64,000 bases of DNA, taken from contig JBFFED010000005.1 of NCBI GenBank assembly GCA_041559015.1, forward strand, positions 2,577 to 66,576. The letters are read 5' to 3'. This document shows positions 1 to 64,000 of the stretch, piece by piece. The position numbers and the translations under genes were made by a program. The notes beneath the pieces are model-generated. The model worked only from the letters and a program-made list of their open reading frames with translations, was not told the DNA's origin and made no database searches. The first letter of the stretch is position 1. Every line of letters begins with the position of its first letter. The stretch comes from Thermoplasmata archaeon (GTDB taxonomy: Archaea; Thermoplasmatota; Thermoplasmata; UBA10834).

Positions 1-219
1 GTAGCACACAACCTGGTTCAGATCACTGATACCATAAGCGGATGAACTGATGAATCCTGTACCTGCTTGGATGTCTAACGGGACATACACATCCAAGGCG
101 GCCGCGGGTCCAGCGAAGTGGAAGGACCACGATAGAAGGAACAACACCACAAACGTCGATATGAAAGCTCTGCTCACACTCCCGCCAAACGGTCTGCTAC
201 CTCTCACGAATCCTTTCAT
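1..219 (-). CDS. Partial CDS (first 73 codons, runs off the left edge): secreted or membrane-anchored protein with a signal-peptide-like N-terminus
   Basis: Own minus-strand translation from ATG 219-217: MKGFVRGSRPFGGSVSRAFISTFVVLFLLSWSFHFAGPAAALDVYVPLDIQ..., open to base 1. Charged n-region, hydrophobic core, AxA-like site. Absent from the ORF track because there is no stop in the window. Confidence 0.4.
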   Translation of the reverse strand, partial: MKGFVRGSRPFGGSVSRAFISTFVVLFLLSWSFHFAGPAAALDVYVPLDIQAGTGFISSSAYGISDLNQVVCY

Positions 220-598
220 GTCGCCACTTCCCCCCATCAATACGGCCCCTCGAACCACTCCAGGAGTCCGTTTAGACCATGTCCGGAGCTATGCTGGGTA
301 GGTCAAACGGTAGACACGAAGGGAGAAATATAGATTTGTCAACCGGCTGTTGACTTTTCGGTCATGTTCTGGCGCAAATCTTACCCTTTGCGGCTAGACG
401 GCGATTGACGAATACGACCTTCACAGTCGGTTAGATGATTCTCGATCCCGCCCTGATGAAGGCCATCCACTCATATGTGCGTCACAACGGAAACCTTGCG
501 CCAGCCATCTGTGGACCGACTGGCAACTCCTATCATCTTCCTGAACACCGCAAGAGACAATAGGGGAATAGTGCAATCAGTCTCCCCGTCTGGAAGAA

Positions 599-3500
599 AT
601 GACTAATGAACCGACATCCTTGAAGGACCTTGTCGAGTACGCAGCTGACCAGGAAAGGCGATGGAACTGGTCGGGCGCCGCTGACGCCTATGACAAGGAG
701 TTGAAGCAGACGCCCGATGGCGATCATCGACGAATCGGGGACTTGCTCGAGCGAGAAGCCTATGCTCTCCACAGGGCGGGATTCCAGGCTAACACGGTCG
801 CTGAGTTCGAGGAGTTGACCCGAAAGGCGATCCAGGGCTACGCGAGAGCGAAAGAAACTCACAGAGACGCCTCTGAACCTGAAGCGCGCGGCTGGGTCCA
901 CCGCTGCGACGCAATGATTTCCTATCTTGGATACTGGCTTGCCGGAGATTCTGCAGAGAAGAAGAGGATGATCAATGAGGCGTGGAAGCATGCGAAGTCC
1001 GCCCTGAGCGTCTTTGAGGCGACTGGAAGACCTCGAGACTTCTCCATGACCTTCGACCATCTGTCATATGCCGCCGCAATCTCCTATGACTACGACGGCG
1101 AGGCCGAGAGCAGGGAGAACATACTCAGGGAGGCCCTGAGCTGCGCGGAGAAGTCGATAAGATATCTCACCGAACTGGAGGACCCGGAGAGCCTGGCAAG
1201 GGCTCATGCCAAGGCTGCAGGCCTGCTGGTCGCCATTGAGGTAGACTTCGCATCATTCAGCGACAAGGACAAGGTTGACATTGAAGCTTGGAACCACTGG
1301 CTTAAGGCCAAGGAGGCGTCTGAGGAAGCCGCCCTGTTGGAGACCCCGTTCGTCGTCATTCTTCAGTCGTGGCCAGCCGCATGCACCACTGAGGAGCGCA
1401 CAGAGACCTACCTCAAGGCTGAGAGGGTTGCCGAGAGAACCCGTGACCGCTTCGTGCTTGGATGCACGCTGGATGGCTTCGCCCAGCGCAAGTTCCTCAT
1501 GGCGATGGCCACGGACGACCCGCAGGAGGTCGAGTCACTCTCCAAGGAGGGCTTCGAGACTGCCAAGATCTCTCAAGAGAACCTGGCGAGGGTTGGGTTC
1601 ACCTCCCCCAATGTGATATGCGTCTGGATCCACGTTCCTGAAGCTGGGTACTACTACTCCCGCTCCGAGGAGGAAAGGGACCCGAACCTCAGACGAGAAC
1701 TTCTGTACAAGGCGCACCATCCCTGCATAGAGCAGCTGAGCCGGGCAAAGGAATCCGGCTACCCGGATGTCCAGTCTGCTGCGCACTTCATGCTAGGTTC
1801 GGTGTTCAAGGAGCTGGGCAAGATTGAGCCCGGCATCGACATGAAAAAGTCGTACCTCGAACACGCCGTCGAGAATCTCAATGTGGCCATAGCCGAGGAC
1901 AGGCGTATCCATCCCACGGAGTATCTCCCTCAGGGCCTGGACCTACTCAACCTTGCGGAGGCACAGTCGGAGATCGCACATATAACGACGAACGCCGAGA
2001 AGAAGTCGTCCATCCTGAGAGAGGCCGTGAACAGGAAGCAGGAGGCGCTGGCCCTCTGCGAGAAGGAGCTGGACGCCACTCAGGATAACAACCCCGAGAT
2101 CGGCAGCGAGATAGCGGAGGGGTACCGCTCAGCGGGCAACTGGACCAAGGAGCTGTGCGCCATCTCAGATGACAATAGCTGCCTTCTGCTGGCGGCTGAG
2201 TGCCTGGACAAGGCAGTCGTCTGGTATACACGGGCGGGCCTCTCGAGCCTGAGTGCGGAGGTGAACTGGGAGGCGGCGCAAACCTATGATAAGATGGGAG
2301 AGTTCATGAAGGCCTCCGAGAGGTTCGACCGCGCGGCCGAGGATTACAGAAGGGCGGCGCAGAGCGTCCCGCGCCTCGGGGAGTTCTATGCTGATCATGC
2401 CATCTACATGCGAGCCTGGGGCGAGATCGAGAGGGGGAGGCACCATCACGCGAGACAAGAACCAAGGCTGGCTAAAGAATGCTACGAGAACGCCTCTGCG
2501 ATGCACAAATCCTCCAGGCGCTGGAGCCACCTGACCACCAACTACTCCGCCTGGGCCAAGGTCGAACAGGCGGAGGGTCTGAGCAGCAGCGAGAAGTATC
2601 AAGAGGCCATGAACGCTTTCGAAGAGGCTGCGCACCTGTTCCAGGAAGCCAAGAAGAACCTGCACGACCAGCTGACGAAGATCGACGATCCCGCTGAGCA
2701 GCAGTCGACGAGGGACCTCGAGAGGGCGGCGGAGACAAGGAGCAGGTACTGCGAGGCGAGAATAGTCCTGGAGAGGGCCAGGGAGCTCGACAAGCAGGGA
2801 GACGCCTCGGGGAGCGCCAGCAAGTACGGCCAGGCAGCGGCTCTTTTCGACGTCATCCTTGAAAGTCTGGAATTCGAGCAGGACCGCAAGGAGATCCGGC
2901 TTGCGACCACGCTTTCGAAGGCGTGGCAGGCAATGGCCATGGCTGAGGCGGAAGCGTCCCCCGAGAAGTACGAGGAGGCCTCCAGACTGTTCGAGGAGGC
3001 GAGGGGGCTCACCACAGGTGAGAAGCCCAAGCTGCTGATGTCGGGCCATAGCCGGTTCTGCAGGGCGCTAGGGGTCGGAGCGAAGTTCGTCGATACGAGG
3101 GACATCACCCTTCATGCGGAGGCCACGAAGCATCTCGAGAGTGCTGCCGACTCCTACCTGAAGGCGGACCACAAGGAGGACTCAGACTATGCGAAAGCCA
3201 GTAAACTCCTCTTCGACGGCTACGTCCAGATGGGAAGGGCCAGCAGAGAAGAGGACCAGGTGAAGAAGACCAAGCTCTATGCCATGGCGGAGAAGGTCCT
3301 TCAGACCTCGGCATCCATATACGACAGGGCCAGGGAGCCCAGTAGGAGGGACCAGGTTCTCCGGCTGCTCGAGAAGGTCAAGGAGGAGCGAGAGCTTGCG
3401 CTCTCGCTGACAGAGTTGCTGCACGCGCCCGATGCGGCATCGGCCACCGCCGCGTTCCCCTCGCCCACACCCTCCCAGGAGAGTGCGACAGGGCTCGGGA

Positions 3501-3913
3501 GGTTCGAGCACGCGGACATCCAGGTCACCCTGATCATCAACCCGAAGAACCCGATAGTCGGCCAGGAGGTCGAGATAGTGTTCGAGATGACCAACGCCGG
3601 CAAGGGAACGGCCATTCTGAAGAGGGTGGAGGACATCCTGCCAGGAGGGTTTGAGGTCGCCGCCAAGCCAGATACCTGCGCAATCGAGAATCACTCCCTC
3701 GTCATGAAGGTGAAACGCCTCGACGCCCTACACTCCGAGGTCGTGAGGCTGGTTCTCAAGCCCACCTCCAAGGGCAGGTTCGTACTCAGGCCTCGCATCC
3801 GCTATGTGGACGAATCCGGGATCGAGAAAGACCAGGCACCTGAACCTGCCGAGATAACGGTGGTAGAGCTGGGGATCTCAGGGTGGCTCAAGGGGCCGGG
3901 CAAGAGGAGCTGA
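599..3913 (+). CDS. Large helical-repeat (TPR/Sel1-like) protein with a C-terminal beta-sandwich-like domain; function unknown
   Basis: 1104-aa ORF. Repeated helical hairpin motifs (NWEAAQTYDKMGEFMKASERFDRAAEDY, KYQEAMNAFEEAAHLF, KYEEASRLFEEARG). The last ~130 aa are beta-rich (IQVTLIINPKNPIVGQEVEIVFEMTNAGKGTA), resembling CARDB/DUF11-type domains. Confidence 0.75.
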   Translation: MTNEPTSLKDLVEYAADQERRWNWSGAADAYDKELKQTPDGDHRRIGDLLEREAYALHRAGFQANTVAEFEELTRKAIQGYARAKETHRDASEPEARGWVHRCDAMISYLGYWLAGDSAEKKRMINEAWKHAKSALSVFEATGRPRDFSMTFDHLSYAAAISYDYDGEAESRENILREALSCAEKSIRYLTELEDPESLARAHAKAAGLLVAIEVDFASFSDKDKVDIEAWNHWLKAKEASEEAALLETPFVVILQSWPAACTTEERTETYLKAERVAERTRDRFVLGCTLDGFAQRKFLMAMATDDPQEVESLSKEGFETAKISQENLARVGFTSPNVICVWIHVPEAGYYYSRSEEERDPNLRRELLYKAHHPCIEQLSRAKESGYPDVQSAAHFMLGSVFKELGKIEPGIDMKKSYLEHAVENLNVAIAEDRRIHPTEYLPQGLDLLNLAEAQSEIAHITTNAEKKSSILREAVNRKQEALALCEKELDATQDNNPEIGSEIAEGYRSAGNWTKELCAISDDNSCLLLAAECLDKAVVWYTRAGLSSLSAEVNWEAAQTYDKMGEFMKASERFDRAAEDYRRAAQSVPRLGEFYADHAIYMRAWGEIERGRHHHARQEPRLAKECYENASAMHKSSRRWSHLTTNYSAWAKVEQAEGLSSSEKYQEAMNAFEEAAHLFQEAKKNLHDQLTKIDDPAEQQSTRDLERAAETRSRYCEARIVLERARELDKQGDASGSASKYGQAAALFDVILESLEFEQDRKEIRLATTLSKAWQAMAMAEAEASPEKYEEASRLFEEARGLTTGEKPKLLMSGHSRFCRALGVGAKFVDTRDITLHAEATKHLESAADSYLKADHKEDSDYAKASKLLFDGYVQMGRASREEDQVKKTKLYAMAEKVLQTSASIYDRAREPSRRDQVLRLLEKVKEERELALSLTELLHAPDAASATAAFPSPTPSQESATGLGRFEHADIQVTLIINPKNPIVGQEVEIVFEMTNAGKGTAILKRVEDILPGGFEVAAKPDTCAIENHSLVMKVKRLDALHSEVVRLVLKPTSKGRFVLRPRIRYVDESGIEKDQAPEPAEITVVELGISGWLKGPGKRS

Positions 3914-3937
3914 CCGGGATATCTTCGGACAGGCTCG

Positions 3938-4168
3938 TCACTCCGTCTCTCTCCTCTCTCGCTGGAGAGGGTCCGGGGCCGACCACACCCACTTCCCGAG
4001 GACGGTCATCAAAGAGGGACGATATCCGTCCTGACTCACCCAATATGCCACATTGTCACCGATAGGTGCCTCCTCGACAAACCCTCTTCTGGCTAGATTA
4101 TTGACACACAGCTTCACGTCGCCATGCCGGAGGCTAGTGTCCAGAGTCTTTCGCATAGTCATGCGCAC
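3938..4168 (-). CDS. Small ORF, possibly a remnant of a winged-helix protein
   Basis: 76-aa ORF with a GTG start. The segment GDVKLCVNNLARRGFVEEAPIGDNVAYWVSQDG resembles the recognition helix and wing of a wHTH, but the N-terminal helices are missing. Weak. Confidence 0.25.
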   Translation of the reverse strand: MRMTMRKTLDTSLRHGDVKLCVNNLARRGFVEEAPIGDNVAYWVSQDGYRPSLMTVLGKWVWSAPDPLQRERRETE

Positions 4169-4331
4169 GGCTTCTACGGAAACATAGGGTTCCCGAGGAC
4201 TTCCAGAGCACCTGTTGGGGGACCATCTTAGAATGCGCAGAGTCCTGCCCGCCTGAGTCGAATCCCAGAATTGCCTTTGCTCGACTTCGCGTGGGGTAGG
4301 GTTTTTTAGTCGTCTGTCGAATCAGGCCACG

Positions 4332-4892
4332 ATGAGGATCAAGAGATCCGTGCTGAGGCAGAGCTATCCATTCCTGTTCGTCACAGGACTCGGACAGATG
4401 ATAGCGGGCCTGATATTCGGCGGCATGGAGAACTATTTGATCGAGGCGCCTGGACTGATAGTGCTCATCCCGTCGATGATAGGCCTCAGGGGTAACATCG
4501 GCTCCGCGCTCGCCTCAAGGCTGGGGACGGCGACACACATGGGTTTCATCTCCTCGACGAACGCGTGGAACGACAGGTCGAAATCCGAGATGTCGACCGC
4601 CATAGTACTCTCGATCTCCCTGTCAGCAATGGCCGGGCTCGTGGCGTTCCTGAGCTGCGTGTTGCTTGGCCTCGACCACATCTCACTCGGCAACTTCCTC
4701 TTCATATCCACCGCCACAGGGCTTATTGACGGCACGCTCCTCAGCCTGATGACTCTCTCGATAGTATTCTACGCGACAAAGTACGGGGCGGATCCAGACA
4801 ACGTGGCAGCTCCCGCCCTTGCGACCGCTGCCGACATCATCACCCTGGGCGTACTGTTCCTCGTGGTCATTGCGAGCGGGGTGGCGCCATGA
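4332..4892 (+). CDS. MgtE/SLC41-family divalent cation transporter, membrane domain only
   Basis: 186 aa, multi-TM. Motifs GLRGNIGSALASRLGT and PDNVAAPALATAADIITLG are typical of the MgtE transmembrane domain. No N-terminal or CBS domains. Confidence 0.8.
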   Translation: MRIKRSVLRQSYPFLFVTGLGQMIAGLIFGGMENYLIEAPGLIVLIPSMIGLRGNIGSALASRLGTATHMGFISSTNAWNDRSKSEMSTAIVLSISLSAMAGLVAFLSCVLLGLDHISLGNFLFISTATGLIDGTLLSLMTLSIVFYATKYGADPDNVAAPALATAADIITLGVLFLVVIASGVAP

Positions 4893-5458
4893 TGGAGATG
4901 CTCGACCGCATGATCATCCGGTCTACCGTGAAACAGTCGATCCCCGTGCTCCTCGTGGCGCTCCTACTGGGAATCCTCGCGGGGCAGATACTGAATCTCG
5001 CATCGTCGATAATCATCATCCCCTTCGTGCTATTCTCCATCCCGATCGTGAACGGCATCGGAGGCAACCTGGGGACTATCCTCGGCGCAAGGCTCTCCTC
5101 GGAGCTTCACCTCGGTTCGATATCACCCCGCCTAGAAGGCGACGATCTCGAGGACGAGCTCCTGACAGGGGTTACCCTTGGGATAATTACTTATGTCTCC
5201 CTGGCATTCGTTTCGATGGTAGTAGCGCCTGTTCTGGGAGTCGAGATGCCGATCAACCTGGTCAAGCTAGGCGTCCTGATTGCATTCTCAGGCATTCTTC
5301 TCAGTTTCGTAGTGCTCGCGATAAGCATGCTCTCCGCGGTCTACAGCTTCAGGTTCGGGCTGGACCCGGACAACTCGGTCGCCCCTCTGACCGCGAGCTC
5401 GGGCGACATCGCTGGCATAATGTGCATCATACTTGTGTTGCAGGTGGTGGGTATCTGA
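4889..5458 (+). CDS. MgtE/SLC41-family divalent cation transporter, membrane domain only (paralogue)
   Basis: 189 aa. Motifs GIGGNLGTILGARLSS and DPDNSVAPLTASSGDIAG. ATGA overlap with the upstream gene. Confidence 0.8.
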   Translation: MMEMLDRMIIRSTVKQSIPVLLVALLLGILAGQILNLASSIIIIPFVLFSIPIVNGIGGNLGTILGARLSSELHLGSISPRLEGDDLEDELLTGVTLGIITYVSLAFVSMVVAPVLGVEMPINLVKLGVLIAFSGILLSFVVLAISMLSAVYSFRFGLDPDNSVAPLTASSGDIAGIMCIILVLQVVGI

Positions 5459-5556
5459 AGGAAGGAGCGAGGAAGGGCAGGCCGAGGAAATCGAGACCGA
5501 AGGAGTTCGAGGGGCTCCAATACGAGCCGAGGAGCGTCCGCGAGCTGCTGACCGAG

Positions 5557-6105
5557 ATGAAGGACATATCAGATGTCATAGTCGACCTGGCGTACTCAGC
5601 CCTGATATTCGACTCGAAGGAGATGGCGGACGAGGTCAGGGACCTGGAGATAAGGATGGACAAGCTGAACTACCAGATACGGCTGACCGCGATGATCGCG
5701 AGCAGGTCGCTCCACGACGCCGAGAGCCTCACCGGGATACTGCAAATCGCCGAGGCGGCCCAGCACATTTCCGATGCTGCCGGGGACATCGTCGATCTGA
5801 TAAGCGAGGAGATAGACACGAGGCCCTTCCTCCCCTTCGTCCTCAGGAACGCGGACGAGAAGTTCAACGCCGTTAGGGTGTTCCCCGAGTCGGAGTTCGT
5901 CGGCAGGACCATCGCGGACTCGAAGATCGAAACCAGGACTGGCGCCCGCATAATCGCGGTCAAGCGCAGGAGCGGGTGGGTCTTCGACCCGGATTCCAAC
6001 TCGGTCTTGAGAGGGAACGATATCGCAATCATAAGAGGGACGGAGGACGGCTACAAGAAATTCCTCAAGGTGGCGAGAGGGACGCAAGGGGGTGCCGGAC
6101 CATGA
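5557..6105 (+). CDS. Cytosolic regulatory protein, PhoU-like helical domain plus TrkA-C (RCK_C) domain
   Basis: C-terminal part of ORF 4819..6105: MKDISDVIVDLAYSALIFD..., then a TrkA-C-like beta region (FNAVRVFPESEFVGRTIADSKIETRTGARIIAVKR). ATG 5557 is the first canonical start, but conserved residues lie upstream, so the true start may be near 5455 (see findings). Confidence 0.75.
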   Translation: MKDISDVIVDLAYSALIFDSKEMADEVRDLEIRMDKLNYQIRLTAMIASRSLHDAESLTGILQIAEAAQHISDAAGDIVDLISEEIDTRPFLPFVLRNADEKFNAVRVFPESEFVGRTIADSKIETRTGARIIAVKRRSGWVFDPDSNSVLRGNDIAIIRGTEDGYKKFLKVARGTQGGAGP

Positions 6106-6740
6106 CGGACGACAACAAGCCCTCGCAACCAGCACAGGCCGAAGACCTCGGCTTCAGCGAAATCACCAAGGACCTGCTCGAGCTCAAGGACACCTCGGAG
6201 CTAATGGTGGACCTGGCGTACTCGGCTCTCCTGTACGACAACGAGGATATCGCGAACGAGATCATCTACCTCGAGGACATCGCCGATGCCATTGAGAGGG
6301 AGGTCGTGCTCAAGGCACTGAAGGATGTGGAGCACAAGGGGGATTCGCACAGGAGCTTCGTGATGGTGAGACTCGCTCAGGCGATGGAGATGATTGCCGA
6401 CGCTGCGGTGTCGATGGCCGATGTCGTCCTCAGGGACATAGAGAAGAACCCCGTCCTTCGCCTCAGCCTGAGGGATTCGAGGACCAACATAACTGCGGTC
6501 AGGGTATCGAAGTCTTCGTCACTGAACGGTAAGTCGCTCGGAGAGGTCAAGCTCGCCTCTGAGTCCGGCATGTGGATCGTCGCCATAAGGAGGGACAAGA
6601 GCTACATCTACGGGCCGGACGAGAACACCGTGATGAAGGCAGGAGACCAGCTCATCGCCCGAGGACACAAGGAGGGCGTGCCCGTCCTGAGGCAGATGGC
6701 GGGGTGCATGAAGAAGCTGGACCTGGAAGAGTGCGAATGA
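6102..6740 (+). CDS. PhoU-like plus TrkA-C domain regulatory protein (paralogue)
   Basis: MTDDNK... begins at ATG 6102 with an ATGA overlap on the previous stop. LLELKDTSELMVDLAYSALLYD and ITAVRVSKSSSLNGKSLGEVKLASESGMWIVAIRR are collinear with the upstream gene. Confidence 0.8.
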   Translation: MTDDNKPSQPAQAEDLGFSEITKDLLELKDTSELMVDLAYSALLYDNEDIANEIIYLEDIADAIEREVVLKALKDVEHKGDSHRSFVMVRLAQAMEMIADAAVSMADVVLRDIEKNPVLRLSLRDSRTNITAVRVSKSSSLNGKSLGEVKLASESGMWIVAIRRDKSYIYGPDENTVMKAGDQLIARGHKEGVPVLRQMAGCMKKLDLEECE

Positions 6741-6913
6741 CCCAGAGAGCGCCCTTCGATTCGACCTGATGCTGCCCCGAAGAGCGGCCGCTCCCGTGGG
6801 ATAGCCCGGACGTGGAATCCCATCCTCTAGGTCAACGAAGCCCTGCGCCATATCAATAGCCAGACAGCGCAGGCGACCAGCAACCCTGTGCACTTGAACG
6901 GGAGCTGGGGGAA

Positions 6914-7459
6914 GTGACGACGATGAGACAGAGTCCGGACGGAAAGCGGATATACACGGTAGAGGAGCTCGTCCTCGGGAACAAGAACGAGGGCGACAGG
7001 ATATACCTCAAGGAGAAGGCCAAGGGCGAGGCCGCTCCCATGAGGGAGCGCGGGTTGGCTGACGCCGAGGCGAAGATGAAGCTCCAGGACGCCCTCAACA
7101 GGTTCGGCCCCGAGGCCATCAGGGCGCTCGTGGCGGAGGAGCTCGTGCAGATGCAGAAGGAGATCGGTATCGAGACAGCAAAGGCCCTGTCGAGCGCGGA
7201 TCTCAAGGTCTTCGCCGGGGGCAACTCCGCGAGGGCCGGTTTCGACCTCGGGCAGATGATAGAGAGCATGAGCGTCGCGAGCGACAGCTCGGCGCTCTCC
7301 GTCCTCAACAGGCTGGCGAGGCCGAACGACCTCGGGTTCAAGGACATCATGGGTGTCCTCACAGGCGTCATAGACGAGAACAAGGACCTGAAGGCGGAGC
7401 TCTTGAAGACGAAGGAGAGCGAACCCCCTGCAGAGAGCAGGAAGGAGAAGGGCAAGTAG
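6914..7459 (+). CDS. Hypothetical protein, charged and coiled-coil-like with a Lys/Glu-rich tail
   Basis: 181-aa ORF (GTG 6914 or ATG 6923) with protein-like composition. Faint resemblance to flotillin/SPFH C-terminal regions (KVFAGGNSARAGFDLGQMI). No confident family call. Confidence 0.55.
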   Translation: MTTMRQSPDGKRIYTVEELVLGNKNEGDRIYLKEKAKGEAAPMRERGLADAEAKMKLQDALNRFGPEAIRALVAEELVQMQKEIGIETAKALSSADLKVFAGGNSARAGFDLGQMIESMSVASDSSALSVLNRLARPNDLGFKDIMGVLTGVIDENKDLKAELLKTKESEPPAESRKEKGK

Positions 7460-7622
7460 CCCTTCTCCAACCCCTTTTTCTATAAACTGACTTGGGCGGT
7501 CGCCCTCAGTCGTGGGAATGCCCCCTGTATCAAGACAGGCCCTTACAGGGCCGGGGGACTTTGGTTTTAGGACAATCACTCTTATCTGGCCAGACCACGT
7601 AGCAAACTACCGGGCATCACCT

Positions 7623-8063
7623 ATGGGAAAAGCAACCGGCGTTGGCTCGATCATCTTCGGGCTTGTCATGATATTCGTGGGCATAGGCGCATTCTTCTCG
7701 GAGGAGGAATCCTCCCAAACACAAAGTGGCAAGATGGCCATAGGCATAGTGATCATCCTTGGACTAGCCCTCATCTACGGAGGAGTCTCAGCGAGGCAGA
7801 AGGCGGATGAGAAGGCCAAGGCGGCACAGCAGGCTCAGGCCGCCCAGACAGCCGAACCGCTTCCGCCGCCACCCCCGCCGGACGCGACCCCGGAGGCTAC
7901 CTGTCCGCACTGTGGGCGGGAGATACGGGCGGACTTCGTCGCGTGCCCGTTCTGTGGCAAGTCGGTCAAGAGCACCTGCCCCAAGTGCGGGAAGCAGGTA
8001 CAGAGCGACTTCGTGGCATGCCCGTTCTGCGGCGTCCAGCTGGCCGGCTCCAAGCAGCAGTGA
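7623..8063 (+). CDS. Membrane protein with a C-terminal double zinc ribbon
   Basis: From ATG 7623: two TM helices (VGSIIFGLVMIFVGIGAFF, IGIVIILGLALIYGGV), a Pro-rich linker, then CPHCG..CPFCG..CPKCG..CPFCG. Confidence 0.65.
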   Translation: MGKATGVGSIIFGLVMIFVGIGAFFSEEESSQTQSGKMAIGIVIILGLALIYGGVSARQKADEKAKAAQQAQAAQTAEPLPPPPPPDATPEATCPHCGREIRADFVACPFCGKSVKSTCPKCGKQVQSDFVACPFCGVQLAGSKQQ

Positions 8064-8161
8064 GCGGCCGTTCAGCGGAGATTGGACCGCAGCTCAAGGA
8101 TCACGGCTGACAACTGGACCCATGAGTAACATTTTCTAGGTTCCTCTGCGCTTCAGAGCCT

Positions 8162-8734
8162 GTGAGGTCCGAAGGAGCAACACTCTTCGAGGATAGAGGC
8201 GCATGGAGGGATTGGCTCCGGAAGAACCATTCTCGCAAGACCGAGATCTGGCTGCTCATACACAAGAAGAGCGCGGGCAGGGTGGGGGTCGCTTACGAAG
8301 AGGCTGTGGAAGAGGCCATCTGCTTCGGATGGATAGACGGCAAGCTCAGACGGATCGACGACAGGCGCCACGCGATCAGGTTCACCCCCCGCAGGGCCGG
8401 GAGCATCTGGTCCGAGAGCAATCGTGATCGGGCGGAGAGGATGATCAGGAGGCGCAGGATGACGAAAGCCGGCCTCGAGAGCGTGGAAGTGGCGAAGAGG
8501 AACGGCAGGTGGGCCGAAGCCCGTGCCCCGAGGAAGGTTCCGGAGATACCTGACGACCTCGCCGCAGCCCTCAGGGCCGACGACCGGGTTGCCAGGAATT
8601 TCGAGGCGCTCGCGCGCTCATATAAGTCGGCTTATGTGTATTGGGTCTTGGGCGCAAAGAGGCCCGAAACGAGAGCCAAAAGGATACGAGAGGTCGTCGC
8701 GAGGGCGGCCTCGAAAAAGAAACCCTGGACATAG
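8162..8734 (+). CDS. YdeI/OmpD-associated family protein
   Basis: 190 aa. WRDWLRKNHSRKTEIWLLIHKK...EEAICFGWIDGKLRRIDD...FTPRRAGSIWSESN...AKRNGRW matches the pattern of this family. Confidence 0.75.
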   Translation: MRSEGATLFEDRGAWRDWLRKNHSRKTEIWLLIHKKSAGRVGVAYEEAVEEAICFGWIDGKLRRIDDRRHAIRFTPRRAGSIWSESNRDRAERMIRRRRMTKAGLESVEVAKRNGRWAEARAPRKVPEIPDDLAAALRADDRVARNFEALARSYKSAYVYWVLGAKRPETRAKRIREVVARAASKKKPWT

Positions 8735-8812
8735 GACCTGAAGGGGCCGATCCGCCTGGACCAGGAAACCGGGGTTTTCATCTATTTATGCTGGCAGTCC
8801 GTTGTCGGTGGC

Positions 8813-9151
8813 ATGTCCGGACTGATATTCCTATCCACACAGGAGCTGGACGAGACTGTCGGGTTCTACACCTCGAGACTTGGGATGGAGGTCTGGCTGA
8901 AGCAGGAGGACTGCACCATCCTGCGCCATGGGAACCTGATGCTCGGCTTCTGCCAGAGGGAAGTGGTGGACGCTTGCGGCATCATAACGTTCTACTTCGC
9001 CTCGAAGGACGAGGTCGATTCCAGATACGAGGACCTCAAGGACATCGCCGACGGGCCGCCCAAGGAGAACCCGAAGTACAGGATCTACCACTTCTTCCTG
9101 AGGGACCCTGAGGGCAGGCGGCTGGAGATACAGAAGTTTTACGACATCTGA
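8813..9151 (+). CDS. VOC (glyoxalase/bleomycin-resistance fold) family protein
   Basis: 112 aa. FYTSRLGMEV...HFFLRDPEGRRLEIQ are typical VOC beta-alpha-beta-beta-beta module signatures. Confidence 0.75.
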   Translation: MSGLIFLSTQELDETVGFYTSRLGMEVWLKQEDCTILRHGNLMLGFCQREVVDACGIITFYFASKDEVDSRYEDLKDIADGPPKENPKYRIYHFFLRDPEGRRLEIQKFYDI

Positions 9152-9233
9152 CCAGTTATGCAGGCCCCGGGACACCGCCAAGGTGGCGGTTCAGGGCCAA
9201 AGGATTAATCTCCAGGCCTTGATTCTGACAGCC

Positions 9234-9884
9234 ATGCACAAGGTTGTGACCGTCGACCTCGAGAAAGACATCCTCTCGGCGAACCGGAAGATAGCCAATG
9301 ACAACCGCGCCCTGCTCGAGAAGCACGGGATAGTGGCTTTCGACTTCCTCGGGGCCATCGGCTCAGGGAAGACACTCATCATAGAGAAGCTCGTGGACGT
9401 CCTCAAGGCGAAGGGCAAGCGCGCGGCGGCGGTGGCGGGCGATGTCTCTGGAGATGATGATTACCAGAGGTTCGTCTCGCACGGCATCCCTGCGGCGAAC
9501 ATCAACACCGGCAAAGAGTGCCACCTAGACGCTCACCTCGTGGACCACGCGCTCGAGGACTTGCCCCTGGACAAGCTGGACTGCCTGTTCATAGAGAATG
9601 TCGGGAACCTCGTGTGCCCTGTGGACTTCCCGCTCGGGTCGCACAAGAGGATCGTGGTCATAAGCGTCACAGAAGGTGACGACATGGTCAGGAAGCACCC
9701 CGCGATATTCACGTTCTCCGATGTGATCGTCATCAACAAGATTGACCTCGCCCAGGCGATGGAAGTCGACCCGAGGATACTGGAGAGGGACGCCCGCAGG
9801 GCCAATCCAGGCGCTGCTGTGATCATGATGGACGCGCGCCACGGGAAGGGCCTGGAAGACCTCGTCAAGGCCCTCGGGCTGTAG
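9234..9884 (+). CDS. hypB: Hydrogenase nickel-incorporation GTPase HypB
   Basis: From ATG 9234: P-loop GAIGSGKT, ENVGNLVCP, INKIDL. A TATA-like GATTAATC lies ~25-30 nt upstream. Confidence 0.9.
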   Translation: MHKVVTVDLEKDILSANRKIANDNRALLEKHGIVAFDFLGAIGSGKTLIIEKLVDVLKAKGKRAAAVAGDVSGDDDYQRFVSHGIPAANINTGKECHLDAHLVDHALEDLPLDKLDCLFIENVGNLVCPVDFPLGSHKRIVVISVTEGDDMVRKHPAIFTFSDVIVINKIDLAQAMEVDPRILERDARRANPGAAVIMMDARHGKGLEDLVKALGL

Positions 9885-9894
9885 AGGACATGAT

Positions 9895-12102
9895 ATGAAG
9901 ATCACCGTCTACGGAATCGTACAAGGCGTCGGGTTCAGGCCCACGGTGTTCAGGGTCGCAAGGGCGATGGGGCTCAGAGGCTATGTCCTGAACAACGGCT
10001 CCAACGTGGAGATACATGTCGACAGAGAAGCCGACAAGTTCCTTGAAGAGCTCAAGCGCGCCCTCCCCTCGCTGGCGCGCATCGATAGGGCGGAGTTCGA
10101 GGACGTCCGGGAGGACCTCGGGGAGTTCACAATAGTCCAGAGCCACGACGGGAAACGGGTTTCGCTAATACCCACCGACACAGCCATCTGCGGGAGCTGC
10201 TTCCTGGATTTCCGCGAGGTCGGCAACAGGAGGCATCACTTCCCGTTCACCAACTGCACGGAGTGCGGTGCCCGCTTCACCGTGATCGCCGATCTGCCCT
10301 TCGACAGACCAAGGACGAGCATGGCGGACTTCCCGATGTGCCCCGACTGCGCGCGCGAATACTCCTCGCCAGATGACCGCAGGTTCCACGCGCAGACCAT
10401 CTCGTGCCCCAGCTGCGGGCCGAGGTACGAGCTGTACGACGGGGACGGGACCAAGGTGACCGGTGAACCGTTCGAGATCTTCGCGGAGAAGATAGACGGC
10501 GGGAGCGTAGGCCTCCTGAAGGGCTGGGGAGGGATGCACATCATATGCACCCTCGAGAACGCGGCCCGGCTCAGGAAGGTGTACCGGCGGGGGGGCAAAC
10601 CCTATGCGGTCATGATGAGAAACCTGGACACGATCAAGAAACTCACCGTCATGGACGACCTTGAGGAGAGGCTCCTGAGGTCGCCTCAGCGACCGATAGT
10701 GCTCCTGCACAAGAGGCGGGAGGCCTTCGAGTCGCTGGACAAGGTCTCTCCGGGGCTCGGGAACCTAGGGGTGATGCTCCCGTACTCGGCCGCACATCTG
10801 CTGATGTTCGAGCACCTGAAGGCGGACGCAGTCATCATGACCTCCGCCAACCCACCTGGGGAGCCAATGTGCACAGAGAACGATAAGGCGTTCTCGCTCG
10901 GGCTCGACTACTACCTGTTGCACAACAGGAGGATCATACACAGGTGCGATGATAGCGTGGTCAAGGTCAACTCGGGGAGGACGAACTTCACGAGGAAGTC
11001 GAGGGGGTTCGTCCCGGTGCCCGTCGAGGCGAACCACAAGCACTCGGTCGTCGGAGTGGGTGCTCAATGGGACGTGACCGGGTCTGTGTCGAGGGACGGT
11101 GAGATATTCCTCACGCAGTACGTAGGTGAGTCGCAGCAGTACCTCACGCTCCATTATCTGGGGGACGCGCTCCACCACCTGATGGGGCTCCTCGGGACGG
11201 AGTCGGTCCAGGCTATAGGCCTGGACAAGCACCCGAAATACTCCACCAGGATAATGGCCAGGAGACTCGCCAAGGAGTTCGGGGCGGAGCTGGTCGAGAC
11301 GCAGCACTATCATGCGCATGCGGCCGCGCTCAAGATAGACCGCGGCATCTCCGGGCCGATTGTGTGCCTGACGTGGGACGGCACCGGATACGGGGACGAC
11401 GGCACATCGTGGGGAGGGGAAACGCTCCTTGCAGACTATCATGAGTATGCTAGGCTCGGCACGCTCGAAGGCATCCCGCTCCTCGGAGGAGACCGTGCGG
11501 TCATAGACCCCAAGAGGGTCGTGACGGCCCTTCAACTCAAGCTCGGCCGCGAGCCGACGATGGTCGATGACGATGACGTGGACCTGTACTCGAAGATGCT
11601 CGGAAAGAGCGTGGTCGCCTCGAGCATGGGAAGGGTCTTGGACGCGGTGTCCTGCATCGTGGGCGTCTGCTGCAAGAGGACCTACGAGGGCGAGCCCGCG
11701 ATAAGGCTCGAAAGATGGCTGGAGGAGGGCAGGCCGACCATCGATTTCGATCTCGACTTCCGCAGGAAGGGTAAGGTCGAGACTGCCCTCACCCTGCCGA
11801 TGTTCGAGAGGCTCCTCGACATGAGGCTCGAATCCGAGACCGAGCGGGCGGACGCAGCCGCCTCCTTCGTGAAGACCCTGGTCGGAGGGGTCGCGGAGCG
11901 CGCCTGCGGGTACGCCGAGTCGCAGGGGTTGAGGCAGATCGGGCTCTCGGGCGGGGTTTCTTTCAGCGGGCCCGTAACCGCATGGGTCAAGGAGACCGTC
12001 GAACGGAGAGGGCTGGAGTTCGTCGGGCATGAGCGGATATCGAACGGCGATGGCGGAATCTCGACTGGCCAGAACGCAATAGCTGGCGCGAACCTTGGCT
12101 AA
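9895..12102 (+). CDS. hypF: [NiFe] hydrogenase maturation carbamoyltransferase HypF
   Basis: 735 aa. Acylphosphatase N-terminus (VYGIVQGVGFRP), two CxxC zinc-finger pairs (CGSCFLDF...CTECGARF; CPDCAREY...CPSCGPRY), then YrdC-like and Kae1-like regions. Confidence 0.95.
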   Translation: MKITVYGIVQGVGFRPTVFRVARAMGLRGYVLNNGSNVEIHVDREADKFLEELKRALPSLARIDRAEFEDVREDLGEFTIVQSHDGKRVSLIPTDTAICGSCFLDFREVGNRRHHFPFTNCTECGARFTVIADLPFDRPRTSMADFPMCPDCAREYSSPDDRRFHAQTISCPSCGPRYELYDGDGTKVTGEPFEIFAEKIDGGSVGLLKGWGGMHIICTLENAARLRKVYRRGGKPYAVMMRNLDTIKKLTVMDDLEERLLRSPQRPIVLLHKRREAFESLDKVSPGLGNLGVMLPYSAAHLLMFEHLKADAVIMTSANPPGEPMCTENDKAFSLGLDYYLLHNRRIIHRCDDSVVKVNSGRTNFTRKSRGFVPVPVEANHKHSVVGVGAQWDVTGSVSRDGEIFLTQYVGESQQYLTLHYLGDALHHLMGLLGTESVQAIGLDKHPKYSTRIMARRLAKEFGAELVETQHYHAHAAALKIDRGISGPIVCLTWDGTGYGDDGTSWGGETLLADYHEYARLGTLEGIPLLGGDRAVIDPKRVVTALQLKLGREPTMVDDDDVDLYSKMLGKSVVASSMGRVLDAVSCIVGVCCKRTYEGEPAIRLERWLEEGRPTIDFDLDFRRKGKVETALTLPMFERLLDMRLESETERADAAASFVKTLVGGVAERACGYAESQGLRQIGLSGGVSFSGPVTAWVKETVERRGLEFVGHERISNGDGGISTGQNAIAGANLG

Positions 12103-12136
12103 AGCTTTATAATCAGCCCTGCCTACCCGATTCCCG

Positions 12137-12364
12137 ATGTGTCTAGCCGTCCCAGCCGAGGTCAAATCGATCGATGGTCACATGGCGACCGTCGACTACG
12201 GAGGCGTGAGCAGGGACGCCAACATCTCCCTCGTCGAGGCCAAGGTGGGAGACTTCGTCATAGTCCACGCGGGCTACGCCATACAGATCATGGACAGGGA
12301 AGAGGCCGAGAAGACCCTGGAGATGTTCCGCGAGATGCTGGACTACGAGTCCACCGGGGCGTAG
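12137..12364 (+). CDS. hypC: Hydrogenase assembly chaperone HypC
   Basis: 75 aa starting MCLAVPAEV, the conserved N-terminal Cys2 signature. Confidence 0.9.
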   Translation: MCLAVPAEVKSIDGHMATVDYGGVSRDANISLVEAKVGDFVIVHAGYAIQIMDREEAEKTLEMFREMLDYESTGA

Positions 12365-12366
12365 AG

Positions 12367-12741
12367 ATGCACGAGTTCTCAGTCATGAGTCAGATCGTCG
12401 ACAGCATCCTCGAGGAGGCGCAGAAGAGGGACGCGAAGAGGATAGAACAGGTCGACTTGGAGATCGGTGACTACACCATGCTCGGGCAGGAGCAGATGAG
12501 GTTCGCCTTCGACGTCCTCGCAAGAGACACGATGATGGAGGGGGCGAAGCTGAACATAACGACCAGACCGGGCAAGGTCAGGTGCTCATGCGGCTACGAG
12601 GGCGCCCCATCTGCCTCCGAAGACTCGCCTCACAAGGTGGTGCCGATACTCGAATGCCCTGAATGCGGTGGCGTCGCGAAGATACTCGAGGGACGGGAGT
12701 GCCTCATCAGGAACATCAGACTGGTGGTGCCCGATGTTTAG
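12367..12741 (+). CDS. hypA: Hydrogenase nickel insertion protein HypA
   Basis: Starts MHEFSVMSQIVDSI (the MHE motif). Zinc site CSCG...CPECGG. Confidence 0.85.
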   Translation: MHEFSVMSQIVDSILEEAQKRDAKRIEQVDLEIGDYTMLGQEQMRFAFDVLARDTMMEGAKLNITTRPGKVRCSCGYEGAPSASEDSPHKVVPILECPECGGVAKILEGRECLIRNIRLVVPDV

Positions 12742-13810
12742 GCTCCGAGACAGGGAGATGTCGCGCGCGATCCTCCACAAGCTCGGAGCTCTGAACCTAC
12801 ACATAACGCTGATGCATGTCTGCGGCACGCACCAGGACACACTGGTCAGGTTCGGCCTCGACAGTGAGTTCAAGCGCGTGGGGATAGACATCCGACAGGG
12901 CCCTGGGTGCCCGGTCTGCGTCACCACGCCGAGAGAGATCGAAGAGGTTCTTGCGCTTGCGCGCGCGGGCATCACAGTCGCCGTCTTCGGCGACGTGCTC
13001 AAAGTGCCCGGTGCGACCGGGTCGCTCAGCGGGGTGAAGGCGGAAGGCGCCGATGTCAGAGTAGTGTTCGGCGTCGATGACGCCGTCTCCCTGGCAAAGC
13101 GGATTCAGAAGGAGGTCGTCTTCATGGGGATAGGCTTCGAGACGACAGCCCCGACGACAGCGTCGGCGCTGCTGTCCTCGCCCCCGCCGAACTTCTCCGT
13201 CCTCAGCTGCCACAGGACGGTCCCGCCAGCACTCGAAGCTATTGCCGGCATGGGGGAGATACGTCTCGACGGCATGATTCAACCAGGACACGTGAGCACG
13301 ATCATCGGCACGAGACCGTACGAATTCCTCTCCGGGAAGCACAAGATACCCCAGGTGGTCGCTGGGTTCGAGCCCCTCGACCTGTTGATGGGAGTGTACA
13401 TGCTGGCCATCCAGATTAGGGAGGGCAGGGCGGAGGTCGAGAACGAGTACACGAGGGTCGTCCATCAAGATGGCAACCCGACCGCTATCAAGGCGATGGG
13501 GCGCGCGTTCGAGCCCTCTGACGTGGAGTGGAGGGGGTTCCCTGTCATACCCAAGAGCGGTCTTGCGATCCGGAAGGAGTTCGGAGCGCACGACGCTAGC
13601 AGGCGTTTCGATGACCTGATCGCACCTGTCCGTGGGAAGGAGTACAAGGAAGCCAAGGGGTGCAGGTGCGGAGAGATGCTCCGCGGGATTGCGGTGAGCG
13701 AGGACTGTCCCCTGTTCGCGAACAAGTGCACGCCCAACACACCGATCGGGCCCTGCATGGTGTCCAGGGAGGGGAGCTGCTACATAGCATACAGGTATCT
13801 GAAGAAGTGA
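12734..13810 (+). CDS. hypD: Hydrogenase maturation protein HypD
   Basis: ATG 12734 overlaps the hypA stop. Motifs MHVCGTH, GPGCPVCV, GFETTAP and the C-terminal Cys cluster (CRCGEMLRG...CPLF...GPCMVSREGSC). Confidence 0.95.
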   Translation: MFRLRDREMSRAILHKLGALNLHITLMHVCGTHQDTLVRFGLDSEFKRVGIDIRQGPGCPVCVTTPREIEEVLALARAGITVAVFGDVLKVPGATGSLSGVKAEGADVRVVFGVDDAVSLAKRIQKEVVFMGIGFETTAPTTASALLSSPPPNFSVLSCHRTVPPALEAIAGMGEIRLDGMIQPGHVSTIIGTRPYEFLSGKHKIPQVVAGFEPLDLLMGVYMLAIQIREGRAEVENEYTRVVHQDGNPTAIKAMGRAFEPSDVEWRGFPVIPKSGLAIRKEFGAHDASRRFDDLIAPVRGKEYKEAKGCRCGEMLRGIAVSEDCPLFANKCTPNTPIGPCMVSREGSCYIAYRYLKK

Positions 13811-14170
13811 GGCACTCCCGGCTTCCCCGGTCTCCTGAGGACATGAGCGCCCTGGCGCAATGGAGGAACGAGAGAATAGCCCCGTGGATAGGGCACAACC
13901 ATGTAAAACGAATCTCCCCTGGTCTTGACGAACGGAAGACCTGCAACCTGGAGGGGCACGCAGAGACAATCTGTGATGCCTGATGCGACCGGGGCCCGTA
14001 CGGCCGATTGCCCCCTTTCGGACAGCGGAGGGGTGAATTCGACGGGTTCCGGAAACGGCGGTTAATCGAATTTCGAATTTCGTGGCCCATATCTGAAAGA
14101 AAATCTACACACCTCGCACGATGACCTGATGATTGTCGCCACAATCACCACGCTTTTCGAAAGAGCCTAA

Positions 14171-14187
14171 CGAAACGTATATAAATA
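14171..14187 (+). promoter_or_regulatory. Candidate archaeal BRE/TATA promoter for the hdrA operon
   Basis: cgaaacg-TATATAAATA sits in an AT-rich patch inside a ~500-bp ORF-free spacer, ~130 nt upstream of hdrA. A GGAGGGGAGG Shine-Dalgarno-like tract lies just before the start. Confidence 0.4.
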
Positions 14188-14318
14188 ACTTGTTTATTAC
14201 CGAGAATCGTAAGACCACTCAATGGACCGAGTGGATGCGCCAGATGGACTGTCTCGGCGCCCTGTCGCGGGGTCACTCGGGCCGGTCGAGGAATCGTCTA
14301 ACCTGATCAGGAGGGGAG

Positions 14319-16415
14319 GTGGACATGGCCGAACCCGCAAAGCAGGACAAGACAGTCACCACGAACGCATCAGAGGAGCACAAGAAGGGCGAGAAGGCCC
14401 CCAGAGTGGGAGTTTTCGTGTGCCACTGTGGCAGCAACATTGCTGGCGTTGTGGACTGCGGCAAGATCCGGGAGACGGCAGAGAAGATCGGCGACGTGGT
14501 CGTGGCCAAGGAGAACAAGTACACCTGCTCCGACCTCGGCCAGGAGGAGATCATCAAGGCCATCAAGGAGCACGGGGTCGAGAGGGTGGTCGTCGCCGCC
14601 TGCTCGCCGAGGCTCCACGAGCCGACCTTCAGGAAGTGCATCCAGGAGGCCGGCCTCAACCCTTACCTGCTGCACATGGTCAACATCAGGGAGCAGTGCT
14701 CCTGGGTCCACGGGCACGAGAAGGCCAAGGCGACAGAGAAGGCCTCCGAGCTGGTCAAGATGGGCGTCTCGAAGGCCTCGAGGCTCGAGCCGCTCGAGGC
14801 CAGGGAGGTCCCGGTCGAACCGAGCTCGCTCGTGATAGGCGGGGGAGTCGCGGGGATCCAGGCCGCGCTCGACCTGGCGAACATGGGGTTCAAGGTCTAC
14901 ATGGTCGAGAAGGAGCCCAGCATAGGCGGCAAGATGGCCATGCTGGACAAGACGTTCCCGACGGGTGACTGCGCCATATGCATACTCGCGCCCAAGATGG
15001 TCGAGCTGTCCAGGCACCCCAACATCACGCTTCTCTCGTACTCCGAGATCGAGGAGGTCAAGGGGTACATAGGCAACTACGATGTCAAGGTCCGCAGGAA
15101 GGCAAGGTACGTCAAGGAGGACCTCTGCGTCGGGTGCGGGGTTTGCGCGGAGGCCTGTCCGGTCAAGGTCGACAACGAGTTCGACCTCGGGTTCGGCCAG
15201 CGCAGGGCGATATACGTGCCCTTCCCCCAGGCGGTCCCGCTCAAGTACACCATAGACAAGGAGCACTGCCTGCACTTCAAGTCCGGCAAATGCCTCCTGT
15301 GCGTCAAGGCCTGCACCAACAACGCGATCGACCACAAGATGGAGGACGAGGTCGTCAACCTGAAGGTCGGCACCATCATCGTCGCCACTGGCTACGACAT
15401 TTATGTGCCCATGAGAAAGGGCGTCTACAAGTACTGGGAGTACGAGAACGTCATCACCGGGCTGGAACTCGAAAGGCTGCTGAACGCCTCCGGGCCCACA
15501 GGCGGTCACCTGGTCAGACCATCTGACGGGGAGCGGCCCCTGAAGATCGCGTTCATTCAATGCGTGGGCTCCCGCACCAAGAAGATCAACAAGAACTACT
15601 GCTCCAGGGTCTGCTGCATGTACGCTATCAAGAACGCGCAGATCATCATGGAGCACGAGCCTGAGACTGAGATCTCCGTATACTACAACGACATCAGGGC
15701 CTTCGGGAAGGGGTTCGAGGAGCTGTACCACAGGGTCAGGGAGGAGTACGCGGTCGAGTTCATCAGGGGCCGGCCCGCGAAGCTCACGGAGAACCCCGCC
15801 ACCAAGAACATCACGATCAGGGCGGAGGAGACGCTCCTGAACGAGATCACCGAGAGGGAGTTCGACCTCGTGGTCCTGTCGACGGGGCTCATACCCTCCG
15901 AGGGAAGCAAGAACGTCGGCAAGGCGCTGGGGCTCACTACCACCCCCGACGGATTCTTCGCGGAGGCGCACCCGAAGCTGCGGCCGGTCGACACCGCCCT
16001 GGACGGCGTGTACCTGGCGGGTTGCGCCCAGGGACCGAAGGACATACCTGACAGCGTCGCCCAGGCCAAGGCCGCGGCGTCATCCGCGGCGGCCCCCATG
16101 TTCGCGAAGAAAGTCACTATCGAGCCGCTCACAGCGTCCGTCGACGAGGACCTGTGCGTCGGATGCGGGTTGTGCGTCGAGCTGTGCCCGTACGGCGCCC
16201 CGGAGCTGGTGACGGTGGAGAAGGGAGGCACGAAGGCCAGGATCATCGAGGCCCTGTGCCACGGGTGCGGCACATGCGCGGCGTCGTGCCCACAGAAGGC
16301 CATAGCCTGCAAGCAGTTCACGGACGAGCAGATATTCTCCGAGATACTCGCCGCGCTCGGGGGAGAGGGCAAGAAGGCCAACGACCGCAAGAAAGCCGAG
16401 GTGGGGGTGAGCTGA
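14319..16415 (+). CDS. hdrA: Heterodisulfide reductase subunit A, canonical full-length layout
   Basis: 698 aa. N-terminal Cys domain (RVGVFVCHCGSN), FAD fingerprint VIGGGVAGIQAALDLA, KTFPTGDCAICIL, inserted ferredoxin (CVGCGVCAEACP), and C-terminal 2x[4Fe-4S] (CVGCGLCVELCP, CHGCGTCAASCP). Confidence 0.9.
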   Translation: MDMAEPAKQDKTVTTNASEEHKKGEKAPRVGVFVCHCGSNIAGVVDCGKIRETAEKIGDVVVAKENKYTCSDLGQEEIIKAIKEHGVERVVVAACSPRLHEPTFRKCIQEAGLNPYLLHMVNIREQCSWVHGHEKAKATEKASELVKMGVSKASRLEPLEAREVPVEPSSLVIGGGVAGIQAALDLANMGFKVYMVEKEPSIGGKMAMLDKTFPTGDCAICILAPKMVELSRHPNITLLSYSEIEEVKGYIGNYDVKVRRKARYVKEDLCVGCGVCAEACPVKVDNEFDLGFGQRRAIYVPFPQAVPLKYTIDKEHCLHFKSGKCLLCVKACTNNAIDHKMEDEVVNLKVGTIIVATGYDIYVPMRKGVYKYWEYENVITGLELERLLNASGPTGGHLVRPSDGERPLKIAFIQCVGSRTKKINKNYCSRVCCMYAIKNAQIIMEHEPETEISVYYNDIRAFGKGFEELYHRVREEYAVEFIRGRPAKLTENPATKNITIRAEETLLNEITEREFDLVVLSTGLIPSEGSKNVGKALGLTTTPDGFFAEAHPKLRPVDTALDGVYLAGCAQGPKDIPDSVAQAKAAASSAAAPMFAKKVTIEPLTASVDEDLCVGCGLCVELCPYGAPELVTVEKGGTKARIIEALCHGCGTCAASCPQKAIACKQFTDEQIFSEILAALGGEGKKANDRKKAEVGVS

Positions 16416-16416
16416 G

Positions 16417-16995
16417 ATGGCCGAGGTGGAGAAGGTCTTCATAGGCGGCCTGCACGAACAGCTCACCGAGGAGAAGGTCATAGAGGAGAAGGACCTGGAC
16501 CGTGACTTCGCGAAGGAGATCAGGAAGTACGGCGGGAAGGACGTCATGACCTGCCTGCAGTGCGGGAACTGCACGGGCGTGTGCCCAATCAGCCTCAAAA
16601 TCGACTACAAGACCAGGAACATCATCAAGTGCTGTCAGTTCGGGCTCAAGAAGTACACCCTCGGGACGCAGTGGGTATGCGCGACCTGCTACCGCTGCTA
16701 TGAGCACTGCCCCGCGGACCTGAACCCCGCGGAGGTCATGATAGCGCTCAGGCACATAGCGATCAGGGAGGGCATCATACCGCCGTTCGTGAAGACGGCC
16801 GCGACCAACCTGGTCAGGTATGGCCAGAGCGTCAGGCCTGACCCCGAGATTGACAAGATAAGGGTCGAGCTCGGTCTCAAGCCGGTCCATGCGGACGCGG
16901 ACCAGCTGAGGGCTGTTGTCAGGGAGATCCAGACCCTCGTCCACGCGACCAAGTACGACAAGCTCATAGGCATACTGGAGGAGGTGAAGGTGTGA
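16417..16995 (+). CDS. hdrC: Heterodisulfide reductase subunit C
   Basis: 192 aa with two ferredoxin-type motifs, CLQCGNCTGVCP and CATCYRCYEHCP. Starts 1 nt after the hdrA stop. Confidence 0.85.
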   Translation: MAEVEKVFIGGLHEQLTEEKVIEEKDLDRDFAKEIRKYGGKDVMTCLQCGNCTGVCPISLKIDYKTRNIIKCCQFGLKKYTLGTQWVCATCYRCYEHCPADLNPAEVMIALRHIAIREGIIPPFVKTAATNLVRYGQSVRPDPEIDKIRVELGLKPVHADADQLRAVVREIQTLVHATKYDKLIGILEEVKV

Positions 16996-17909
16996 ATTCC
17001 TACCTCTACTTCTTCGGATGTGTCATCCCCAACAGGTACCCGGGCGTCGAGTACGCCGTCCGATGGGTCACGGGGAAGAACGGGTTCGATATGGACGTGA
17101 AGAACTGCGAGGAGTTCTCGTGCTGCCCTGTCCCGGGCATATTCTACTCCACGGACAAGGACACATGGCTCCTGCTGGCGGCCAGGAACCTAGTTCTGGC
17201 GCAGCCTGAGAAGAGGGACATCCTGACCGTCTGCAACGGATGCCTCGCCTCCCTGCTGAAGGCCACCGAGTACCTCCAGGAGCCCAAGAACATGGGCAGG
17301 GTGAACCGCATGCTGGCCAAGGTCGGCAAGAAGTACACGGGGATACCTGTCAGGTCTGAGGGCAGAAGGAAGATCTTCGAGCCCGTCAAGGTCAGGCACT
17401 ACATCGAGGTCATGGCGAACGACATCGGCACCGATGCGATCGCCGAGCATACCAAACACCCTCTCAAGAACCTGAAGGTGGCGGTCCACTACGGCTGCCA
17501 CTACCTGAGACCGACCGAGCACGCCCAGTTCGATGAACCCAACGACCCCGTCCTCCTCGACAGGATAGTCGAGGCGTGCGGCGCTGCCAGCGTGGACTAC
17601 GAGGACAAGCACGACTGCTGCGGCGCAGGCGGAGGAGTCAGGTCTCACATAGTCGAACTGGCGAACTCGCTGACACAGGACAAATGCAGGAACATATCGG
17701 CCGCGGGGGCGGACTGCATCGTGACAGGATGCCCGTTCTGCCTCCTGCAGTTCGACAACGCCCAGAAGAGCTTCGCCAAGGACGGCATCCCCGTGATGCA
17801 CGTCTCGCAGTTCCAGGCGCTGGCGATGGGGATAGACCCGATCTCCCTGGGCTTCGACACGCATCACGTATCCGCACACTCACTGCTCAGAAAGATCAGG
17901 GGGTCCTGA
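16992..17909 (+). CDS. hdrB: Heterodisulfide reductase subunit B (two CCG domains)
   Basis: 305 aa. FFGC...SCCPVPG...CNGC and YGCH...DCCGAGGG...GCPFC. GTGA overlap with hdrC. Confidence 0.85.
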   Translation: MNSYLYFFGCVIPNRYPGVEYAVRWVTGKNGFDMDVKNCEEFSCCPVPGIFYSTDKDTWLLLAARNLVLAQPEKRDILTVCNGCLASLLKATEYLQEPKNMGRVNRMLAKVGKKYTGIPVRSEGRRKIFEPVKVRHYIEVMANDIGTDAIAEHTKHPLKNLKVAVHYGCHYLRPTEHAQFDEPNDPVLLDRIVEACGAASVDYEDKHDCCGAGGGVRSHIVELANSLTQDKCRNISAAGADCIVTGCPFCLLQFDNAQKSFAKDGIPVMHVSQFQALAMGIDPISLGFDTHHVSAHSLLRKIRGS

Positions 17910-17914
17910 GAACA

Positions 17915-18367
17915 ATGGAGGCTTCAACCAATGCACCGGCCCAGGAGGCAGCCTACGAGCCGAAGATAATCGCTTTCTGCTGCAACTGGTGCTCGTACGC
18001 TGGCGCGGACCTCGCGGGCACGACCAGGCTGCAGTATCCCCCGAACGTCAGGATCATCAGGGTCATGTGCTCGGGCAGGGTCGACCCCGCATTCGTGCTC
18101 AAGGCGTTCACCCTGGGTGCGGACGGCGTGATTGTAGCAGGGTGCCACCCGGCGGACTGCCACTACATCAACGGCAACGAGAAGACCGCCATGAGGGGGG
18201 ACTTCCTCAAGTCGTTCCTCGAGGACGCGGGCATCGAGAGCCAGAGGTTCAAGGTAGAATGGATCGCGGGCTCGGAGGGGCGCAAGTTCGCCGAGACCGT
18301 CAAGAAGATGGTGGTGGAGCTGGAGAAGCTGGGGCCGATAGGCCAGGAGGCTGCTGCTGATGGCTGA
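17915..18367 (+). CDS. mvhD: MvhD/FlpD-family iron-sulfur protein
   Basis: 150 aa from ATG 17915. IIAFCCNWCSYAGADLAG...RVMCSGRVDP...VAGCHPADCHY. Confidence 0.9.
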   Translation: MEASTNAPAQEAAYEPKIIAFCCNWCSYAGADLAGTTRLQYPPNVRIIRVMCSGRVDPAFVLKAFTLGADGVIVAGCHPADCHYINGNEKTAMRGDFLKSFLEDAGIESQRFKVEWIAGSEGRKFAETVKKMVVELEKLGPIGQEAAADG

Positions 18368-21300
18368 GAAGAAGGTCGGCGCCGTCCTCGTGGTCGGCGG
18401 AGGGCCCGCGGGGATGCAGGCTGCCCTCGACCTGGCGGACTCGGGCTACAAGGTGTACATCCTCGAGACCACAGCGAGCATAGGCGGCACGATGGCCCAG
18501 CTGGACAAGACCTTCCCGACGAACGACTGCTCGATGTGCATCCTCTCCCCGAAGCTCGTCGCGACGGGCAGGCACGAGAACATCACCATGCTGACCCATG
18601 CCGAGCTCAAGAAGATCGAGGGCAAGGCGGGTAACTTCAAGGTCACACTCAACAGGCATTCCAGATACATAATAGAGGAGAAGTGCACGGGCTGCGGAGT
18701 GTGCGCCGAGCACTGCCCTGTCGAGGGGGTCAACTCGTTCGACAGGGAGATGGCCCCCGCGAAGGCCATCTACGTGCCCTTCCCGCAGGCCGTCCCACTC
18801 GTGTACACGATCGACCGGGGGCTATGCATCGGCTGCGGCGTGTGCGAGAAGTTCTGCGAGGCCACGGCCATCCAGTACTCCCAGAAGCCGGACAAGGAGG
18901 AGGTCCTGGAGGTCGGGGCAGTCATACTCAGTCCCGGGTACGATGTCTTCGAGGCTGGCAGGAAGGTGGAATACGGCCATGGCACGTTCCCGAACGTGCT
19001 GACGAACATCGAATTCGAGAGGATGCTCAGCGCCTCCGGCCCGACTGAGGGGCACGTCATAAGGCCGTCGGACGGCGATGTGCCGAAGAAGATAGCGTTC
19101 ATACAGTGCGTCGGATCGAGGGACTCGCAGACCGGCAACACCTACTGCTCTTCGTACTGCTGCATGGCCGCCCTGAAGCAAGCGGTCATAGGCCAGGAGC
19201 ATGTCCCCGGCCTGCAGACGAAGATATTCTTCATGGACACCCGGGCGTTCGGGAAGGAGTTCGAGGAGTACCTGTTCAGGGCCGAGAACGAGTACGGGGT
19301 CCAGGTGCTCAGGAACACGAGGGTGCCCAAGGTCCAGGAGGACCCCAGCACGAACAACCTCATGATATACTACCACGAAGGCCCCGAGATCAAAGAGGAG
19401 GTCTTCGACATGGTGGTGCTCTCGGCGGGGGCGCAGCCTCCGGCGTCCGGAGCTGCCGCAGCCAAGATCATGGGCATCGAGCTCAACAAGTTCGGCTTCT
19501 GCGAGACTGACGACCTCAGTCCTGTGGAGACTTCGGCGCCAGGGATCTTCGTTTGCGGGGCGTTCTCCGGCCCGAAGGACATCCCCGACTCCATCGCGCA
19601 GGCCAGCGGCGCTGCGGGCAAGGTGGCCGCGCTACTCTCAGAGGAGAGGGGGAAGCTCGTCGCGAAGAAGGAGTACCCTCCCGAGAAGGACGTCTCGGGA
19701 AAGCCCCCCAGGATAGGCGTGTTCGTGTGCCACTGCGGGATCAACATCGGTTCCGTGGTGAACGTCCCGGAGGTCATGGAGTATGCGAAGTCCCTCCCCA
19801 ACGTGGCGTACGTCGAGAGGAACCTCTACACTTGCTCTGGGGACACCCAGAAGAAGATCAGGGAGGTCATCGACAAGCACGACCTGAACAGGGTCGTGGT
19901 CGCGAGCTGCACGCCCAGAACTCACGAGCCGCTCTTCCAGAACACGATCCGGGAGGCGGGCCTGAACAAGTACCTGTTCGACATGGCCAATATCAGGGAC
20001 CAGTGCTCCTGGGTGCACAGGCTGGAGCCAGAGAAGGCCACACAGAAGGCGAAGGACCTTGTCAGGATGGCCGTCGCGAAGGCGGCCAAGTTGGAACCCC
20101 TGCCGCAGCCCAAGATACCTGTCACGCACGCAGCCCTCGTCATAGGGGGAGGGCTCAGCGGCATGGCCGCCGCGCTCGAGATAGCCAAAGCCGGCTTCGA
20201 GGTCCATTTAGTGGAGAAAGACAAGGCCCTCGGAGGGCACCTCAGAAGGATATACCACACCCTAGCGGGCATCGACCCGCAAGAGGCTTTCGAGAGCCTC
20301 AAGAAGGAGATCTCGGAGAACAAGAGGATCAAGGTGCACCTCGGGACTGAGGTGGCCGAGGTCAAGGGGTACATAGGCAACTTCGAGTCCACCCTGAAGA
20401 ACGGCGAGAAGGTCAAGCACGGGGCTGTCGTGGTCGCCACGGGCGGCATCGAGTACGAGCCCAAGGAATACGAGTTCGGCAAGCACAAGAAGGTCATCCG
20501 GCAGACCGAGCTCGGAGAGCTGCTCCATAGCAAGAAATTCAAGGCCGAGAACGTGGTCATCGTGCAGTGTGTCGGCTCCAGGAACGAGGAGCACCCGAAC
20601 TGTTCCAGGATATGCTGCTCGACCGCCCTGGCCAACGCAGTCAAGATCAAGAACGATCACCCGGAGACAAACGTGTTCGTCCTCTACAGGGACATCAGGA
20701 CCTACGGCTTCGCGGAGGAGCACTACAACGAGGCTTCCAGGCTGGGCGTCACCTTCCTCAGATACGACCCCGCCTCCCCGCCGAAGGTCACCTCGAAGGG
20801 GGACGACCTCTTCGTGGAGGTGGACGAGGTCTTCATCGAGCAGGCGGTCCGCATCAAAGCGGACTATCTGGTGCTCAACGCAGCAGTACATCCGAACCCC
20901 GACAACCAGGAGCTGGCCAAGCTGCTGAAGGTCCCGCTCAACAAGGAGGGCTTCTTCCTGGAGGCGCACATGAAGCTGAGGCCGGTCGACTTCGCCACCG
21001 ACGGGATATTCCTGTGCGGTCTGGCGCACTCGCCCAGGCTCATAGGCGAGAGCGTCTCCCAGGCGCTCGCGGCCGCCGCCAGGGTCAACACGGTCCTGTC
21101 GAAGGAGTTCATCGAGGCCGAGGGCGTCGTCAGCGTCGTCGACGAGGACAAGTGCATCGCCTGCGGCAGATGCGAGGAGATCTGCGAGTACGGCGCGCCG
21201 AGCCTGGTGGAGGTCAGGCCAGGCGTCATGAAGTCCAAGATCAACGAGGCGCTCTGCAAGGGCTGCGGGTCGTGTGCGGTCGCATGCTGCTCGCGGGCCA

Positions 21301-21392
21301 TCAGCCCGAAGCACTTCAAGACCGAGCAGATACTGACGATGATTGAGGCGTGCCTCAAGAATGACCTCGAGCAGGAGGAGGCGAGGACATGA
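18360..21392 (+). CDS. Tandem (double) HdrA-like flavoprotein
   Basis: 1010 aa. Unit 1 (aa 1-~425) has the FAD fingerprint, TFPTNDCSMC and the inserted ferredoxin. A linker follows. Unit 2 has an HdrA N-domain-like Cys module (PRIGVFVCHCGIN), a second FAD fingerprint (LVIGGGLSGMAAALEIA, no TFPTxDC) and a C-terminal 2x[4Fe-4S] (CIACGRCEEICE, CKGCGSCAVACC). Confidence 0.85.
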   Translation: MAEKKVGAVLVVGGGPAGMQAALDLADSGYKVYILETTASIGGTMAQLDKTFPTNDCSMCILSPKLVATGRHENITMLTHAELKKIEGKAGNFKVTLNRHSRYIIEEKCTGCGVCAEHCPVEGVNSFDREMAPAKAIYVPFPQAVPLVYTIDRGLCIGCGVCEKFCEATAIQYSQKPDKEEVLEVGAVILSPGYDVFEAGRKVEYGHGTFPNVLTNIEFERMLSASGPTEGHVIRPSDGDVPKKIAFIQCVGSRDSQTGNTYCSSYCCMAALKQAVIGQEHVPGLQTKIFFMDTRAFGKEFEEYLFRAENEYGVQVLRNTRVPKVQEDPSTNNLMIYYHEGPEIKEEVFDMVVLSAGAQPPASGAAAAKIMGIELNKFGFCETDDLSPVETSAPGIFVCGAFSGPKDIPDSIAQASGAAGKVAALLSEERGKLVAKKEYPPEKDVSGKPPRIGVFVCHCGINIGSVVNVPEVMEYAKSLPNVAYVERNLYTCSGDTQKKIREVIDKHDLNRVVVASCTPRTHEPLFQNTIREAGLNKYLFDMANIRDQCSWVHRLEPEKATQKAKDLVRMAVAKAAKLEPLPQPKIPVTHAALVIGGGLSGMAAALEIAKAGFEVHLVEKDKALGGHLRRIYHTLAGIDPQEAFESLKKEISENKRIKVHLGTEVAEVKGYIGNFESTLKNGEKVKHGAVVVATGGIEYEPKEYEFGKHKKVIRQTELGELLHSKKFKAENVVIVQCVGSRNEEHPNCSRICCSTALANAVKIKNDHPETNVFVLYRDIRTYGFAEEHYNEASRLGVTFLRYDPASPPKVTSKGDDLFVEVDEVFIEQAVRIKADYLVLNAAVHPNPDNQELAKLLKVPLNKEGFFLEAHMKLRPVDFATDGIFLCGLAHSPRLIGESVSQALAAAARVNTVLSKEFIEAEGVVSVVDEDKCIACGRCEEICEYGAPSLVEVRPGVMKSKINEALCKGCGSCAVACCSRAISPKHFKTEQILTMIEACLKNDLEQEEART

Positions 21393-22984
21393 CGGACAAG
21401 AAGTTCGACCCCAACATAGTCGCTTTCTGCTGCAACTGGTGCTCCTATGCCGGGGCGGACCTGGCAGGGGTCTCGAGGATGCAGTACCCCCCGAACGCCA
21501 GGGTCATCAGGGTCATGTACTCAGGCAGAGTCGAGCCATACTTTATACTTAGGGCGCTCGAGCTGGGCGCGGACGGAGTGCTCGTGGCGGGGTGCCACAT
21601 AGGAGACTGCCACTATCTGTCCGGGAACGTCGAGGCCGAGAAGAGGATGAAGATGACCGAGGAGGTCCTCGACACGCTCGGCCTGGGCAGCAAGAGGATG
21701 CGCCTCGAGTGGATATCTGCCTCCGAGGGCCAGAAGTTCGCCCACACCATGAAGGAGTTCACCGAGCAGATCAAGGGCCTAGGGGCAAACCCGCTCCCGA
21801 AGCCACCGGCGAAGAAGGTCGGCGATCCGGCGTCAATCAAGGAGGCAATGAACAGGATCATAGAGGACACCGGTGCCTTCGACTGCGTCGAGTGCGGCAA
21901 GTGCACGACCGTGTGCCCCGTGGCCAAGTACAACCCCGACTTCGCCCCCAGGACGGTCGTCCTGAAGGCGTCGGAGGGGATAGTAGAGAACGTTGCCAGC
22001 AACAGGGACGTCTGGACTTGCGTAACGTGCGAGCAGTGCAACGCGATGTGCCCATACAAGGTCGACTATTCTGGGTTCATAAGGGGCATGAGGGCCGAGG
22101 CGGTCCAGTTCGACAACGCCCCCGCCTGCTCCCAGGGAGGTCTCATCCATGCAATCATGCGCATCCAGGCGAACAGCGACCTCAAGCAGAACAGGTTGGG
22201 GTGGCTCACGCCGGACCTCAAGGTCGCCGACAAGGGGGAGGTATTCTACTTCACCGGGTGCGTCGCCTACTTCGATGCCATCTTCAAGGAGCGCAACCTG
22301 GGGCTGTCTGGCATACCCCAGTCGGTAGTAAAGATAATGAACAAGGCCGGTGTTACTCCGGTCGTCAGCAACGACGAGGTTTGCTGCGGGCACGACCTCA
22401 ACTGGACGGGGGACGAGGAAGGGCTCAAGAAGCTGATGAAGAAGAACGTCGACCTGGTCAAGGCCTCAGGGGCCAAGAAGGTCGTGTTCTCGTGTCCCGA
22501 GTGCCTGCGGACGTTCAACCTCGACTACCAGGACTTCCTGGGTGACTTCGACTTCGAGATGCAGCATGTGTCGGAGTACGTGGACGACCTCATCCAGGAG
22601 GGCAAGCTGAAGTTCAAGAAGGGGTCCAAGAAGGTCACGTTCCAGGACTCCTGCAGGCTGGGGAGGCACATGGGGATCTACGACCCACCCAGGAACGCCC
22701 TCAAGGGGGCGGATGCCCAGGTGGTGGAGATGGAGAACACCAGGGACAAAGCCGTATGCTGCGGTGTCAGCGCCTGGGCGACCTGCGACGAGATATCCAG
22801 GAAGCTCCAGATCGACAGATTCAAGGAGGCAAAGAAGACCGGCGCTGAGTGCCTCGTCACCGGCTGCTACAAGTGCCTCATACACCTCAGCTGCGCGGTC
22901 GAGAACAAGACCCAGGTCCCCAAGGAGCAGATCGACATACCGATCAAGGACCTGAGCGTGTTCATCGCGGAGGCTCTGGAATGA
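21389..22984 (+). CDS. MvhD-HdrC-HdrB fusion protein (MvhD domain + 2x[4Fe-4S] + two CCG domains)
   Basis: 531 aa. N-terminal IVAFCCNWCSYAGADLAG...GCHIGDCHY, then CVECGKCTTVCP / CVTCEQCNAMCP, then FTGC...VCCGHD...SCPEC and DSCR...VCCGVSA...GCYKC. ATGA overlap with the upstream gene. Confidence 0.85.
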   Translation: MTDKKFDPNIVAFCCNWCSYAGADLAGVSRMQYPPNARVIRVMYSGRVEPYFILRALELGADGVLVAGCHIGDCHYLSGNVEAEKRMKMTEEVLDTLGLGSKRMRLEWISASEGQKFAHTMKEFTEQIKGLGANPLPKPPAKKVGDPASIKEAMNRIIEDTGAFDCVECGKCTTVCPVAKYNPDFAPRTVVLKASEGIVENVASNRDVWTCVTCEQCNAMCPYKVDYSGFIRGMRAEAVQFDNAPACSQGGLIHAIMRIQANSDLKQNRLGWLTPDLKVADKGEVFYFTGCVAYFDAIFKERNLGLSGIPQSVVKIMNKAGVTPVVSNDEVCCGHDLNWTGDEEGLKKLMKKNVDLVKASGAKKVVFSCPECLRTFNLDYQDFLGDFDFEMQHVSEYVDDLIQEGKLKFKKGSKKVTFQDSCRLGRHMGIYDPPRNALKGADAQVVEMENTRDKAVCCGVSAWATCDEISRKLQIDRFKEAKKTGAECLVTGCYKCLIHLSCAVENKTQVPKEQIDIPIKDLSVFIAEALE

Positions 22985-23244
22985 ACGAAGAAGCATTTGG
23001 GGCCATGATTCAAAGACGAAACTTGCAGATTCCTTGCAGCGATATTCACGATTCGAGTTCATTTGAGGGCGGATTGTGCCTCACTCCGAAGGTATTCGCA
23101 GGAGGGACAGGATGAGGCTAGTGGGGCAGTCAACGAAACACATAAGACAGAGGATGAAATACGGCAAGAAGACAGCGGATTGCGCAACTACAGTGCCCGG
23201 GGGGGCGGAGAATACACACGCAGGATCATGACGGAGGTCTTTGA

Positions 23245-25947
23245 ATGGAGAAATCAGTGATGGTGATTGGTGGTGGAATTGCTGGCATCCAGGCCGCCTT
23301 GGACCTGGCCGAGAAGGATATCAAGGTGAGCCTAGTGGAGAAGTCTCCAAGCATCGGCGGGAGAATGGCCCAGTTGGACAAGACATTCCCGACGAACGAC
23401 TGTTCGATCTGCATACTGGCGCCCAAGATGGCGGACTGCTACAACCATCCCAACATCGATGTGCTGACCTACTCTGAAGTTGAGGAGGTCAGTGGGAAAG
23501 CTGGCGATTTCAAGGTGAAGGTCCTGAGGCGGTCAAGATTCGTCGATGAAGAGAAGTGCACTGGCTGTGGAGACTGTTTCAAGGTGTGCCCTGTTGCGCT
23601 CCCGAACGAGTTCGACATGGAGATGAGGGAGCGAAGGGCGATCTTCATGCCCTTCCTGCAATCAGTTCCGCGCGTGGCCGTCATAGACCGACAGGGACAG
23701 GCGCCATGCTCGAACGAGTGCCCCGCGGGACTCAGCGCCCAAGGATATGTCGCGCTGATACGCGCCGAGAAATTCAAGGAAGCCCTGGACCTGATAAGAA
23801 GGACTGTGCCGCTCCCATCTGTGTGCGGTCGCATATGTCACCATCCATGCGAGGAAGGCTGCAACAGAAAGGATGTCGACCAGCCAGTCGCAATCGCCGC
23901 GTTGAAATCATTCGTCGCTGACCATGTTCGCGAGCAAGGCGAAGACAAACCAACGCCCCCTGAGACGAAGCGCAAGGAGAAGGTCGCAGTGGTGGGAGCA
24001 GGGCCTGCGGGTCTTGCGGCGGCCTATCGCCTCGCCCTAAGAGGTTTCAACGTCAAGATACTTGAAGCCACATCCAAGCCTGGCGGCATGCTGTGGTGGG
24101 GGATTCCAGACTACAGGCTTCCGAAGGAGATACTCACCGCCGAAGTGGAGTACCTTCTCAGTCACGGCATCGAAGTGGAGTACGGAAAGACCGTGGGCAA
24201 GGACGTCACCCTGGAGCAGCTGCAGAAGGAATACGATGCTGTCTTCCTCGCAATAGGAGCGCACAGGAGCCTGAAACTTGGCATCCCGGGGGAGGACTTG
24301 AACGGAGTTATGCATGGGGTCGATTTCCTACACAAGCTTGTTGCCAAGGAGAAGGTCACGATAGGCAAGAAGGTCGCTGTGATTGGAGGAGGAAACGCCG
24401 CAATGGATGCAGCCAGAACAGCCCTCCGCTTGGGTTCCGAAGTCACTGTGCTGTACAGAAGAACCAGGAACGAGATGCCTGCCATCGCTTCCGAGATCGA
24501 AGGCGCGGAAGAGGAGGGGATCAAGTTCGAGTTTCTGGTGGCGCCTGTTCGCATTGTTGGCCAGGGAGGCAAGATCTCCGGAATCGAGTGCCAGAAGATG
24601 AAGCTGGGAGAACCTGACAAATCGGGAAGGGCCAGGCCTGTTCCAATCGAGGGCTCGGAGTTCACAATTGAGGTAGACACAGTCATCCCTGCGGTAAGCC
24701 AGGAGCCAGAGATTGAGAAGCTGGGCGCGAAGTCCCTTACAGCGACGAAATGGAAGACCATTGAGGTCAACCCCGGCAACCTCAGCACTAATGTCAAGGG
24801 TGTCTTCGCAGGGGGAGACGCTGTCACTGGACCAGCCTCGGCAGTCGAAGCGTTCGCTGCGGGAAACAAAGCCGCAATCTACATAGAGAGATTCCTGGAC
24901 GGCAAGAGCATAGAGCCTGATCCTGAGGAGAAGGACGAACACATTGTCACTCTGGAGGACATCAAGGCAAGGATGAAGGGGGATATCACTAAGACCGAGC
25001 GTGTGCAGAGACAGAAGCTCGCACTCGAGAAACGCAGAACCACCTTCGGCGAGGTCGAGAAGATCCTCACGAAGGAAGAAGCCCTCAAGGAGGCATCTCG
25101 ATGCGTGAGCTGTGGGCCATGTTCTCGATGCGAGGCGTGTGTCCCTGTCTGCGGTCCCAAGTGCATTGACTACAACATGAAGGATCAGGTCCTGACACTC
25201 AACCCTGCTGCTATCATCGTCGCGACTGGGTTTGACATATGGGATCCGACTTCGTCGACAGAATACGGATACCGAAGGTACCCGAACGTGTTCACGGCAA
25301 TGGAGTACGAGCGGATGATAAATGCCGCGGGACCTACCGGAGGACACATAGTGAGGCGTTCCGATGGCGAGCATCCGAAGAAGATGGCTTTCATCCAGTG
25401 CGTAGGCTCGAGAAATCCGCAGGTGGGGCATCCATACTGCTGCGGCGTGTGCTGCATGCACTCCACCAAAGAGGCCATGCTGGCTAGGGAACACTACGAG
25501 GACGTCAACTCGACGATCTTCTACAAGGACCTCAGAGCGTGCGCGAAGGGCTTCTTCGAGTACGTCGAGAGGGCGAAGAACGATTATGGCGTGAAGTTCG
25601 TGAACTCGGATGCGACCGTGCAGGAAAATCCCGACACGCACAATCCAATCGTAGTCTTCGATATCGGGGGGAAGCAGCAATCCGAGGAGTTCGACGCTGT
25701 GATTCTCGCCACGACGCTGATACCCAGAAAGGAGACAATCGAACTGGCGAAGATACTTGGCTTGAAGCTCGATGAGTTCGGGTTCCTGGAGTCCGCAGAC
25801 AGGATCTTGGAACACGGGACGACGCAGGTTCCCGGGGTATTCTTGGCCGGATACTGCGCCGGACCTGCAGATATCCCCGAATCTGTTGCCCAGGGCTCGA
25901 ACGCGGCTGCCAAAGCGGTCGAAGTGCTAGTATTGACAGGAGCGTGA
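23245..25947 (+). CDS. HdrA-like flavoprotein (unit-1 type) with an inserted GltD/NfnB-like NAD(P)H-binding module
   Basis: 900 aa. HdrA start (VIGGGIAGIQAALDLA, TFPTNDCSICIL, CTGCGDCFKVCP). Then aa ~150-615 resemble glutamate synthase small subunit (CGRICHHPCEEGC, VAVVGAGPAGLAAAYRLA, VAVIGGGNAAMDAART, FAGGDAV). Then it returns to HdrA (KMAFIQCVGSRN...CCGVCCM...GVFLAGYCAGPADIPES). Confidence 0.85.
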   Translation: MEKSVMVIGGGIAGIQAALDLAEKDIKVSLVEKSPSIGGRMAQLDKTFPTNDCSICILAPKMADCYNHPNIDVLTYSEVEEVSGKAGDFKVKVLRRSRFVDEEKCTGCGDCFKVCPVALPNEFDMEMRERRAIFMPFLQSVPRVAVIDRQGQAPCSNECPAGLSAQGYVALIRAEKFKEALDLIRRTVPLPSVCGRICHHPCEEGCNRKDVDQPVAIAALKSFVADHVREQGEDKPTPPETKRKEKVAVVGAGPAGLAAAYRLALRGFNVKILEATSKPGGMLWWGIPDYRLPKEILTAEVEYLLSHGIEVEYGKTVGKDVTLEQLQKEYDAVFLAIGAHRSLKLGIPGEDLNGVMHGVDFLHKLVAKEKVTIGKKVAVIGGGNAAMDAARTALRLGSEVTVLYRRTRNEMPAIASEIEGAEEEGIKFEFLVAPVRIVGQGGKISGIECQKMKLGEPDKSGRARPVPIEGSEFTIEVDTVIPAVSQEPEIEKLGAKSLTATKWKTIEVNPGNLSTNVKGVFAGGDAVTGPASAVEAFAAGNKAAIYIERFLDGKSIEPDPEEKDEHIVTLEDIKARMKGDITKTERVQRQKLALEKRRTTFGEVEKILTKEEALKEASRCVSCGPCSRCEACVPVCGPKCIDYNMKDQVLTLNPAAIIVATGFDIWDPTSSTEYGYRRYPNVFTAMEYERMINAAGPTGGHIVRRSDGEHPKKMAFIQCVGSRNPQVGHPYCCGVCCMHSTKEAMLAREHYEDVNSTIFYKDLRACAKGFFEYVERAKNDYGVKFVNSDATVQENPDTHNPIVVFDIGGKQQSEEFDAVILATTLIPRKETIELAKILGLKLDEFGFLESADRILEHGTTQVPGVFLAGYCAGPADIPESVAQGSNAAAKAVEVLVLTGA

Positions 25948-25953
25948 TGATGA

Positions 25954-27825
25954 ATGGCAGAGACCAACAAGGACGTCAAGACGGAGGAGCCGAGAGTCGG
26001 CGTCTTCATTTGCCACTGTGGATCGAACATCGGGGGATTCGTCGATGTCAAGGCGGTGACGGAGTATGCCAAGACACTTCCTGGGGTAGCATACGCCACC
26101 GACAACCTCTACACATGCGCCGAAGATGGCCTCGCCTCCATCAGAGCAGGGATCAAGGAACACAACCTGAACAGGGTAGTGGTTTCGAGTTGCACTCCTC
26201 GAACCCATGCTCCGCTGTTCCAGGGAACCTGCGAGTCGGCAGGTCTGAACAAGTACCTGTTCACGTTCGTGAACATCAGAGAGCATTGCTCCTGGGTGCA
26301 CATGAAGGAACGAGACAAGGCGACCAGGAAGGCAAAAGACCTCGTCCGGATGGGAGTCGCAAGGGCGAGGCTGCTGCAACCTCAGATTGAGACGAAGGTC
26401 GAAGTCACGCCCGTCGGACTCGTGATAGGAGGGGGCGTTTCTGGCATGACCGCGGCCCTGTCGCTGGCCGACATGGGGTTCACCGTGCATCTCGTGGAGA
26501 GCGAGGCGAATCTCGGCGGACTTGTCAAGGACCTCCACAGCCTTACGCTGACAAGCAAGAGCGCTTCCGACACGATCAGTCCACTGATTGAGAAGGTCAA
26601 GGCTAGCAAGAACATCGTGCTTCATCTGAGTTCCCAGGTCAAGTCGGTCGAGGGGTTCATAGGCAACTACGACATCGTCATCGCGAGCAAGGACGGCAAG
26701 GAGAGCGAGTCGAAGGTCGGCACGATAATCGTCGCCACCGGGGCTCAGGCCCTGATTCCGGAAGGGCTGTTCGGCTACAAGGAATGCCCGAATGTCGTGA
26801 CGCTTACCGAGTTCGAAGAGCTGGCGAGGAAGAGGGCACTTCCGAAACCCCTGAAGAACATCGCCTTCATACAATGTGTCGGCGCACGAGGACAGAAGGT
26901 TACGTACTGCTCAAGGATCTGCTGTAATGTGGCCATAAAGAGCGCGGTCAATCTCACGGACAATGTCGACAACATCCTTGGGGTGGCTGAAGAGAAGGGC
27001 GAAGTTGTCGAGGCGGCGCCCGCAGAGGAGAAGAAGGTGGCGCCGGAAGAAGGTACGGAACGCAGACGGAGAAGGCGCGGCCGAGACGAAGAGGGACCTT
27101 CCTCGGAGGCGAGGGCTGCCCCGTCCGGAAGAGTGGACATCACTGTATTCAACCGGGACGTCATGGCCTACGGGATCGAGCACGAGCTCGACTACAACAA
27201 GGCCAGGGAGAAGAGAGTCAAGTTCGTCAGGTATCTCCCCGAGAATGCGCCAAAGGTCTTTATGGATGGCGACAAGCTTACAGTCGGGTACTTCCATGAG
27301 ACTCTGAAGATCGAGAGGACCATGCAGGCCGACATGGTTGTCCTGGCAACACCGCTGGTCTCTCGGCCTGATGCCCCGCGGCTCTCGCAGATGCTGAAGG
27401 TGCCCATCGGACAAGAAGGGTTCTTCCAAGAGGCACATGTGAAGCTCAGACCTGTCGATTTCGCGACGGACGGCATCTACGTGTGCGGAACTTGCAGGGG
27501 CCCGGCAGACATACCAGAGTCCGTGTATCAGGCAGCTGCTGCAGCATCAAGGGCCGCCATACCAATGGCGAAGGGATACGTCCAGGCAGAGGCCCTGACG
27601 CCCGCAGTGGATGAAACGAAATGCACGGGATGCGGAACATGCATCGAAGTCTGCCCTTACGGCGCGCTGAGAAAGAACGACAAGGGCATATGCGAAGTAA
27701 TAGTGGCAGCCTGCAAGGGCTGCGGCTGTTGTGGCGCGACCTGTCCGGAAGCGGCCATAGCGATGACGCACTATTCGGATGCGCAGCTGCTTGCTGAGGC
27801 CAAGGCAGCTCTGGAGGAGGTGTGA
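25954..27825 (+). CDS. HdrA-like protein (unit-2 type): N-domain Cys module, degenerate FAD domain, C-terminal ferredoxin
   Basis: 623 aa. PRVGVFICHCGSN, LVIGGGVSGMTAALSLA, IAFIQCVGARG...CSRICC, CTGCGTCIEVCP / CKGCGCCGATCP. Same frame as the upstream gene, separated only by three TGA codons. Confidence 0.85.
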   Translation: MAETNKDVKTEEPRVGVFICHCGSNIGGFVDVKAVTEYAKTLPGVAYATDNLYTCAEDGLASIRAGIKEHNLNRVVVSSCTPRTHAPLFQGTCESAGLNKYLFTFVNIREHCSWVHMKERDKATRKAKDLVRMGVARARLLQPQIETKVEVTPVGLVIGGGVSGMTAALSLADMGFTVHLVESEANLGGLVKDLHSLTLTSKSASDTISPLIEKVKASKNIVLHLSSQVKSVEGFIGNYDIVIASKDGKESESKVGTIIVATGAQALIPEGLFGYKECPNVVTLTEFEELARKRALPKPLKNIAFIQCVGARGQKVTYCSRICCNVAIKSAVNLTDNVDNILGVAEEKGEVVEAAPAEEKKVAPEEGTERRRRRRGRDEEGPSSEARAAPSGRVDITVFNRDVMAYGIEHELDYNKAREKRVKFVRYLPENAPKVFMDGDKLTVGYFHETLKIERTMQADMVVLATPLVSRPDAPRLSQMLKVPIGQEGFFQEAHVKLRPVDFATDGIYVCGTCRGPADIPESVYQAAAAASRAAIPMAKGYVQAEALTPAVDETKCTGCGTCIEVCPYGALRKNDKGICEVIVAACKGCGCCGATCPEAAIAMTHYSDAQLLAEAKAALEEV

Positions 27826-27828
27826 GAA

Positions 27829-28650
27829 GTGACCGACAAGCATGCCACACACAGCAGTTCTGACGCTGCCGCGAAGGGCGAATGGGAGCCGAAGGTGATA
27901 GGGTTTCTGTGCAATTGGTGCTCATACGCGGGGGCGGACCTCTGCGGCGTGAGCCGATTCCAGTATCCGACGGACATACGCCTGATCAGGGTCATGTGTT
28001 CCACTCGAATCAGCCCGCACCTTGTGCTGAACCTGTTCGAGGCGGGAGCCGACGGGATCCTCATAGGCGGATGCCACCTGAACGACTGCCATTACATATC
28101 AGGCAACTTCCACACGGAGAAACGCGCAAGACTCATGAACAAGCTGCTGGAAATGACCGGAATAGAGCCGAAGAGACTGAGGCTCGAGTGGGTCTCGGCC
28201 TCCGAGGGTGAGAAGTTCTCCAAGGTCGTCACCGAATTCACCGACACTGTCAAGAAGCTCGGGCCCAGCAAGGTCGGGAAAGATGATCTCCTGAGGGCGA
28301 AGGCGACCGCCGCCGACGAGGCATCTGAGACCTTCAGAATCAAGGCCCTTGTTGGAAAGGAGTTGAATCTGGAGACAAAGGGCAATGTATACGGTGACAC
28401 ACGGAGCAAGGATGACCTCGAGAAGATCGTGGACAAGTCGGCTGAGGAAGAGTTCGAGAGAAGTCTCATAATTGAGCTCTCGAGGCAGCAGCCAAGATCC
28501 GTAAAAGATCTCAGCAAGATAATGGGCGTTCCAGCAGATCAGGTCCTGCGGCATATCGTTGTGCTGAGGCAGAGGAACCTGATCTCGATGGACCACCCGG
28601 AAGGATTCACGCCAACATACAGGGCAATTGAGATAGGAGGTGAGCAGTGA
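27829..28650 (+). CDS. MvhD-domain protein with a C-terminal winged-helix-like extension
   Basis: 273 aa, GTG start 3 nt after the upstream stop. VIGFLCNWCSYAGADLCG...GGCHLNDCHY. The last ~120 aa end in an HTH-like segment (RSVKDLSKIMGVPADQVLRHIVVLRQRNLI). Confidence 0.8.
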   Translation: MTDKHATHSSSDAAAKGEWEPKVIGFLCNWCSYAGADLCGVSRFQYPTDIRLIRVMCSTRISPHLVLNLFEAGADGILIGGCHLNDCHYISGNFHTEKRARLMNKLLEMTGIEPKRLRLEWVSASEGEKFSKVVTEFTDTVKKLGPSKVGKDDLLRAKATAADEASETFRIKALVGKELNLETKGNVYGDTRSKDDLEKIVDKSAEEEFERSLIIELSRQQPRSVKDLSKIMGVPADQVLRHIVVLRQRNLISMDHPEGFTPTYRAIEIGGEQ

Positions 28651-31600
28651 TGGCTGCTACGGACACGATAGGCGCGGTTATGGTCGTTGGAGGAGGCATA
28701 TCGGGCATGCAGTCCGCCCTCGATCTGGCAGATTCGGGGTACAAGGTATACCTCATCGAGAAGCAGCCGAGCATCGGTGGCACCATGGCCCAGCTGGACA
28801 AGACTTTCCCCACGAACGACTGCGCGATGTGCATCATGGCGCCCAAGCTCGTTTCCACGGGCAGGCACCACAACATCGAGCTTGTGACGAATGCAGACGT
28901 CGCATCTGTCGAAGGTGAGGCCGGGAACTTCAAGGTGACCGTCAAGCAGAGGGCTTTCAGGGTCGATCCCACCAAGTGTACTGGATGCGGCAGCTGCGCG
29001 CAGAAGTGTCCCATCGAGACCGACGACGAGTACAATGAGGGGACCAAGGTCAGGAAGGCGATATATGTGCGTTATCCACAGGCTGTTCCACTCGTGTATT
29101 CGATCGACCTCGACAAGTGCATAGGCTGCGGGATATGCTCGGAGGAATGCAAGGCCAAGGCCGTCGTCTACGACCAGAAGGAGAAGACCATGGAGATCAG
29201 GGTCGGCTCGATAATCGTCTCTCCTGGCTTCGACGAGTTCAATGCGAGGCTCAAGGGGGAGTACGGTTACGGCGTCTACAAGAACGTCGTATCCAGCATC
29301 GAGTTCGAGAGGATGCTCTCGGCGACAGGTCCGTACTTCGGCACTGTGATGAGACCTTCTGACGGCGACATCCCGGAGAAGATAGCATTCATACAATGCG
29401 TCGGATCAAGGGACGAGCACGTCGGCCACGAGTACTGCTCAAGCGTTTGCTGCATGTACTCCATCAAGGAGGCCGTCATAGCGAAGGAGCATGGAGGGAA
29501 CATCAAGCCAACCATCTTCTTCATGGACATGCGGGCATTCGGGAAGGAGTTCGACGAGTACTACAACCGGGCTCAGAACGAATATGGCATCAGGTTCATC
29601 AGGTCGAGGGCAGCCGGCATCACAGAGGACCCGAAGACGAAGAACCTCAAGGTGAAGTACACCGATGGTGGAGAGCCAAAGGAAGAGGAGTTCGGCCTCG
29701 TCGTGCTTGCTGTGGGTCTCGCACCTCCTGCGGATTCGGAGAGCCTGAGCAAGGCGATGAAGTTCGGGCTGAACGACGACGGTTTCGCTCAGACGAATGT
29801 GTTCTCTCCTCTCGACACCTCGAGGCCTGGGATATTCGTCAGTGGCGCTTTCTCGTCACCCAAGGACATCCCGATGACCGTCGCCGAGGCGTCTGGCGCG
29901 GCGGCGAAAGCGTCGACACAGATCGCGAGCGCGAGGAACACGCTCGTCACCAAGAAGGAGTACCCGGCCGAGATCAGCGTCGAGGGGCAGGAACCCCGGA
30001 TAGGAGTGTTCGTCTGCCACTGCGGCATCAACATAGGAGGCGTCGTGAAGGTACCCGAGGTCATGGAGTACGCCAAGACGCTCCCGAATGTGGTGTACGC
30101 AGAGCAGAATCTGTACACCTGCTCCCAGGACACACAGGAGAAGATCAAGGAGAAGGTGAAGGAGCTCAAGCTGAACAGGGTGATAGTTGCCTCCTGCACG
30201 CCGAGGACGCACGAGCCGTTGTTCCAGAATACCATCAGGGAGGCCGGACTCAACGCCTACCTGTTCGAGATGGCCAATATCAGAGACCAATGCTCGTGGA
30301 TACACATGCACGAGCCCAAGGCCGCCACGAAGAAAGCCAAGGACCTCGTCAGAATGGCGGCAGCTAAAGCAAGGCTTCTGGAACCTCTGGAGAACCTGAC
30401 GCTCAAGGTGAACCAGACTGGGCTGGTTGTCGGAGGAGGTGTGGCGGGGATGATGGCGGCACTTGAGATCGCGAAACAGGGTTTCAAGGTGCACCTGGTC
30501 GAGAGAGAGAAGGAGCTCGGAGGGAACGCGCTCAAGCTGCACTACTTGCCATCTGGAGATGACCCGACCGCGTTCGTGAAGGACCTGGAGAAGCAGGTCA
30601 CATCGAATCCGAACATAACGGTCCACAAGGGCGCGAAGATACTGAGCATCGACGGCTATGTCGGCAATTTCAAGACGAAGCTCGGCGACGGCAAGGAGCT
30701 GGAGCATGGAGTGGTCATCCTCGCGATTGGAGGACTGGAGTACAAGCCCGAGGGCGAGTACCTCTACGGCAAGAACAAGCAGGTGACGACCCTGCTCGAG
30801 TTCAAGGAGCAGCTCCACAAGGGCCACGCCAAGGGCAACGAGTATGTATTCATCCAGTGTGTCGGCTCCAGAGAGGAAGGACATCCCAACTGCTCAAGGG
30901 TATGCTGCACGGGCACGATGACAGCGGCGATAGAGATCAAGAAGCGCGACCCGAAAGCGAAGGTCTTCGTCCTTTACAGGGACATCAGGACCTACGGCTT
31001 CAGAGAGAAGTACTACAAGGAGGCAGCCAGGCTCGGAGTGACCTTCATAAGATTCGACGACGCCGTCAAGCCGAAGGTGGAGGATAAGGGCGGGAAGATC
31101 ACAGTGCATGTGAAGGATGAGGACACTGGCAAGGATGTGGTCCTGAAGCCGGACCACCTCGTACTGGCGACAGGCACCAGGGCACAGCCGGACGCTGGGG
31201 CACTCGCTCCGATGTGCAAGGTGCCCCAGACGAAGGAGGGTTTCTTCCTTGAGGCGCACATGAAACTGCGGCCGGTGGACTTCGCAACCGATGGTATATT
31301 CCTCGCAGGGTTGGCACACGGCCCCAAGTTCATTGACGAGAGCATCTCCCAGGCTCTGGGTGCAGTCGCAAGAGCGGGGACAATCCTGTCCAAGACCGAG
31401 CTGGAGGCTGAGGGGATAGTGGCCAAGATCGACGAAACCTTCTGCGATGGATGCGGGATATGTGTCCCGGTCTGCGAGTACAAGGCGCTCGAGGTCATCC
31501 CTGACAAGAAGGATCCGGAGAAGAAGCTCGTGGAGGTCAATGTAGGGCTCTGCAAGGGCTGCGGCGCGTGTGTGGGCACGTGCCCGTCCGGTGCCCTGAC

Positions 31601-31697
31601 GCAGATGGGCTACAAGGACGAGCAGATATACGCGATGATAGATGCCATGCTTGAAGAGGAGCATCCCGGGCAGGAGGTGAAGCAGAATGAGCACTGA
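28647..31697 (+). CDS. Tandem (double) HdrA-like flavoprotein, paralogue of 18360..21392
   Basis: 1016 aa, collinear with the 1010-aa protein. VVGGGISGMQSALDLA, TFPTNDCAMC, PRIGVFVCHCGIN, LVVGGGVAGMMAALEIA, CDGCGICVPVCE / CKGCGACVGTCP. Confidence 0.85.
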   Translation: MMAATDTIGAVMVVGGGISGMQSALDLADSGYKVYLIEKQPSIGGTMAQLDKTFPTNDCAMCIMAPKLVSTGRHHNIELVTNADVASVEGEAGNFKVTVKQRAFRVDPTKCTGCGSCAQKCPIETDDEYNEGTKVRKAIYVRYPQAVPLVYSIDLDKCIGCGICSEECKAKAVVYDQKEKTMEIRVGSIIVSPGFDEFNARLKGEYGYGVYKNVVSSIEFERMLSATGPYFGTVMRPSDGDIPEKIAFIQCVGSRDEHVGHEYCSSVCCMYSIKEAVIAKEHGGNIKPTIFFMDMRAFGKEFDEYYNRAQNEYGIRFIRSRAAGITEDPKTKNLKVKYTDGGEPKEEEFGLVVLAVGLAPPADSESLSKAMKFGLNDDGFAQTNVFSPLDTSRPGIFVSGAFSSPKDIPMTVAEASGAAAKASTQIASARNTLVTKKEYPAEISVEGQEPRIGVFVCHCGINIGGVVKVPEVMEYAKTLPNVVYAEQNLYTCSQDTQEKIKEKVKELKLNRVIVASCTPRTHEPLFQNTIREAGLNAYLFEMANIRDQCSWIHMHEPKAATKKAKDLVRMAAAKARLLEPLENLTLKVNQTGLVVGGGVAGMMAALEIAKQGFKVHLVEREKELGGNALKLHYLPSGDDPTAFVKDLEKQVTSNPNITVHKGAKILSIDGYVGNFKTKLGDGKELEHGVVILAIGGLEYKPEGEYLYGKNKQVTTLLEFKEQLHKGHAKGNEYVFIQCVGSREEGHPNCSRVCCTGTMTAAIEIKKRDPKAKVFVLYRDIRTYGFREKYYKEAARLGVTFIRFDDAVKPKVEDKGGKITVHVKDEDTGKDVVLKPDHLVLATGTRAQPDAGALAPMCKVPQTKEGFFLEAHMKLRPVDFATDGIFLAGLAHGPKFIDESISQALGAVARAGTILSKTELEAEGIVAKIDETFCDGCGICVPVCEYKALEVIPDKKDPEKKLVEVNVGLCKGCGACVGTCPSGALTQMGYKDEQIYAMIDAMLEEEHPGQEVKQNEH

Positions 31698-32145
31698 GAT
31701 CGCACAGACGTCCACCCCGGATGAGGAGGGGGGCAAGTTCGATCCGAAATTGCTGGTGTTCTGCTGCAACTGGTGCTCTTACGCGGGGGCAGACCTCGCG
31801 GGAGTCAGCAGGCTGCAGATGCCCCCGTACTTCAGGGTAATCAGGGTAATGTGCTCCGCCAGAGTGGACCCTGAATTCATTCTGAGGGCGTTCCAGAAGG
31901 GGGTGGATGGGGTCCTGGTGGCGGGCTGCCATCCAGCGGACTGCCACTACATCGGAGGCAACTACAGGACTCGCAGGAGGATTGCCCTGCTGAAGATGCT
32001 CATCCAGCAGTTCGGATTCGACCCCGACAGACTGAAGCTGGAGTGGGTGTCAGCAGGCGAAGGCGAGAAGTTCCAGAAGACCATCGTCGAGTTCACCAAT
32101 ACTGTCAAGGAACTAGGGGCCTCGCCCTTCCGAGGTGGTGTATGA
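31687..32145 (+). CDS. mvhD: MvhD/FlpD-family iron-sulfur protein
   Basis: 152 aa. LLVFCCNWCSYAGADLAG...VAGCHPADCHY. Overlaps the upstream stop by 11 nt. Confidence 0.9.
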   Translation: MSTEIAQTSTPDEEGGKFDPKLLVFCCNWCSYAGADLAGVSRLQMPPYFRVIRVMCSARVDPEFILRAFQKGVDGVLVAGCHPADCHYIGGNYRTRRRIALLKMLIQQFGFDPDRLKLEWVSAGEGEKFQKTIVEFTNTVKELGASPFRGGV

Positions 32146-32518
32146 TATGTCCTTGAGGGAGGCCAGGGTGCGAGCGGCCCTTAGGACACTCGAGGGCGAG
32201 AGAGTCAGGTGGCTCCTGGGCAAGAAGGGGTCGCTGACATCGACCGGCAATGTCTTCGGCGAGGTGATCACCGAGCCGAGGTATGACTTCATAGTCCAGA
32301 AGGCTGCCGCAATCGAGCTCGAGAGGAACCTACTGCTCCAGGAGATGGAGGAAGGGTCGAGGACCGTCCACGAGCTGCACAGAGCCACGGGCATCGCGAA
32401 GCCCGAGATTGTGAGGCACGTGATCGCGCTCAAGAGGTGGAGGCTGGTAGAGCAGGTGGGCACCAAGGGCCAGTCGCCACAGTACATGGCCGCACCGAGG
32501 AAGAAAGAGGTGAACTGA
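32135..32518 (+). CDS. Small winged-helix-like protein homologous to the C-terminal extension of the 27829..28650 protein
   Basis: 127 aa (GTG 32135/32138 or ATG 32147). TGNVFGE... and RTVHELHRATGIAKPEIVRHVIALKRWRLV align by eye with KGNVYGD... and RSVKDLSKIMGVPADQVLRHIVVLRQRNLI. Overlaps the mvhD stop and ends 2 nt before mvhG. Confidence 0.65.
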   Translation: MVYDMSLREARVRAALRTLEGERVRWLLGKKGSLTSTGNVFGEVITEPRYDFIVQKAAAIELERNLLLQEMEEGSRTVHELHRATGIAKPEIVRHVIALKRWRLVEQVGTKGQSPQYMAAPRKKEVN

Positions 32519-32520
32519 AC

Positions 32521-33537
32521 ATGGCAGATAAGATCAAGATAGCACAATACTGGGGAGCTGGTTGCGGAGGCTGCGACGTCGCTCTCCTGGACATAGATGC
32601 GAAGATACTGGACGTGCACGCGATCGCGGAGGTCGTCTTCTGGCCGATAGGCTTCGACGGGAAGATCAAGGACATCGAGGCGATGCCAGACAAGTCGATT
32701 ACGGTCAGCTTCTACAACGGGGCGATAAGGAATAGCGAGAACGAACACATAGCCAAGCTCTTGAGGCAGAAGTCGGTCATCATGATCTCATTCGGGTCGT
32801 GCGCGTGCTTCGGGGGCACGCCCGGACTCGCGAACGTGACGAACAGGAAAGAGGTGTTCGATACAGTCTACAGGCAGACGCAATCCACGGACAACCCGAA
32901 TGGCGTGATGCCGCAGACCCACATCAAGGTGAAAGAAGGCGAGCTCGATCTGCCGGAGTTCTACGACACCGTCAAGACGCTGGACGAGGTCGTGGATGTC
33001 GACTACTTCATGCCAGGGTGCCCGCCAACAGTCAACCTGATTGCCATGGCGGTGGATGCCGTGGCGCAGCACGTCACGAAGGGCGCGCCACTCCCACCCA
33101 AGGGGACCATCATAGCCTCGGACAAGACCCTGTGCGACGAGTGCAACAGAGAGAGGGTGGAGAAGAACCGGAGGATCGAGAGGATCTACCAAGCTTATGA
33201 GATCACGCCAGACCCGAAGAAGTGTCTCCTAGACCAGGGGATCATATGCATCGGGCCTGCCACGAGAGCTGGGTGCGGCGCGATGTGCCCGAACGCACAG
33301 ATGCCCTGCAGGGGCTGCATGGGTCCGACCAGGGCAGTCATGGAGCAGGGTGCGAGCATGCTGAGCGCCGTCTCCTCGCTGCTGAACATCACGGATTCGG
33401 AGTCAAAGCTAAGTGAGGAGCAGATAATGGAACTGATGATGCAGGTCAAGGACCCGCTAGGCACGTTCTATGCATTCACGCTGCCGAAGTCCGCGCTCAA
33501 GCGGGTTGTGACCGAGAAGAAGAAGAGGAAGGGGTGA
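32521..33537 (+). CDS. mvhG: [NiFe] hydrogenase small subunit, F420-non-reducing (Mvh) type
   Basis: From ATG 32521: WGAGCGGCDVALLD, FGSCACFGG, MPGCPP, and a distal cluster region CDECNRE...GPATRAGCGAMCPNAQMPCRGCMGP. Confidence 0.9.
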   Translation: MADKIKIAQYWGAGCGGCDVALLDIDAKILDVHAIAEVVFWPIGFDGKIKDIEAMPDKSITVSFYNGAIRNSENEHIAKLLRQKSVIMISFGSCACFGGTPGLANVTNRKEVFDTVYRQTQSTDNPNGVMPQTHIKVKEGELDLPEFYDTVKTLDEVVDVDYFMPGCPPTVNLIAMAVDAVAQHVTKGAPLPPKGTIIASDKTLCDECNRERVEKNRRIERIYQAYEITPDPKKCLLDQGIICIGPATRAGCGAMCPNAQMPCRGCMGPTRAVMEQGASMLSAVSSLLNITDSESKLSEEQIMELMMQVKDPLGTFYAFTLPKSALKRVVTEKKKRKG

Positions 33538-33543
33538 TCAATA

Positions 33544-35058
33544 ATGGCCGGACCTATCATCAACGACACACCGACTAAGACGAAGGAAAAGAAGATCACT
33601 ATCGACCCCATCACGAGGCTTGAGGGGCACGGTAAAATCGTGATATTCCTGAACGACCAGGGGAACGTCGAGAACGCGTACCTCCAGGTGCCGGAGCTGA
33701 GAGGCTTCGAGAGGTTCTGCATCGGAAGGCACGTGATGGAGCTGCCGGTGCTCACGAACAGGCTATGCGGAGTCTGCCCCGCGGCACACCATATCGCCTC
33801 GATGAAGACCCTGGACGCGGTGTTCAGCGCCACACCGACAGAGACGGCAAAGAAGATCCGCGAGCTCTTCTACATGGGCCAGTACGTCCACAGCCACATA
33901 GCGCACTTCTACGCGCTCGCGGCACCGGACTTCGTGCTGGGACCATCGGCCCCTGCGAACAAGCGCAACGTGCTGGGGGTTGTCGACGCCGTCGGAGTGC
34001 CCATAGGCGCCGAGGTCATAAAGCACAGGTCTTACGGTCAGAAGGTGCAGGAAATCACAGGCGGAAGGGCGACGCACCCAGTGTTCGGCCTCCCTGGAGG
34101 AGTGTCCAAACAGATTTCAGAGGAGGAGAGGGCCCAGATAGAGGAGATGGCGAAATCGTGCGTCGAGTTCGGCAAGTTCACCATCAAGTTGTTCCACGAC
34201 CTCGTCCTCGGGAACAAGGACTACATGTCCCTCGTCCTCAACAAAGACGCGTACTACCTCGACACGTACTACATGGGCATGGTCGACAAGGACAACAAGA
34301 CGAACTTCTACGATGGGGACATAAGAGTCGTCGACCAGGAGGGCAAGGAGGTCGAGAGGTTCAAGCCGGACCAGTACCTGGACGTCATCGCCGAGCACGT
34401 CGAGCCCTGGACCTACATGAAAATGCCCTTTCTCAAGAAGGTCGGCTGGAAGGGGTTCACCACCGGGAAGCAGAGCGGCATATACCGAGTCGGCCCGTTG
34501 GGCAGAATCAACGTGTGCGGTGGCTACACCACTCCTCTCGCACAGAAGGAGTATGAGTTCCTCGCGAAGACCGTCAAGGACCTGGGCGTCACGGGGCCCG
34601 TGCATTTCACACTTGCGTACCATTGGGCGCGGGCAATCGAGCTACAGTACGCCGCCGAGAGGATGCTCGAGCTGGCGAGTGACAAGAAGCTCACGAGCGA
34701 CGACATCAGGGGACCCATTGGGCAGCCCAAAGAGGGCGTCGGCATCTGCGAGGCGCCGAGGGGTACGCTGATACACCACTACGCCTCTGATAAGGACGGC
34801 CTCTGCACCAAGATCAACATGATAGTGGCCTCGACGAACAACTATGCGGCGAGCAACACGAGCGTCAAGCAGGCTGCAACCGCCCTCATCAAGAACTGGG
34901 AGGTCTCGCCCGGACTGCTGAACAAGGTGGAGATGGCCTTCAGGTGCTACGACCCATGCCATTCGTGCGGGACGCACTCGCTGAACGGCGGGCCAGCGCT
35001 GGAGGTCACGATAAAGCGCAGAGACGGTTCTGTCCTGACCAAGCTGAGAAACTTCTGA
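33544..35058 (+). CDS. mvhA: [NiFe] hydrogenase large subunit, Mvh type
   Basis: 504 aa. N-terminal ligand motif RLCGVCPAAH. C-terminal DPCHSCGTH followed by a 26-aa extension, the expected protease substrate. Confidence 0.92.
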   Translation: MAGPIINDTPTKTKEKKITIDPITRLEGHGKIVIFLNDQGNVENAYLQVPELRGFERFCIGRHVMELPVLTNRLCGVCPAAHHIASMKTLDAVFSATPTETAKKIRELFYMGQYVHSHIAHFYALAAPDFVLGPSAPANKRNVLGVVDAVGVPIGAEVIKHRSYGQKVQEITGGRATHPVFGLPGGVSKQISEEERAQIEEMAKSCVEFGKFTIKLFHDLVLGNKDYMSLVLNKDAYYLDTYYMGMVDKDNKTNFYDGDIRVVDQEGKEVERFKPDQYLDVIAEHVEPWTYMKMPFLKKVGWKGFTTGKQSGIYRVGPLGRINVCGGYTTPLAQKEYEFLAKTVKDLGVTGPVHFTLAYHWARAIELQYAAERMLELASDKKLTSDDIRGPIGQPKEGVGICEAPRGTLIHHYASDKDGLCTKINMIVASTNNYAASNTSVKQAATALIKNWEVSPGLLNKVEMAFRCYDPCHSCGTHSLNGGPALEVTIKRRDGSVLTKLRNF

Positions 35059-35143
35059 ACACTTTCGGTGAGGAGGGGGGACCTCCCCCTCATGACGCCT
35101 CTTCTCCTCTAGTCCTAACACAGGCATCTGGTTGAGAGAAACG

Positions 35144-35599
35144 ATGAAGAAAACACTGGTCCTCGGAGTCGGGAACCCGATTCTGTCCGACGATGGAGTT
35201 GGCATACACGTCGCCAGGATACTCAAGGGAAGGAGGCTCCCGGGAGTCGTCGTCGAAGAGCTACCTGCAAGCGGGCTGGAGCTACTCGACATGGTGCTCG
35301 ATTTCGACAAGGTCGTGATTGTCGATGCCATCAAGACGAAGGGAGGTGTGCCTGGGGAGCACTACATGCTCGAGGAGGATGACTTCGAGAAGTCGGTCCA
35401 TGGCGCATCTCCTCATGGAATCAACATCGCTACGGCCATCGGGCTCGGCAGGAAGATAGTGCCTGAAAGGATGCCGAAAGAGGTCATCTTCATAGCCGTC
35501 GAGGCGGAAGACCTGCACAACCTCAGTGAGAAGCTCACGGACAGTGTCGAGGAGGCGCTGCCGAGAATTGTGAACAGGGTGGTTGAAGAGGTCTCGTGA
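35144..35599 (+). CDS. Hydrogenase maturation endopeptidase
   Basis: From ATG 35144: MKKTLVLGVGNPILSDDGVGIHV..., VIVDAI, HGASPHG. Directly downstream of mvhA. Confidence 0.85.
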   Translation: MKKTLVLGVGNPILSDDGVGIHVARILKGRRLPGVVVEELPASGLELLDMVLDFDKVVIVDAIKTKGGVPGEHYMLEEDDFEKSVHGASPHGINIATAIGLGRKIVPERMPKEVIFIAVEAEDLHNLSEKLTDSVEEALPRIVNRVVEEVS

Positions 35600-35607
35600 A
35601 GAGGAAT

Positions 35608-36663
35608 TCAGCAAATCCTCGGCACTGGATCTCCGACAGGTGGCTCGACAACTCTGTTGCCGCCGGTGTGTGTCTCCATCACCACACCTCTGATGTCCCC
35701 GACCGCCTCACCGATGATCCTGGCTTTCTTGCCTTCTGGGAAGGCCCTTATCGCCTTGAGCACTTCCCCCGCCAACGGGGATGCTACCGCGAGGATAACC
35801 TTGCCCTCGTTGCCTATCTCAAGCGGGTCGATCCCCAGCATCTCGCAGGCCGCAATCACCGGCTCATCCATCGGGATGTCCTCCTCACGAATCCTGAGGC
35901 CAACGTGTGACTTGTCCGCCCACTCGTTCAGAAGGTTCGAGAGGCCTCCGCGAGTCGGATCCTTCATTGAGCAAACACCCCCAGCCTTCAGAGCGGCAGA
36001 TATCATGTGATTCAGCGGAGCTGCGTCGCTCTCGACCGACGTCTCGAAGCCATAGCCCTCCCTGGATGACAGGATTGCCACTCCGTGGTTGCCTATAGGT
36101 CCTGATGCGATAAGGACATCCCCAGCTGCAACCGCGGAATCGTTCGGCCAGTTCCACTTGAAAGACCTGTGCTCCCTTATCCTGGCGATGTTGCTGTCAA
36201 GGTACTCGGAGCGCCTTCCTATGCCGCTCGTGTTGATGAATATACCGTCGGCCGCCTGCTTCTCGACCACCTTGGTATCCCCTGTCACCACCCTAACGCC
36301 CGCCTTCTTGGAGGTCGCGTTGATGCTCCGCATAATCTTGTGCAGGTCGTCGCTGGAGAACCCCTCCTGGATGATCATGGCGCATGAGAGCGCGGTGGGC
36401 GACGCACCCATCGCGGCGAGGTCGTTGACGGTCCCCGCCACACAAAGCGTGCCTATGTCCCCGCCTGGGAAGAATATCGGCTTCACCGTGTACGAATCCG
36501 TGGTGAACGCGATGCCGTCGACGATGGCAGCGTCGTCGAGCAACGAGAGTGGTATCTCCCCGAAGTCGTGATCCAGCTCCTTGAGGACGAACTCGCGGAT
36601 GAACTCCTGCATGCGTTCGCCCCCGGCCCCTTGGGCCATGGATATCTTAGCCATCAGCAGCAC
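35608..36663 (-). CDS. hypE: Hydrogenase maturation protein HypE
   Basis: 351 aa, PurM-like fold signatures, MAQGAGGE near the N-terminus and the diagnostic C-terminal PRIC. Convergent with the protease gene across an 8-bp gap. Confidence 0.92.
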   Translation of the reverse strand: MLLMAKISMAQGAGGERMQEFIREFVLKELDHDFGEIPLSLLDDAAIVDGIAFTTDSYTVKPIFFPGGDIGTLCVAGTVNDLAAMGASPTALSCAMIIQEGFSSDDLHKIMRSINATSKKAGVRVVTGDTKVVEKQAADGIFINTSGIGRRSEYLDSNIARIREHRSFKWNWPNDSAVAAGDVLIASGPIGNHGVAILSSREGYGFETSVESDAAPLNHMISAALKAGGVCSMKDPTRGGLSNLLNEWADKSHVGLRIREEDIPMDEPVIAACEMLGIDPLEIGNEGKVILAVASPLAGEVLKAIRAFPEGKKARIIGEAVGDIRGVVMETHTGGNRVVEPPVGDPVPRIC

Positions 36664-36690
36664 CAGGTCATCCCGCGTAGAGGCTGGCCG

Positions 36691-36697
36691 ATAATAA
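36691..36697 (-). promoter_or_regulatory. Candidate TATA element upstream of hypE
   Basis: TTATTAT on the minus strand, ~30 nt upstream of the GTG 36663 start and ~40 nt from ATG 36654, flanked by a TGGCCGA direct repeat. Confidence 0.3.
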
Positions 36698-36780
36698 CCT
36701 TTTTGGCCGACGCGCAGCCGATGGCCACGCTGCCAGGCCGGGATACGTTGAATACCTGAGAATGTCTTGCCCTTCCCGAC

Positions 36781-37392
36781 ATGCTGACCGGAGCCGTGCT
36801 CTCTGGCGGGACGAGCAACAGGATGGGCGAGGAGAAGGGCCTCGTGAAGCTCGGCGGGATCCCGATGGTATACTACGTCGCGAAGACCATGGAGCTCCTG
36901 GCGGACGAAGTCGTGGTAGCAGTGGCCCCAGGGATGGCCGAGCGGTACAGGCAGGTCCTAGGCGAAGAGAGGCGCATCGTTGAGGACAAAGAGGCCGCAG
37001 AAGGGCCGCTTGCGGGCCTTGTGACAATCCTCAGGGAGGCAAAGGGCGACTATGTAATGGTCAGCCCGTGCGACACACCTTTCGTGAGGCTTGACATATG
37101 TCAGGCGATAGTCATGTTCGCGAAGGGAAGGGACGCTGCCGTGCCCCGCGTCCGTGGGTATCTGGAACCGCTCCACAGCGCGTACAAGCGCCGGCACTGC
37201 CTCGCCGCGTTCGAGGAAGCGCTTGACGAGGGTATCAGGAAGGCCTCGGACGCATACAAACTGCTGCACATGGTGCACGTCGAGGAGGAGGACCTTCGCG
37301 CTCTCGACCCTCATCTCGAGAGCTTCTGGAACGTGAACACCTCCGAGGACCTGGAGGAGGCGGAGAGGCGGCTCAGGACGCATATCTTCTAG
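36781..37392 (+). CDS. mobA: Molybdenum cofactor guanylyltransferase
   Basis: 203 aa. N-terminal GAVLSGGTSNRMG...K nucleotide-binding signature, and SPCDTPF. Confidence 0.8.
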   Translation: MLTGAVLSGGTSNRMGEEKGLVKLGGIPMVYYVAKTMELLADEVVVAVAPGMAERYRQVLGEERRIVEDKEAAEGPLAGLVTILREAKGDYVMVSPCDTPFVRLDICQAIVMFAKGRDAAVPRVRGYLEPLHSAYKRRHCLAAFEEALDEGIRKASDAYKLLHMVHVEEEDLRALDPHLESFWNVNTSEDLEEAERRLRTHIF

Positions 37393-38069
37393 CGCCCGTT
37401 CTCCTCGTTGCCGCCGCTGATCCTCCCTTTGATTTCCCTGAGCCGGCCTCTGGCCGCCCCGACGTCGAAGGATTCCGCGAACTTCTCGGGCGGCGTGTGC
37501 TTGAACAGGTACTGCGTCGTCGTTGCGGCGACGAAGAAGCCTGCGAATCCGTCGAAGAGCATGTCCAGCATAGAGTCGTCGAGTGAGTACTGCATCAGGC
37601 TCCCGGTGAGTCCGTCTATGCCGAACTCCATGAGCTCCCACATGACTCCGAAGGCCATTGTGAACATTACTATGAAGAATGCGAGGAATGGCCTCGGGAG
37701 GTATATCGACTCGTAGTACCTGTCTATCGAGACTACGAACACCAGCCCGAGGGCCGCCACCAGCGACGCGGACATCGCATGCGTGAGATGGTCCCACCAC
37801 GATATGCGGTCGTAGAATCCATAGAACCCTCCCACGACGTGCAGGAACAACGCCAGGACTATCAGGAAGTTGAATTGGACTGGCAGGACGAGCTTGAAGT
37901 CCCTGGCAAGCAAGGATGGAACCGCGCTGACCAAGAGCGAGATGAACGCGGAGGGTATCCATGTGAGGTGGCCCGTCACTATACCCGCTAGACCGACCGC
38001 AAGCATCCCCGCCTGCATCGACCGCGAGAGGAGTTTCAGCTTCTCTTCGTCCGTCCGGTCACCTCCCAA
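37389..38069 (-). CDS. Integral membrane protein, unknown function
   Basis: 226 aa (TTG start; an internal ATG at 38018 is also possible), ~6 predicted TM helices, similar architecture to the adjacent upstream gene. Confidence 0.55.
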   Translation of the reverse strand: MGGDRTDEEKLKLLSRSMQAGMLAVGLAGIVTGHLTWIPSAFISLLVSAVPSLLARDFKLVLPVQFNFLIVLALFLHVVGGFYGFYDRISWWDHLTHAMSASLVAALGLVFVVSIDRYYESIYLPRPFLAFFIVMFTMAFGVMWELMEFGIDGLTGSLMQYSLDDSMLDMLFDGFAGFFVAATTTQYLFKHTPPEKFAESFDVGAARGRLREIKGRISGGNEENGR

Positions 38070-38707
38070 AGGTGTATGAACCCGAGCCTCTCCCTTCTCC
38101 CCTTCGACATGACCCTGATGTAGCCGTCATATACGAACCCCATGAACACTCCTCCTAGAAGGGCCCAAAGGAGGTTCACCATAGCATCAGAGTTGGATTC
38201 GAGCAGATTGGCTCCGTAGAGCTTCTGGTCAATCCACAGGCCCACCTGCCAGAATCCGGACGCCCCGAGGGTGAACAGCAAGACGAAGAGTATCGCGAAC
38301 GGCCGGTTCATCCTGACCTTGGTGTACATCTGCAGCTCCACGGTGAGCATGAAACCTATGGTCGTAAAGGAGAACGCGAATGCGATCGAGGTGAGATCCT
38401 TCCACCAGCCAATCTCCTCCATTAGCGGCCTTGAGCCCTCGGAGATGTGGAGCAGTATGGGCGCTGCCAGCAATAGCACCATCTCCCATGGCAGGGCCCG
38501 GAATGGGTTCCTCATCGATACTATCGGCAGCACGTAGAGCGATATCGCAGTAATCCCGAAGACAACCCACATCAAGTCCATGCGGACGGTCACATAGATG
38601 GTCGCGAAGAAGAGCACCAGACTGGCTATCCAGGACGCCTCCGCCTCGATGATCCTCCGCCTATCGGAGGGGATTATCGATTCCTTGCGTTTCTGGTCGC
38701 CAGACAT
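38036..38707 (-). CDS. Integral membrane protein, unknown function (paralogue-like)
   Basis: 223 aa, ~6 TM helices, with the WW(D/K)(H/D)LT motif shared with its neighbour (ISWWDHLTHA vs IGWWKDLTSI). Confidence 0.55.
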   Translation of the reverse strand: MSGDQKRKESIIPSDRRRIIEAEASWIASLVLFFATIYVTVRMDLMWVVFGITAISLYVLPIVSMRNPFRALPWEMVLLLAAPILLHISEGSRPLMEEIGWWKDLTSIAFAFSFTTIGFMLTVELQMYTKVRMNRPFAILFVLLFTLGASGFWQVGLWIDQKLYGANLLESNSDAMVNLLWALLGGVFMGFVYDGYIRVMSKGRRERLGFIHLWEVTGRTKRS

Positions 38708-38829
38708 CGCGCCACCCGATTATCGCCTGCAGACGAATCGAACCTATTAACGATTGCCCTCAGAGGGGCTGTCGACCGAGCATCTGATACATGGGAAGAT
38801 ATTTCTGAGGGTGCGCTTCTGACCAGTCC

Positions 38830-39390
38830 ATGGTGAAGATCAGTTACGTGGCGGACGACGGCACCGACATCGTGCTCAGAGAGCCGACCGCTGACGACGC
38901 CCGAGGGCTGATGGAGTTCATCAACTCGGTCATCGGAGAACGACTCTCCGGGATAGTCCTCGTCAAGGAACTGACATTGAAGGCCGAGAAGGCGTGGCTG
39001 GCCGGGGTCCTCAAGGATATAAGACGCGGGGAGGCGGTGATGCTCCTGGTGGAGTCCGATGGCAGGATCCTCGGCAACTGCCACGCGACCAGACGGGCCA
39101 TGAAACATGCCCACCGCGCCTCGATAGGGATCGCCCTCGTCAAGGAAGCCAGGGGGAAGGGAATCGGAGAGTTCGCGATGAGGGCTACCATAGACCTCGC
39201 CAGGAAGAGGATGAAAGGAGTGGAGTTCATCGACCTCTCGACTTTCGGATACAATAAGAGGGCCCAGAGGCTGTACATGAGACTCGGCTTCGTCAAGGTG
39301 GGGGAGATCCCGGACGCGGTCAGGGAAGGGGACCGATACTTCAGCGAGCACCTGATGGCCCTCGACCTCAAGAAGTGGGATGAGCGCTGA
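38830..39390 (+). CDS. GNAT family N-acetyltransferase
   Basis: 186 aa. Acetyl-CoA motif IALVKEARGKGIGEFAM and NKRAQRLYMRLGF. Confidence 0.8.
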   Translation: MVKISYVADDGTDIVLREPTADDARGLMEFINSVIGERLSGIVLVKELTLKAEKAWLAGVLKDIRRGEAVMLLVESDGRILGNCHATRRAMKHAHRASIGIALVKEARGKGIGEFAMRATIDLARKRMKGVEFIDLSTFGYNKRAQRLYMRLGFVKVGEIPDAVREGDRYFSEHLMALDLKKWDER

Positions 39391-39490
39391 GGGGGAGATT
39401 TGAACTCCCGAGGCGCGTGAGCGCCACGAGCTTGCTGGCTTCTTCGCAAAGGCTCCAGGCTCGCGCCTTACCGGTCTGGGCCACCTCAGC
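39385..39490 (-). tRNA. tRNA-Ser (anticodon GGA) with a 20-nt intron at the canonical 37/38 position
   Basis: Hand-folded. Acceptor GCTGAGG/CCTCAGC, anticodon stem CGAGC/GCTCG, loop CU-GGA-G[intron 39433..39452]A, long variable arm GGCGC-TCAC-GCGCC, T-arm GGGAG-TTCAAAT-CTCCC, discriminator G. 86 nt after splicing, no encoded CCA. Confidence 0.75.
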
Positions 39491-39514
39491 CTGAGTACCT
39501 CAAAAAGGGTGTTC

Positions 39515-39522
39515 ATATTTAA
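39515..39522 (-). promoter_or_regulatory. TATA box for tRNA-Ser
   Basis: TTAAATAT on the minus strand, centred ~28 nt upstream of the tRNA 5' end. Confidence 0.5.
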
Positions 39523-39550
39523 CAGTATCCGGCCCTGGCCAGCAGTCCCC

Positions 39551-40381
39551 TCAGTACCTCCGGCTAGACCTCAGGACATCGCCTATCTCGTCCAGTATCT
39601 CCGCCCTGGTGTCCCTCACGGTGGGTCGAAACCTTCGGGCGACATCGATATCGGAGAGATCGATCTCGGCATCGATGATCTCCTCCTCGAGCGGACCCCC
39701 CGATGCGATCTCCTCGCCCCTTGGACCATACACCACGCTCCCCCCGCCGAACACGAGGCTGCCGTGGACGCCCACCATGTTGCAGTACCCGAGATATATC
39801 GCATTTTCGACCGCCCGTCCTGGCATGACCTTCCTGAACGATGGTAGAGAGGTCGTGGGGGCCGCCGATATGTTCACCAAGAGCTGGGCCCCCAAGAGCG
39901 TCTCCAGCTTGGCTATCTCCGGGAAGAACATGTCATAGCAGACCGTGAGGCCGATCCTTGCATGCCTGCCTTCACCCACCACCACATCCTTCCCCTCAGC
40001 GAAGAAGACCCGTTCCTCGAAAGGGCCGAACGTCGGCAGGTACATCTTGTCGTACCTGAAAAGCCGGCCGTGCCCTGTCGCCAGCAGGCACGAGTTGTAG
40101 ACGAGACCGGGGACGCGCTCATCCTTCATCGGGCATCCGAACACGACATCCTTCCCGGTGTCCCTGGCGAGCTTCAGGACAGCTTTGATGGTGGGCCCGA
40201 CGACCGTCTCCGCCTGGCTGAACAGGTCGTCCCTTGGAATGTAACCAGTGAGATTAAGCTCGGGGAAGACCACTATCTTCCCCTTGGCCTTCTTGACGAT
40301 ACCCTTCATACGCCTCAGGTTGGCCGCCTTGTCGTGCAACTGGCATGTGACTTGGGCCAGGGTGACATGGACCTTGCTCAT
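39551..40381 (-). CDS. Carbon-nitrogen hydrolase (nitrilase superfamily) protein
   Basis: From ATG 40381: MSKVHVTLAQV..., catalytic-triad context VVFPELNLTGY (Glu), a conserved Lys region, and LTVCYDMFFPE (Cys). Confidence 0.8.
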   Translation of the reverse strand: MSKVHVTLAQVTCQLHDKAANLRRMKGIVKKAKGKIVVFPELNLTGYIPRDDLFSQAETVVGPTIKAVLKLARDTGKDVVFGCPMKDERVPGLVYNSCLLATGHGRLFRYDKMYLPTFGPFEERVFFAEGKDVVVGEGRHARIGLTVCYDMFFPEIAKLETLLGAQLLVNISAAPTTSLPSFRKVMPGRAVENAIYLGYCNMVGVHGSLVFGGGSVVYGPRGEEIASGGPLEEEIIDAEIDLSDIDVARRFRPTVRDTRAEILDEIGDVLRSSRRY

Positions 40382-40450
40382 AGGCACTCCGAGGACCTTC
40401 GGATAGATTAGGGTTTTCCCTCGGATCCGTGCTGGGGAGACACCATAACG

Positions 40451-40458
40451 GATATATC
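40451..40458 (+). promoter_or_regulatory. TATA box for nadE (leaderless transcript likely)
   Basis: GATATATC centred ~27 nt upstream of the nadE ATG at 40481. Confidence 0.45.
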
Positions 40459-40480
40459 CAGAGGGTGGCATTCAAGCACG

Positions 40481-41299
40481 ATGATACTGCCCAAGCTCAG
40501 GGAGGGCACAGAGAAGACCATAGAGAAGTTTCTCGCGGAGAAGCTGAGGAAGATTGGCGCCAAGGGTTTCGTGCTAGGTGTCAGCGGAGGCATTGACTCC
40601 GCCGTGTGTCTCAGATTGTGCGCGCGCGCAGTTGGCAAGGGTAGGGTCCTTGCCTTGCTGATGCCAGGGAAGGACTCCCCAAAGATGGACCTGCGGGACT
40701 CCAAGGATCTCTGTGGCCATGAGGGCGTGAAGTACAAGATCGTGGATATCACAGGTCCGGTCGAGGCGTATAAGAAGGCGATCAAAGGCCCGATGGACAA
40801 GAAGTCCCTCGCGAATATCAAGGCCAGGTGCAGGATGATTGCCCTCTACCATTACGCCAACACCGAGAGGAGGCTGGTAGCCGGCACGAGCAACAAGAGT
40901 GAGATACTGATCGGCTACTTCACGAAATTCGGGGATGGCGGCGCGGACCTCGAGCCGATAGGAGATCTTTACAAGACCGAGGTGCGACAGCTCGCGGGAA
41001 ACCTCGGCCTTCCGGACAGGATTATCAATAAGGTCCCCTCCGCTGGCCTTTGGAGAGGGCAGACGGATGAGGGTGAGATGGGCATCTCCTATGAGCGGCT
41101 CGACGCGATCCTGCTCGGCATAGAGCTCGGACTCGACGAGAGGAAGATTGCCAAGAGGGCGGAGACGGGCGTCAGGGAGGTCCAGAGGATTGCGAAGATG
41201 GTCAGGCTCTCCTCGCACAAGCGGAAGTTCCCACCGGCCGCGAAGATCGGGTTCAGGACGCCTGGACTCGACTGGCGCGAGGGTGACGAGGATGTCTGA
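40481..41299 (+). CDS. nadE: NAD+ synthetase, single-domain (NH3-dependent type)
   Basis: 272 aa. PP-loop GVSGGIDSAV, and YFTKFGDGGADLEPIGDLYKTEV. Confidence 0.9.
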   Translation: MILPKLREGTEKTIEKFLAEKLRKIGAKGFVLGVSGGIDSAVCLRLCARAVGKGRVLALLMPGKDSPKMDLRDSKDLCGHEGVKYKIVDITGPVEAYKKAIKGPMDKKSLANIKARCRMIALYHYANTERRLVAGTSNKSEILIGYFTKFGDGGADLEPIGDLYKTEVRQLAGNLGLPDRIINKVPSAGLWRGQTDEGEMGISYERLDAILLGIELGLDERKIAKRAETGVREVQRIAKMVRLSSHKRKFPPAAKIGFRTPGLDWREGDEDV

Positions 41300-41409
41300 A
41301 CTGCAGAATCCGCAAGGCGGCCCTGCTCCGCATCCTGCGATGGTTGCTGGCCAGGAGGGGTGACTGCCTGGGATGGGCGCCGTACCGTACGACCATGACC
41401 TCGCAAACG

Positions 41410-41418
41410 TTTATGTAA
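41410..41418 (+). promoter_or_regulatory. TATA box for tRNA-Glu
   Basis: TTTATGTAA centred ~33 nt upstream of the tRNA 5' end. Confidence 0.4.
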
Positions 41419-41446
41419 GCCCACCGGTTTCGCTGGATTCCTGAGG

Positions 41447-41548
41447 GCTCCCGTAGTGTAGTCCGGCCAATCATTCGAGCCTCTCGCGGCCGCTTTCAAG
41501 GCTGGCCGGGGAAAGCTCGATACCCGGGTTCAAATCCCGGCGGGAGCA
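41447..41548 (+). tRNA. tRNA-Glu (anticodon CUC) with a 27-nt intron at the canonical 37/38 position
   Basis: Hand-folded. Acceptor GCTCCCG/CGGGAGC, D-arm GTGTAGTCCGGCCAATCAT (typical archaeal Glu/Asp type), anticodon stem CGAGC/GCTCG, loop CU-CUC-G[intron 41487..41513]A, T-arm CCGGG-TTCAAAT-CCCGG, discriminator A. 75 nt after splicing. Confidence 0.8.
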
Positions 41549-41608
41549 CTTCTCCTCCGTTACTAAGATTCGACCATCCTGAGCTGTGGTGGCAAATCAG
41601 CATGAGAC

Positions 41609-41658
41609 GTGAATCCGCTCCGAGCTGCCGCATACGGATTCACAATCGGCGGATTCAC
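41609..41658. repeat. 9-bp inverted repeat GTGAATCCG/CGGATTCAC plus a third direct copy
   Basis: GTGAATCCG at 41609-41617, CGGATTCAC at 41635-41643 and again at 41650-41658. Lies between tRNA-Glu and the 3' end of the 87-aa minus-strand ORF. Confidence 0.5.
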
Positions 41659-41918
41659 TGTTTGGCTCCACTTCCCAATCTCCTCAAGACGCCCGGCCAG
41701 AAATCCGGATGATCGACCACCAGCTCGCTGAAGAAGGCGAATGGCAGAGACACGGCTGACGCGATTACAACGATTTGAATAGTGATTGTGTCTCCCGTCG
41801 CGAAGTATATCGCCATCAGGTCTTCCGAAATGCCCATCATGAGACCGACGATGAAGAACTCCGCAAAGCGGGTCAGTCTCTTCCTCGGTGCCCTAACAGT
41901 GACGTGTGTGCCTGTCAT
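41655..41918 (-). CDS. Small membrane protein, unknown function
   Basis: 87-aa ORF with two hydrophobic helices (FAEFFIVGLMMGI, IVVIASAVSLPFAFF). Confidence 0.45.
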   Translation of the reverse strand: MTGTHVTVRAPRKRLTRFAEFFIVGLMMGISEDLMAIYFATGDTITIQIVVIASAVSLPFAFFSELVVDHPDFWPGVLRRLGSGAKQ

Positions 41919-42131
41919 CCGATGACCTCTACTGGGAGATGTGTCTCTTCATGGATAGACTTTCATGTAGGATGGGCTTCAGTCCTGATACGATTGGATC
42001 GGGCGCCCGCGCCGAGCACGCACCAACAACATTTTCGCTAACACCCAATGAGACAACGGTCCAGCTCTGAATCTGCTCGCGCAGGAGATGGCTCTCCCTT
42101 CAGGGACGCCGGTAGAGCACGCATTCTAGCG

Positions 42132-43247
42132 TTATGCACGATAGGTCTTCGGAGACGCAGAGTGCCAGGAATCCAGTAGTATTGCGCCCAAGACCAGGAT
42201 GGGGCCAACTATGAGCCCGGCGCCGATGACAAGAGCCGCTACAGCAACCATAAGCGATACCGCCAATCTCGGCACGGTGGACGGGGGTTGCCCCCGTCCA
42301 GCATATCTCAGCGCAACCATACCGAGCACGATGGCGGCCGATTGCAGCAGGAGCACCACCATGCCTATTGGAGACTCGCTGAAGAGCGGGGACAGCACGA
42401 GAAAGACTGTCTGATTGACGCCGCCCCCAATCATGAGCAATGCCCCAGACAAAGCCGAGTAGAAAAGGGCTTTCTGCGTCCTGTCGCTGATTCTTGATAC
42501 CGACCTGAACCGCGGCAACACGAACGCATGGAAGGCCAGACCTCCAATGACCGTGAGGTATGTCGGGAGCATGAAGACGAGCGGGTTCTCCTCCCAGAAG
42601 ACCTTGGTGCTGTACCAATCATACGGTATGAGAACGAAGTCGAGAACTCCGAAGTCCTCCTCCACGCCGGGCGCGAACAGATACTTGTAGACTGTACCAT
42701 CGCTCACGCCTTCCAGGGCGTGGAGAGCTATTGACAGGGCGATCATGAAATAGTAGGTACCTTCCACATCGAGAGTCGTGTCAACGGTCTGTCTCACCCA
42801 GAACTCGGTCTGAGTGAACGGCTCGAACTCCTCATCGTACATTGGGCCATCATACATCCAGCTCAAGACGCCTGTCTCAGGCGGGAGAGCTACCGAGTAG
42901 TATGAGAGCATCTGCTGAGCACTCTCGTCAGGCAGAGGGAGCCCTGGACCTATCAGCAGCACCTCAGGCGCGAAGGCGTCGAAACGGTCGAAGGTTGGGA
43001 CACCAAGCTGGAAATGGAGACTCTCTCCTGCTTCTGCAGGAAAGGAGTAGAAATGGGTCCCGGTTCCTTGCTCGAACTCGGCGTATATGGCATATGACAC
43101 CTGGATATCGGGTATCTCCAGCGCGTCATTAATCGTGGAGCCACCCGACCGGTAAAGAGGAAGATGGCCACTCGACTCGTCGGGTACCGCCAATAGCACG
43201 ACGAGAGACACGAAGACGATTGCCCCCACCGGTTTCGCAACACGCAT
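42132..43247 (-). CDS. Membrane protein with an N-terminal signal peptide, an extracytoplasmic domain and a C-terminal multi-TM region
   Basis: From ATG 43247: MRVAKPVGAIVFVSLVVLLAVP..., a ~230-aa soluble domain, then ~5 TM helices. The longer ORF start at 43391 adds only Arg/Pro-rich sequence. Confidence 0.6.
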   Translation of the reverse strand: MRVAKPVGAIVFVSLVVLLAVPDESSGHLPLYRSGGSTINDALEIPDIQVSYAIYAEFEQGTGTHFYSFPAEAGESLHFQLGVPTFDRFDAFAPEVLLIGPGLPLPDESAQQMLSYYSVALPPETGVLSWMYDGPMYDEEFEPFTQTEFWVRQTVDTTLDVEGTYYFMIALSIALHALEGVSDGTVYKYLFAPGVEEDFGVLDFVLIPYDWYSTKVFWEENPLVFMLPTYLTVIGGLAFHAFVLPRFRSVSRISDRTQKALFYSALSGALLMIGGGVNQTVFLVLSPLFSESPIGMVVLLLQSAAIVLGMVALRYAGRGQPPSTVPRLAVSLMVAVAALVIGAGLIVGPILVLGAILLDSWHSASPKTYRA

Positions 43248-43461
43248 CCTGATATCGATTACCGACCGCACATTGTGATAGACGCTAGTAACCCTTCCAC
43301 CAACCCTGTTCGGTCGACTTGAGGGATTTCTTATCAGAACGGGTCTTTTCCGTGCGAGGGGAGCGGACAATCGCTGACCGGCGATTGCCATTGTGCGTCA
43401 CAACGGCCCTCGCACTACTGGTGTCAATCATTCCTACAGTCTAGCGCAGAGGGGTCGCTTA

Positions 43462-44169
43462 TCAGGCTTCCTCGTCCACGCCTTCATCGAATTCCGCGCC
43501 GCATTCAGGGCACTTGGGAGCCGTCAGGGGAGAAGGCGTTCCGCATACGGGGCACTCACCCATCTCCACCTCTTCCTGCTCCCTGTCCTTCGTTCTGGAA
43601 GGGTTACCAGGCCTCTTCTGCCTGGTGCTCCTCCTGCGGAGGCGTGTTCTGAGGGCCTTGACCTTGTCCATGTACGCCAGACCCAGCACGACGCAGAAGA
43701 GAGCCATAGCGCCCAATACCACAGCGTAGACGAAAGAAACGGGTATCGCGGGCAGGAATGGAAGCGCGACGGCCTTGTCGTTGACATATGCGCTAGCGAA
43801 GAACAGGAATCCAACAGCTGCGGGGATGGGAAGAGCTACGGTGAATAACACGCTTTGGACCATAACGGACTTCTTTGTCGGATCTGGCTGTCCGAAGAAG
43901 AGGTAGAGGCTCAGCCCCACCAGACTCGCCACGGCGACCAATGTGAAGCTGGCGCAGTAGTAGAACTGAATGGCGTCATCCATCTGGTCCATATACTCTG
44001 GCCCTGCCAGCAGCTGTGAGAATCCTAGGAAGCTGCCCAGGATCAACATGTAGGGGATGGCCTTCGGGAAGCGTTCCTCGAAGACGATGGCGGCTATGGA
44101 GCCTGCCAGAAAGAAGTCTATCCCCAGGAGTAGGAAGAACTGTGCGGGGAATACAGCCATATTCAGCAC
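43462..44169 (-). CDS. Polytopic membrane protein with a C-terminal zinc ribbon
   Basis: 235 aa, ~6 TM helices, basic linker, CPVCG...CPECG. Start overlaps the signal peptidase stop. Confidence 0.6.
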   Translation of the reverse strand: MLNMAVFPAQFFLLLGIDFFLAGSIAAIVFEERFPKAIPYMLILGSFLGFSQLLAGPEYMDQMDDAIQFYYCASFTLVAVASLVGLSLYLFFGQPDPTKKSVMVQSVLFTVALPIPAAVGFLFFASAYVNDKAVALPFLPAIPVSFVYAVVLGAMALFCVVLGLAYMDKVKALRTRLRRRSTRQKRPGNPSRTKDREQEEVEMGECPVCGTPSPLTAPKCPECGAEFDEGVDEEA

Positions 44170-44738
44170 CCCCCTTCTTGGTCAATCTCTAGAGGCTTCT
44201 CTGCCTGAGTGGTTTCAGTGCTTTCTGTCGGGTTCTTCTTGGGCCCGAACAGGAGAACCACCAGCGCCAAGGCAGTGATGCCCATCGCCACGAGCACCCA
44301 GCCGGACCCCCACAGAGAAGGCGAGATGTAGCCCGCAGAGGGGATTGTCGCAACCACCTTGGAGATGTAGTCCTCCTCGGTGACCTGCCACGGGTCGATT
44401 GTGGGGTTCGTGAGGTTGTTGTCCCCCTTGGTCAACAGGAATGTGGCACTCCCGCTGGTGTTGACCGCGACAACTCTGTGAATCACTGTCGTGGGGACCC
44501 CTCTAGGATCCTTGAACACTATGATGTCTCCAACTTCGATGCTGTCGAATGAAGTCTTGTAGACCACTACGGCGTCAGCGTAGTCTATCGTTGGTGACAT
44601 GCTGCTCGGGTTGTCGGATACGACGAAGAACGGCGGAGTCCCCTTGGCATAGCTGACTGCTGAGAAGACGAGGAGGCTGAGTATGACTACAGCGAAGCCG
44701 TAGTTCAGATACTTCAGGTATCTCCTCATGTTCTTCAT
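44163..44738 (-). CDS. Signal peptidase I, archaeal/eukaryotic S26B (SipW-like) type
   Basis: 191 aa. N-terminal TM, catalytic Ser region SSMSPTI, GDIIVFK, then VIHRVV and TKGDNN, with a C-terminal TM. Starts immediately after the upstream stop. Confidence 0.8.
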   Translation of the reverse strand: MKNMRRYLKYLNYGFAVVILSLLVFSAVSYAKGTPPFFVVSDNPSSMSPTIDYADAVVVYKTSFDSIEVGDIIVFKDPRGVPTTVIHRVVAVNTSGSATFLLTKGDNNLTNPTIDPWQVTEEDYISKVVATIPSAGYISPSLWGSGWVLVAMGITALALVVLLFGPKKNPTESTETTQAEKPLEIDQEGGC

Positions 44739-46361
44739 TCAGTTCACCGTCACATCGATTGCATAGTAGCAGAATGGGCTCGTACCTGGACTGATTGTGG
44801 CATACAGAACGATGCTCGAGCTCCCGAACTCATCCGCGACCGCCTGTATCCTCATGTAAAGCGTCGAACTACCCGACAGTGTGACCGAAGATCCAGAGGA
44901 CTGGGTCACGGCTCCGTCGGCGATCAATACCTGAGCAGTGGCGGGAGAGTAAAGAGAGACATTCATGCTGGTTATCCTGTCGATCGAGGAGTAGCTGTAC
45001 ACGGACAGACTGACGGAGTAGCTTGTCGATTCAGAATTCACGAACCTCAGGACGTAGTCGAAGTCGCTCGGTGTCGCGAAGTTCGTGGTCTGTCCAGTGC
45101 CCCAGTAGATGGTGTAGGTTATCCCACTGCCAGTCGGGTTGGTGAGCACTGCGAGCAGCCGGTCTCCCGATGATATCGAGGTCTCAGACCCCGCGAACGT
45201 GGTGATCACCTCGGACTTCGAGGTGGTTATGGGGTCAGTGCTGTCGCTGACGATCCAGTCAGTCACGGCGCCGCTCGTATACACGAGCAGGAGCACATCC
45301 ATCGACCCCTGGGAACTCGCCATGGCCCAGAGGTCCAGCGCCCATGTCCCGGCGTATACCGTCGCCGCGCTGGTATATGCAGGCGACCAAAGGAAGGCTG
45401 AATTGCCGGCCGAGACTGTGAAGGACCCGCTCGTGGCAGGAGCGGTTAGGTCCGTATTGCTGGAAGCCGATGGTATCGTCCCCTGTACAGCATCGCCTAT
45501 CATCGCCCATGTGACGCTTGACGTCGTCGAGAAGTCTATTGTGGTTGAAGTCTGTGGCGACATGACTCGCTTATACTCCGCCGCTCCGCCCAATGTAGAT
45601 CTGTCTGTGCTGTATATCGTTGTGAATCCGCTACCTGCAGATGGATCTGGAGCGGTCCCAGAGGAAACTCTGACGGCCACCGCACCGATCAGGAAATCAT
45701 TGGGGTTCACGGTCGAGAGGGTCACTGACTGCGCTGTCCCGCTACCCGTGCCAGTGACTGGAGAGCTCAGGCCGGGGTCGAAGGGATCAGCGGTGTTCGC
45801 GCCGCTGATCCCAAAGGCGATGACTATGAAGATCGTGTTAGCGCTGAAGCTCACGGTTATGTCCCTTGAGCTCGCAGTCGGCGCTACCGCCCACCAAGTC
45901 TCGACCCTCTCGTTCGTGCCATCTGAGACAGCACCCCTCTGTGTCCAGGTAAGCGCGGTCCCGGAATTCGTCACGGAGGTCACCGTCGCATCGCCTCTGA
46001 TCAACGCAGCCACATAGATCAGGTCGTCCGCATTGCTCGTGGAGAGGCCACTTACCGTTCCAGAATTCGCGGTGTCTGCCACCATCCCCGAACCATCGAG
46101 TGCTGGCGCTGCGTAAGCCGACACCGTCGCATCCGCGGTCTCGTAGAACTCAAGTCCGGCGCCGATAGTCACTTCTCCGTAATCCCCTGTAGAGGAGATC
46201 GACGAACTGCCTATGTCTCCGGTATTGAGGGCAACGGGAGCGGTTTGAGCAGTTGACGTTCCATCACATCCATACTCTTCTATCACGAGGGCGCTGGACA
46301 GCCCTGAGGCTATCATGAACGAGGAGACTACGACTATCAGCGGACGCAGACAGTGCCCCAT
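44739..46361 (-). CDS. Large secreted Ser/Thr/Gly-rich beta-rich protein, unknown function
   Basis: ATG 46361 gives MGHCLRPLIVVVSSFMIASGLSSALV (signal or anchor); GTG 46433 is the longest alternative. About 540 aa, very Ser/Thr-rich. The C-terminal ~90 aa loosely resemble the C-terminus of the 209-aa upstream protein. Confidence 0.65.
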   Translation of the reverse strand: MGHCLRPLIVVVSSFMIASGLSSALVIEEYGCDGTSTAQTAPVALNTGDIGSSSISSTGDYGEVTIGAGLEFYETADATVSAYAAPALDGSGMVADTANSGTVSGLSTSNADDLIYVAALIRGDATVTSVTNSGTALTWTQRGAVSDGTNERVETWWAVAPTASSRDITVSFSANTIFIVIAFGISGANTADPFDPGLSSPVTGTGSGTAQSVTLSTVNPNDFLIGAVAVRVSSGTAPDPSAGSGFTTIYSTDRSTLGGAAEYKRVMSPQTSTTIDFSTTSSVTWAMIGDAVQGTIPSASSNTDLTAPATSGSFTVSAGNSAFLWSPAYTSAATVYAGTWALDLWAMASSQGSMDVLLLVYTSGAVTDWIVSDSTDPITTSKSEVITTFAGSETSISSGDRLLAVLTNPTGSGITYTIYWGTGQTTNFATPSDFDYVLRFVNSESTSYSVSLSVYSYSSIDRITSMNVSLYSPATAQVLIADGAVTQSSGSSVTLSGSSTLYMRIQAVADEFGSSSIVLYATISPGTSPFCYYAIDVTVN

Positions 46362-46449
46362 TTGTCCATCCCAGCCTTGCTCCAACTCAGGAAGCGCCCT
46401 GGACACATCCGCCAGTGGCGGGGTTGCCGCCACTGGCGGCGTTCAGCGT

Positions 46450-47079
46450 CTAAGCCCACTGGATGGCTATGTCGAACGTCACTGCCTGTCCCGTTGTCGC
46501 CGTGGATATCGCGTACGCAACTACCTCGATGTAGTGGGTAGCGCCAGCTCCAAGCGCCTGGCTTGATCCCAAGACAGACCCGCCGGTCGTGCTCGTTATC
46601 TCGAAGGAACCAACGTTGCTGGAGGCGGGGTCATCCGTCTGGCTGGTGCAGTAGTACACCACGATCTTCCCAAGGACGCTGTTAGTATCGACAATGTTCG
46701 ATATCGTCACGGAGTTGACCGTTCGGGCCGTGGCGCTCGGGTTGTCGATCTGCAGAAGGTCTGTGTAGTACGTCGCGGGCTGCGGCGTGTTCGTCACCGA
46801 CGGGAACATGTCGATGGCGATGGCGGCGTAGTCATACGTGCTGGCAACAGTGACTGTCGCACTCGGATATCCAGAGCCACCAGAGTCAGACCCGGCAACC
46901 AGTTGCACATCTGGTGTCCTGACGGTCGCAGTCGCATCTCCATAGTAGTTCACGAAAACCGAGGCGCTCGCAGTTGCCATCAGCATTGACAAGAGCAGAA
47001 CGCCCAGGATCTTCCCGGTCTTCGAGTTCAGTCTCGATGTTCTCTCACGCATTCGGGCTATCATCTCTGACAATCCCAT
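46450..47079 (-). CDS. Secreted beta-rich protein, candidate TasA/camelysin-like or archaeal bundling-pilin-like subunit
   Basis: 209 aa. Basic n-region, hydrophobic core and ASA site (KTGKILGVLLLSMLMATASASVF), then beta-strand-rich Ser/Thr/Val sequence. First gene of the operon containing the SipW-like peptidase. Confidence 0.55.
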   Translation of the reverse strand: MGLSEMIARMRERTSRLNSKTGKILGVLLLSMLMATASASVFVNYYGDATATVRTPDVQLVAGSDSGGSGYPSATVTVASTYDYAAIAIDMFPSVTNTPQPATYYTDLLQIDNPSATARTVNSVTISNIVDTNSVLGKIVVYYCTSQTDDPASSNVGSFEITSTTGGSVLGSSQALGAGATHYIEVVAYAISTATTGQAVTFDIAIQWA

Positions 47080-47186
47080 ATTCTTTGCCTCATACCCATG
47101 CTTCGGGTGTGAGAGCCTATCTCGATGGGGTGTATTTGTACCGCCTCACCTGGTTCGCAATTTTGATAACAGGTCTTGGCCGACGG

Positions 47187-47194
47187 TATATAAA
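47187..47194 (-). promoter_or_regulatory. Candidate TATA box for the surface-protein operon
   Basis: TTTATATA on the minus strand, ~110 nt upstream of the 47079 start. It is the only strong TATA in the 365-bp spacer. Confidence 0.35.
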
Positions 47195-47410
47195 CCTACG
47201 CCCATGGCCGTCGACCGCGATTCCAGCAAGTCTGGCTATCACCGCTTGAGGGCTCCGAACACATGGGGGCGTGCGCGGCCAGTATGACCATGGATTAACA
47301 TCCGGAAAACACGCCAGTGTTCATTGCTCGGGAGGGGCACGGCCTCTATCTGGTGAATACGGCCACTCCATTTCGCCCCAGGTGAGTGGACTGCCAGGTC
47401 CATGGTACAG

Positions 47411-47436
47411 AAAAACGAGTGATAAGGGGTTTAAAA
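47411..47436 (-). terminator. T-rich tracts downstream of the M28 peptidase gene
   Basis: On the minus strand, TTTTAAA (47430-47436) and TTTTT (47411-47415) lie within 35 nt after the TAG stop at 47445-47447. Oligo-T is the usual archaeal termination signal. Confidence 0.35.
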
Positions 47437-47444
47437 GGGGGCGC

Positions 47445-49592
47445 CTACAGCTGTGAGGACAGGACATCTATCTGGTCGTTGGCGCCCTCGATCGCGTCGC
47501 ACATCATCACGAAGGCGTTCTCAAGCTGCACGATGGAAACGTCCACGAGCTTCTGCTCCAACGAGGCGATGATCGGCCCGAGCGCCTCCGGGGTGACTGC
47601 GTTCTCGCCCATGAGCCCGACGAGGGCATCATATTCAGGCCACACGTCGACCGACAGTTGCAGGTGCGTCTGAAGACCCCACGAGGCCATCCTGCTCCCC
47701 GTCAGCCTGTCCCTCTGGTCCAAGTAGTTGTCGTAGGAGCTGTAGTCGTAGTACCAGACCATGCCGACCCAGTTGAGATGTCTGATCGCACCTGTCACCA
47801 TGGAGTTCCCCGCTGCCGCTTTCAGCATACCGATGGCTGCGTCTGCCTTGTACACGTCGTTTATCGGCTGCTGGTACGGGTACCAATCCTGCTCCCAGAC
47901 ACCTATGGCTATCAGGGCCGTATCGAGGGCCTCGACTATGCTCATCAGCTGCAAGTTCACCTCGTGAGCCTCCGAGACTGGGACCAGTCCCAGGGCGGGC
48001 TGGAGAGCTGACACCTTCGAACTGAACTCTGACACTTCCCCTAGGAGCCTCTCCAGGTTCTCCGTGCTCACGCCGTACTCGTCGTAGATGTCATAGAGGC
48101 CGTCGACGCCGAAGTTGCCTCCCAGGAGCGTGCTCTCGAGCTGCCCCGCAAGCACACTGAAGTCGTAAGGCGCGATAGGTGTCGTCATCAACCTCACGGA
48201 CATGTCGGTGAGCAGAGTGAACAACTGCTCAAGGTAGCCGTAGTCTATGATGTTCGGCGCATCGAGATTCGAGTGGTAGTAGAACTCCTCCCATGCCGTC
48301 GATACCGTCTCGAACTCTATGCCGGGTATGCCCGCGGCCGAGAAGGTCCAATGGTCAGCCCATGTGTGCACTGTAGGTGCCAGTATGGCCCCATAAGGCA
48401 CGTTGGCCCGATTGTCCGATAGTACCTGCTTCACGAAGGTCGCAATCTCAGGCACGCAGTTGATGTAGACTGGCTCTCCGGCCATACCCATCAGCTCAAG
48501 GCAGAGATACGCCACGCTCTTCCCGACCCACTCCGGGTGCGCCTCTATGATCTGGTAATTGGCGCCCCAGCACCAATCGAAGTACGTGTCATCTATCCCG
48601 TACTCCTCGGCCGTATGCGAAGTGAATATCATCGTCCTGTCTGGCACCCATCCATCCTCGTCGATGGTATCCACCATCGCCTTCGCGATGACAAGCAGCG
48701 CTGCCACAGCGGAAGTGTCGTCCATCGCCCCCTGGAACCAGGCATCGTGGTGCGGGCCTATGATGACATACTCGTCAGAGTCCGTGCCCCAGTGCTTCCC
48801 AGGCAGGTATCCCACGACATTGTACCCGAAGCTGTCACCGTCGCCACGTGAGCCCTTCACGATGTCGCTGTACATGGTCGCGGTCCACATGCCTCCCTTC
48901 TCTATCTTCTCGATCACCTTAAGCGCATTCTCCTTGCTTATCGATATCAGCGGCGGGAATCCTGGTACGTAGAGGCCATCGTGACACGATATCGCATCCG
49001 GGCCCTGGCCGACGTTCGAATCGATGGTCGTCACGACCATCCCTGCGACCTCGTGCTCCATTGCCCCGTAGGCCATGGAGTCGACCCAGTAATCGTAGCC
49101 GATCCAGTTTGCGAGGACTATCTTGCCTTTCACGTCCTTGCCATCGTAGTCGCTATCGTAGCCATTGCCGATCCAGACTATCTCTGCGGTTATGGACTCC
49201 ATATCAGGAGTGGCCTGATCGTCCGTACCTGGAAAGCCGCCAAAGGAGGCGGCGGTCATCGTTCCGAGTCCTGGGACCTGGAGATATGCGGACCTGAACT
49301 CCCATGAATCGACCGGCACAGGTTCCAACACCACATCGGTCAGGCCCATCAGCTCCATCTCATTCGCGATGTACTCGGCCGCCTCGATGTCAGCCGGGCC
49401 GCCCGCCCCCCTGAAACCGATGGCGCTGTCTCCCATCGCGCACACATCGTCGATTATGCGTTCCGCGTAGTACATGTCCAACTTCTCGACTACATTCGCC
49501 GTCCAATCCGGTTTCACAGGCTTCGCTGCCATTACTGAGACAGGTGCTGCGACCAGTATCGCTAAGGCGATTGCGGTCAGAAGCGTTGCCAA
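47445..49592 (-). CDS. Secreted M28-family metallopeptidase with a PA (protease-associated) domain
   Basis: 715 aa, TTG start. Hydrophobic signal LATLLTAIALAILVAAPVSVMA, PA-like insert (GKDVKGKIVLANW), M28 metal-ligand contexts (IIGPHHDAW, DDTSAVAALL, FTSHTAEEYG), and a long helical C-terminal domain. Confidence 0.8.
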   Translation of the reverse strand: MATLLTAIALAILVAAPVSVMAAKPVKPDWTANVVEKLDMYYAERIIDDVCAMGDSAIGFRGAGGPADIEAAEYIANEMELMGLTDVVLEPVPVDSWEFRSAYLQVPGLGTMTAASFGGFPGTDDQATPDMESITAEIVWIGNGYDSDYDGKDVKGKIVLANWIGYDYWVDSMAYGAMEHEVAGMVVTTIDSNVGQGPDAISCHDGLYVPGFPPLISISKENALKVIEKIEKGGMWTATMYSDIVKGSRGDGDSFGYNVVGYLPGKHWGTDSDEYVIIGPHHDAWFQGAMDDTSAVAALLVIAKAMVDTIDEDGWVPDRTMIFTSHTAEEYGIDDTYFDWCWGANYQIIEAHPEWVGKSVAYLCLELMGMAGEPVYINCVPEIATFVKQVLSDNRANVPYGAILAPTVHTWADHWTFSAAGIPGIEFETVSTAWEEFYYHSNLDAPNIIDYGYLEQLFTLLTDMSVRLMTTPIAPYDFSVLAGQLESTLLGGNFGVDGLYDIYDEYGVSTENLERLLGEVSEFSSKVSALQPALGLVPVSEAHEVNLQLMSIVEALDTALIAIGVWEQDWYPYQQPINDVYKADAAIGMLKAAAGNSMVTGAIRHLNWVGMVWYYDYSSYDNYLDQRDRLTGSRMASWGLQTHLQLSVDVWPEYDALVGLMGENAVTPEALGPIIASLEQKLVDVSIVQLENAFVMMCDAIEGANDQIDVLSSQL

Positions 49593-49763
49593 TCTAACTC
49601 CGTTCGTACAATCCCCCCTCCGATGCGCTCAGACCAGAATCCGAACGCCACCCGATATCGCGGTATTCAGTAGAAAATCATTTGTGCGGAACTCTACCTG
49701 GCAGACGGCTGAGAATGCCACCTCCGCGGGGCCGGCCTGGTGCCGACCTCATCAAGTGGCGGG

Positions 49764-50432
49764 CTACAATCTCCCCAGCTTCCTGAGCAGCATTTCCGGG
49801 CTGTCGACCAAGGCAGCGCGAGCCTCCTCTGGGGTCATGCCCGCGCCCCTGGCAACAGTGGTCGCGAAGGCCATTGTGCTCAGGTCCTCTGGTGAGTGCG
49901 CATCCGTGTTCACGACGAGCCTCGCTTTCGTTCCCCTCGCAAGATATGCGACATGACCGTTCGCCAGCGAATGACCACTTCTGCAGCTTATCTCAAGGAA
50001 CACACCGTTGCTGGCGGCCAGCTCGATATCGTCTACCGACATGAGCCCGGGGTGCGCGAGTATGTCCACCTCCGGGTTTGAGACGGCCTTGAGATTGGTG
50101 CCTTTTTCGACGGGCTCAACAAGCGTCTCCCCGTGAACGACCACGATCTCAGCGCCGAGCTTCCTTGCGTTTCTAATCGCATCGTCGATGTGCCTCACCG
50201 GGACATGGGTGAGTTCGACACCAGGAATAGCCTCTATGCCCCACACATCTGCCTTCCCGCAGTCCCTGGCTGCGGACTCGATGACCTCCTCCATGTTGGA
50301 GAAAGAAGCGTGGTCGGTGATCGCTATCGCCCTGTGGTCAGCCGCAGCGGCCCTCCGGATGAGCTCCATGGGCAGCAGATCGCCGTCGCTGAACAGAGTG
50401 TGCATGTGAAAGTCGCATCTCCTTGCCCTCAT
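49764..50432 (-). CDS. PHP-domain phosphoesterase, probable histidinol-phosphate phosphatase
   Basis: 222 aa. [33 protein letters not shown] metal-binding motifs of the PHP fold. ATGA-type overlap with the hisIE stop. Confidence 0.8.
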   Translation of the reverse strand: MRARRCDFHMHTLFSDGDLLPMELIRRAAAADHRAIAITDHASFSNMEEVIESAARDCGKADVWGIEAIPGVELTHVPVRHIDDAIRNARKLGAEIVVVHGETLVEPVEKGTNLKAVSNPEVDILAHPGLMSVDDIELAASNGVFLEISCRSGHSLANGHVAYLARGTKARLVVNTDAHSPEDLSTMAFATTVARGAGMTPEEARAALVDSPEMLLRKLGRL

Positions 50433-51007
50433 TTCCTTCTGCCCTCCAATTCCTTGTAGATGTCTTCGATAGTCATCTTCTCGTCATACAGCAGTACCAT
50501 GAGATGATAGAGAAGATCTGCGGCCTCGTAGACCATCTCCTCTCTCTTCCCGTCCTTCGCGGCGAGTATGACCTCCGCGCTCTCCTCGCCTATCTTCTTG
50601 AGCAGGAGGTTCCTGTTCCTGAGGAGCTTCAAGGTGTAGGACGATTCCGGACCCTCCCTCCTGCGCTCATCAAAAACACGCCACAGCTCGCTGACGACAT
50701 CCTCCTGCCTGAGAGGCTCCTTGAAGAAGCATGAGTAAGAGCCCGTGTGACACGCAACGCCTGTCTGCTCCACCCTCGCGAGCAATGCGTCCCCGTCACA
50801 ATCCGTCATGAGCTCGATGCACCTCTGGAGGTTACCCGATGTCTCGCCCTTCTTCCAGATGGCGTTCCTTGAGCGGCTCCAGTAATGCATGAAACCAGTC
50901 TTCTTTGTCAGCTCGATCGACTCCTCGTTCATGTACGCGAGCATGAGCACGTTGTTGTTCTTGATATCCTGCACCACGACCGGTGTCAAACCGTCCTCTA
51001 GCTTCAT
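50429..51007 (-). CDS. hisI: Bifunctional phosphoribosyl-AMP cyclohydrolase / phosphoribosyl-ATP pyrophosphatase
   Basis: 192 aa. HisI part (VVQD...MLAYMN...WSRSR...WKKGETSG...DCDGDALL...CHTG), then HisE part ([12 protein letters not shown]...[13 protein letters not shown]). Confidence 0.92.
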
Positions 51008-51774
51008 TTGACCACGCTCTCCCTGACCGGCACGCCCGCTGCCTTGAGCGCCCTCTTGACGTCAGCGACCGTGTGCTGGCCATAATGGAATATCGAGGCG
51101 GCCAGGGCGGCATCGGCCTCCCCCTTCGTGAGGACCTGCACTATGTGCTCGATAGTCCCGCAGCCTCCGGAGGCGATCACAGGCACGCTGACTGCCCTGA
51201 CAATCGTCCTCGTGAGCTCGATGTCGTAACCAGCCTTCGTGCCGTCGGCGTCCATGCTAGTGAGCAGGATCTCGCCCGCACCCCTCTCGCAGGCCTCTTT
51301 GGCCCACTCGACCGCGTCCCTGCCGGTCGGCTTGGTCCCAGAATGGGTGTAGACTTCCCAGCCATCACCCGCGCTCTTCGCGTCTATGGCGACCACCACG
51401 CATTGGCTCCCGAAGGCGTCAGCGCACTCGGTGATGAGCCCAGGGCTCTCCACCGCCGCGGTGTTCACCGAGGTCTTGTCGGCACCCGCCTTCAGCGTCT
51501 CCCTCACGTCCTCGAACGACCGGGTGCCGCCTCCGACAGTCAGAGGTATGAACAGGTTCTCAGCAGTCTTCTTCACCGCTGAGCGCATCGTCGCCGCGCC
51601 CGCAACCGTGGCATTCACGTCCAGGAAGACTATCTCATCCGCACCCTGTCTCTGATACTCCACCGCGAGTGCGGGAGGATCACCCACACTCTGCAGGTTC
51701 CTGAAACACACGCCCTTGACGACGACCCCGTCCTTCACGTCCAGACAAGGCATGATGCGCTTGGTGAGCGGCAT
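51004..51774 (-). CDS. hisF: Imidazole glycerol phosphate synthase cyclase subunit
   Basis: 256 aa from ATG 51774 ([16 protein letters not shown]...). One-nt overlap (TGATG) with the hisB stop. The longer track ORF is a spurious extension. Confidence 0.92.
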
Positions 51775-52337
51775 CAACCCACCCCCCACTTGACGCTGGA
51801 CTTGGTCGACATCGTCGTTGAGGAGACCGTCGTCGCGTCCCTCAGACAGAGGCCGAGGGCCTTGAATGTCGCCTCGATTATGTGGTGCTCGTCCTTGCCA
51901 CGGACCACAACGGTGTGCACAGTGGCCCTGAGCTCCATCGCGAACGAGCGCATGAAGTGCTCGTACATCTGGTCGGGGAGCTCGAGGTGCACGTACGGCC
52001 TGTCGATGAGGTCTACAGTCACCTGCACGAGTGCCTCGTCCATGGGGACAGTCTGACTGGATATCCTCTTGACGGGCGTGTCGCCGATGGCCTCCCTGTA
52101 CGCCCTTCCCAGGGTGATTGCGACGTCCTCGACGAGGTGGTGCTCGATGTCTCCTCTGGCAGAGATCTCGAGATCGACCCCCGAGTACTTTGCGAGCGTT
52201 TCTACCATGTGCCTCAGGAACTCGTCCGGGATTCCGCACTTCGAGCAGCCGCTGCCGTCGAGCGCCAATCTTGCGCTTATCGTGGTCTCCTTCGTCTCCC
52301 GGGATATCGACGCTGTCCGCTCCTCCCTCTGGCTCAT
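51774..52337 (-). CDS. hisB: Imidazoleglycerol-phosphate dehydratase (monofunctional)
   Basis: 187 aa. [33 protein letters not shown]. No fused phosphatase domain. Confidence 0.92.
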
Positions 52338-53044
52338 GTGAAAGACCTCACTGCCTTTCTGAAATCTATCCTTCCGGTGTAAACCGCCATGCCGAGAACC
52401 GCGGAGTGGGCGCCCATGCGCCTGAGGGTGTCCAGATCGATAGTGTCGGTGATGCCCCCGGAGACTATGACAGGTTTGCGTGTCGCCTTGATCAACGCCC
52501 GGATGGGCTGCGGGTCTATGCCCTCCAGGCGGCCCTCGACCCCCACGTTCGTGTACAGGAAACCGAATATTGGCATGGTCTCGAGGTCCTTCGCGACTGT
52601 GATGATGTTCCTGCCTGAGCCTTCCTGCCAGCCTTTGATTAGCACCTCGTCGGCGACCGAGTCTATCGCCACCACTATTCCATCAGGGTACTCATTCGCG
52701 ATCTCCTCCACGAACTGTCTGTCCTGTATGGCCCTCGTTCCGACGATAACACGCTCGCAGCCCATACTGAACAGTCTCTGGACCTTTTCGGTCGAGCGGA
52801 CTCCTCCCCCTACCTGGACGGGGATCGAGACGGAGGCTGCCACCATCTCCACGAGCTGCTCGTTGTTGCCTGTCCCGAAGGCGGAATCCAGGTCGATCAT
52901 GTGTATGATCTCCGCCCCTTCGTCCTGCCATCTTCGGGCGACCCCCATGACATCGTCGATGACGACCTTCTCGGTCCCGGGCTTTCCTCCAACAAGCTGG
53001 ACGCATCTGCCCCCTTTGACGTCTATCGCAGGTATGATCTTCAC
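52334..53044 (-). CDS. hisA: ProFAR isomerase
   Basis: 236 aa. [17 protein letters not shown]..., [16 protein letters not shown]. Confidence 0.92.
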
Positions 53045-53640
53045 TTCAACCCCTCCGCTATCCTGATGAAATTCGCAAGCAACCTCAGCCCAAGGGGACC
53101 GCTCTTCTCCGGGTGGAACTGCACGCCGCAGAGCGCCCCCTTCCTCACGGCAGAGGGAAAGCTTTCCCCATACTCGGTCTTTGCGACTCCGACCGCCTCA
53201 TCCGGATGACATACATACGAATTCGCGAAGTAGAACTGCGTGCGTCCGGGGACGCCGTCGAACAGGGGATCCTCAAGGGGAACGACGTCGTTCCAGCCCA
53301 TCTGGGGTATCCTTTCGGCCCTCAGCCTCCTAACCTCGCCTCTCAGCACGGCCACTCCTTCACCAGGGGACTCCTCGCTGCGCTCGAACAGTATCTGCAT
53401 GCCCAGGCAGACCCCTAGCGTGGGCGTCCCGTCGTCTATCCGTCTCCTGAGCGCCGGAAGAATCGGCCTGAGGGTCTCCATCGCAGCGCCGAACGCCCCG
53501 ACGCCCGGGAAGACGATGCTCTCGGACTCCAGCAGCATCGCGGGGTCGGAGACTATCTCGACCCTCGCGCCCGCGCGCTCCAGCCCCTTCGCTATGCTGT
53601 GAAGGTTCCCGACGCCGTAGTCCATGATGGACACTCTCAC
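53041..53640 (-). CDS. hisH: Imidazole glycerol phosphate synthase glutaminase subunit
   Basis: GTG 53640 (GTGA overlap with the hisC stop) gives MRVSIMDYGVGNLHS. Also GVCLGMQ (catalytic Cys) and QFHPEKS. The longer track ORF overlaps hisC and is rejected. Confidence 0.9.
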   Translation of the reverse strand: MRVSIMDYGVGNLHSIAKGLERAGARVEIVSDPAMLLESESIVFPGVGAFGAAMETLRPILPALRRRIDDGTPTLGVCLGMQILFERSEESPGEGVAVLRGEVRRLRAERIPQMGWNDVVPLEDPLFDGVPGRTQFYFANSYVCHPDEAVGVAKTEYGESFPSAVRKGALCGVQFHPEKSGPLGLRLLANFIRIAEGLK

Positions 53641-54701
53641 CGAGAACCACCGCCTACAAGTGGTTCCAGCTTCTGAAGCAGGGTCTCCAGCATCGGCCTG
53701 GGGGCCATCGTTATCCTCACGTGGTCCTCCAGGAGCGGATAGGCATTGCAGTCCCTGATGGCCACGCCCTCTCCCCTCAGCGCGGCGACCAGAGCCGGAC
53801 TCGGCACGGGCGCCTCGCACAGCAGAAAATTGCAGTCGGACGGGTACACCTTGAAGCCGAGCGATTCCAGCCTGGGACGGAGGTACGCCATCTCAGATCT
53901 CACCTTCAGAGTCACCTCCCGCATCCAGTCCTTGCTGTCTAGCGCCCTCACGGCCACAGCCTCGGCGAACGAGTTGAGCCCAAATGGAGTGCGCACGCTC
54001 CTGAGCTCGTCGATTACCTCCTTCCTTGATATCGCGTATCCTATCCTCAGGCCCGCGAGACCATACGCCTTGGAGAAAGTGCGCACATCAATCGCGTGAG
54101 GGGCAGCCATGACGTCGGCCAACATATCGGATCCGCAGAACTCCGCATACGCTTCGTCGAGCATGACAATCCCGGCGGACTCATCCAAGACCATCTTGAT
54201 ATCCTGTGGCCTGAACAGCGAAGCGGTCGGATTGTTCGGCTGACAGAGTGCGGTCAGCTTCGCGCGCTCCTCTGTCAACTGGACAGGGTCAAGGGAGAAG
54301 TCCTCCCCCAGCCGCTTCTCGCGTATCCTTGCGAGGTGAAGCCGAGCGTAGAACTTGTACATGCTGAATGTCGGGGCGGGGGAGCAGAAGACATCTCCTG
54401 GGTTGATGAAGCACTTGGAGGCTATGTCGAGTATCTCGTCCGACCCATTCCCGACTATGACTTCGTCAGCGGAGACGTCGAACTCCGACCCTATGCGCTC
54501 CCTGAGCGCATCGGAGTTCTCGCTGGGATATGCCCACAGCCTCGCGAAATCGAACGAACTGGCCACCTCATCCACTGCAGGGTTAACCCCGAACAGGTTG
54601 GCGTTGTCGTTCAGCAGCAACATGTCCTTGTTTGAGAGGGAGTAGGAGGGGCGGGTCAAAGCCTCCAGGGTGCGTCGCCTGAGCTCGTTGACAGACGTCA
54701 T
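53637..54701 (-). CDS. hisC: Histidinol-phosphate aminotransferase
   Basis: 354 aa, class II aminotransferase. NANLFGVNP, NPNNPT, RTFSKAYGLAGLRIGY (PLP Lys). Confidence 0.9.
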   Translation of the reverse strand: MTSVNELRRRTLEALTRPSYSLSNKDMLLLNDNANLFGVNPAVDEVASSFDFARLWAYPSENSDALRERIGSEFDVSADEVIVGNGSDEILDIASKCFINPGDVFCSPAPTFSMYKFYARLHLARIREKRLGEDFSLDPVQLTEERAKLTALCQPNNPTASLFRPQDIKMVLDESAGIVMLDEAYAEFCGSDMLADVMAAPHAIDVRTFSKAYGLAGLRIGYAISRKEVIDELRSVRTPFGLNSFAEAVAVRALDSKDWMREVTLKVRSEMAYLRPRLESLGFKVYPSDCNFLLCEAPVPSPALVAALRGEGVAIRDCNAYPLLEDHVRITMAPRPMLETLLQKLEPLVGGGSR

Positions 54702-55984
54702 CGACGCACCTTCCTCGCGCGCAGCTTGGCCGCGGCCGCATGAGCGGGCAGCCCCTCGGCGGATGCGATGGAGTCCACCACGCCCGCTAGCCGGGAGACG
54801 CCCTCCCTGCTGATGCTCTGATACGGGATGATCTTGAGGAAGTCATAGACCGAAAGCGAGGACTTCATCGAGGCCGTGCCCTTGGTCGGGAGCACGTGGT
54901 TTGTCCCCGAGCAGTAATCCCCGAAGGCGACCGAGGAATAGCCGCCCAGGAACACTGACCCTGCGCTTCGGACTGATGATAGCAGTCGCGCTGGCCTCTT
55001 GACATCTATAAGCAGGTGTTCAGGGGCGAACTCGTTGGAGAACTCGATCGCCTCGTCCAGGGATTCCACGAGCACGAACACTGCCCCCTTGACGGACGCC
55101 TCTGACGCAATGTCCTTCCTCTCTGAACTCTTGAGCATCCTCCTGAGCTCTGCCCTAACCTGCTCGAGGAACGTCTCGGAGGTCGTGACGAGGACTGAGC
55201 GGGCGTAAGGGTCGTGTTCGAGCTGCGCGACCATATCAGATGCGATCATCTCGGGGTCGCCACTGCCGTCCGAGATCACCAGCACTTCTGACGGACCTGC
55301 GAGGAAATCTATCTCGCAGTCGTTCCTGACTATGAGCTTCGCCGCGGCCACATATGCCCCCCCTGGGCCCACTATCTTCTGCACGCGTGGTATGGACTCT
55401 GTGCCATAGGCGAGCGCGCTGATAGCCTGAGGCCCTCCCACCGGGTGGACCTCCTCCACCCCGCACATCTCGGCTGCGGCAAGGATAGCGTCGGGGACCC
55501 TTCCTTTCTTGCCGGGCGTGCAGAGGGCGATCTCATCCACGCCCGCGATACGGGCGGGGATGCAGCACATGAAGACCGATGACACGTAGTCAGCGGTCCC
55601 GCCAGGCACGTATACGCCCACGCGCTCCAGGGGGACTATCCGCTGCCCGAACTCGCCACATTCATCCCCGTATGAGAACGGCTCTAACCTCTGACGCTTG
55701 TGGAACGCCTCTATCCTCCTCTTGCTGACCTTCATGGACCTGATCAGCTCCCTAGGAACCCGGCCCCTGGCCGCCTTCAGGCGCGACGGCGGGACGGTCA
55801 GAGGCATGCCCCCGAATGAATCGAACTTCTTGGCGAACCGCCGCACCGCGGAGTCGCCATACAGTCTTACGTCGTCGACCACCAGCTTCGCGAGGCTCAT
55901 GGCCCGCTCCATGTCCACGCCCTCCCTGGTCATGACAGACCTCTTCTGCGAGGGTGTCATCTTCCCGAGCTCGTATGTGCGCAT
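54698..55984 (-). CDS. hisD: Histidinol dehydrogenase
   Basis: 428 aa from ATG 55984, which lies 1 nt after the hisG stop. GVYVPGG, IVGPGGAYVAAAK, QLEHDP, HVLPT. The longer track ORF overlaps hisG. Confidence 0.92.
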   Translation of the reverse strand: MRTYELGKMTPSQKRSVMTREGVDMERAMSLAKLVVDDVRLYGDSAVRRFAKKFDSFGGMPLTVPPSRLKAARGRVPRELIRSMKVSKRRIEAFHKRQRLEPFSYGDECGEFGQRIVPLERVGVYVPGGTADYVSSVFMCCIPARIAGVDEIALCTPGKKGRVPDAILAAAEMCGVEEVHPVGGPQAISALAYGTESIPRVQKIVGPGGAYVAAAKLIVRNDCEIDFLAGPSEVLVISDGSGDPEMIASDMVAQLEHDPYARSVLVTTSETFLEQVRAELRRMLKSSERKDIASEASVKGAVFVLVESLDEAIEFSNEFAPEHLLIDVKRPARLLSSVRSAGSVFLGGYSSVAFGDYCSGTNHVLPTKGTASMKSSLSVYDFLKIIPYQSISREGVSRLAGVVDSIASAEGLPAHAAAAKLRARKVRR

Positions 55985-55985
55985 G

Positions 55986-56852
55986 TCAGAGGACCATCCT
56001 GTCAATGGGAAGTATGAGTATGCCGGCCGCGCCAATCCTCTTCAGCATAGTGATCACGCCGTTGACCTCGTCCTCGTTCGTCACGGCGTGTATCGCCACC
56101 ATGTCCTCCCGGCCGATTATGTTCATCACGGTCGGTCCTGAAACGCCCGGTAGGAGCTTCTCGAGGTTCGAGAGGGCGTCCTTGGGGACGTTGGCCATGA
56201 TGTATCGCTTCCTGGAGGCATTCATCACGCTCTGGATGGCGCTCGTGACCTCCTCTATCCTTGCCTTCTTCTCCTCGAGGGCCTTCGGGTTCGCTATCAG
56301 CACCGCGGTCGATTCGAGGATGACGCCTATCTCCTTCAGGTGGTTCAGTTTGAGGGTGGAGCCCGTCTCTGTCAGGTCGGTGATGACATCGGCGAGCCCC
56401 ACCTGGGGGGCGACCTCCGTGGCCCCTGAGACCTCCGCGATGGCGACGGACTTACCCATGTCTTCGAAGAACGCCTTCGTGAGGTTGGGGAAACATGTCG
56501 CAACCGTGCAGCCGTCCTTAACACCCTGTAGATCGGACATCGGCGATTCATCAGGCACGGCGACCACCAACCTGCACCTGCCGAAGTCGAGCGGCATCAG
56601 GTTCTCCACCATGCATCCCGTCTCCTTCACGAGGTCGAGCCCGGTTATGCCAAGGTCGGCTGCCCCCATCTCCACGAACTCAGGTATGTCCTGCGCCCTT
56701 GCGAGTAGGACCTGATACCTGCCCTTACCGAACTCCGCGAGCAGGGTCCGGTTGCTGGCATCCGGGACCGGGAACCCTATCTTGTTCATGAGTCTGATCG
56801 CGCTCTGGTTCAGCCTGCCCTTGTTGGGCAGGGCTATCCTTACCATCATCAT
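55986..56852 (-). CDS. hisG: ATP phosphoribosyltransferase, long form
   Basis: 288 aa. RIALPNKGRL, DLGITGLD, TGSTLK, plus a C-terminal regulatory domain. Confidence 0.9.
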   Translation of the reverse strand: MMMVRIALPNKGRLNQSAIRLMNKIGFPVPDASNRTLLAEFGKGRYQVLLARAQDIPEFVEMGAADLGITGLDLVKETGCMVENLMPLDFGRCRLVVAVPDESPMSDLQGVKDGCTVATCFPNLTKAFFEDMGKSVAIAEVSGATEVAPQVGLADVITDLTETGSTLKLNHLKEIGVILESTAVLIANPKALEEKKARIEEVTSAIQSVMNASRKRYIMANVPKDALSNLEKLLPGVSGPTVMNIIGREDMVAIHAVTNEDEVNGVITMLKRIGAAGILILPIDRMVL

Positions 56853-57253
56853 CTAGACACCTCCGGACCGAACCCAGGACAGGGTCCTGGCACGGGCATG
56901 GCCACGCCTGGCTCGGTACTCTCGAAAAACTCCTCTTCGGCGCACTGGCTGGGACGGGTCGAATCACCCGTGAAGGCAATCAAACACGACTTCAGTCCAT
57001 GCCATGTCCTTGCGCCTCGAGCATCCGCGTGAAGAACTGAACCGTATATATTGATTCCGGTCGAGGCGGGACGCGCACTGGCCATCCTTGTACACAGCGA
57101 CGACTCGCTCCCGATACCCCGCACCCGAGCACCGTCCGCACGGGTCATCAGAATCACTCATGATAACGACCTCGGAGGATTCTTTAGAGCGCGTGCTCGT
57201 TCCGTTGCACGGGACATGGTCGGAAATGGCCTTTCGCAGACAAGCTGGTTAAA

Positions 57254-58579
57254 ATGACCACTGACACTCTCAGGACCGAGCACAGAGGAAGCGACCTGAG
57301 GAGCACTGCTTTAGAGAGCATACTGGAGGTCACATCCGACATCCTGTACGTGACAGATGTCGACGCACTCCTGAACAAGATAGCCAAGACCGTCTCGGAG
57401 ACCTTCGGCCTCAAGTGCGTGTCCATAGGCATCCAGGACGGGGAGACCGGGGACTTCTGCGTCAGGGCATCGCATGGATACTCCTCAGAGGTAGAGGGCA
57501 GGATCCTCAAGATCAGGTACTCCGAGGAGAGGATGACCAAGGATCTCAGGCCGGAGTTCAAGGTCGGGAGGAACGTGTTCTATGTCCCCGGCGAGAGCTA
57601 CCAGATAGATACTGACGACGAGATGCTCTTCGTCGTGCACCCCGAACGCATAGACCGCCCAAGGCGGTTCCCCAACGAATGGCACGAACTGGATTTCATC
57701 GACTTCATGATGCACAGGCGAGACGGCAGCCTCCTGGGCTACCTGGAGATCGACGAGCCAGACGATCACAGGGTGCCGGACGACGAGAAGCTGCGGGCAA
57801 TCGAGATATTCTCCGACCTGGCCGCGATAGCCATACAGAACGCCGAGCTGTACCAGCAGCTGGACACGGACAGGCGCAAGATAGAGCTGCTCTTGGACCT
57901 CATCGGCCACGATGTCAACAACTACGCCCAGGCCGTAAGCGGGTTCATAGAGCTGGCTATGCAGAGGAAGAACGTGCCTGAGCCATCGAGGAAGAGCCTC
58001 GCGAAGGCCCTTGACCAGGTCTGGAACCTCAACAAGCTGGTCACCAATGTGAAGCTCTTCGGTAAGATTGAGTCCGCGAACGGCAACGAGGTACGGCCGA
58101 TGGATCTCGTTTGTGTGATCCGGGACGCTCTCGCAGCGGCCGAGTCGAACTACCCTAGCCGCACGGTGAGGATCGCGGTGGAGGACGACGGTGAACACAA
58201 GCTGTGCCTGGTGGACAACCTGGCCAAGGAGATATTCGTCAACCTGTTCTCCAACGCCATCAAGTTCGACCCCAACGAGGTAGTCGACATAGAGGTGACG
58301 ATGGACCGGTCGCGTACGGAGACAAGGGAGTACTGGTGCGTGTCCGTCGCGGACCACGGCCCTGGGATAGATGACTCGCTCAAGGAATGGGTCTTCGAGC
58401 GGTTCGCGCAGGCCGGAACCTCTGGCGCGAAGGGCAGCAGCGGACTCGGACTGCACATCGCCAGGAAGCTGGTCAGCGCCTACAAGGGCAGGATATGGGT
58501 CGAGGACAGGGTCCCGGGAGACAGGACCAGAGGCAGCGTGTTCAAAGTGATGCTGCCCAAGGCTCCAGAGCCCGCCTAG
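57254..58579 (+). CDS. Sensor histidine kinase with an N-terminal GAF-like domain
   Basis: 441 aa. H-box LLLDLIGHDVNNY. N, G1 and G2 boxes (NLFSNAIKF, VADHGPGI, GSSGLGLHIA). Confidence 0.85.
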   Translation: MTTDTLRTEHRGSDLRSTALESILEVTSDILYVTDVDALLNKIAKTVSETFGLKCVSIGIQDGETGDFCVRASHGYSSEVEGRILKIRYSEERMTKDLRPEFKVGRNVFYVPGESYQIDTDDEMLFVVHPERIDRPRRFPNEWHELDFIDFMMHRRDGSLLGYLEIDEPDDHRVPDDEKLRAIEIFSDLAAIAIQNAELYQQLDTDRRKIELLLDLIGHDVNNYAQAVSGFIELAMQRKNVPEPSRKSLAKALDQVWNLNKLVTNVKLFGKIESANGNEVRPMDLVCVIRDALAAAESNYPSRTVRIAVEDDGEHKLCLVDNLAKEIFVNLFSNAIKFDPNEVVDIEVTMDRSRTETREYWCVSVADHGPGIDDSLKEWVFERFAQAGTSGAKGSSGLGLHIARKLVSAYKGRIWVEDRVPGDRTRGSVFKVMLPKAPEPA

Positions 58580-58746
58580 GATGCGGGGTAGACAACTCCG
58601 AGGATCAGGACCAGCGCTGAGGCAGCTATGCACATAGCGACCACGAACCACGGGTTTATCTTGAGGGCCTTGTCATCCTCAGAGTCGAAGTACCGTATAA
58701 GACCGGCCGCGGAATGGAAACCCTCGCCCTTCTTGTTCTTAGCCAT
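58576..58746 (-). CDS. secG: Preprotein translocase subunit Sec61beta
   Basis: Own translation (56 aa, below the ORF-track cut-off): MAKNKKGEGFHSAAGLIRYFDSEDDKALKINPWFVVAMCIAASALVLILGVVYPAS. It has the SAAGLIRYF...KI.P motif and a single C-terminal TM helix, as in archaeal Sec61beta. Confidence 0.8.
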   Translation of the reverse strand: MAKNKKGEGFHSAAGLIRYFDSEDDKALKINPWFVVAMCIAASALVLILGVVYPAS

Positions 58747-58776
58747 AGGTCCCGAAAGGACCTATTGAGGGATTCC

Positions 58777-58785
58777 ATATTTAAA
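58777..58785 (-). promoter_or_regulatory. TATA box for the Sec61beta gene
   Basis: TTTAAATAT on the minus strand, centred ~35 nt upstream of the ATG. The short leader contains the palindrome AGGTCC-N5-GGACCT (58747-58763). Confidence 0.45.
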
Positions 58786-58973
58786 CGTTTAGAGGGTCTG
58801 GCGCGCCCTCCAGAAGGCCGGATTCGCCCGTGAGTCCGTGGTGAAAACCATTTTATAACGTGCAAGATAATCAACAGTTCCCAGCCTGGCTCCCCCGGCG
58901 CATGGCCCATGGAGCATGTTCTGGGCACAAAAGTCGGTCCGCGGACGCGCTCTGACCTCAGGAGGTAGTTAAG

Positions 58974-59354
58974 ATAGCCACGGTCTTCCTAGTCGATGAT
59001 GAGAAGTTCATCGTCGACCTCTACAGGGACATCCTCGAGGCCAATGGGCACGTGGTCATCGGCGTCGCTTCGGACGGCGATGAGGCCGTCCGGAAATACC
59101 GCGAGATGAAGGAGAAGCCCGTCATAATCATCATGGACCAGCGCATGCCCGTCAAGGACGGCGTGAGCGCGACACAGGAGATCCTGAAGATGGACCCCGA
59201 GGCGACGATATTCTTCGGAAGCGCGGACCTCCACATCGAGAAGGAGGCCATCGCTGCGGGGGCCAAGGGATTCTTGCTCAAACCTTTCAGGATCGAGGAG
59301 CTCCTCGAAGCCATCGAAGAGACAATCGCTGGAAAGGTCAAGGCCAAGTGCTAG
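58974..59354 (+). CDS. Single-domain response regulator (CheY-like receiver)
   Basis: The frame encodes ...KIATVFLVDDEKFIVDLYRDILEANGHVVIGVASDG...IIIMDQRMPVKDG...LLKPF. The track ORF starts at GTG 59052, which would remove beta1 and the DD acidic pocket. The start is therefore uncertain, with ATA 58974 after AGGAGGT the best candidate (see findings). Confidence 0.65.
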   Translation: MATVFLVDDEKFIVDLYRDILEANGHVVIGVASDGDEAVRKYREMKEKPVIIIMDQRMPVKDGVSATQEILKMDPEATIFFGSADLHIEKEAIAAGAKGFLLKPFRIEELLEAIEETIAGKVKAKC

Positions 59355-59503
59355 CGAGGCCGGCGTCTCTCTGCGGGCTTCGACTGATTTCATGTAGGTG
59401 AGTAGTGTGAACGATAGGGAGTGCGAAGGATGTGACGGCATCGGCCTACTTTTAAGTACGCAGGCCGGAATGCAGAGAGCGGCGCCCTTGGAGGGGTGAA
59501 GCG

Positions 59504-60988
59504 ATGCCTGAAGATGCGAGCGACCTGAGGGCCCTTAGAAGGGCGAAGCTGGAAGATCTCAAGGCCAAGGGTCTCAACCCGTACGAGAAGTACAAGTACG
59601 TCAGGACACACGACTCTTCCGGGATAAAGAAGGACTTCGAGGGTGTCGGCGCGGACAGGAGCGAGAGGAAGGTCTCCACCGCGGGCCGGATAATGGGCAT
59701 GCGGATACACGGCAAGGCGGGGTTCGCCGACCTCCAGGACAGAGGGGGGCGGGTCCAGGTCTACTTCAAGCTCGACGAACTCGGCAAGGAGAGGTTCGAC
59801 CTGTTCAAGTCACTGGACAAGGGCGACATGGCCGGGGTCACAGGGAGAGTGTTCAGGACCAAGATGGGCGAGATAACGGTGGCTGTGGAGGGCTTCGAGA
59901 TACTCACCAAGGCGCTCGAGCCGTATCCCGACCAATTCCACGGGCTCCAGGACGTCCAGACGAGGTACCGGAAGAGATACCTCGACCTCATCATGAACCA
60001 GGACGTCAGAGAGCGGTTCGTCAAGAGGAGCAGGATGGTCGCCTTCATGCGCGACTGGCTCAACGAGAAGGGGTACCTCGAGGTCGAGACCCCCATACTG
60101 CAACCGCTCTACGGAGGCGCGCTGGCGAGACCGTTCGTGACTCACCACAACTTCCTGGACATGGACCTCTACCTGAGGATAGCGCCGGAGCTGTACCACA
60201 AGAGGTGCATAGTCGGCGACCTCGAGAAGGTGTACGAGATAGGCCACAACTTCAGGAACGAAGACATCGACGCTCAGCACTATCCGGAGTACACCTCGCT
60301 GGAGCTCTACGAGGCCTATGCGGACTACAACGACATAATGGACCTGACGGAGTCCCTGCTGTACGATACCGCGATGAAGATCTGCGGCACCGACAAGATA
60401 CCGTATGGCGAGAAGACGATTGACTTCGCGAGGCCCTGGCTCAGGATTACCATGCTCGATGCGATAAAGAAGCTCACTGGCCTGGACTTCGGCTCGTTCA
60501 AGACCGTGGATGACGCCAGGGACGCCGCGATACAGATAGGCACCAGGGACGTCGAGGGCTGCGACACCATGGGAGAGGTCATGGCCGAGATCTTCGACCA
60601 GAAGGCGCAGCCGAGCCTTGTCAATCCGACATTCGTCATCGACCACCCGATAGAGGTCTCCCCACTCGCGAAACGGAAGAGGGGGGACCCGCAGCTGGTG
60701 GAGAGGTTCGAGCTGTTCATCAACGGCTGGGAGTTCGCCAACGCCTTCTCGGAACTCAACGACCCGAAGGAGCAGGAGCAGAGGTTCAGGGACCAGGAGC
60801 GGTACAGGGACGAGGGGGACGACGAGGCGCACCCGATAGACATGGACTACGTGAACGCGCTCGAGTACGGGCTCCCGCCGACAGGCGGCCTCGGCATAGG
60901 CATCGACCGGTTCGCCATGATCCTCACGAATGCCCCCTCGATCAAGGAGGTCATCCTCTTCCCGCACATGAAGCCCGAGCAGGTCTAG
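59504..60988 (+). CDS. lysS: Lysyl-tRNA synthetase, class II
   Basis: 494 aa. OB-fold N-domain (GRIMGMRIHGKAGFADLQD), class II motifs (YEIGHNFRNE, motif 2 region, GGLGIGIDRFAMIL motif 3). Confidence 0.93.
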   Translation: MPEDASDLRALRRAKLEDLKAKGLNPYEKYKYVRTHDSSGIKKDFEGVGADRSERKVSTAGRIMGMRIHGKAGFADLQDRGGRVQVYFKLDELGKERFDLFKSLDKGDMAGVTGRVFRTKMGEITVAVEGFEILTKALEPYPDQFHGLQDVQTRYRKRYLDLIMNQDVRERFVKRSRMVAFMRDWLNEKGYLEVETPILQPLYGGALARPFVTHHNFLDMDLYLRIAPELYHKRCIVGDLEKVYEIGHNFRNEDIDAQHYPEYTSLELYEAYADYNDIMDLTESLLYDTAMKICGTDKIPYGEKTIDFARPWLRITMLDAIKKLTGLDFGSFKTVDDARDAAIQIGTRDVEGCDTMGEVMAEIFDQKAQPSLVNPTFVIDHPIEVSPLAKRKRGDPQLVERFELFINGWEFANAFSELNDPKEQEQRFRDQERYRDEGDDEAHPIDMDYVNALEYGLPPTGGLGIGIDRFAMILTNAPSIKEVILFPHMKPEQV

Positions 60989-60998
60989 AGGTCGTAGG

Positions 60999-61856
60999 AT
61001 GGCGGCCGACGCGGAGGGTATCAGGATTGAGCATCTCGCTCATGGGCAGCTGGACGCCCTGATAGATGCCCAGAACGGGATATTCGAGGACTACATCATC
61101 CCGATAAGGTCCTCGAGACAATTCTTCACGGACTTCCTCAAGTCGGTCGGAGGGGACCTCAGGAACGTGCTCGTGTCGCTGGACGGCGACAGGATAGTCG
61201 GCTATGCGAACCCGGTCGTGGACGGGGACGAGGCGTGGATAGGCGGCATCGGTGTGCTGCCGTCCCACAGGGGCATGGGCATCGGGACGAAGTTGATGCT
61301 CGCCGCGGAGCGGGAGTGCATAGAGAGAGGCGTCCGAGAGATATCCCTGGAGGTCATAGAGGGCAACGACCGTGCGATGAGGCTCTATGACCGACTCGGG
61401 TATGTCGGCGGCAGGAGGTACCTGACGGCAGAGGGCAGGCCCGTCAGGTTCCAGGGCTTCGGCCAGATGCCGGAGCCGGCGAGCCAGGCCGAGATAGTGC
61501 GGATGCACGCGAAGTCATATGGTGACACCTGCTGGCAGAAGCGGAAGACGGACGCCGTGATCTCATCCGCCCAGGGCGCAGAGCGTTACAGGGTCGATGG
61601 GGGCTTCGTTCTGGTCAGGTCGGTCGAAACAAGCGGGTTCATACCGTTCTTGGGAGTCCTCCCGGAGAAGAGGAGGATGGGCGTCGCGACTTCGCTGGCG
61701 AAGTTCGCCCTGACGAAGCTCTGGGACCTCGGGGCGTTCAAGGTGACCGTCTACAACGTCAACGACGACACGCCCACGCTCAAGCTCCTGGACATGTTCG
61801 ACTTCAAGGTCACGATGGGGCAGCTCGAGATGAGGAAGAATCTGACTGAGAAATGA
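60999..61856 (+). CDS. GNAT-family acetyltransferase with two GNAT-like halves
   Basis: 285 aa. First half IGGIGVLPSHRGMGIGTKLM...NDRAMRLYDRLGY. Second half FLGVLPEKRRMGVATSLAKF. Confidence 0.7.
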   Translation: MAADAEGIRIEHLAHGQLDALIDAQNGIFEDYIIPIRSSRQFFTDFLKSVGGDLRNVLVSLDGDRIVGYANPVVDGDEAWIGGIGVLPSHRGMGIGTKLMLAAERECIERGVREISLEVIEGNDRAMRLYDRLGYVGGRRYLTAEGRPVRFQGFGQMPEPASQAEIVRMHAKSYGDTCWQKRKTDAVISSAQGAERYRVDGGFVLVRSVETSGFIPFLGVLPEKRRMGVATSLAKFALTKLWDLGAFKVTVYNVNDDTPTLKLLDMFDFKVTMGQLEMRKNLTEK

Positions 61857-61890
61857 GGGGCGAAGTGGTTTCAGGTTCCTGATCGGGCGG

Positions 61891-62781
61891 CTACTGGCGG
61901 TACTGGGCCGTCTTCTCGTCCGCCTGCCACTTCTTGTTGACCCAGTCCTGGATCTTAGTGATGTCGTCCTCGGTCATGTGCCTGAACCTGCCCTGGAGCT
62001 TAAGGTAGTCCCGCACCGGCGTCATCTTGGGCTTCTTGCTTATGGTGAACTTGCCGTTCTCACACTCATAAAGCGTCCACATGCCCGTGTCGACCGCCAG
62101 CTTGGCTATCTCCACTGTCTTCGCAGTGTCGTGTCTCCAGCCGGTGGGGCACGGTGCGAACACCTGGATGTACCTGAAACCCTTGATCCTCTTCGCCTTC
62201 TCGAACTTGTTAATGAAGTCCTGTATGTGCCCGACCGAGGTAGTGGCCACGTATGGCACGTTGTGCGCTATCATGATCTGGGGCATGTCCTTCTTGAAGG
62301 CCGACTTGCCTGACTTCACCTTGCCGATGGGGGTCGTGGTCGTCCACGCCCCGTACGGGGTACTCCCAGACCTCTGTATCCCCGTGTTCATGTACGCCTC
62401 GTTGTCGTACATCACGTAGATGATGTCCTCATTCCTCTCGGCCGCCGCCGAGAGTGCCTGTATGCCTATGTCCGCAGTGCCACCATCGCCGGCAATGCCC
62501 ATGACTATGGTGTCGTCCTTGCCCCTGGCCTTGAGCGCCCTCTTAGTGCCTGTAGCGCACGCGGCGGTGTTCTCGAACGCGACGTCCTGATAGGGAACCT
62601 TCCACGCAACCAATGGATACGTACCCCCGAAGACCAGCATGCAGCATGCCGGGTTCTGCACGACCGTGTTAGGCCCGAGTATCTTCATCAGGTTCCTTAC
62701 GGCGATCGCGCCTCCGCAGCCTGCGCACGCAGTGTGTCCCCTCGTGAACAGTTCCTCATCAGGCAGTTCCTTCAACTTCAA
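61891..62781 (-). CDS. porB: Pyruvate/2-oxoacid:ferredoxin oxidoreductase beta subunit (TPP-binding)
   Basis: 296 aa. CAGCGG, GIAGDGGTADIG, YDNEAYMNTGIQRS, and CPTGW at the C-terminus. Confidence 0.9.
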   Translation of the reverse strand: MKLKELPDEELFTRGHTACAGCGGAIAVRNLMKILGPNTVVQNPACCMLVFGGTYPLVAWKVPYQDVAFENTAACATGTKRALKARGKDDTIVMGIAGDGGTADIGIQALSAAAERNEDIIYVMYDNEAYMNTGIQRSGSTPYGAWTTTTPIGKVKSGKSAFKKDMPQIMIAHNVPYVATTSVGHIQDFINKFEKAKRIKGFRYIQVFAPCPTGWRHDTAKTVEIAKLAVDTGMWTLYECENGKFTISKKPKMTPVRDYLKLQGRFRHMTEDDITKIQDWVNKKWQADEKTAQYRQ

Positions 62782-63959
62782 GGCTCCACCCCCCTTGTGG
62801 AGATCCAGACGATGTCGCGCTTGGCCTTTCCGGTCTTGGCCGCCTCGAGCAGTCTGTCGAACATGAGCCCTAGATCGCCGAGTGAGACGTCTCTTCCTCC
62901 CAGGCCGCCGATGAAGTCTATCGTCGGGACGTTCAATCCGTACAGGGCGTTCCTCAACTCGATGTACGATGGGCCGCCTACGCCGTATGACACAGCCCTG
63001 TCGAAGGTTCCGAGCGCCTTGACATTCTGGGCGATCTTCCTCATCTGCTCGGTCGGGTATGGCCTCCAGTACCTCAGCTTCACGAGCCCGACCTTCTTGC
63101 CCTTTGACCTGTATTCGTCGACAACCTCATGGGCCGTCGAGCTCGCGGAGCCCATCGTGACAAGGACGGCGTCGGCGTCTTCGACCATGTACGGGTCGAT
63201 CATGCCACCCCAGTCCCTTCCGAACTGCTTGGCGAACGCGGCGTTGACCTCTTCCACGACTTTCGGCGCGTCCCGCATGACCTTGTCCATCTGCCATCTC
63301 GTCTCTTGCACGTAATCTGGCGGCACAAGGGTCCCGTAGGCTACCGGATTGTCGGGATCGAGGAAAGGCCCCGGGGACTTGAACTTCGGCACGAACTTGT
63401 CCGCATCCGAGGGTTCCACCAAATCAACTGGCTCCACCGTGTGCGAGAGTATGAACGCGTCCAGGTTGACCACCATTGGAAGCGCGATCCGCTTGTCCTC
63501 TGCGATCTTGTATGCCTGGAGCACCATGTCGTGGACCTCCTGGTTGTTGTCGCAGAATACCTGCAGCCAGCCGGAGTCCCGCTCCGGCATTATGTCGTTG
63601 TGCTCGACCCATATGTTGATGGGCGCGGCTATGGCTCTGTTGACCACCGCCATGACTATGGGCAGGCGCATGCCCGATGCGCACGGGAGTATCTCATGCA
63701 TCAGCGCGAGGCCCTGTGAGGACGTCGCGGTGAAGGCCCGCACGCCGGTCGCGCTCGCAGCCACGCAGGCGCTCAGAGCTGAGTGCTCGCTCTCGACCTC
63801 GACGTATTCGCACTGCATCTCGCCATTGTTCACGAACTCGGAGAGATGTTCCACGATGAATGTCTGTGGCGTGATCGGGTATGCTGCGACGAACGCGGCC
63901 CTGGACCTCATCGCACCATATGCAGCCGCGTAGTTTCCAGTTACGACCTTCTTTGGCAT
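62778..63959 (-). CDS. porA: Pyruvate/2-oxoacid:ferredoxin oxidoreductase alpha subunit
   Basis: 393 aa. GNYAAAYGA...AAYPITPQT...ESEHSA...TATSSQGL. ATGA-type overlap with porB. Confidence 0.9.
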   Translation of the reverse strand: MPKKVVTGNYAAAYGAMRSRAAFVAAYPITPQTFIVEHLSEFVNNGEMQCEYVEVESEHSALSACVAASATGVRAFTATSSQGLALMHEILPCASGMRLPIVMAVVNRAIAAPINIWVEHNDIMPERDSGWLQVFCDNNQEVHDMVLQAYKIAEDKRIALPMVVNLDAFILSHTVEPVDLVEPSDADKFVPKFKSPGPFLDPDNPVAYGTLVPPDYVQETRWQMDKVMRDAPKVVEEVNAAFAKQFGRDWGGMIDPYMVEDADAVLVTMGSASSTAHEVVDEYRSKGKKVGLVKLRYWRPYPTEQMRKIAQNVKALGTFDRAVSYGVGGPSYIELRNALYGLNVPTIDFIGGLGGRDVSLGDLGLMFDRLLEAAKTGKAKRDIVWISTRGVEP

Positions 63960-63965
63960 CCTCGA

Positions 63966-64000
63966 TCACCTCACCATCTTTATTGCGTCCGCAGGGCACT
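63966..64000 (-). CDS. porD: Partial CDS: C-terminal end of the ferredoxin-type delta subunit of the oxidoreductase
   Basis: Own translation ...CPADAIKMVR-stop (TGA 63968-63966), 6 nt upstream of the porA ATG. CP.DAI is the end of a [4Fe-4S] motif. The gene order D-A-B fits por/vor operons. Confidence 0.5.
   Translation of the reverse strand, partial: CPADAIKMVR

Follow-up and report, generated by a model that had tools for sequence, protein, structure and literature searches.

The hdr/mvh cluster and its two module copies

The window, i.e., the whole 64,000-nucleotide stretch of DNA from a Thermoplasmata archaeon that was analyzed here, carries its hdr and mvh genes as one large cluster of 14.3-35.6 kb on the + strand, and the gene order in the complete genome CP070732.1 is identical. 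Two genes of this cluster encode a module of about 115 residues that comprises a helical linker (RLRWLVGK...GNVYGE) followed by an ArsR-like winged helix (WH). The features are listed below with the evidence for their assignment.

14319-16415, + strand: HdrA
16992-17909, + strand: HdrB
about 17.9 kb to 18367, + strand: MvhD
18360-21392, + strand: double (type II) HdrA, 1010 aa
21389-22984, + strand: MvhD-HdrC-HdrB fusion
22985-23244: 260-bp gap (promoter region)
23245-25947, + strand: type III HdrA, 900 aa, with an inserted GltD-type NAD(P)H module (NCBIfam and Pfam matches to GltD-type and HdrA models)
25954-27825, + strand: HdrA-like protein, 623 aa, with a C-terminal 2x[4Fe-4S] domain (NCBIfam HdrA2, 496 bits)
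27829-28650, + strand: MvhD-WH fusion gene, 273 aa, with MvhD/FlpD at residues 23-145 and the WH module at about 153-270 (Pfam FlpD PF02662, E=4.6e-51)
28285-28407, + strand: linker half of the fused module, two helices (residues 153-183) and then the GNVYGD loop (28381-28398)
28408-28626, + strand: winged helix-turn-helix (wHTH) core of the fused module, helices 194-220, 225-232 and 236-248 and beta-hairpin 252-266 (AF2 secondary structure)
28647-31697, + strand: type II "double" HdrA, 1016 aa, with two thioredoxin-reductase-like units (NCBIfam HdrA2 over three stretches, 1010 bits)
31687-32145, + strand: stand-alone mvhD, 152 aa (Pfam FlpD, E=5.3e-55)
32132-32137, + strand: Shine-Dalgarno-like GAGGTG, ending 9 nt before ATG 32147 (read from the sequence)
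32147-32518, + strand: stand-alone WH module gene, 123 aa from the ATG (BLASTP, Pfam, AF2, dN/dS)
32246-32263 and 32273-32491, + strand: GNVFGE motif and wHTH core of the stand-alone module
32521-33537, + strand: mvhG/vhuG-like [NiFe]-hydrogenase small subunit (NCBIfam VhuG, E=3.5e-67)
33544-35058, + strand: mvhA/vhuA-like [NiFe]-hydrogenase large subunit (NCBIfam VhuA, E=4.6e-121)
35132-35599, + strand: hydrogenase maturation protease

The gene for the 1016-aa HdrA is located between the two WH-carrying genes. The 623-aa HdrA-like gene directly precedes the MvhD-WH fusion gene, as the same gene does in L001, L002, L008, L014 and L015, and the 900-aa type III HdrA encoded before it is a candidate electron-input partner. 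On the other side, mvhG starts 2 nt beyond the end of the stand-alone WH gene; hypF, hypA and hypD are present in the same window, alongside the maturation protease. The paralogous 1010-aa type II HdrA has two MvhD partners that come without a WH module. All four MvhD domains of the window match FlpD (PF02662) at E<1e-50, including the two that precede the module, which the initial annotation had correctly taken for MvhD, and they show the FlpD cysteine pattern CNWC ... C ... GCHxxDCHY, in which Cys28, Cys82 and Cys87 are invariant or nearly so (alignment A4).

The resemblance between the fused extension and the small open reading frame had initially been proposed by eye. A BLASTP alignment of the extension (28279-28647, 123 aa) with the ORF (32135-32515, 127 aa) confirms it, with 30% identity and 58% positives over 114 aa, no gaps and E=2e-19. 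At the level of sequence, this similarity far exceeds what chance would produce, and it extends beyond the helix-turn-helix to the whole module. Judged from substitution rates, both copies are real coding sequence under purifying selection, as their dN/dS against the CP070732.1 orthologues is only about 0.13 (ORF) and 0.12 (extension); translation of the small ORF, on which the initial annotation had made its claim depend, is thus supported. Its true start, on the other hand, had been misread as one that overlaps the mvhD stop and yields 127 aa. The length is 123 aa in most of the 144 close homologues (named after Thermoplasmata or a "Euryarchaeota RBG_13" archaeon) and in all of the closest ones, so the gene almost certainly starts at ATG 32147. 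This codon follows 9 nt after the GAGGTG Shine-Dalgarno sequence, within which GTG 32135 falls, and 1 nt after the mvhD stop (TGA 32143-32145); stop and start are thus adjacent, without overlap. Because mvhD and the small gene lie in different frames, with a frame offset that is not the same in the CP070732.1 orthologue, they constitute a real gene pair. Together with the low dN/dS, this rules out that the stand-alone ORF results from read-through or a sequencing frameshift.

Family, domain architectures and gene neighborhoods

A profile of both module forms, searched against 1.84 billion representatives, retrieves a family of 290 clusters (50% identity) at E<=1e-3, of which 143 are found at E<=1e-10, nearly all as end-to-end matches. 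The family is unnamed and its members occur in Thermoplasmata, Bathyarchaeia, Archaeoglobi, Thorarchaeota, Thermodesulfobacteriota, WOR-3 and Chloroflexi; a search of a plasmid collection gave no match. When an MvhD profile derived from the window was used to label the 148 best representatives, 74 of them proved to have an MvhD C-terminus directly before the module. The other 74 have no MvhD on the chain, and 42 of these look complete at <=150 aa. Among the 74 with MvhD, many have N-truncated gene calls. In two bacterial subfamilies, the truncation is caused by an in-frame TGA (selenocysteine), located in GUHPGECHY in six deltaproteobacterial loci and in CTWU (residue 19) in L040. Other architectures comprise HdrA-MvhD-WH (P0136), a natural MvhD-WH-HdrA/GltD fusion (P0263), Fd-MvhD-WH in Archaeoglobi and, in Thorarchaeota directly after an HdrA-MvhD fusion, WH-WH-2x[4Fe-4S] (P0147). 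The module is thus embedded in redox polypeptides, with redox domains on either side.

Gene neighborhoods were examined for 47 loci from at least ten phylum-level lineages. Of these, 33 stem from a genome scan with the pattern GNVYGEK[LI], which covered Bathyarchaeia, Thermoplasmata, Methanomassiliicoccales, Archaeoglobi, Thorarchaeota, Syntrophobacterales, Thermodesulfobacteriota, Desulfosudaceae, Desulfobacterales, WOR-3, Chloroflexi and Syntrophorhabdus; the other loci were retrieved by looking up exact proteins. In most of the 47 loci, the WH-bearing gene abuts a double HdrA of about 1000 aa and usually lies directly upstream of it, often with a plain mvhD following. Upstream of the WH gene, a split HdrA is often found, with or without a GltD module. 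Stand-alone copies directly after mvhD are present in the window, L001, L042, L043 and L044. If the window and its CP070732.1 orthologue are counted as one, this order holds for four out of four mvhD-adjacent stand-alone copies examined, L042 showing the window's order hdrA-mvhD-WH-mvhG and L043 and L044 the order mvhD-WH-hdrA. Only 1-2 nt separate the WH gene from its flanking genes in the window and L001. A third stand-alone subfamily is inserted between hdrB and a 1538-aa fusion of a GltD module and a type II HdrA, with no adjoining mvhD.

Hence, the occurrence of the module as both a fusion and a neighboring gene, from which a functional link had initially been deduced, is borne out on a large scale. 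The accompanying claim that the domain travels with MvhD holds in part: fusions and adjacency agree with it, but given the adjacency to the double HdrA in most loci and the subfamily that lacks an adjoining mvhD, the more constant partner is the type II HdrA of about 1000 aa rather than MvhD itself. The electron-input modules in the neighborhood vary. They include an MvhAG hydrogenase (window, L015, L038), a GltD-type NAD(P)H module (window, L004, L040, L048, L049) and NuoE/NuoF with a formate dehydrogenase (L040). L015 and L038 combine MvhAG and a type II HdrA with a single WH copy, which makes the partner of each copy uncertain.

No true bamBCDEFGHI cluster, the gene cluster of class II benzoyl-CoA reductase, is present among the retrieved loci. 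The deltaproteobacterial loci were considered as candidates and rejected, as their MetF, Fhs, FolD, GcvH-like and AsrB-like neighbors identify them as Wood-Ljungdahl-linked Hdr clusters. The contexts of P0322 and P0335 were likewise rejected, since they consist of HdrA-like/MvhD-WH/GltD modules. The 33 loci of the genome scan include no Geobacter member, and no named Geobacter protein was among the homologues retrieved with the Sec19-type relative P0185. TusA, DsrE and GcvH-like genes are observed near some family members, TusA and DsrE in one subfamily only.

These architectures and neighborhoods bear on two explanations that do not assign a lasting structural role to the module. One possibility is an assembly or maturation factor that associates with MvhD or type II HdrA for a limited time, while cofactors are inserted or the complex is put together, and that the mature enzyme no longer contains. 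While the tight linkage to mvhD and hdrA and the hydrogenase maturation genes in the same window would suit such a factor, a transient chaperone is hardly expected to be covalently joined to its client in half of the family members or to be set between redox domains. Moreover, the winged helix of BamF, the counterpart discussed below, is retained in the mature active complex. We therefore regard an assembly factor as highly unlikely. The other possibility is a winged helix with a ligand, be it a small molecule, a coenzyme or a DsrC/TusE-like protein substrate, that is reduced by the Hdr module. To our knowledge, no physiological substrate has been established for HdrBC in non-methanogens, which leaves room for such a ligand, and the TusA, DsrE and GcvH-like neighbors would fit in. 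Nonetheless, TusA and DsrE are confined to that single subfamily and no pocket-like conservation was detected in the module, so that very little credence can be given to a ligand or carrier function. As neither window copy contains a cysteine, the module cannot itself be a disulfide or persulfide carrier, and a DsrC-like redox carrier was rejected on the same ground.

Fold, conservation and the case for DNA binding

Both copies had initially been described as ending in a helix-turn-helix plus wing, which the AF2 models bear out. In the model of the stand-alone protein, residues 43-115 form a long helix, a helix-turn-helix and a beta-hairpin wing with a pLDDT of 85-96, while the first 40 residues are poorly modeled (pLDDT 52-70). 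The fused protein, modeled from a 26-sequence alignment (pLDDT 89.2, pTM 0.85), has an extension with the same helix-turn-helix and beta-hairpin wing at its end. The linker is only modeled with confidence if MvhD is attached: the block that includes helices 153-183 reaches a pLDDT of 88-97 in the fused protein versus 52-66 in the stand-alone model, which suggests that the linker may pack on MvhD. In Foldseek searches, the N-terminal 145 residues of the fused protein match the chains 5odc_D, 8rvu_F and 7bkb_F with a target-normalized TM score of about 0.9 (0.92 to 5odc_D), an rmsd of 1.4 Å and 49-57% identity, while the extension is covered by no solved chain. Profile searches of the PDB with a narrow (A1) and a broad (A2) family profile returned only generic ArsR-type winged helices and no Hdr, Mvh or Bam chain with the module; Foldseek with both models likewise found no solved Hdr/Mvh chain that carries it. 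The Foldseek matches of the winged-helix part itself are ArsR/SmtB repressors (E of about 1e-3).

This likeness raises the question whether the module is a redox-linked transcription regulator, as had been offered initially as an alternative to a structural subunit. Its winged helix would then bind operator DNA of the hdr/mvh genes and sense the redox or assembly state via the [2Fe-2S] MvhD, in a manner similar to PutA or BirA. ArsR/SmtB repressors (HTH_5; SmtB 1SMT, CzrA 1R1U, HlyU 3JTH) share the fold of the last ~70 residues of the module and are the best PDB matches in both sequence and fold, although the sequence likeness is weak (profile matches with E=1e-5 to 1e-6). ArsR recognition helices are also resembled by the helix pattern VLRHIVALRRRGLV. 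In Pfam, the stand-alone ORF exceeds the cut-offs of HTH_5 (marginally, 24.3 bits vs 22) and HTH_IclR (23.3 bits), its public annotation is ArsR family, and with a pI of 10.1 the protein is basic enough to suit DNA binding. Across the family, positions 96-98, where the recognition helix ends, show moderate conservation of basic residues.

Yet, features on which ArsR/SmtB repressors rely are missing. These proteins dimerize via alpha1 and a C-terminal alpha5, whereas in both window copies the chain ends 7-9 residues past the wing with no helix after the beta-hairpin. Their metal or redox sensor site (an alpha3N Cys motif or His/Asp/Glu residues in alpha5) is absent from both copies as well, and the NCBIfam model HTH_metalloreg scores 20 bits for either copy against a cut-off of 55. 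None of the HTH thresholds is reached by the fused copy, which scores 16.2 bits for HTH_5 and has only sub-threshold matches to HTH_20 and HTH_5. Unlike ArsR/SmtB, the module has an extra conserved N-terminal linker of 45 residues and is fused to, or embedded between, the domains of redox enzymes. Conservation follows the same line: it is strongest family-wide in the linker (R-L-R-W-L-V-G-K ... G-N-V-Y-G-E), a few buried core positions and the wing G-x-x-P-x-Y, while the exposed positions of the recognition helix vary. In contrast to the basic protein of the window, the wHTH core has a median pI of about 5.5 across the family and is thus acidic.

The position of the gene adds to these arguments. 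With only 1-2 nt to its neighbors in the window and L001, the stand-alone gene is located in the middle of an operon and is neither a divergent nor a leading gene. An inverted repeat or conserved palindromic operator was sought in the promoter region 22985-23244 and not found; this region contains a conserved CAACGAAACACATAAGA block that is probably a promoter. Two short palindromes occur further upstream (14067-14082 and 14127-14150). Finally, the equivalent element of BamF makes a protein contact. Of the two roles offered initially, the evidence favors the structural one, and a dedicated transcription regulator is unlikely. The module may still have kept an ArsR-like DNA-binding capacity, in which case free, unassembled MvhD-WH or WH would repress the operon as a PutA-like switch.

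Proposed docking to type II HdrA and comparison with known systems

The explanation that we favor, and consider moderately probable, is that the ~115-residue module is a structural docking adaptor through which an electron-input module is attached to type II HdrA, rather than a DNA-binding regulator. It would serve HdrA-type flavin-based electron-bifurcating complexes built on a fused-dimer (type II, BamE-like) HdrA. Several observations converge on this adaptor: the whole-length homology of the copies, the family-wide fusion to MvhD, the embedding in redox polypeptides and the adjacency to the double HdrA. The position of stand-alone copies within the operon, the conservation of linker and wing rather than of the exposed face of the recognition helix and the median pI of the wHTH core agree with it, as do the structural precedent of BamF and the Sec19 of L040.

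As to the physical contacts and the partner of each copy, we infer the following arrangement. The N-terminal half with its two helices (RLRWLVGK...GNVYGE) would pack onto MvhD and/or HdrA, while the C-terminal winged helix with its wing G-x-x-P-x-Y would clamp the neighboring electron-input module, as reported for BamF with BamI, so that its Fe-S chain is aligned with HdrA and MvhD. A contact between the winged helix and a subunit of the input module is indirectly supported by the natural fusions to a GltD-type module (P0263) and a ferredoxin (P0147). In the window, the 1016-aa HdrA may be connected by the fused copy to the NAD(P)H-type module, which consists of type III HdrA/GltD and the 623-aa HdrA-like protein (both encoded just upstream), and by the split copy (MvhD plus the 123-aa protein) to the MvhAG hydrogenase encoded just downstream.

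Some observations count against the adaptor. These are the above-threshold HTH_5 score, ArsR-like pattern and DNA-binding-compatible pI of the ORF, the single WH copy in L015 and L038, the 1010-aa type II HdrA of the window that does without WH, and the lack of a true bamBCDEFGHI cluster among the retrieved loci. More tentatively, and with some doubt, the family could be a specific docking element of type II HdrA supercomplexes that determines, for each side of the asymmetric HdrA, which input module (hydrogenase, GltD-type NAD(P)H module or NuoEF/Fdh) is connected there, and that would constitute an extra Mvh-Hdr-type subunit in Thermoplasmata.

Type II and III HdrA are common in uncultured anaerobes, including Bathyarchaeia, Thermoplasmata, Asgard archaea and sulfate reducers, and the module may be used as a marker to predict which gene products assemble into the same supercomplex. 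For pull-downs, AlphaFold-Multimer and cryo-EM, a handle is offered by the 123-aa protein or the wing motif. Database annotations also need correction: the stand-alone genes are publicly named "ArsR family transcriptional regulator", and many fused genes are deposited as fragments of 160-230 aa, some of them through selenocysteine codons. Relative to the literature searched, the family-wide picture, the link to type II HdrA and the split stand-alone form appear to be new.

Three known systems can be compared with the window. In the solved Mvh(Vhu)-HdrABC complexes (5ODC, 8RVU, 7BKB), the MvhD/VhuD chains comprise 129-138 aa and do not contain the module, and none of the Mvh/Hdr complexes solved in the PDB has a separate winged-helix subunit. 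The statement that no such subunit is known, made initially for the characterized Mvh-Hdr complex, therefore applies to all solved Mvh/Hdr complexes, but not in general, given the winged helix of BamF that contacts BamI. For the same reason, the domain is uncharacterized in the sense that its family is unnamed, but not wholly so, as a structural counterpart has been described.

A 2025 survey of HdrA (PMC12054007) defines type II by two TrxR domains and type III by a GltD insertion, and states that neither type has been studied biochemically so far. The 1010- and 1016-aa HdrA of the window fit type II and the 900-aa protein fits type III. The survey makes no mention of a winged-helix module or of its link to type II HdrA (the word "helix" has no occurrence).

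The closest counterpart is class II benzoyl-CoA reductase, for which a cryo-EM preprint of April 2026 describes the BamBCDEFGHI complex of Geobacter metallireducens (10.64898/2026.04.10.717634; PDB 29QY, 29RC, 29RN). It is the only report of a winged helix on an MvhD homologue that our literature search returned. BamF is an MvhD homologue that is more than 100 aa longer than others and carries Sec19; its winged helix-turn-helix interfaces with BamI and is kept in the mature active complex, and BamE is a fused HdrA dimer. Compared by description, BamF and the fusion protein of the window both consist of an MvhD domain and an extension of more than 100 aa with a winged helix-turn-helix. In the window, this extension is about 120 aa long with the FlpD domain directly N-terminal to it, while MvhD is the preceding gene in the case of the 123-aa ORF. 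The HdrA partner is the fused dimer BamE of about 1000 aa in one case and, as read from the gene neighborhood, the 1016-aa HdrA in the other. Both systems combine an electron-input module with an HdrA bifurcating core. The relative L040 has a Sec at residue 19 (CTWU), the position reported for BamF, and its genes follow a D-E-F-(x)-(x)-G-H-like order, with NuoE/NuoF-type genes alongside.

The two systems also differ. The window is archaeal (Thermoplasmata), combines an MvhAG hydrogenase with a GltD-type module, and has neither BamGHI (HydBC-like) nor the BamBC tungsten enzyme. Its MvhD proteins have a Cys where BamF has Sec, and its split-off 123-aa gene is a form undescribed for Bam. Still, since architecture, extension length, fold and HdrA partner all match, with BamF taken by description, the module is plausibly homologous to the BamF winged helix. 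This suggests that the winged-helix docking of benzoyl-CoA reductase may be general to HdrA-type bifurcating complexes.

Composition of the hdr/mvh cluster and its flanks

The window holds a single cluster (14319-35599) whose five HdrA-type genes are accompanied by four MvhD domains; the cluster includes two type II "double" HdrA proteins, one HdrA with a GltD insertion (type III) and a triple fusion. The 1010-aa type II paralogue has MvhD domains on both sides and occurs there without the winged-helix module. Genes for [NiFe]-hydrogenase maturation lie on either side of the cluster.

Genes of the cluster and its flanks
9895-13810: hypF, hypA and hypD, upstream of the cluster
18360-21392: type II double HdrA, the 1010-aa paralogue
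21389-22984: MvhD-HdrC-HdrB triple fusion
23245-25947: type III HdrA with GltD insertion
28647-31697: type II double HdrA
35608-36663, minus strand (opposite to the cluster): HypE-like gene of the AIR-synthase family, downstream of the cluster

Intergenic promoter and operator candidates

Upstream of the type III hdrA, the block CAACGAAACACATAAGA(C/A)AGA is kept in both the window (about 23128-23150) and the CP070732.1 locus of the same gene order (L001, about 985-1010). This block is probably a TATA/BRE-like promoter, and no inverted repeat is found in the same intergenic gap. Upstream of the first hdrA (14319), the palindrome CGAATTTCGAATTTCG and the 10-nt inverted repeat TGATGATTGT/ACAATCACCA are present at 14067-14082 and 14127-14150; these could be operator sites for some regulator.

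Architectures and contexts of the module in other genomes

In Archaeoglobi (L026-L029, L033-L035 and L037), the module is the last part of a ferredoxin-(divergent MvhD)-winged-helix protein, located at about 9.4-10.3 kb in the loci with a full flank. It is followed by type II HdrA, MvhD, two Fe-S proteins (one with Fer4_22), an AsrB/PyrK-like FAD/NAD protein, HdrC and HdrB. The Fe-S/Fe-S/AsrB-like trio recurs on the 3' side of the Desulfosudaceae clusters (L021, L024). A Thorarchaeota protein of 760 aa (L030 and L031, 8831-11113) carries the module twice in tandem and ends in a 2x[4Fe-4S] ferredoxin domain, with an HdrA-MvhD fusion directly before it and an acyl-CoA dehydrogenase after it.

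Bacterial MvhD-winged-helix genes contain in-frame TGA codons of the selenocysteine type, at one or the other of two conserved cysteine positions. As gene callers cut the protein short at such a codon, some MvhD "fragments" of 160-230 aa appear in public protein sets.

In-frame TGA codons
GUHPGECHY type: six deltaproteobacterial loci (L010, L016, L021, L022, L024, L025), lying at about 10.0 kb or about 3.4 kb of the locus
CTWU type, residue 19: bacterial locus near NuoE/NuoF-type genes (L040), 7.9-8.7 kb

In one bacterial subfamily (L045, 4890-13686), the stand-alone module sits amid several unusual genes. Its neighbours include response-regulator-GcvH and GcvH-HdrC fusions, a 1538-aa GltD-type II HdrA fusion, and HdrB, DsrE and TusA genes, a set suggestive of an Hdr system linked to sulfur or lipoate.
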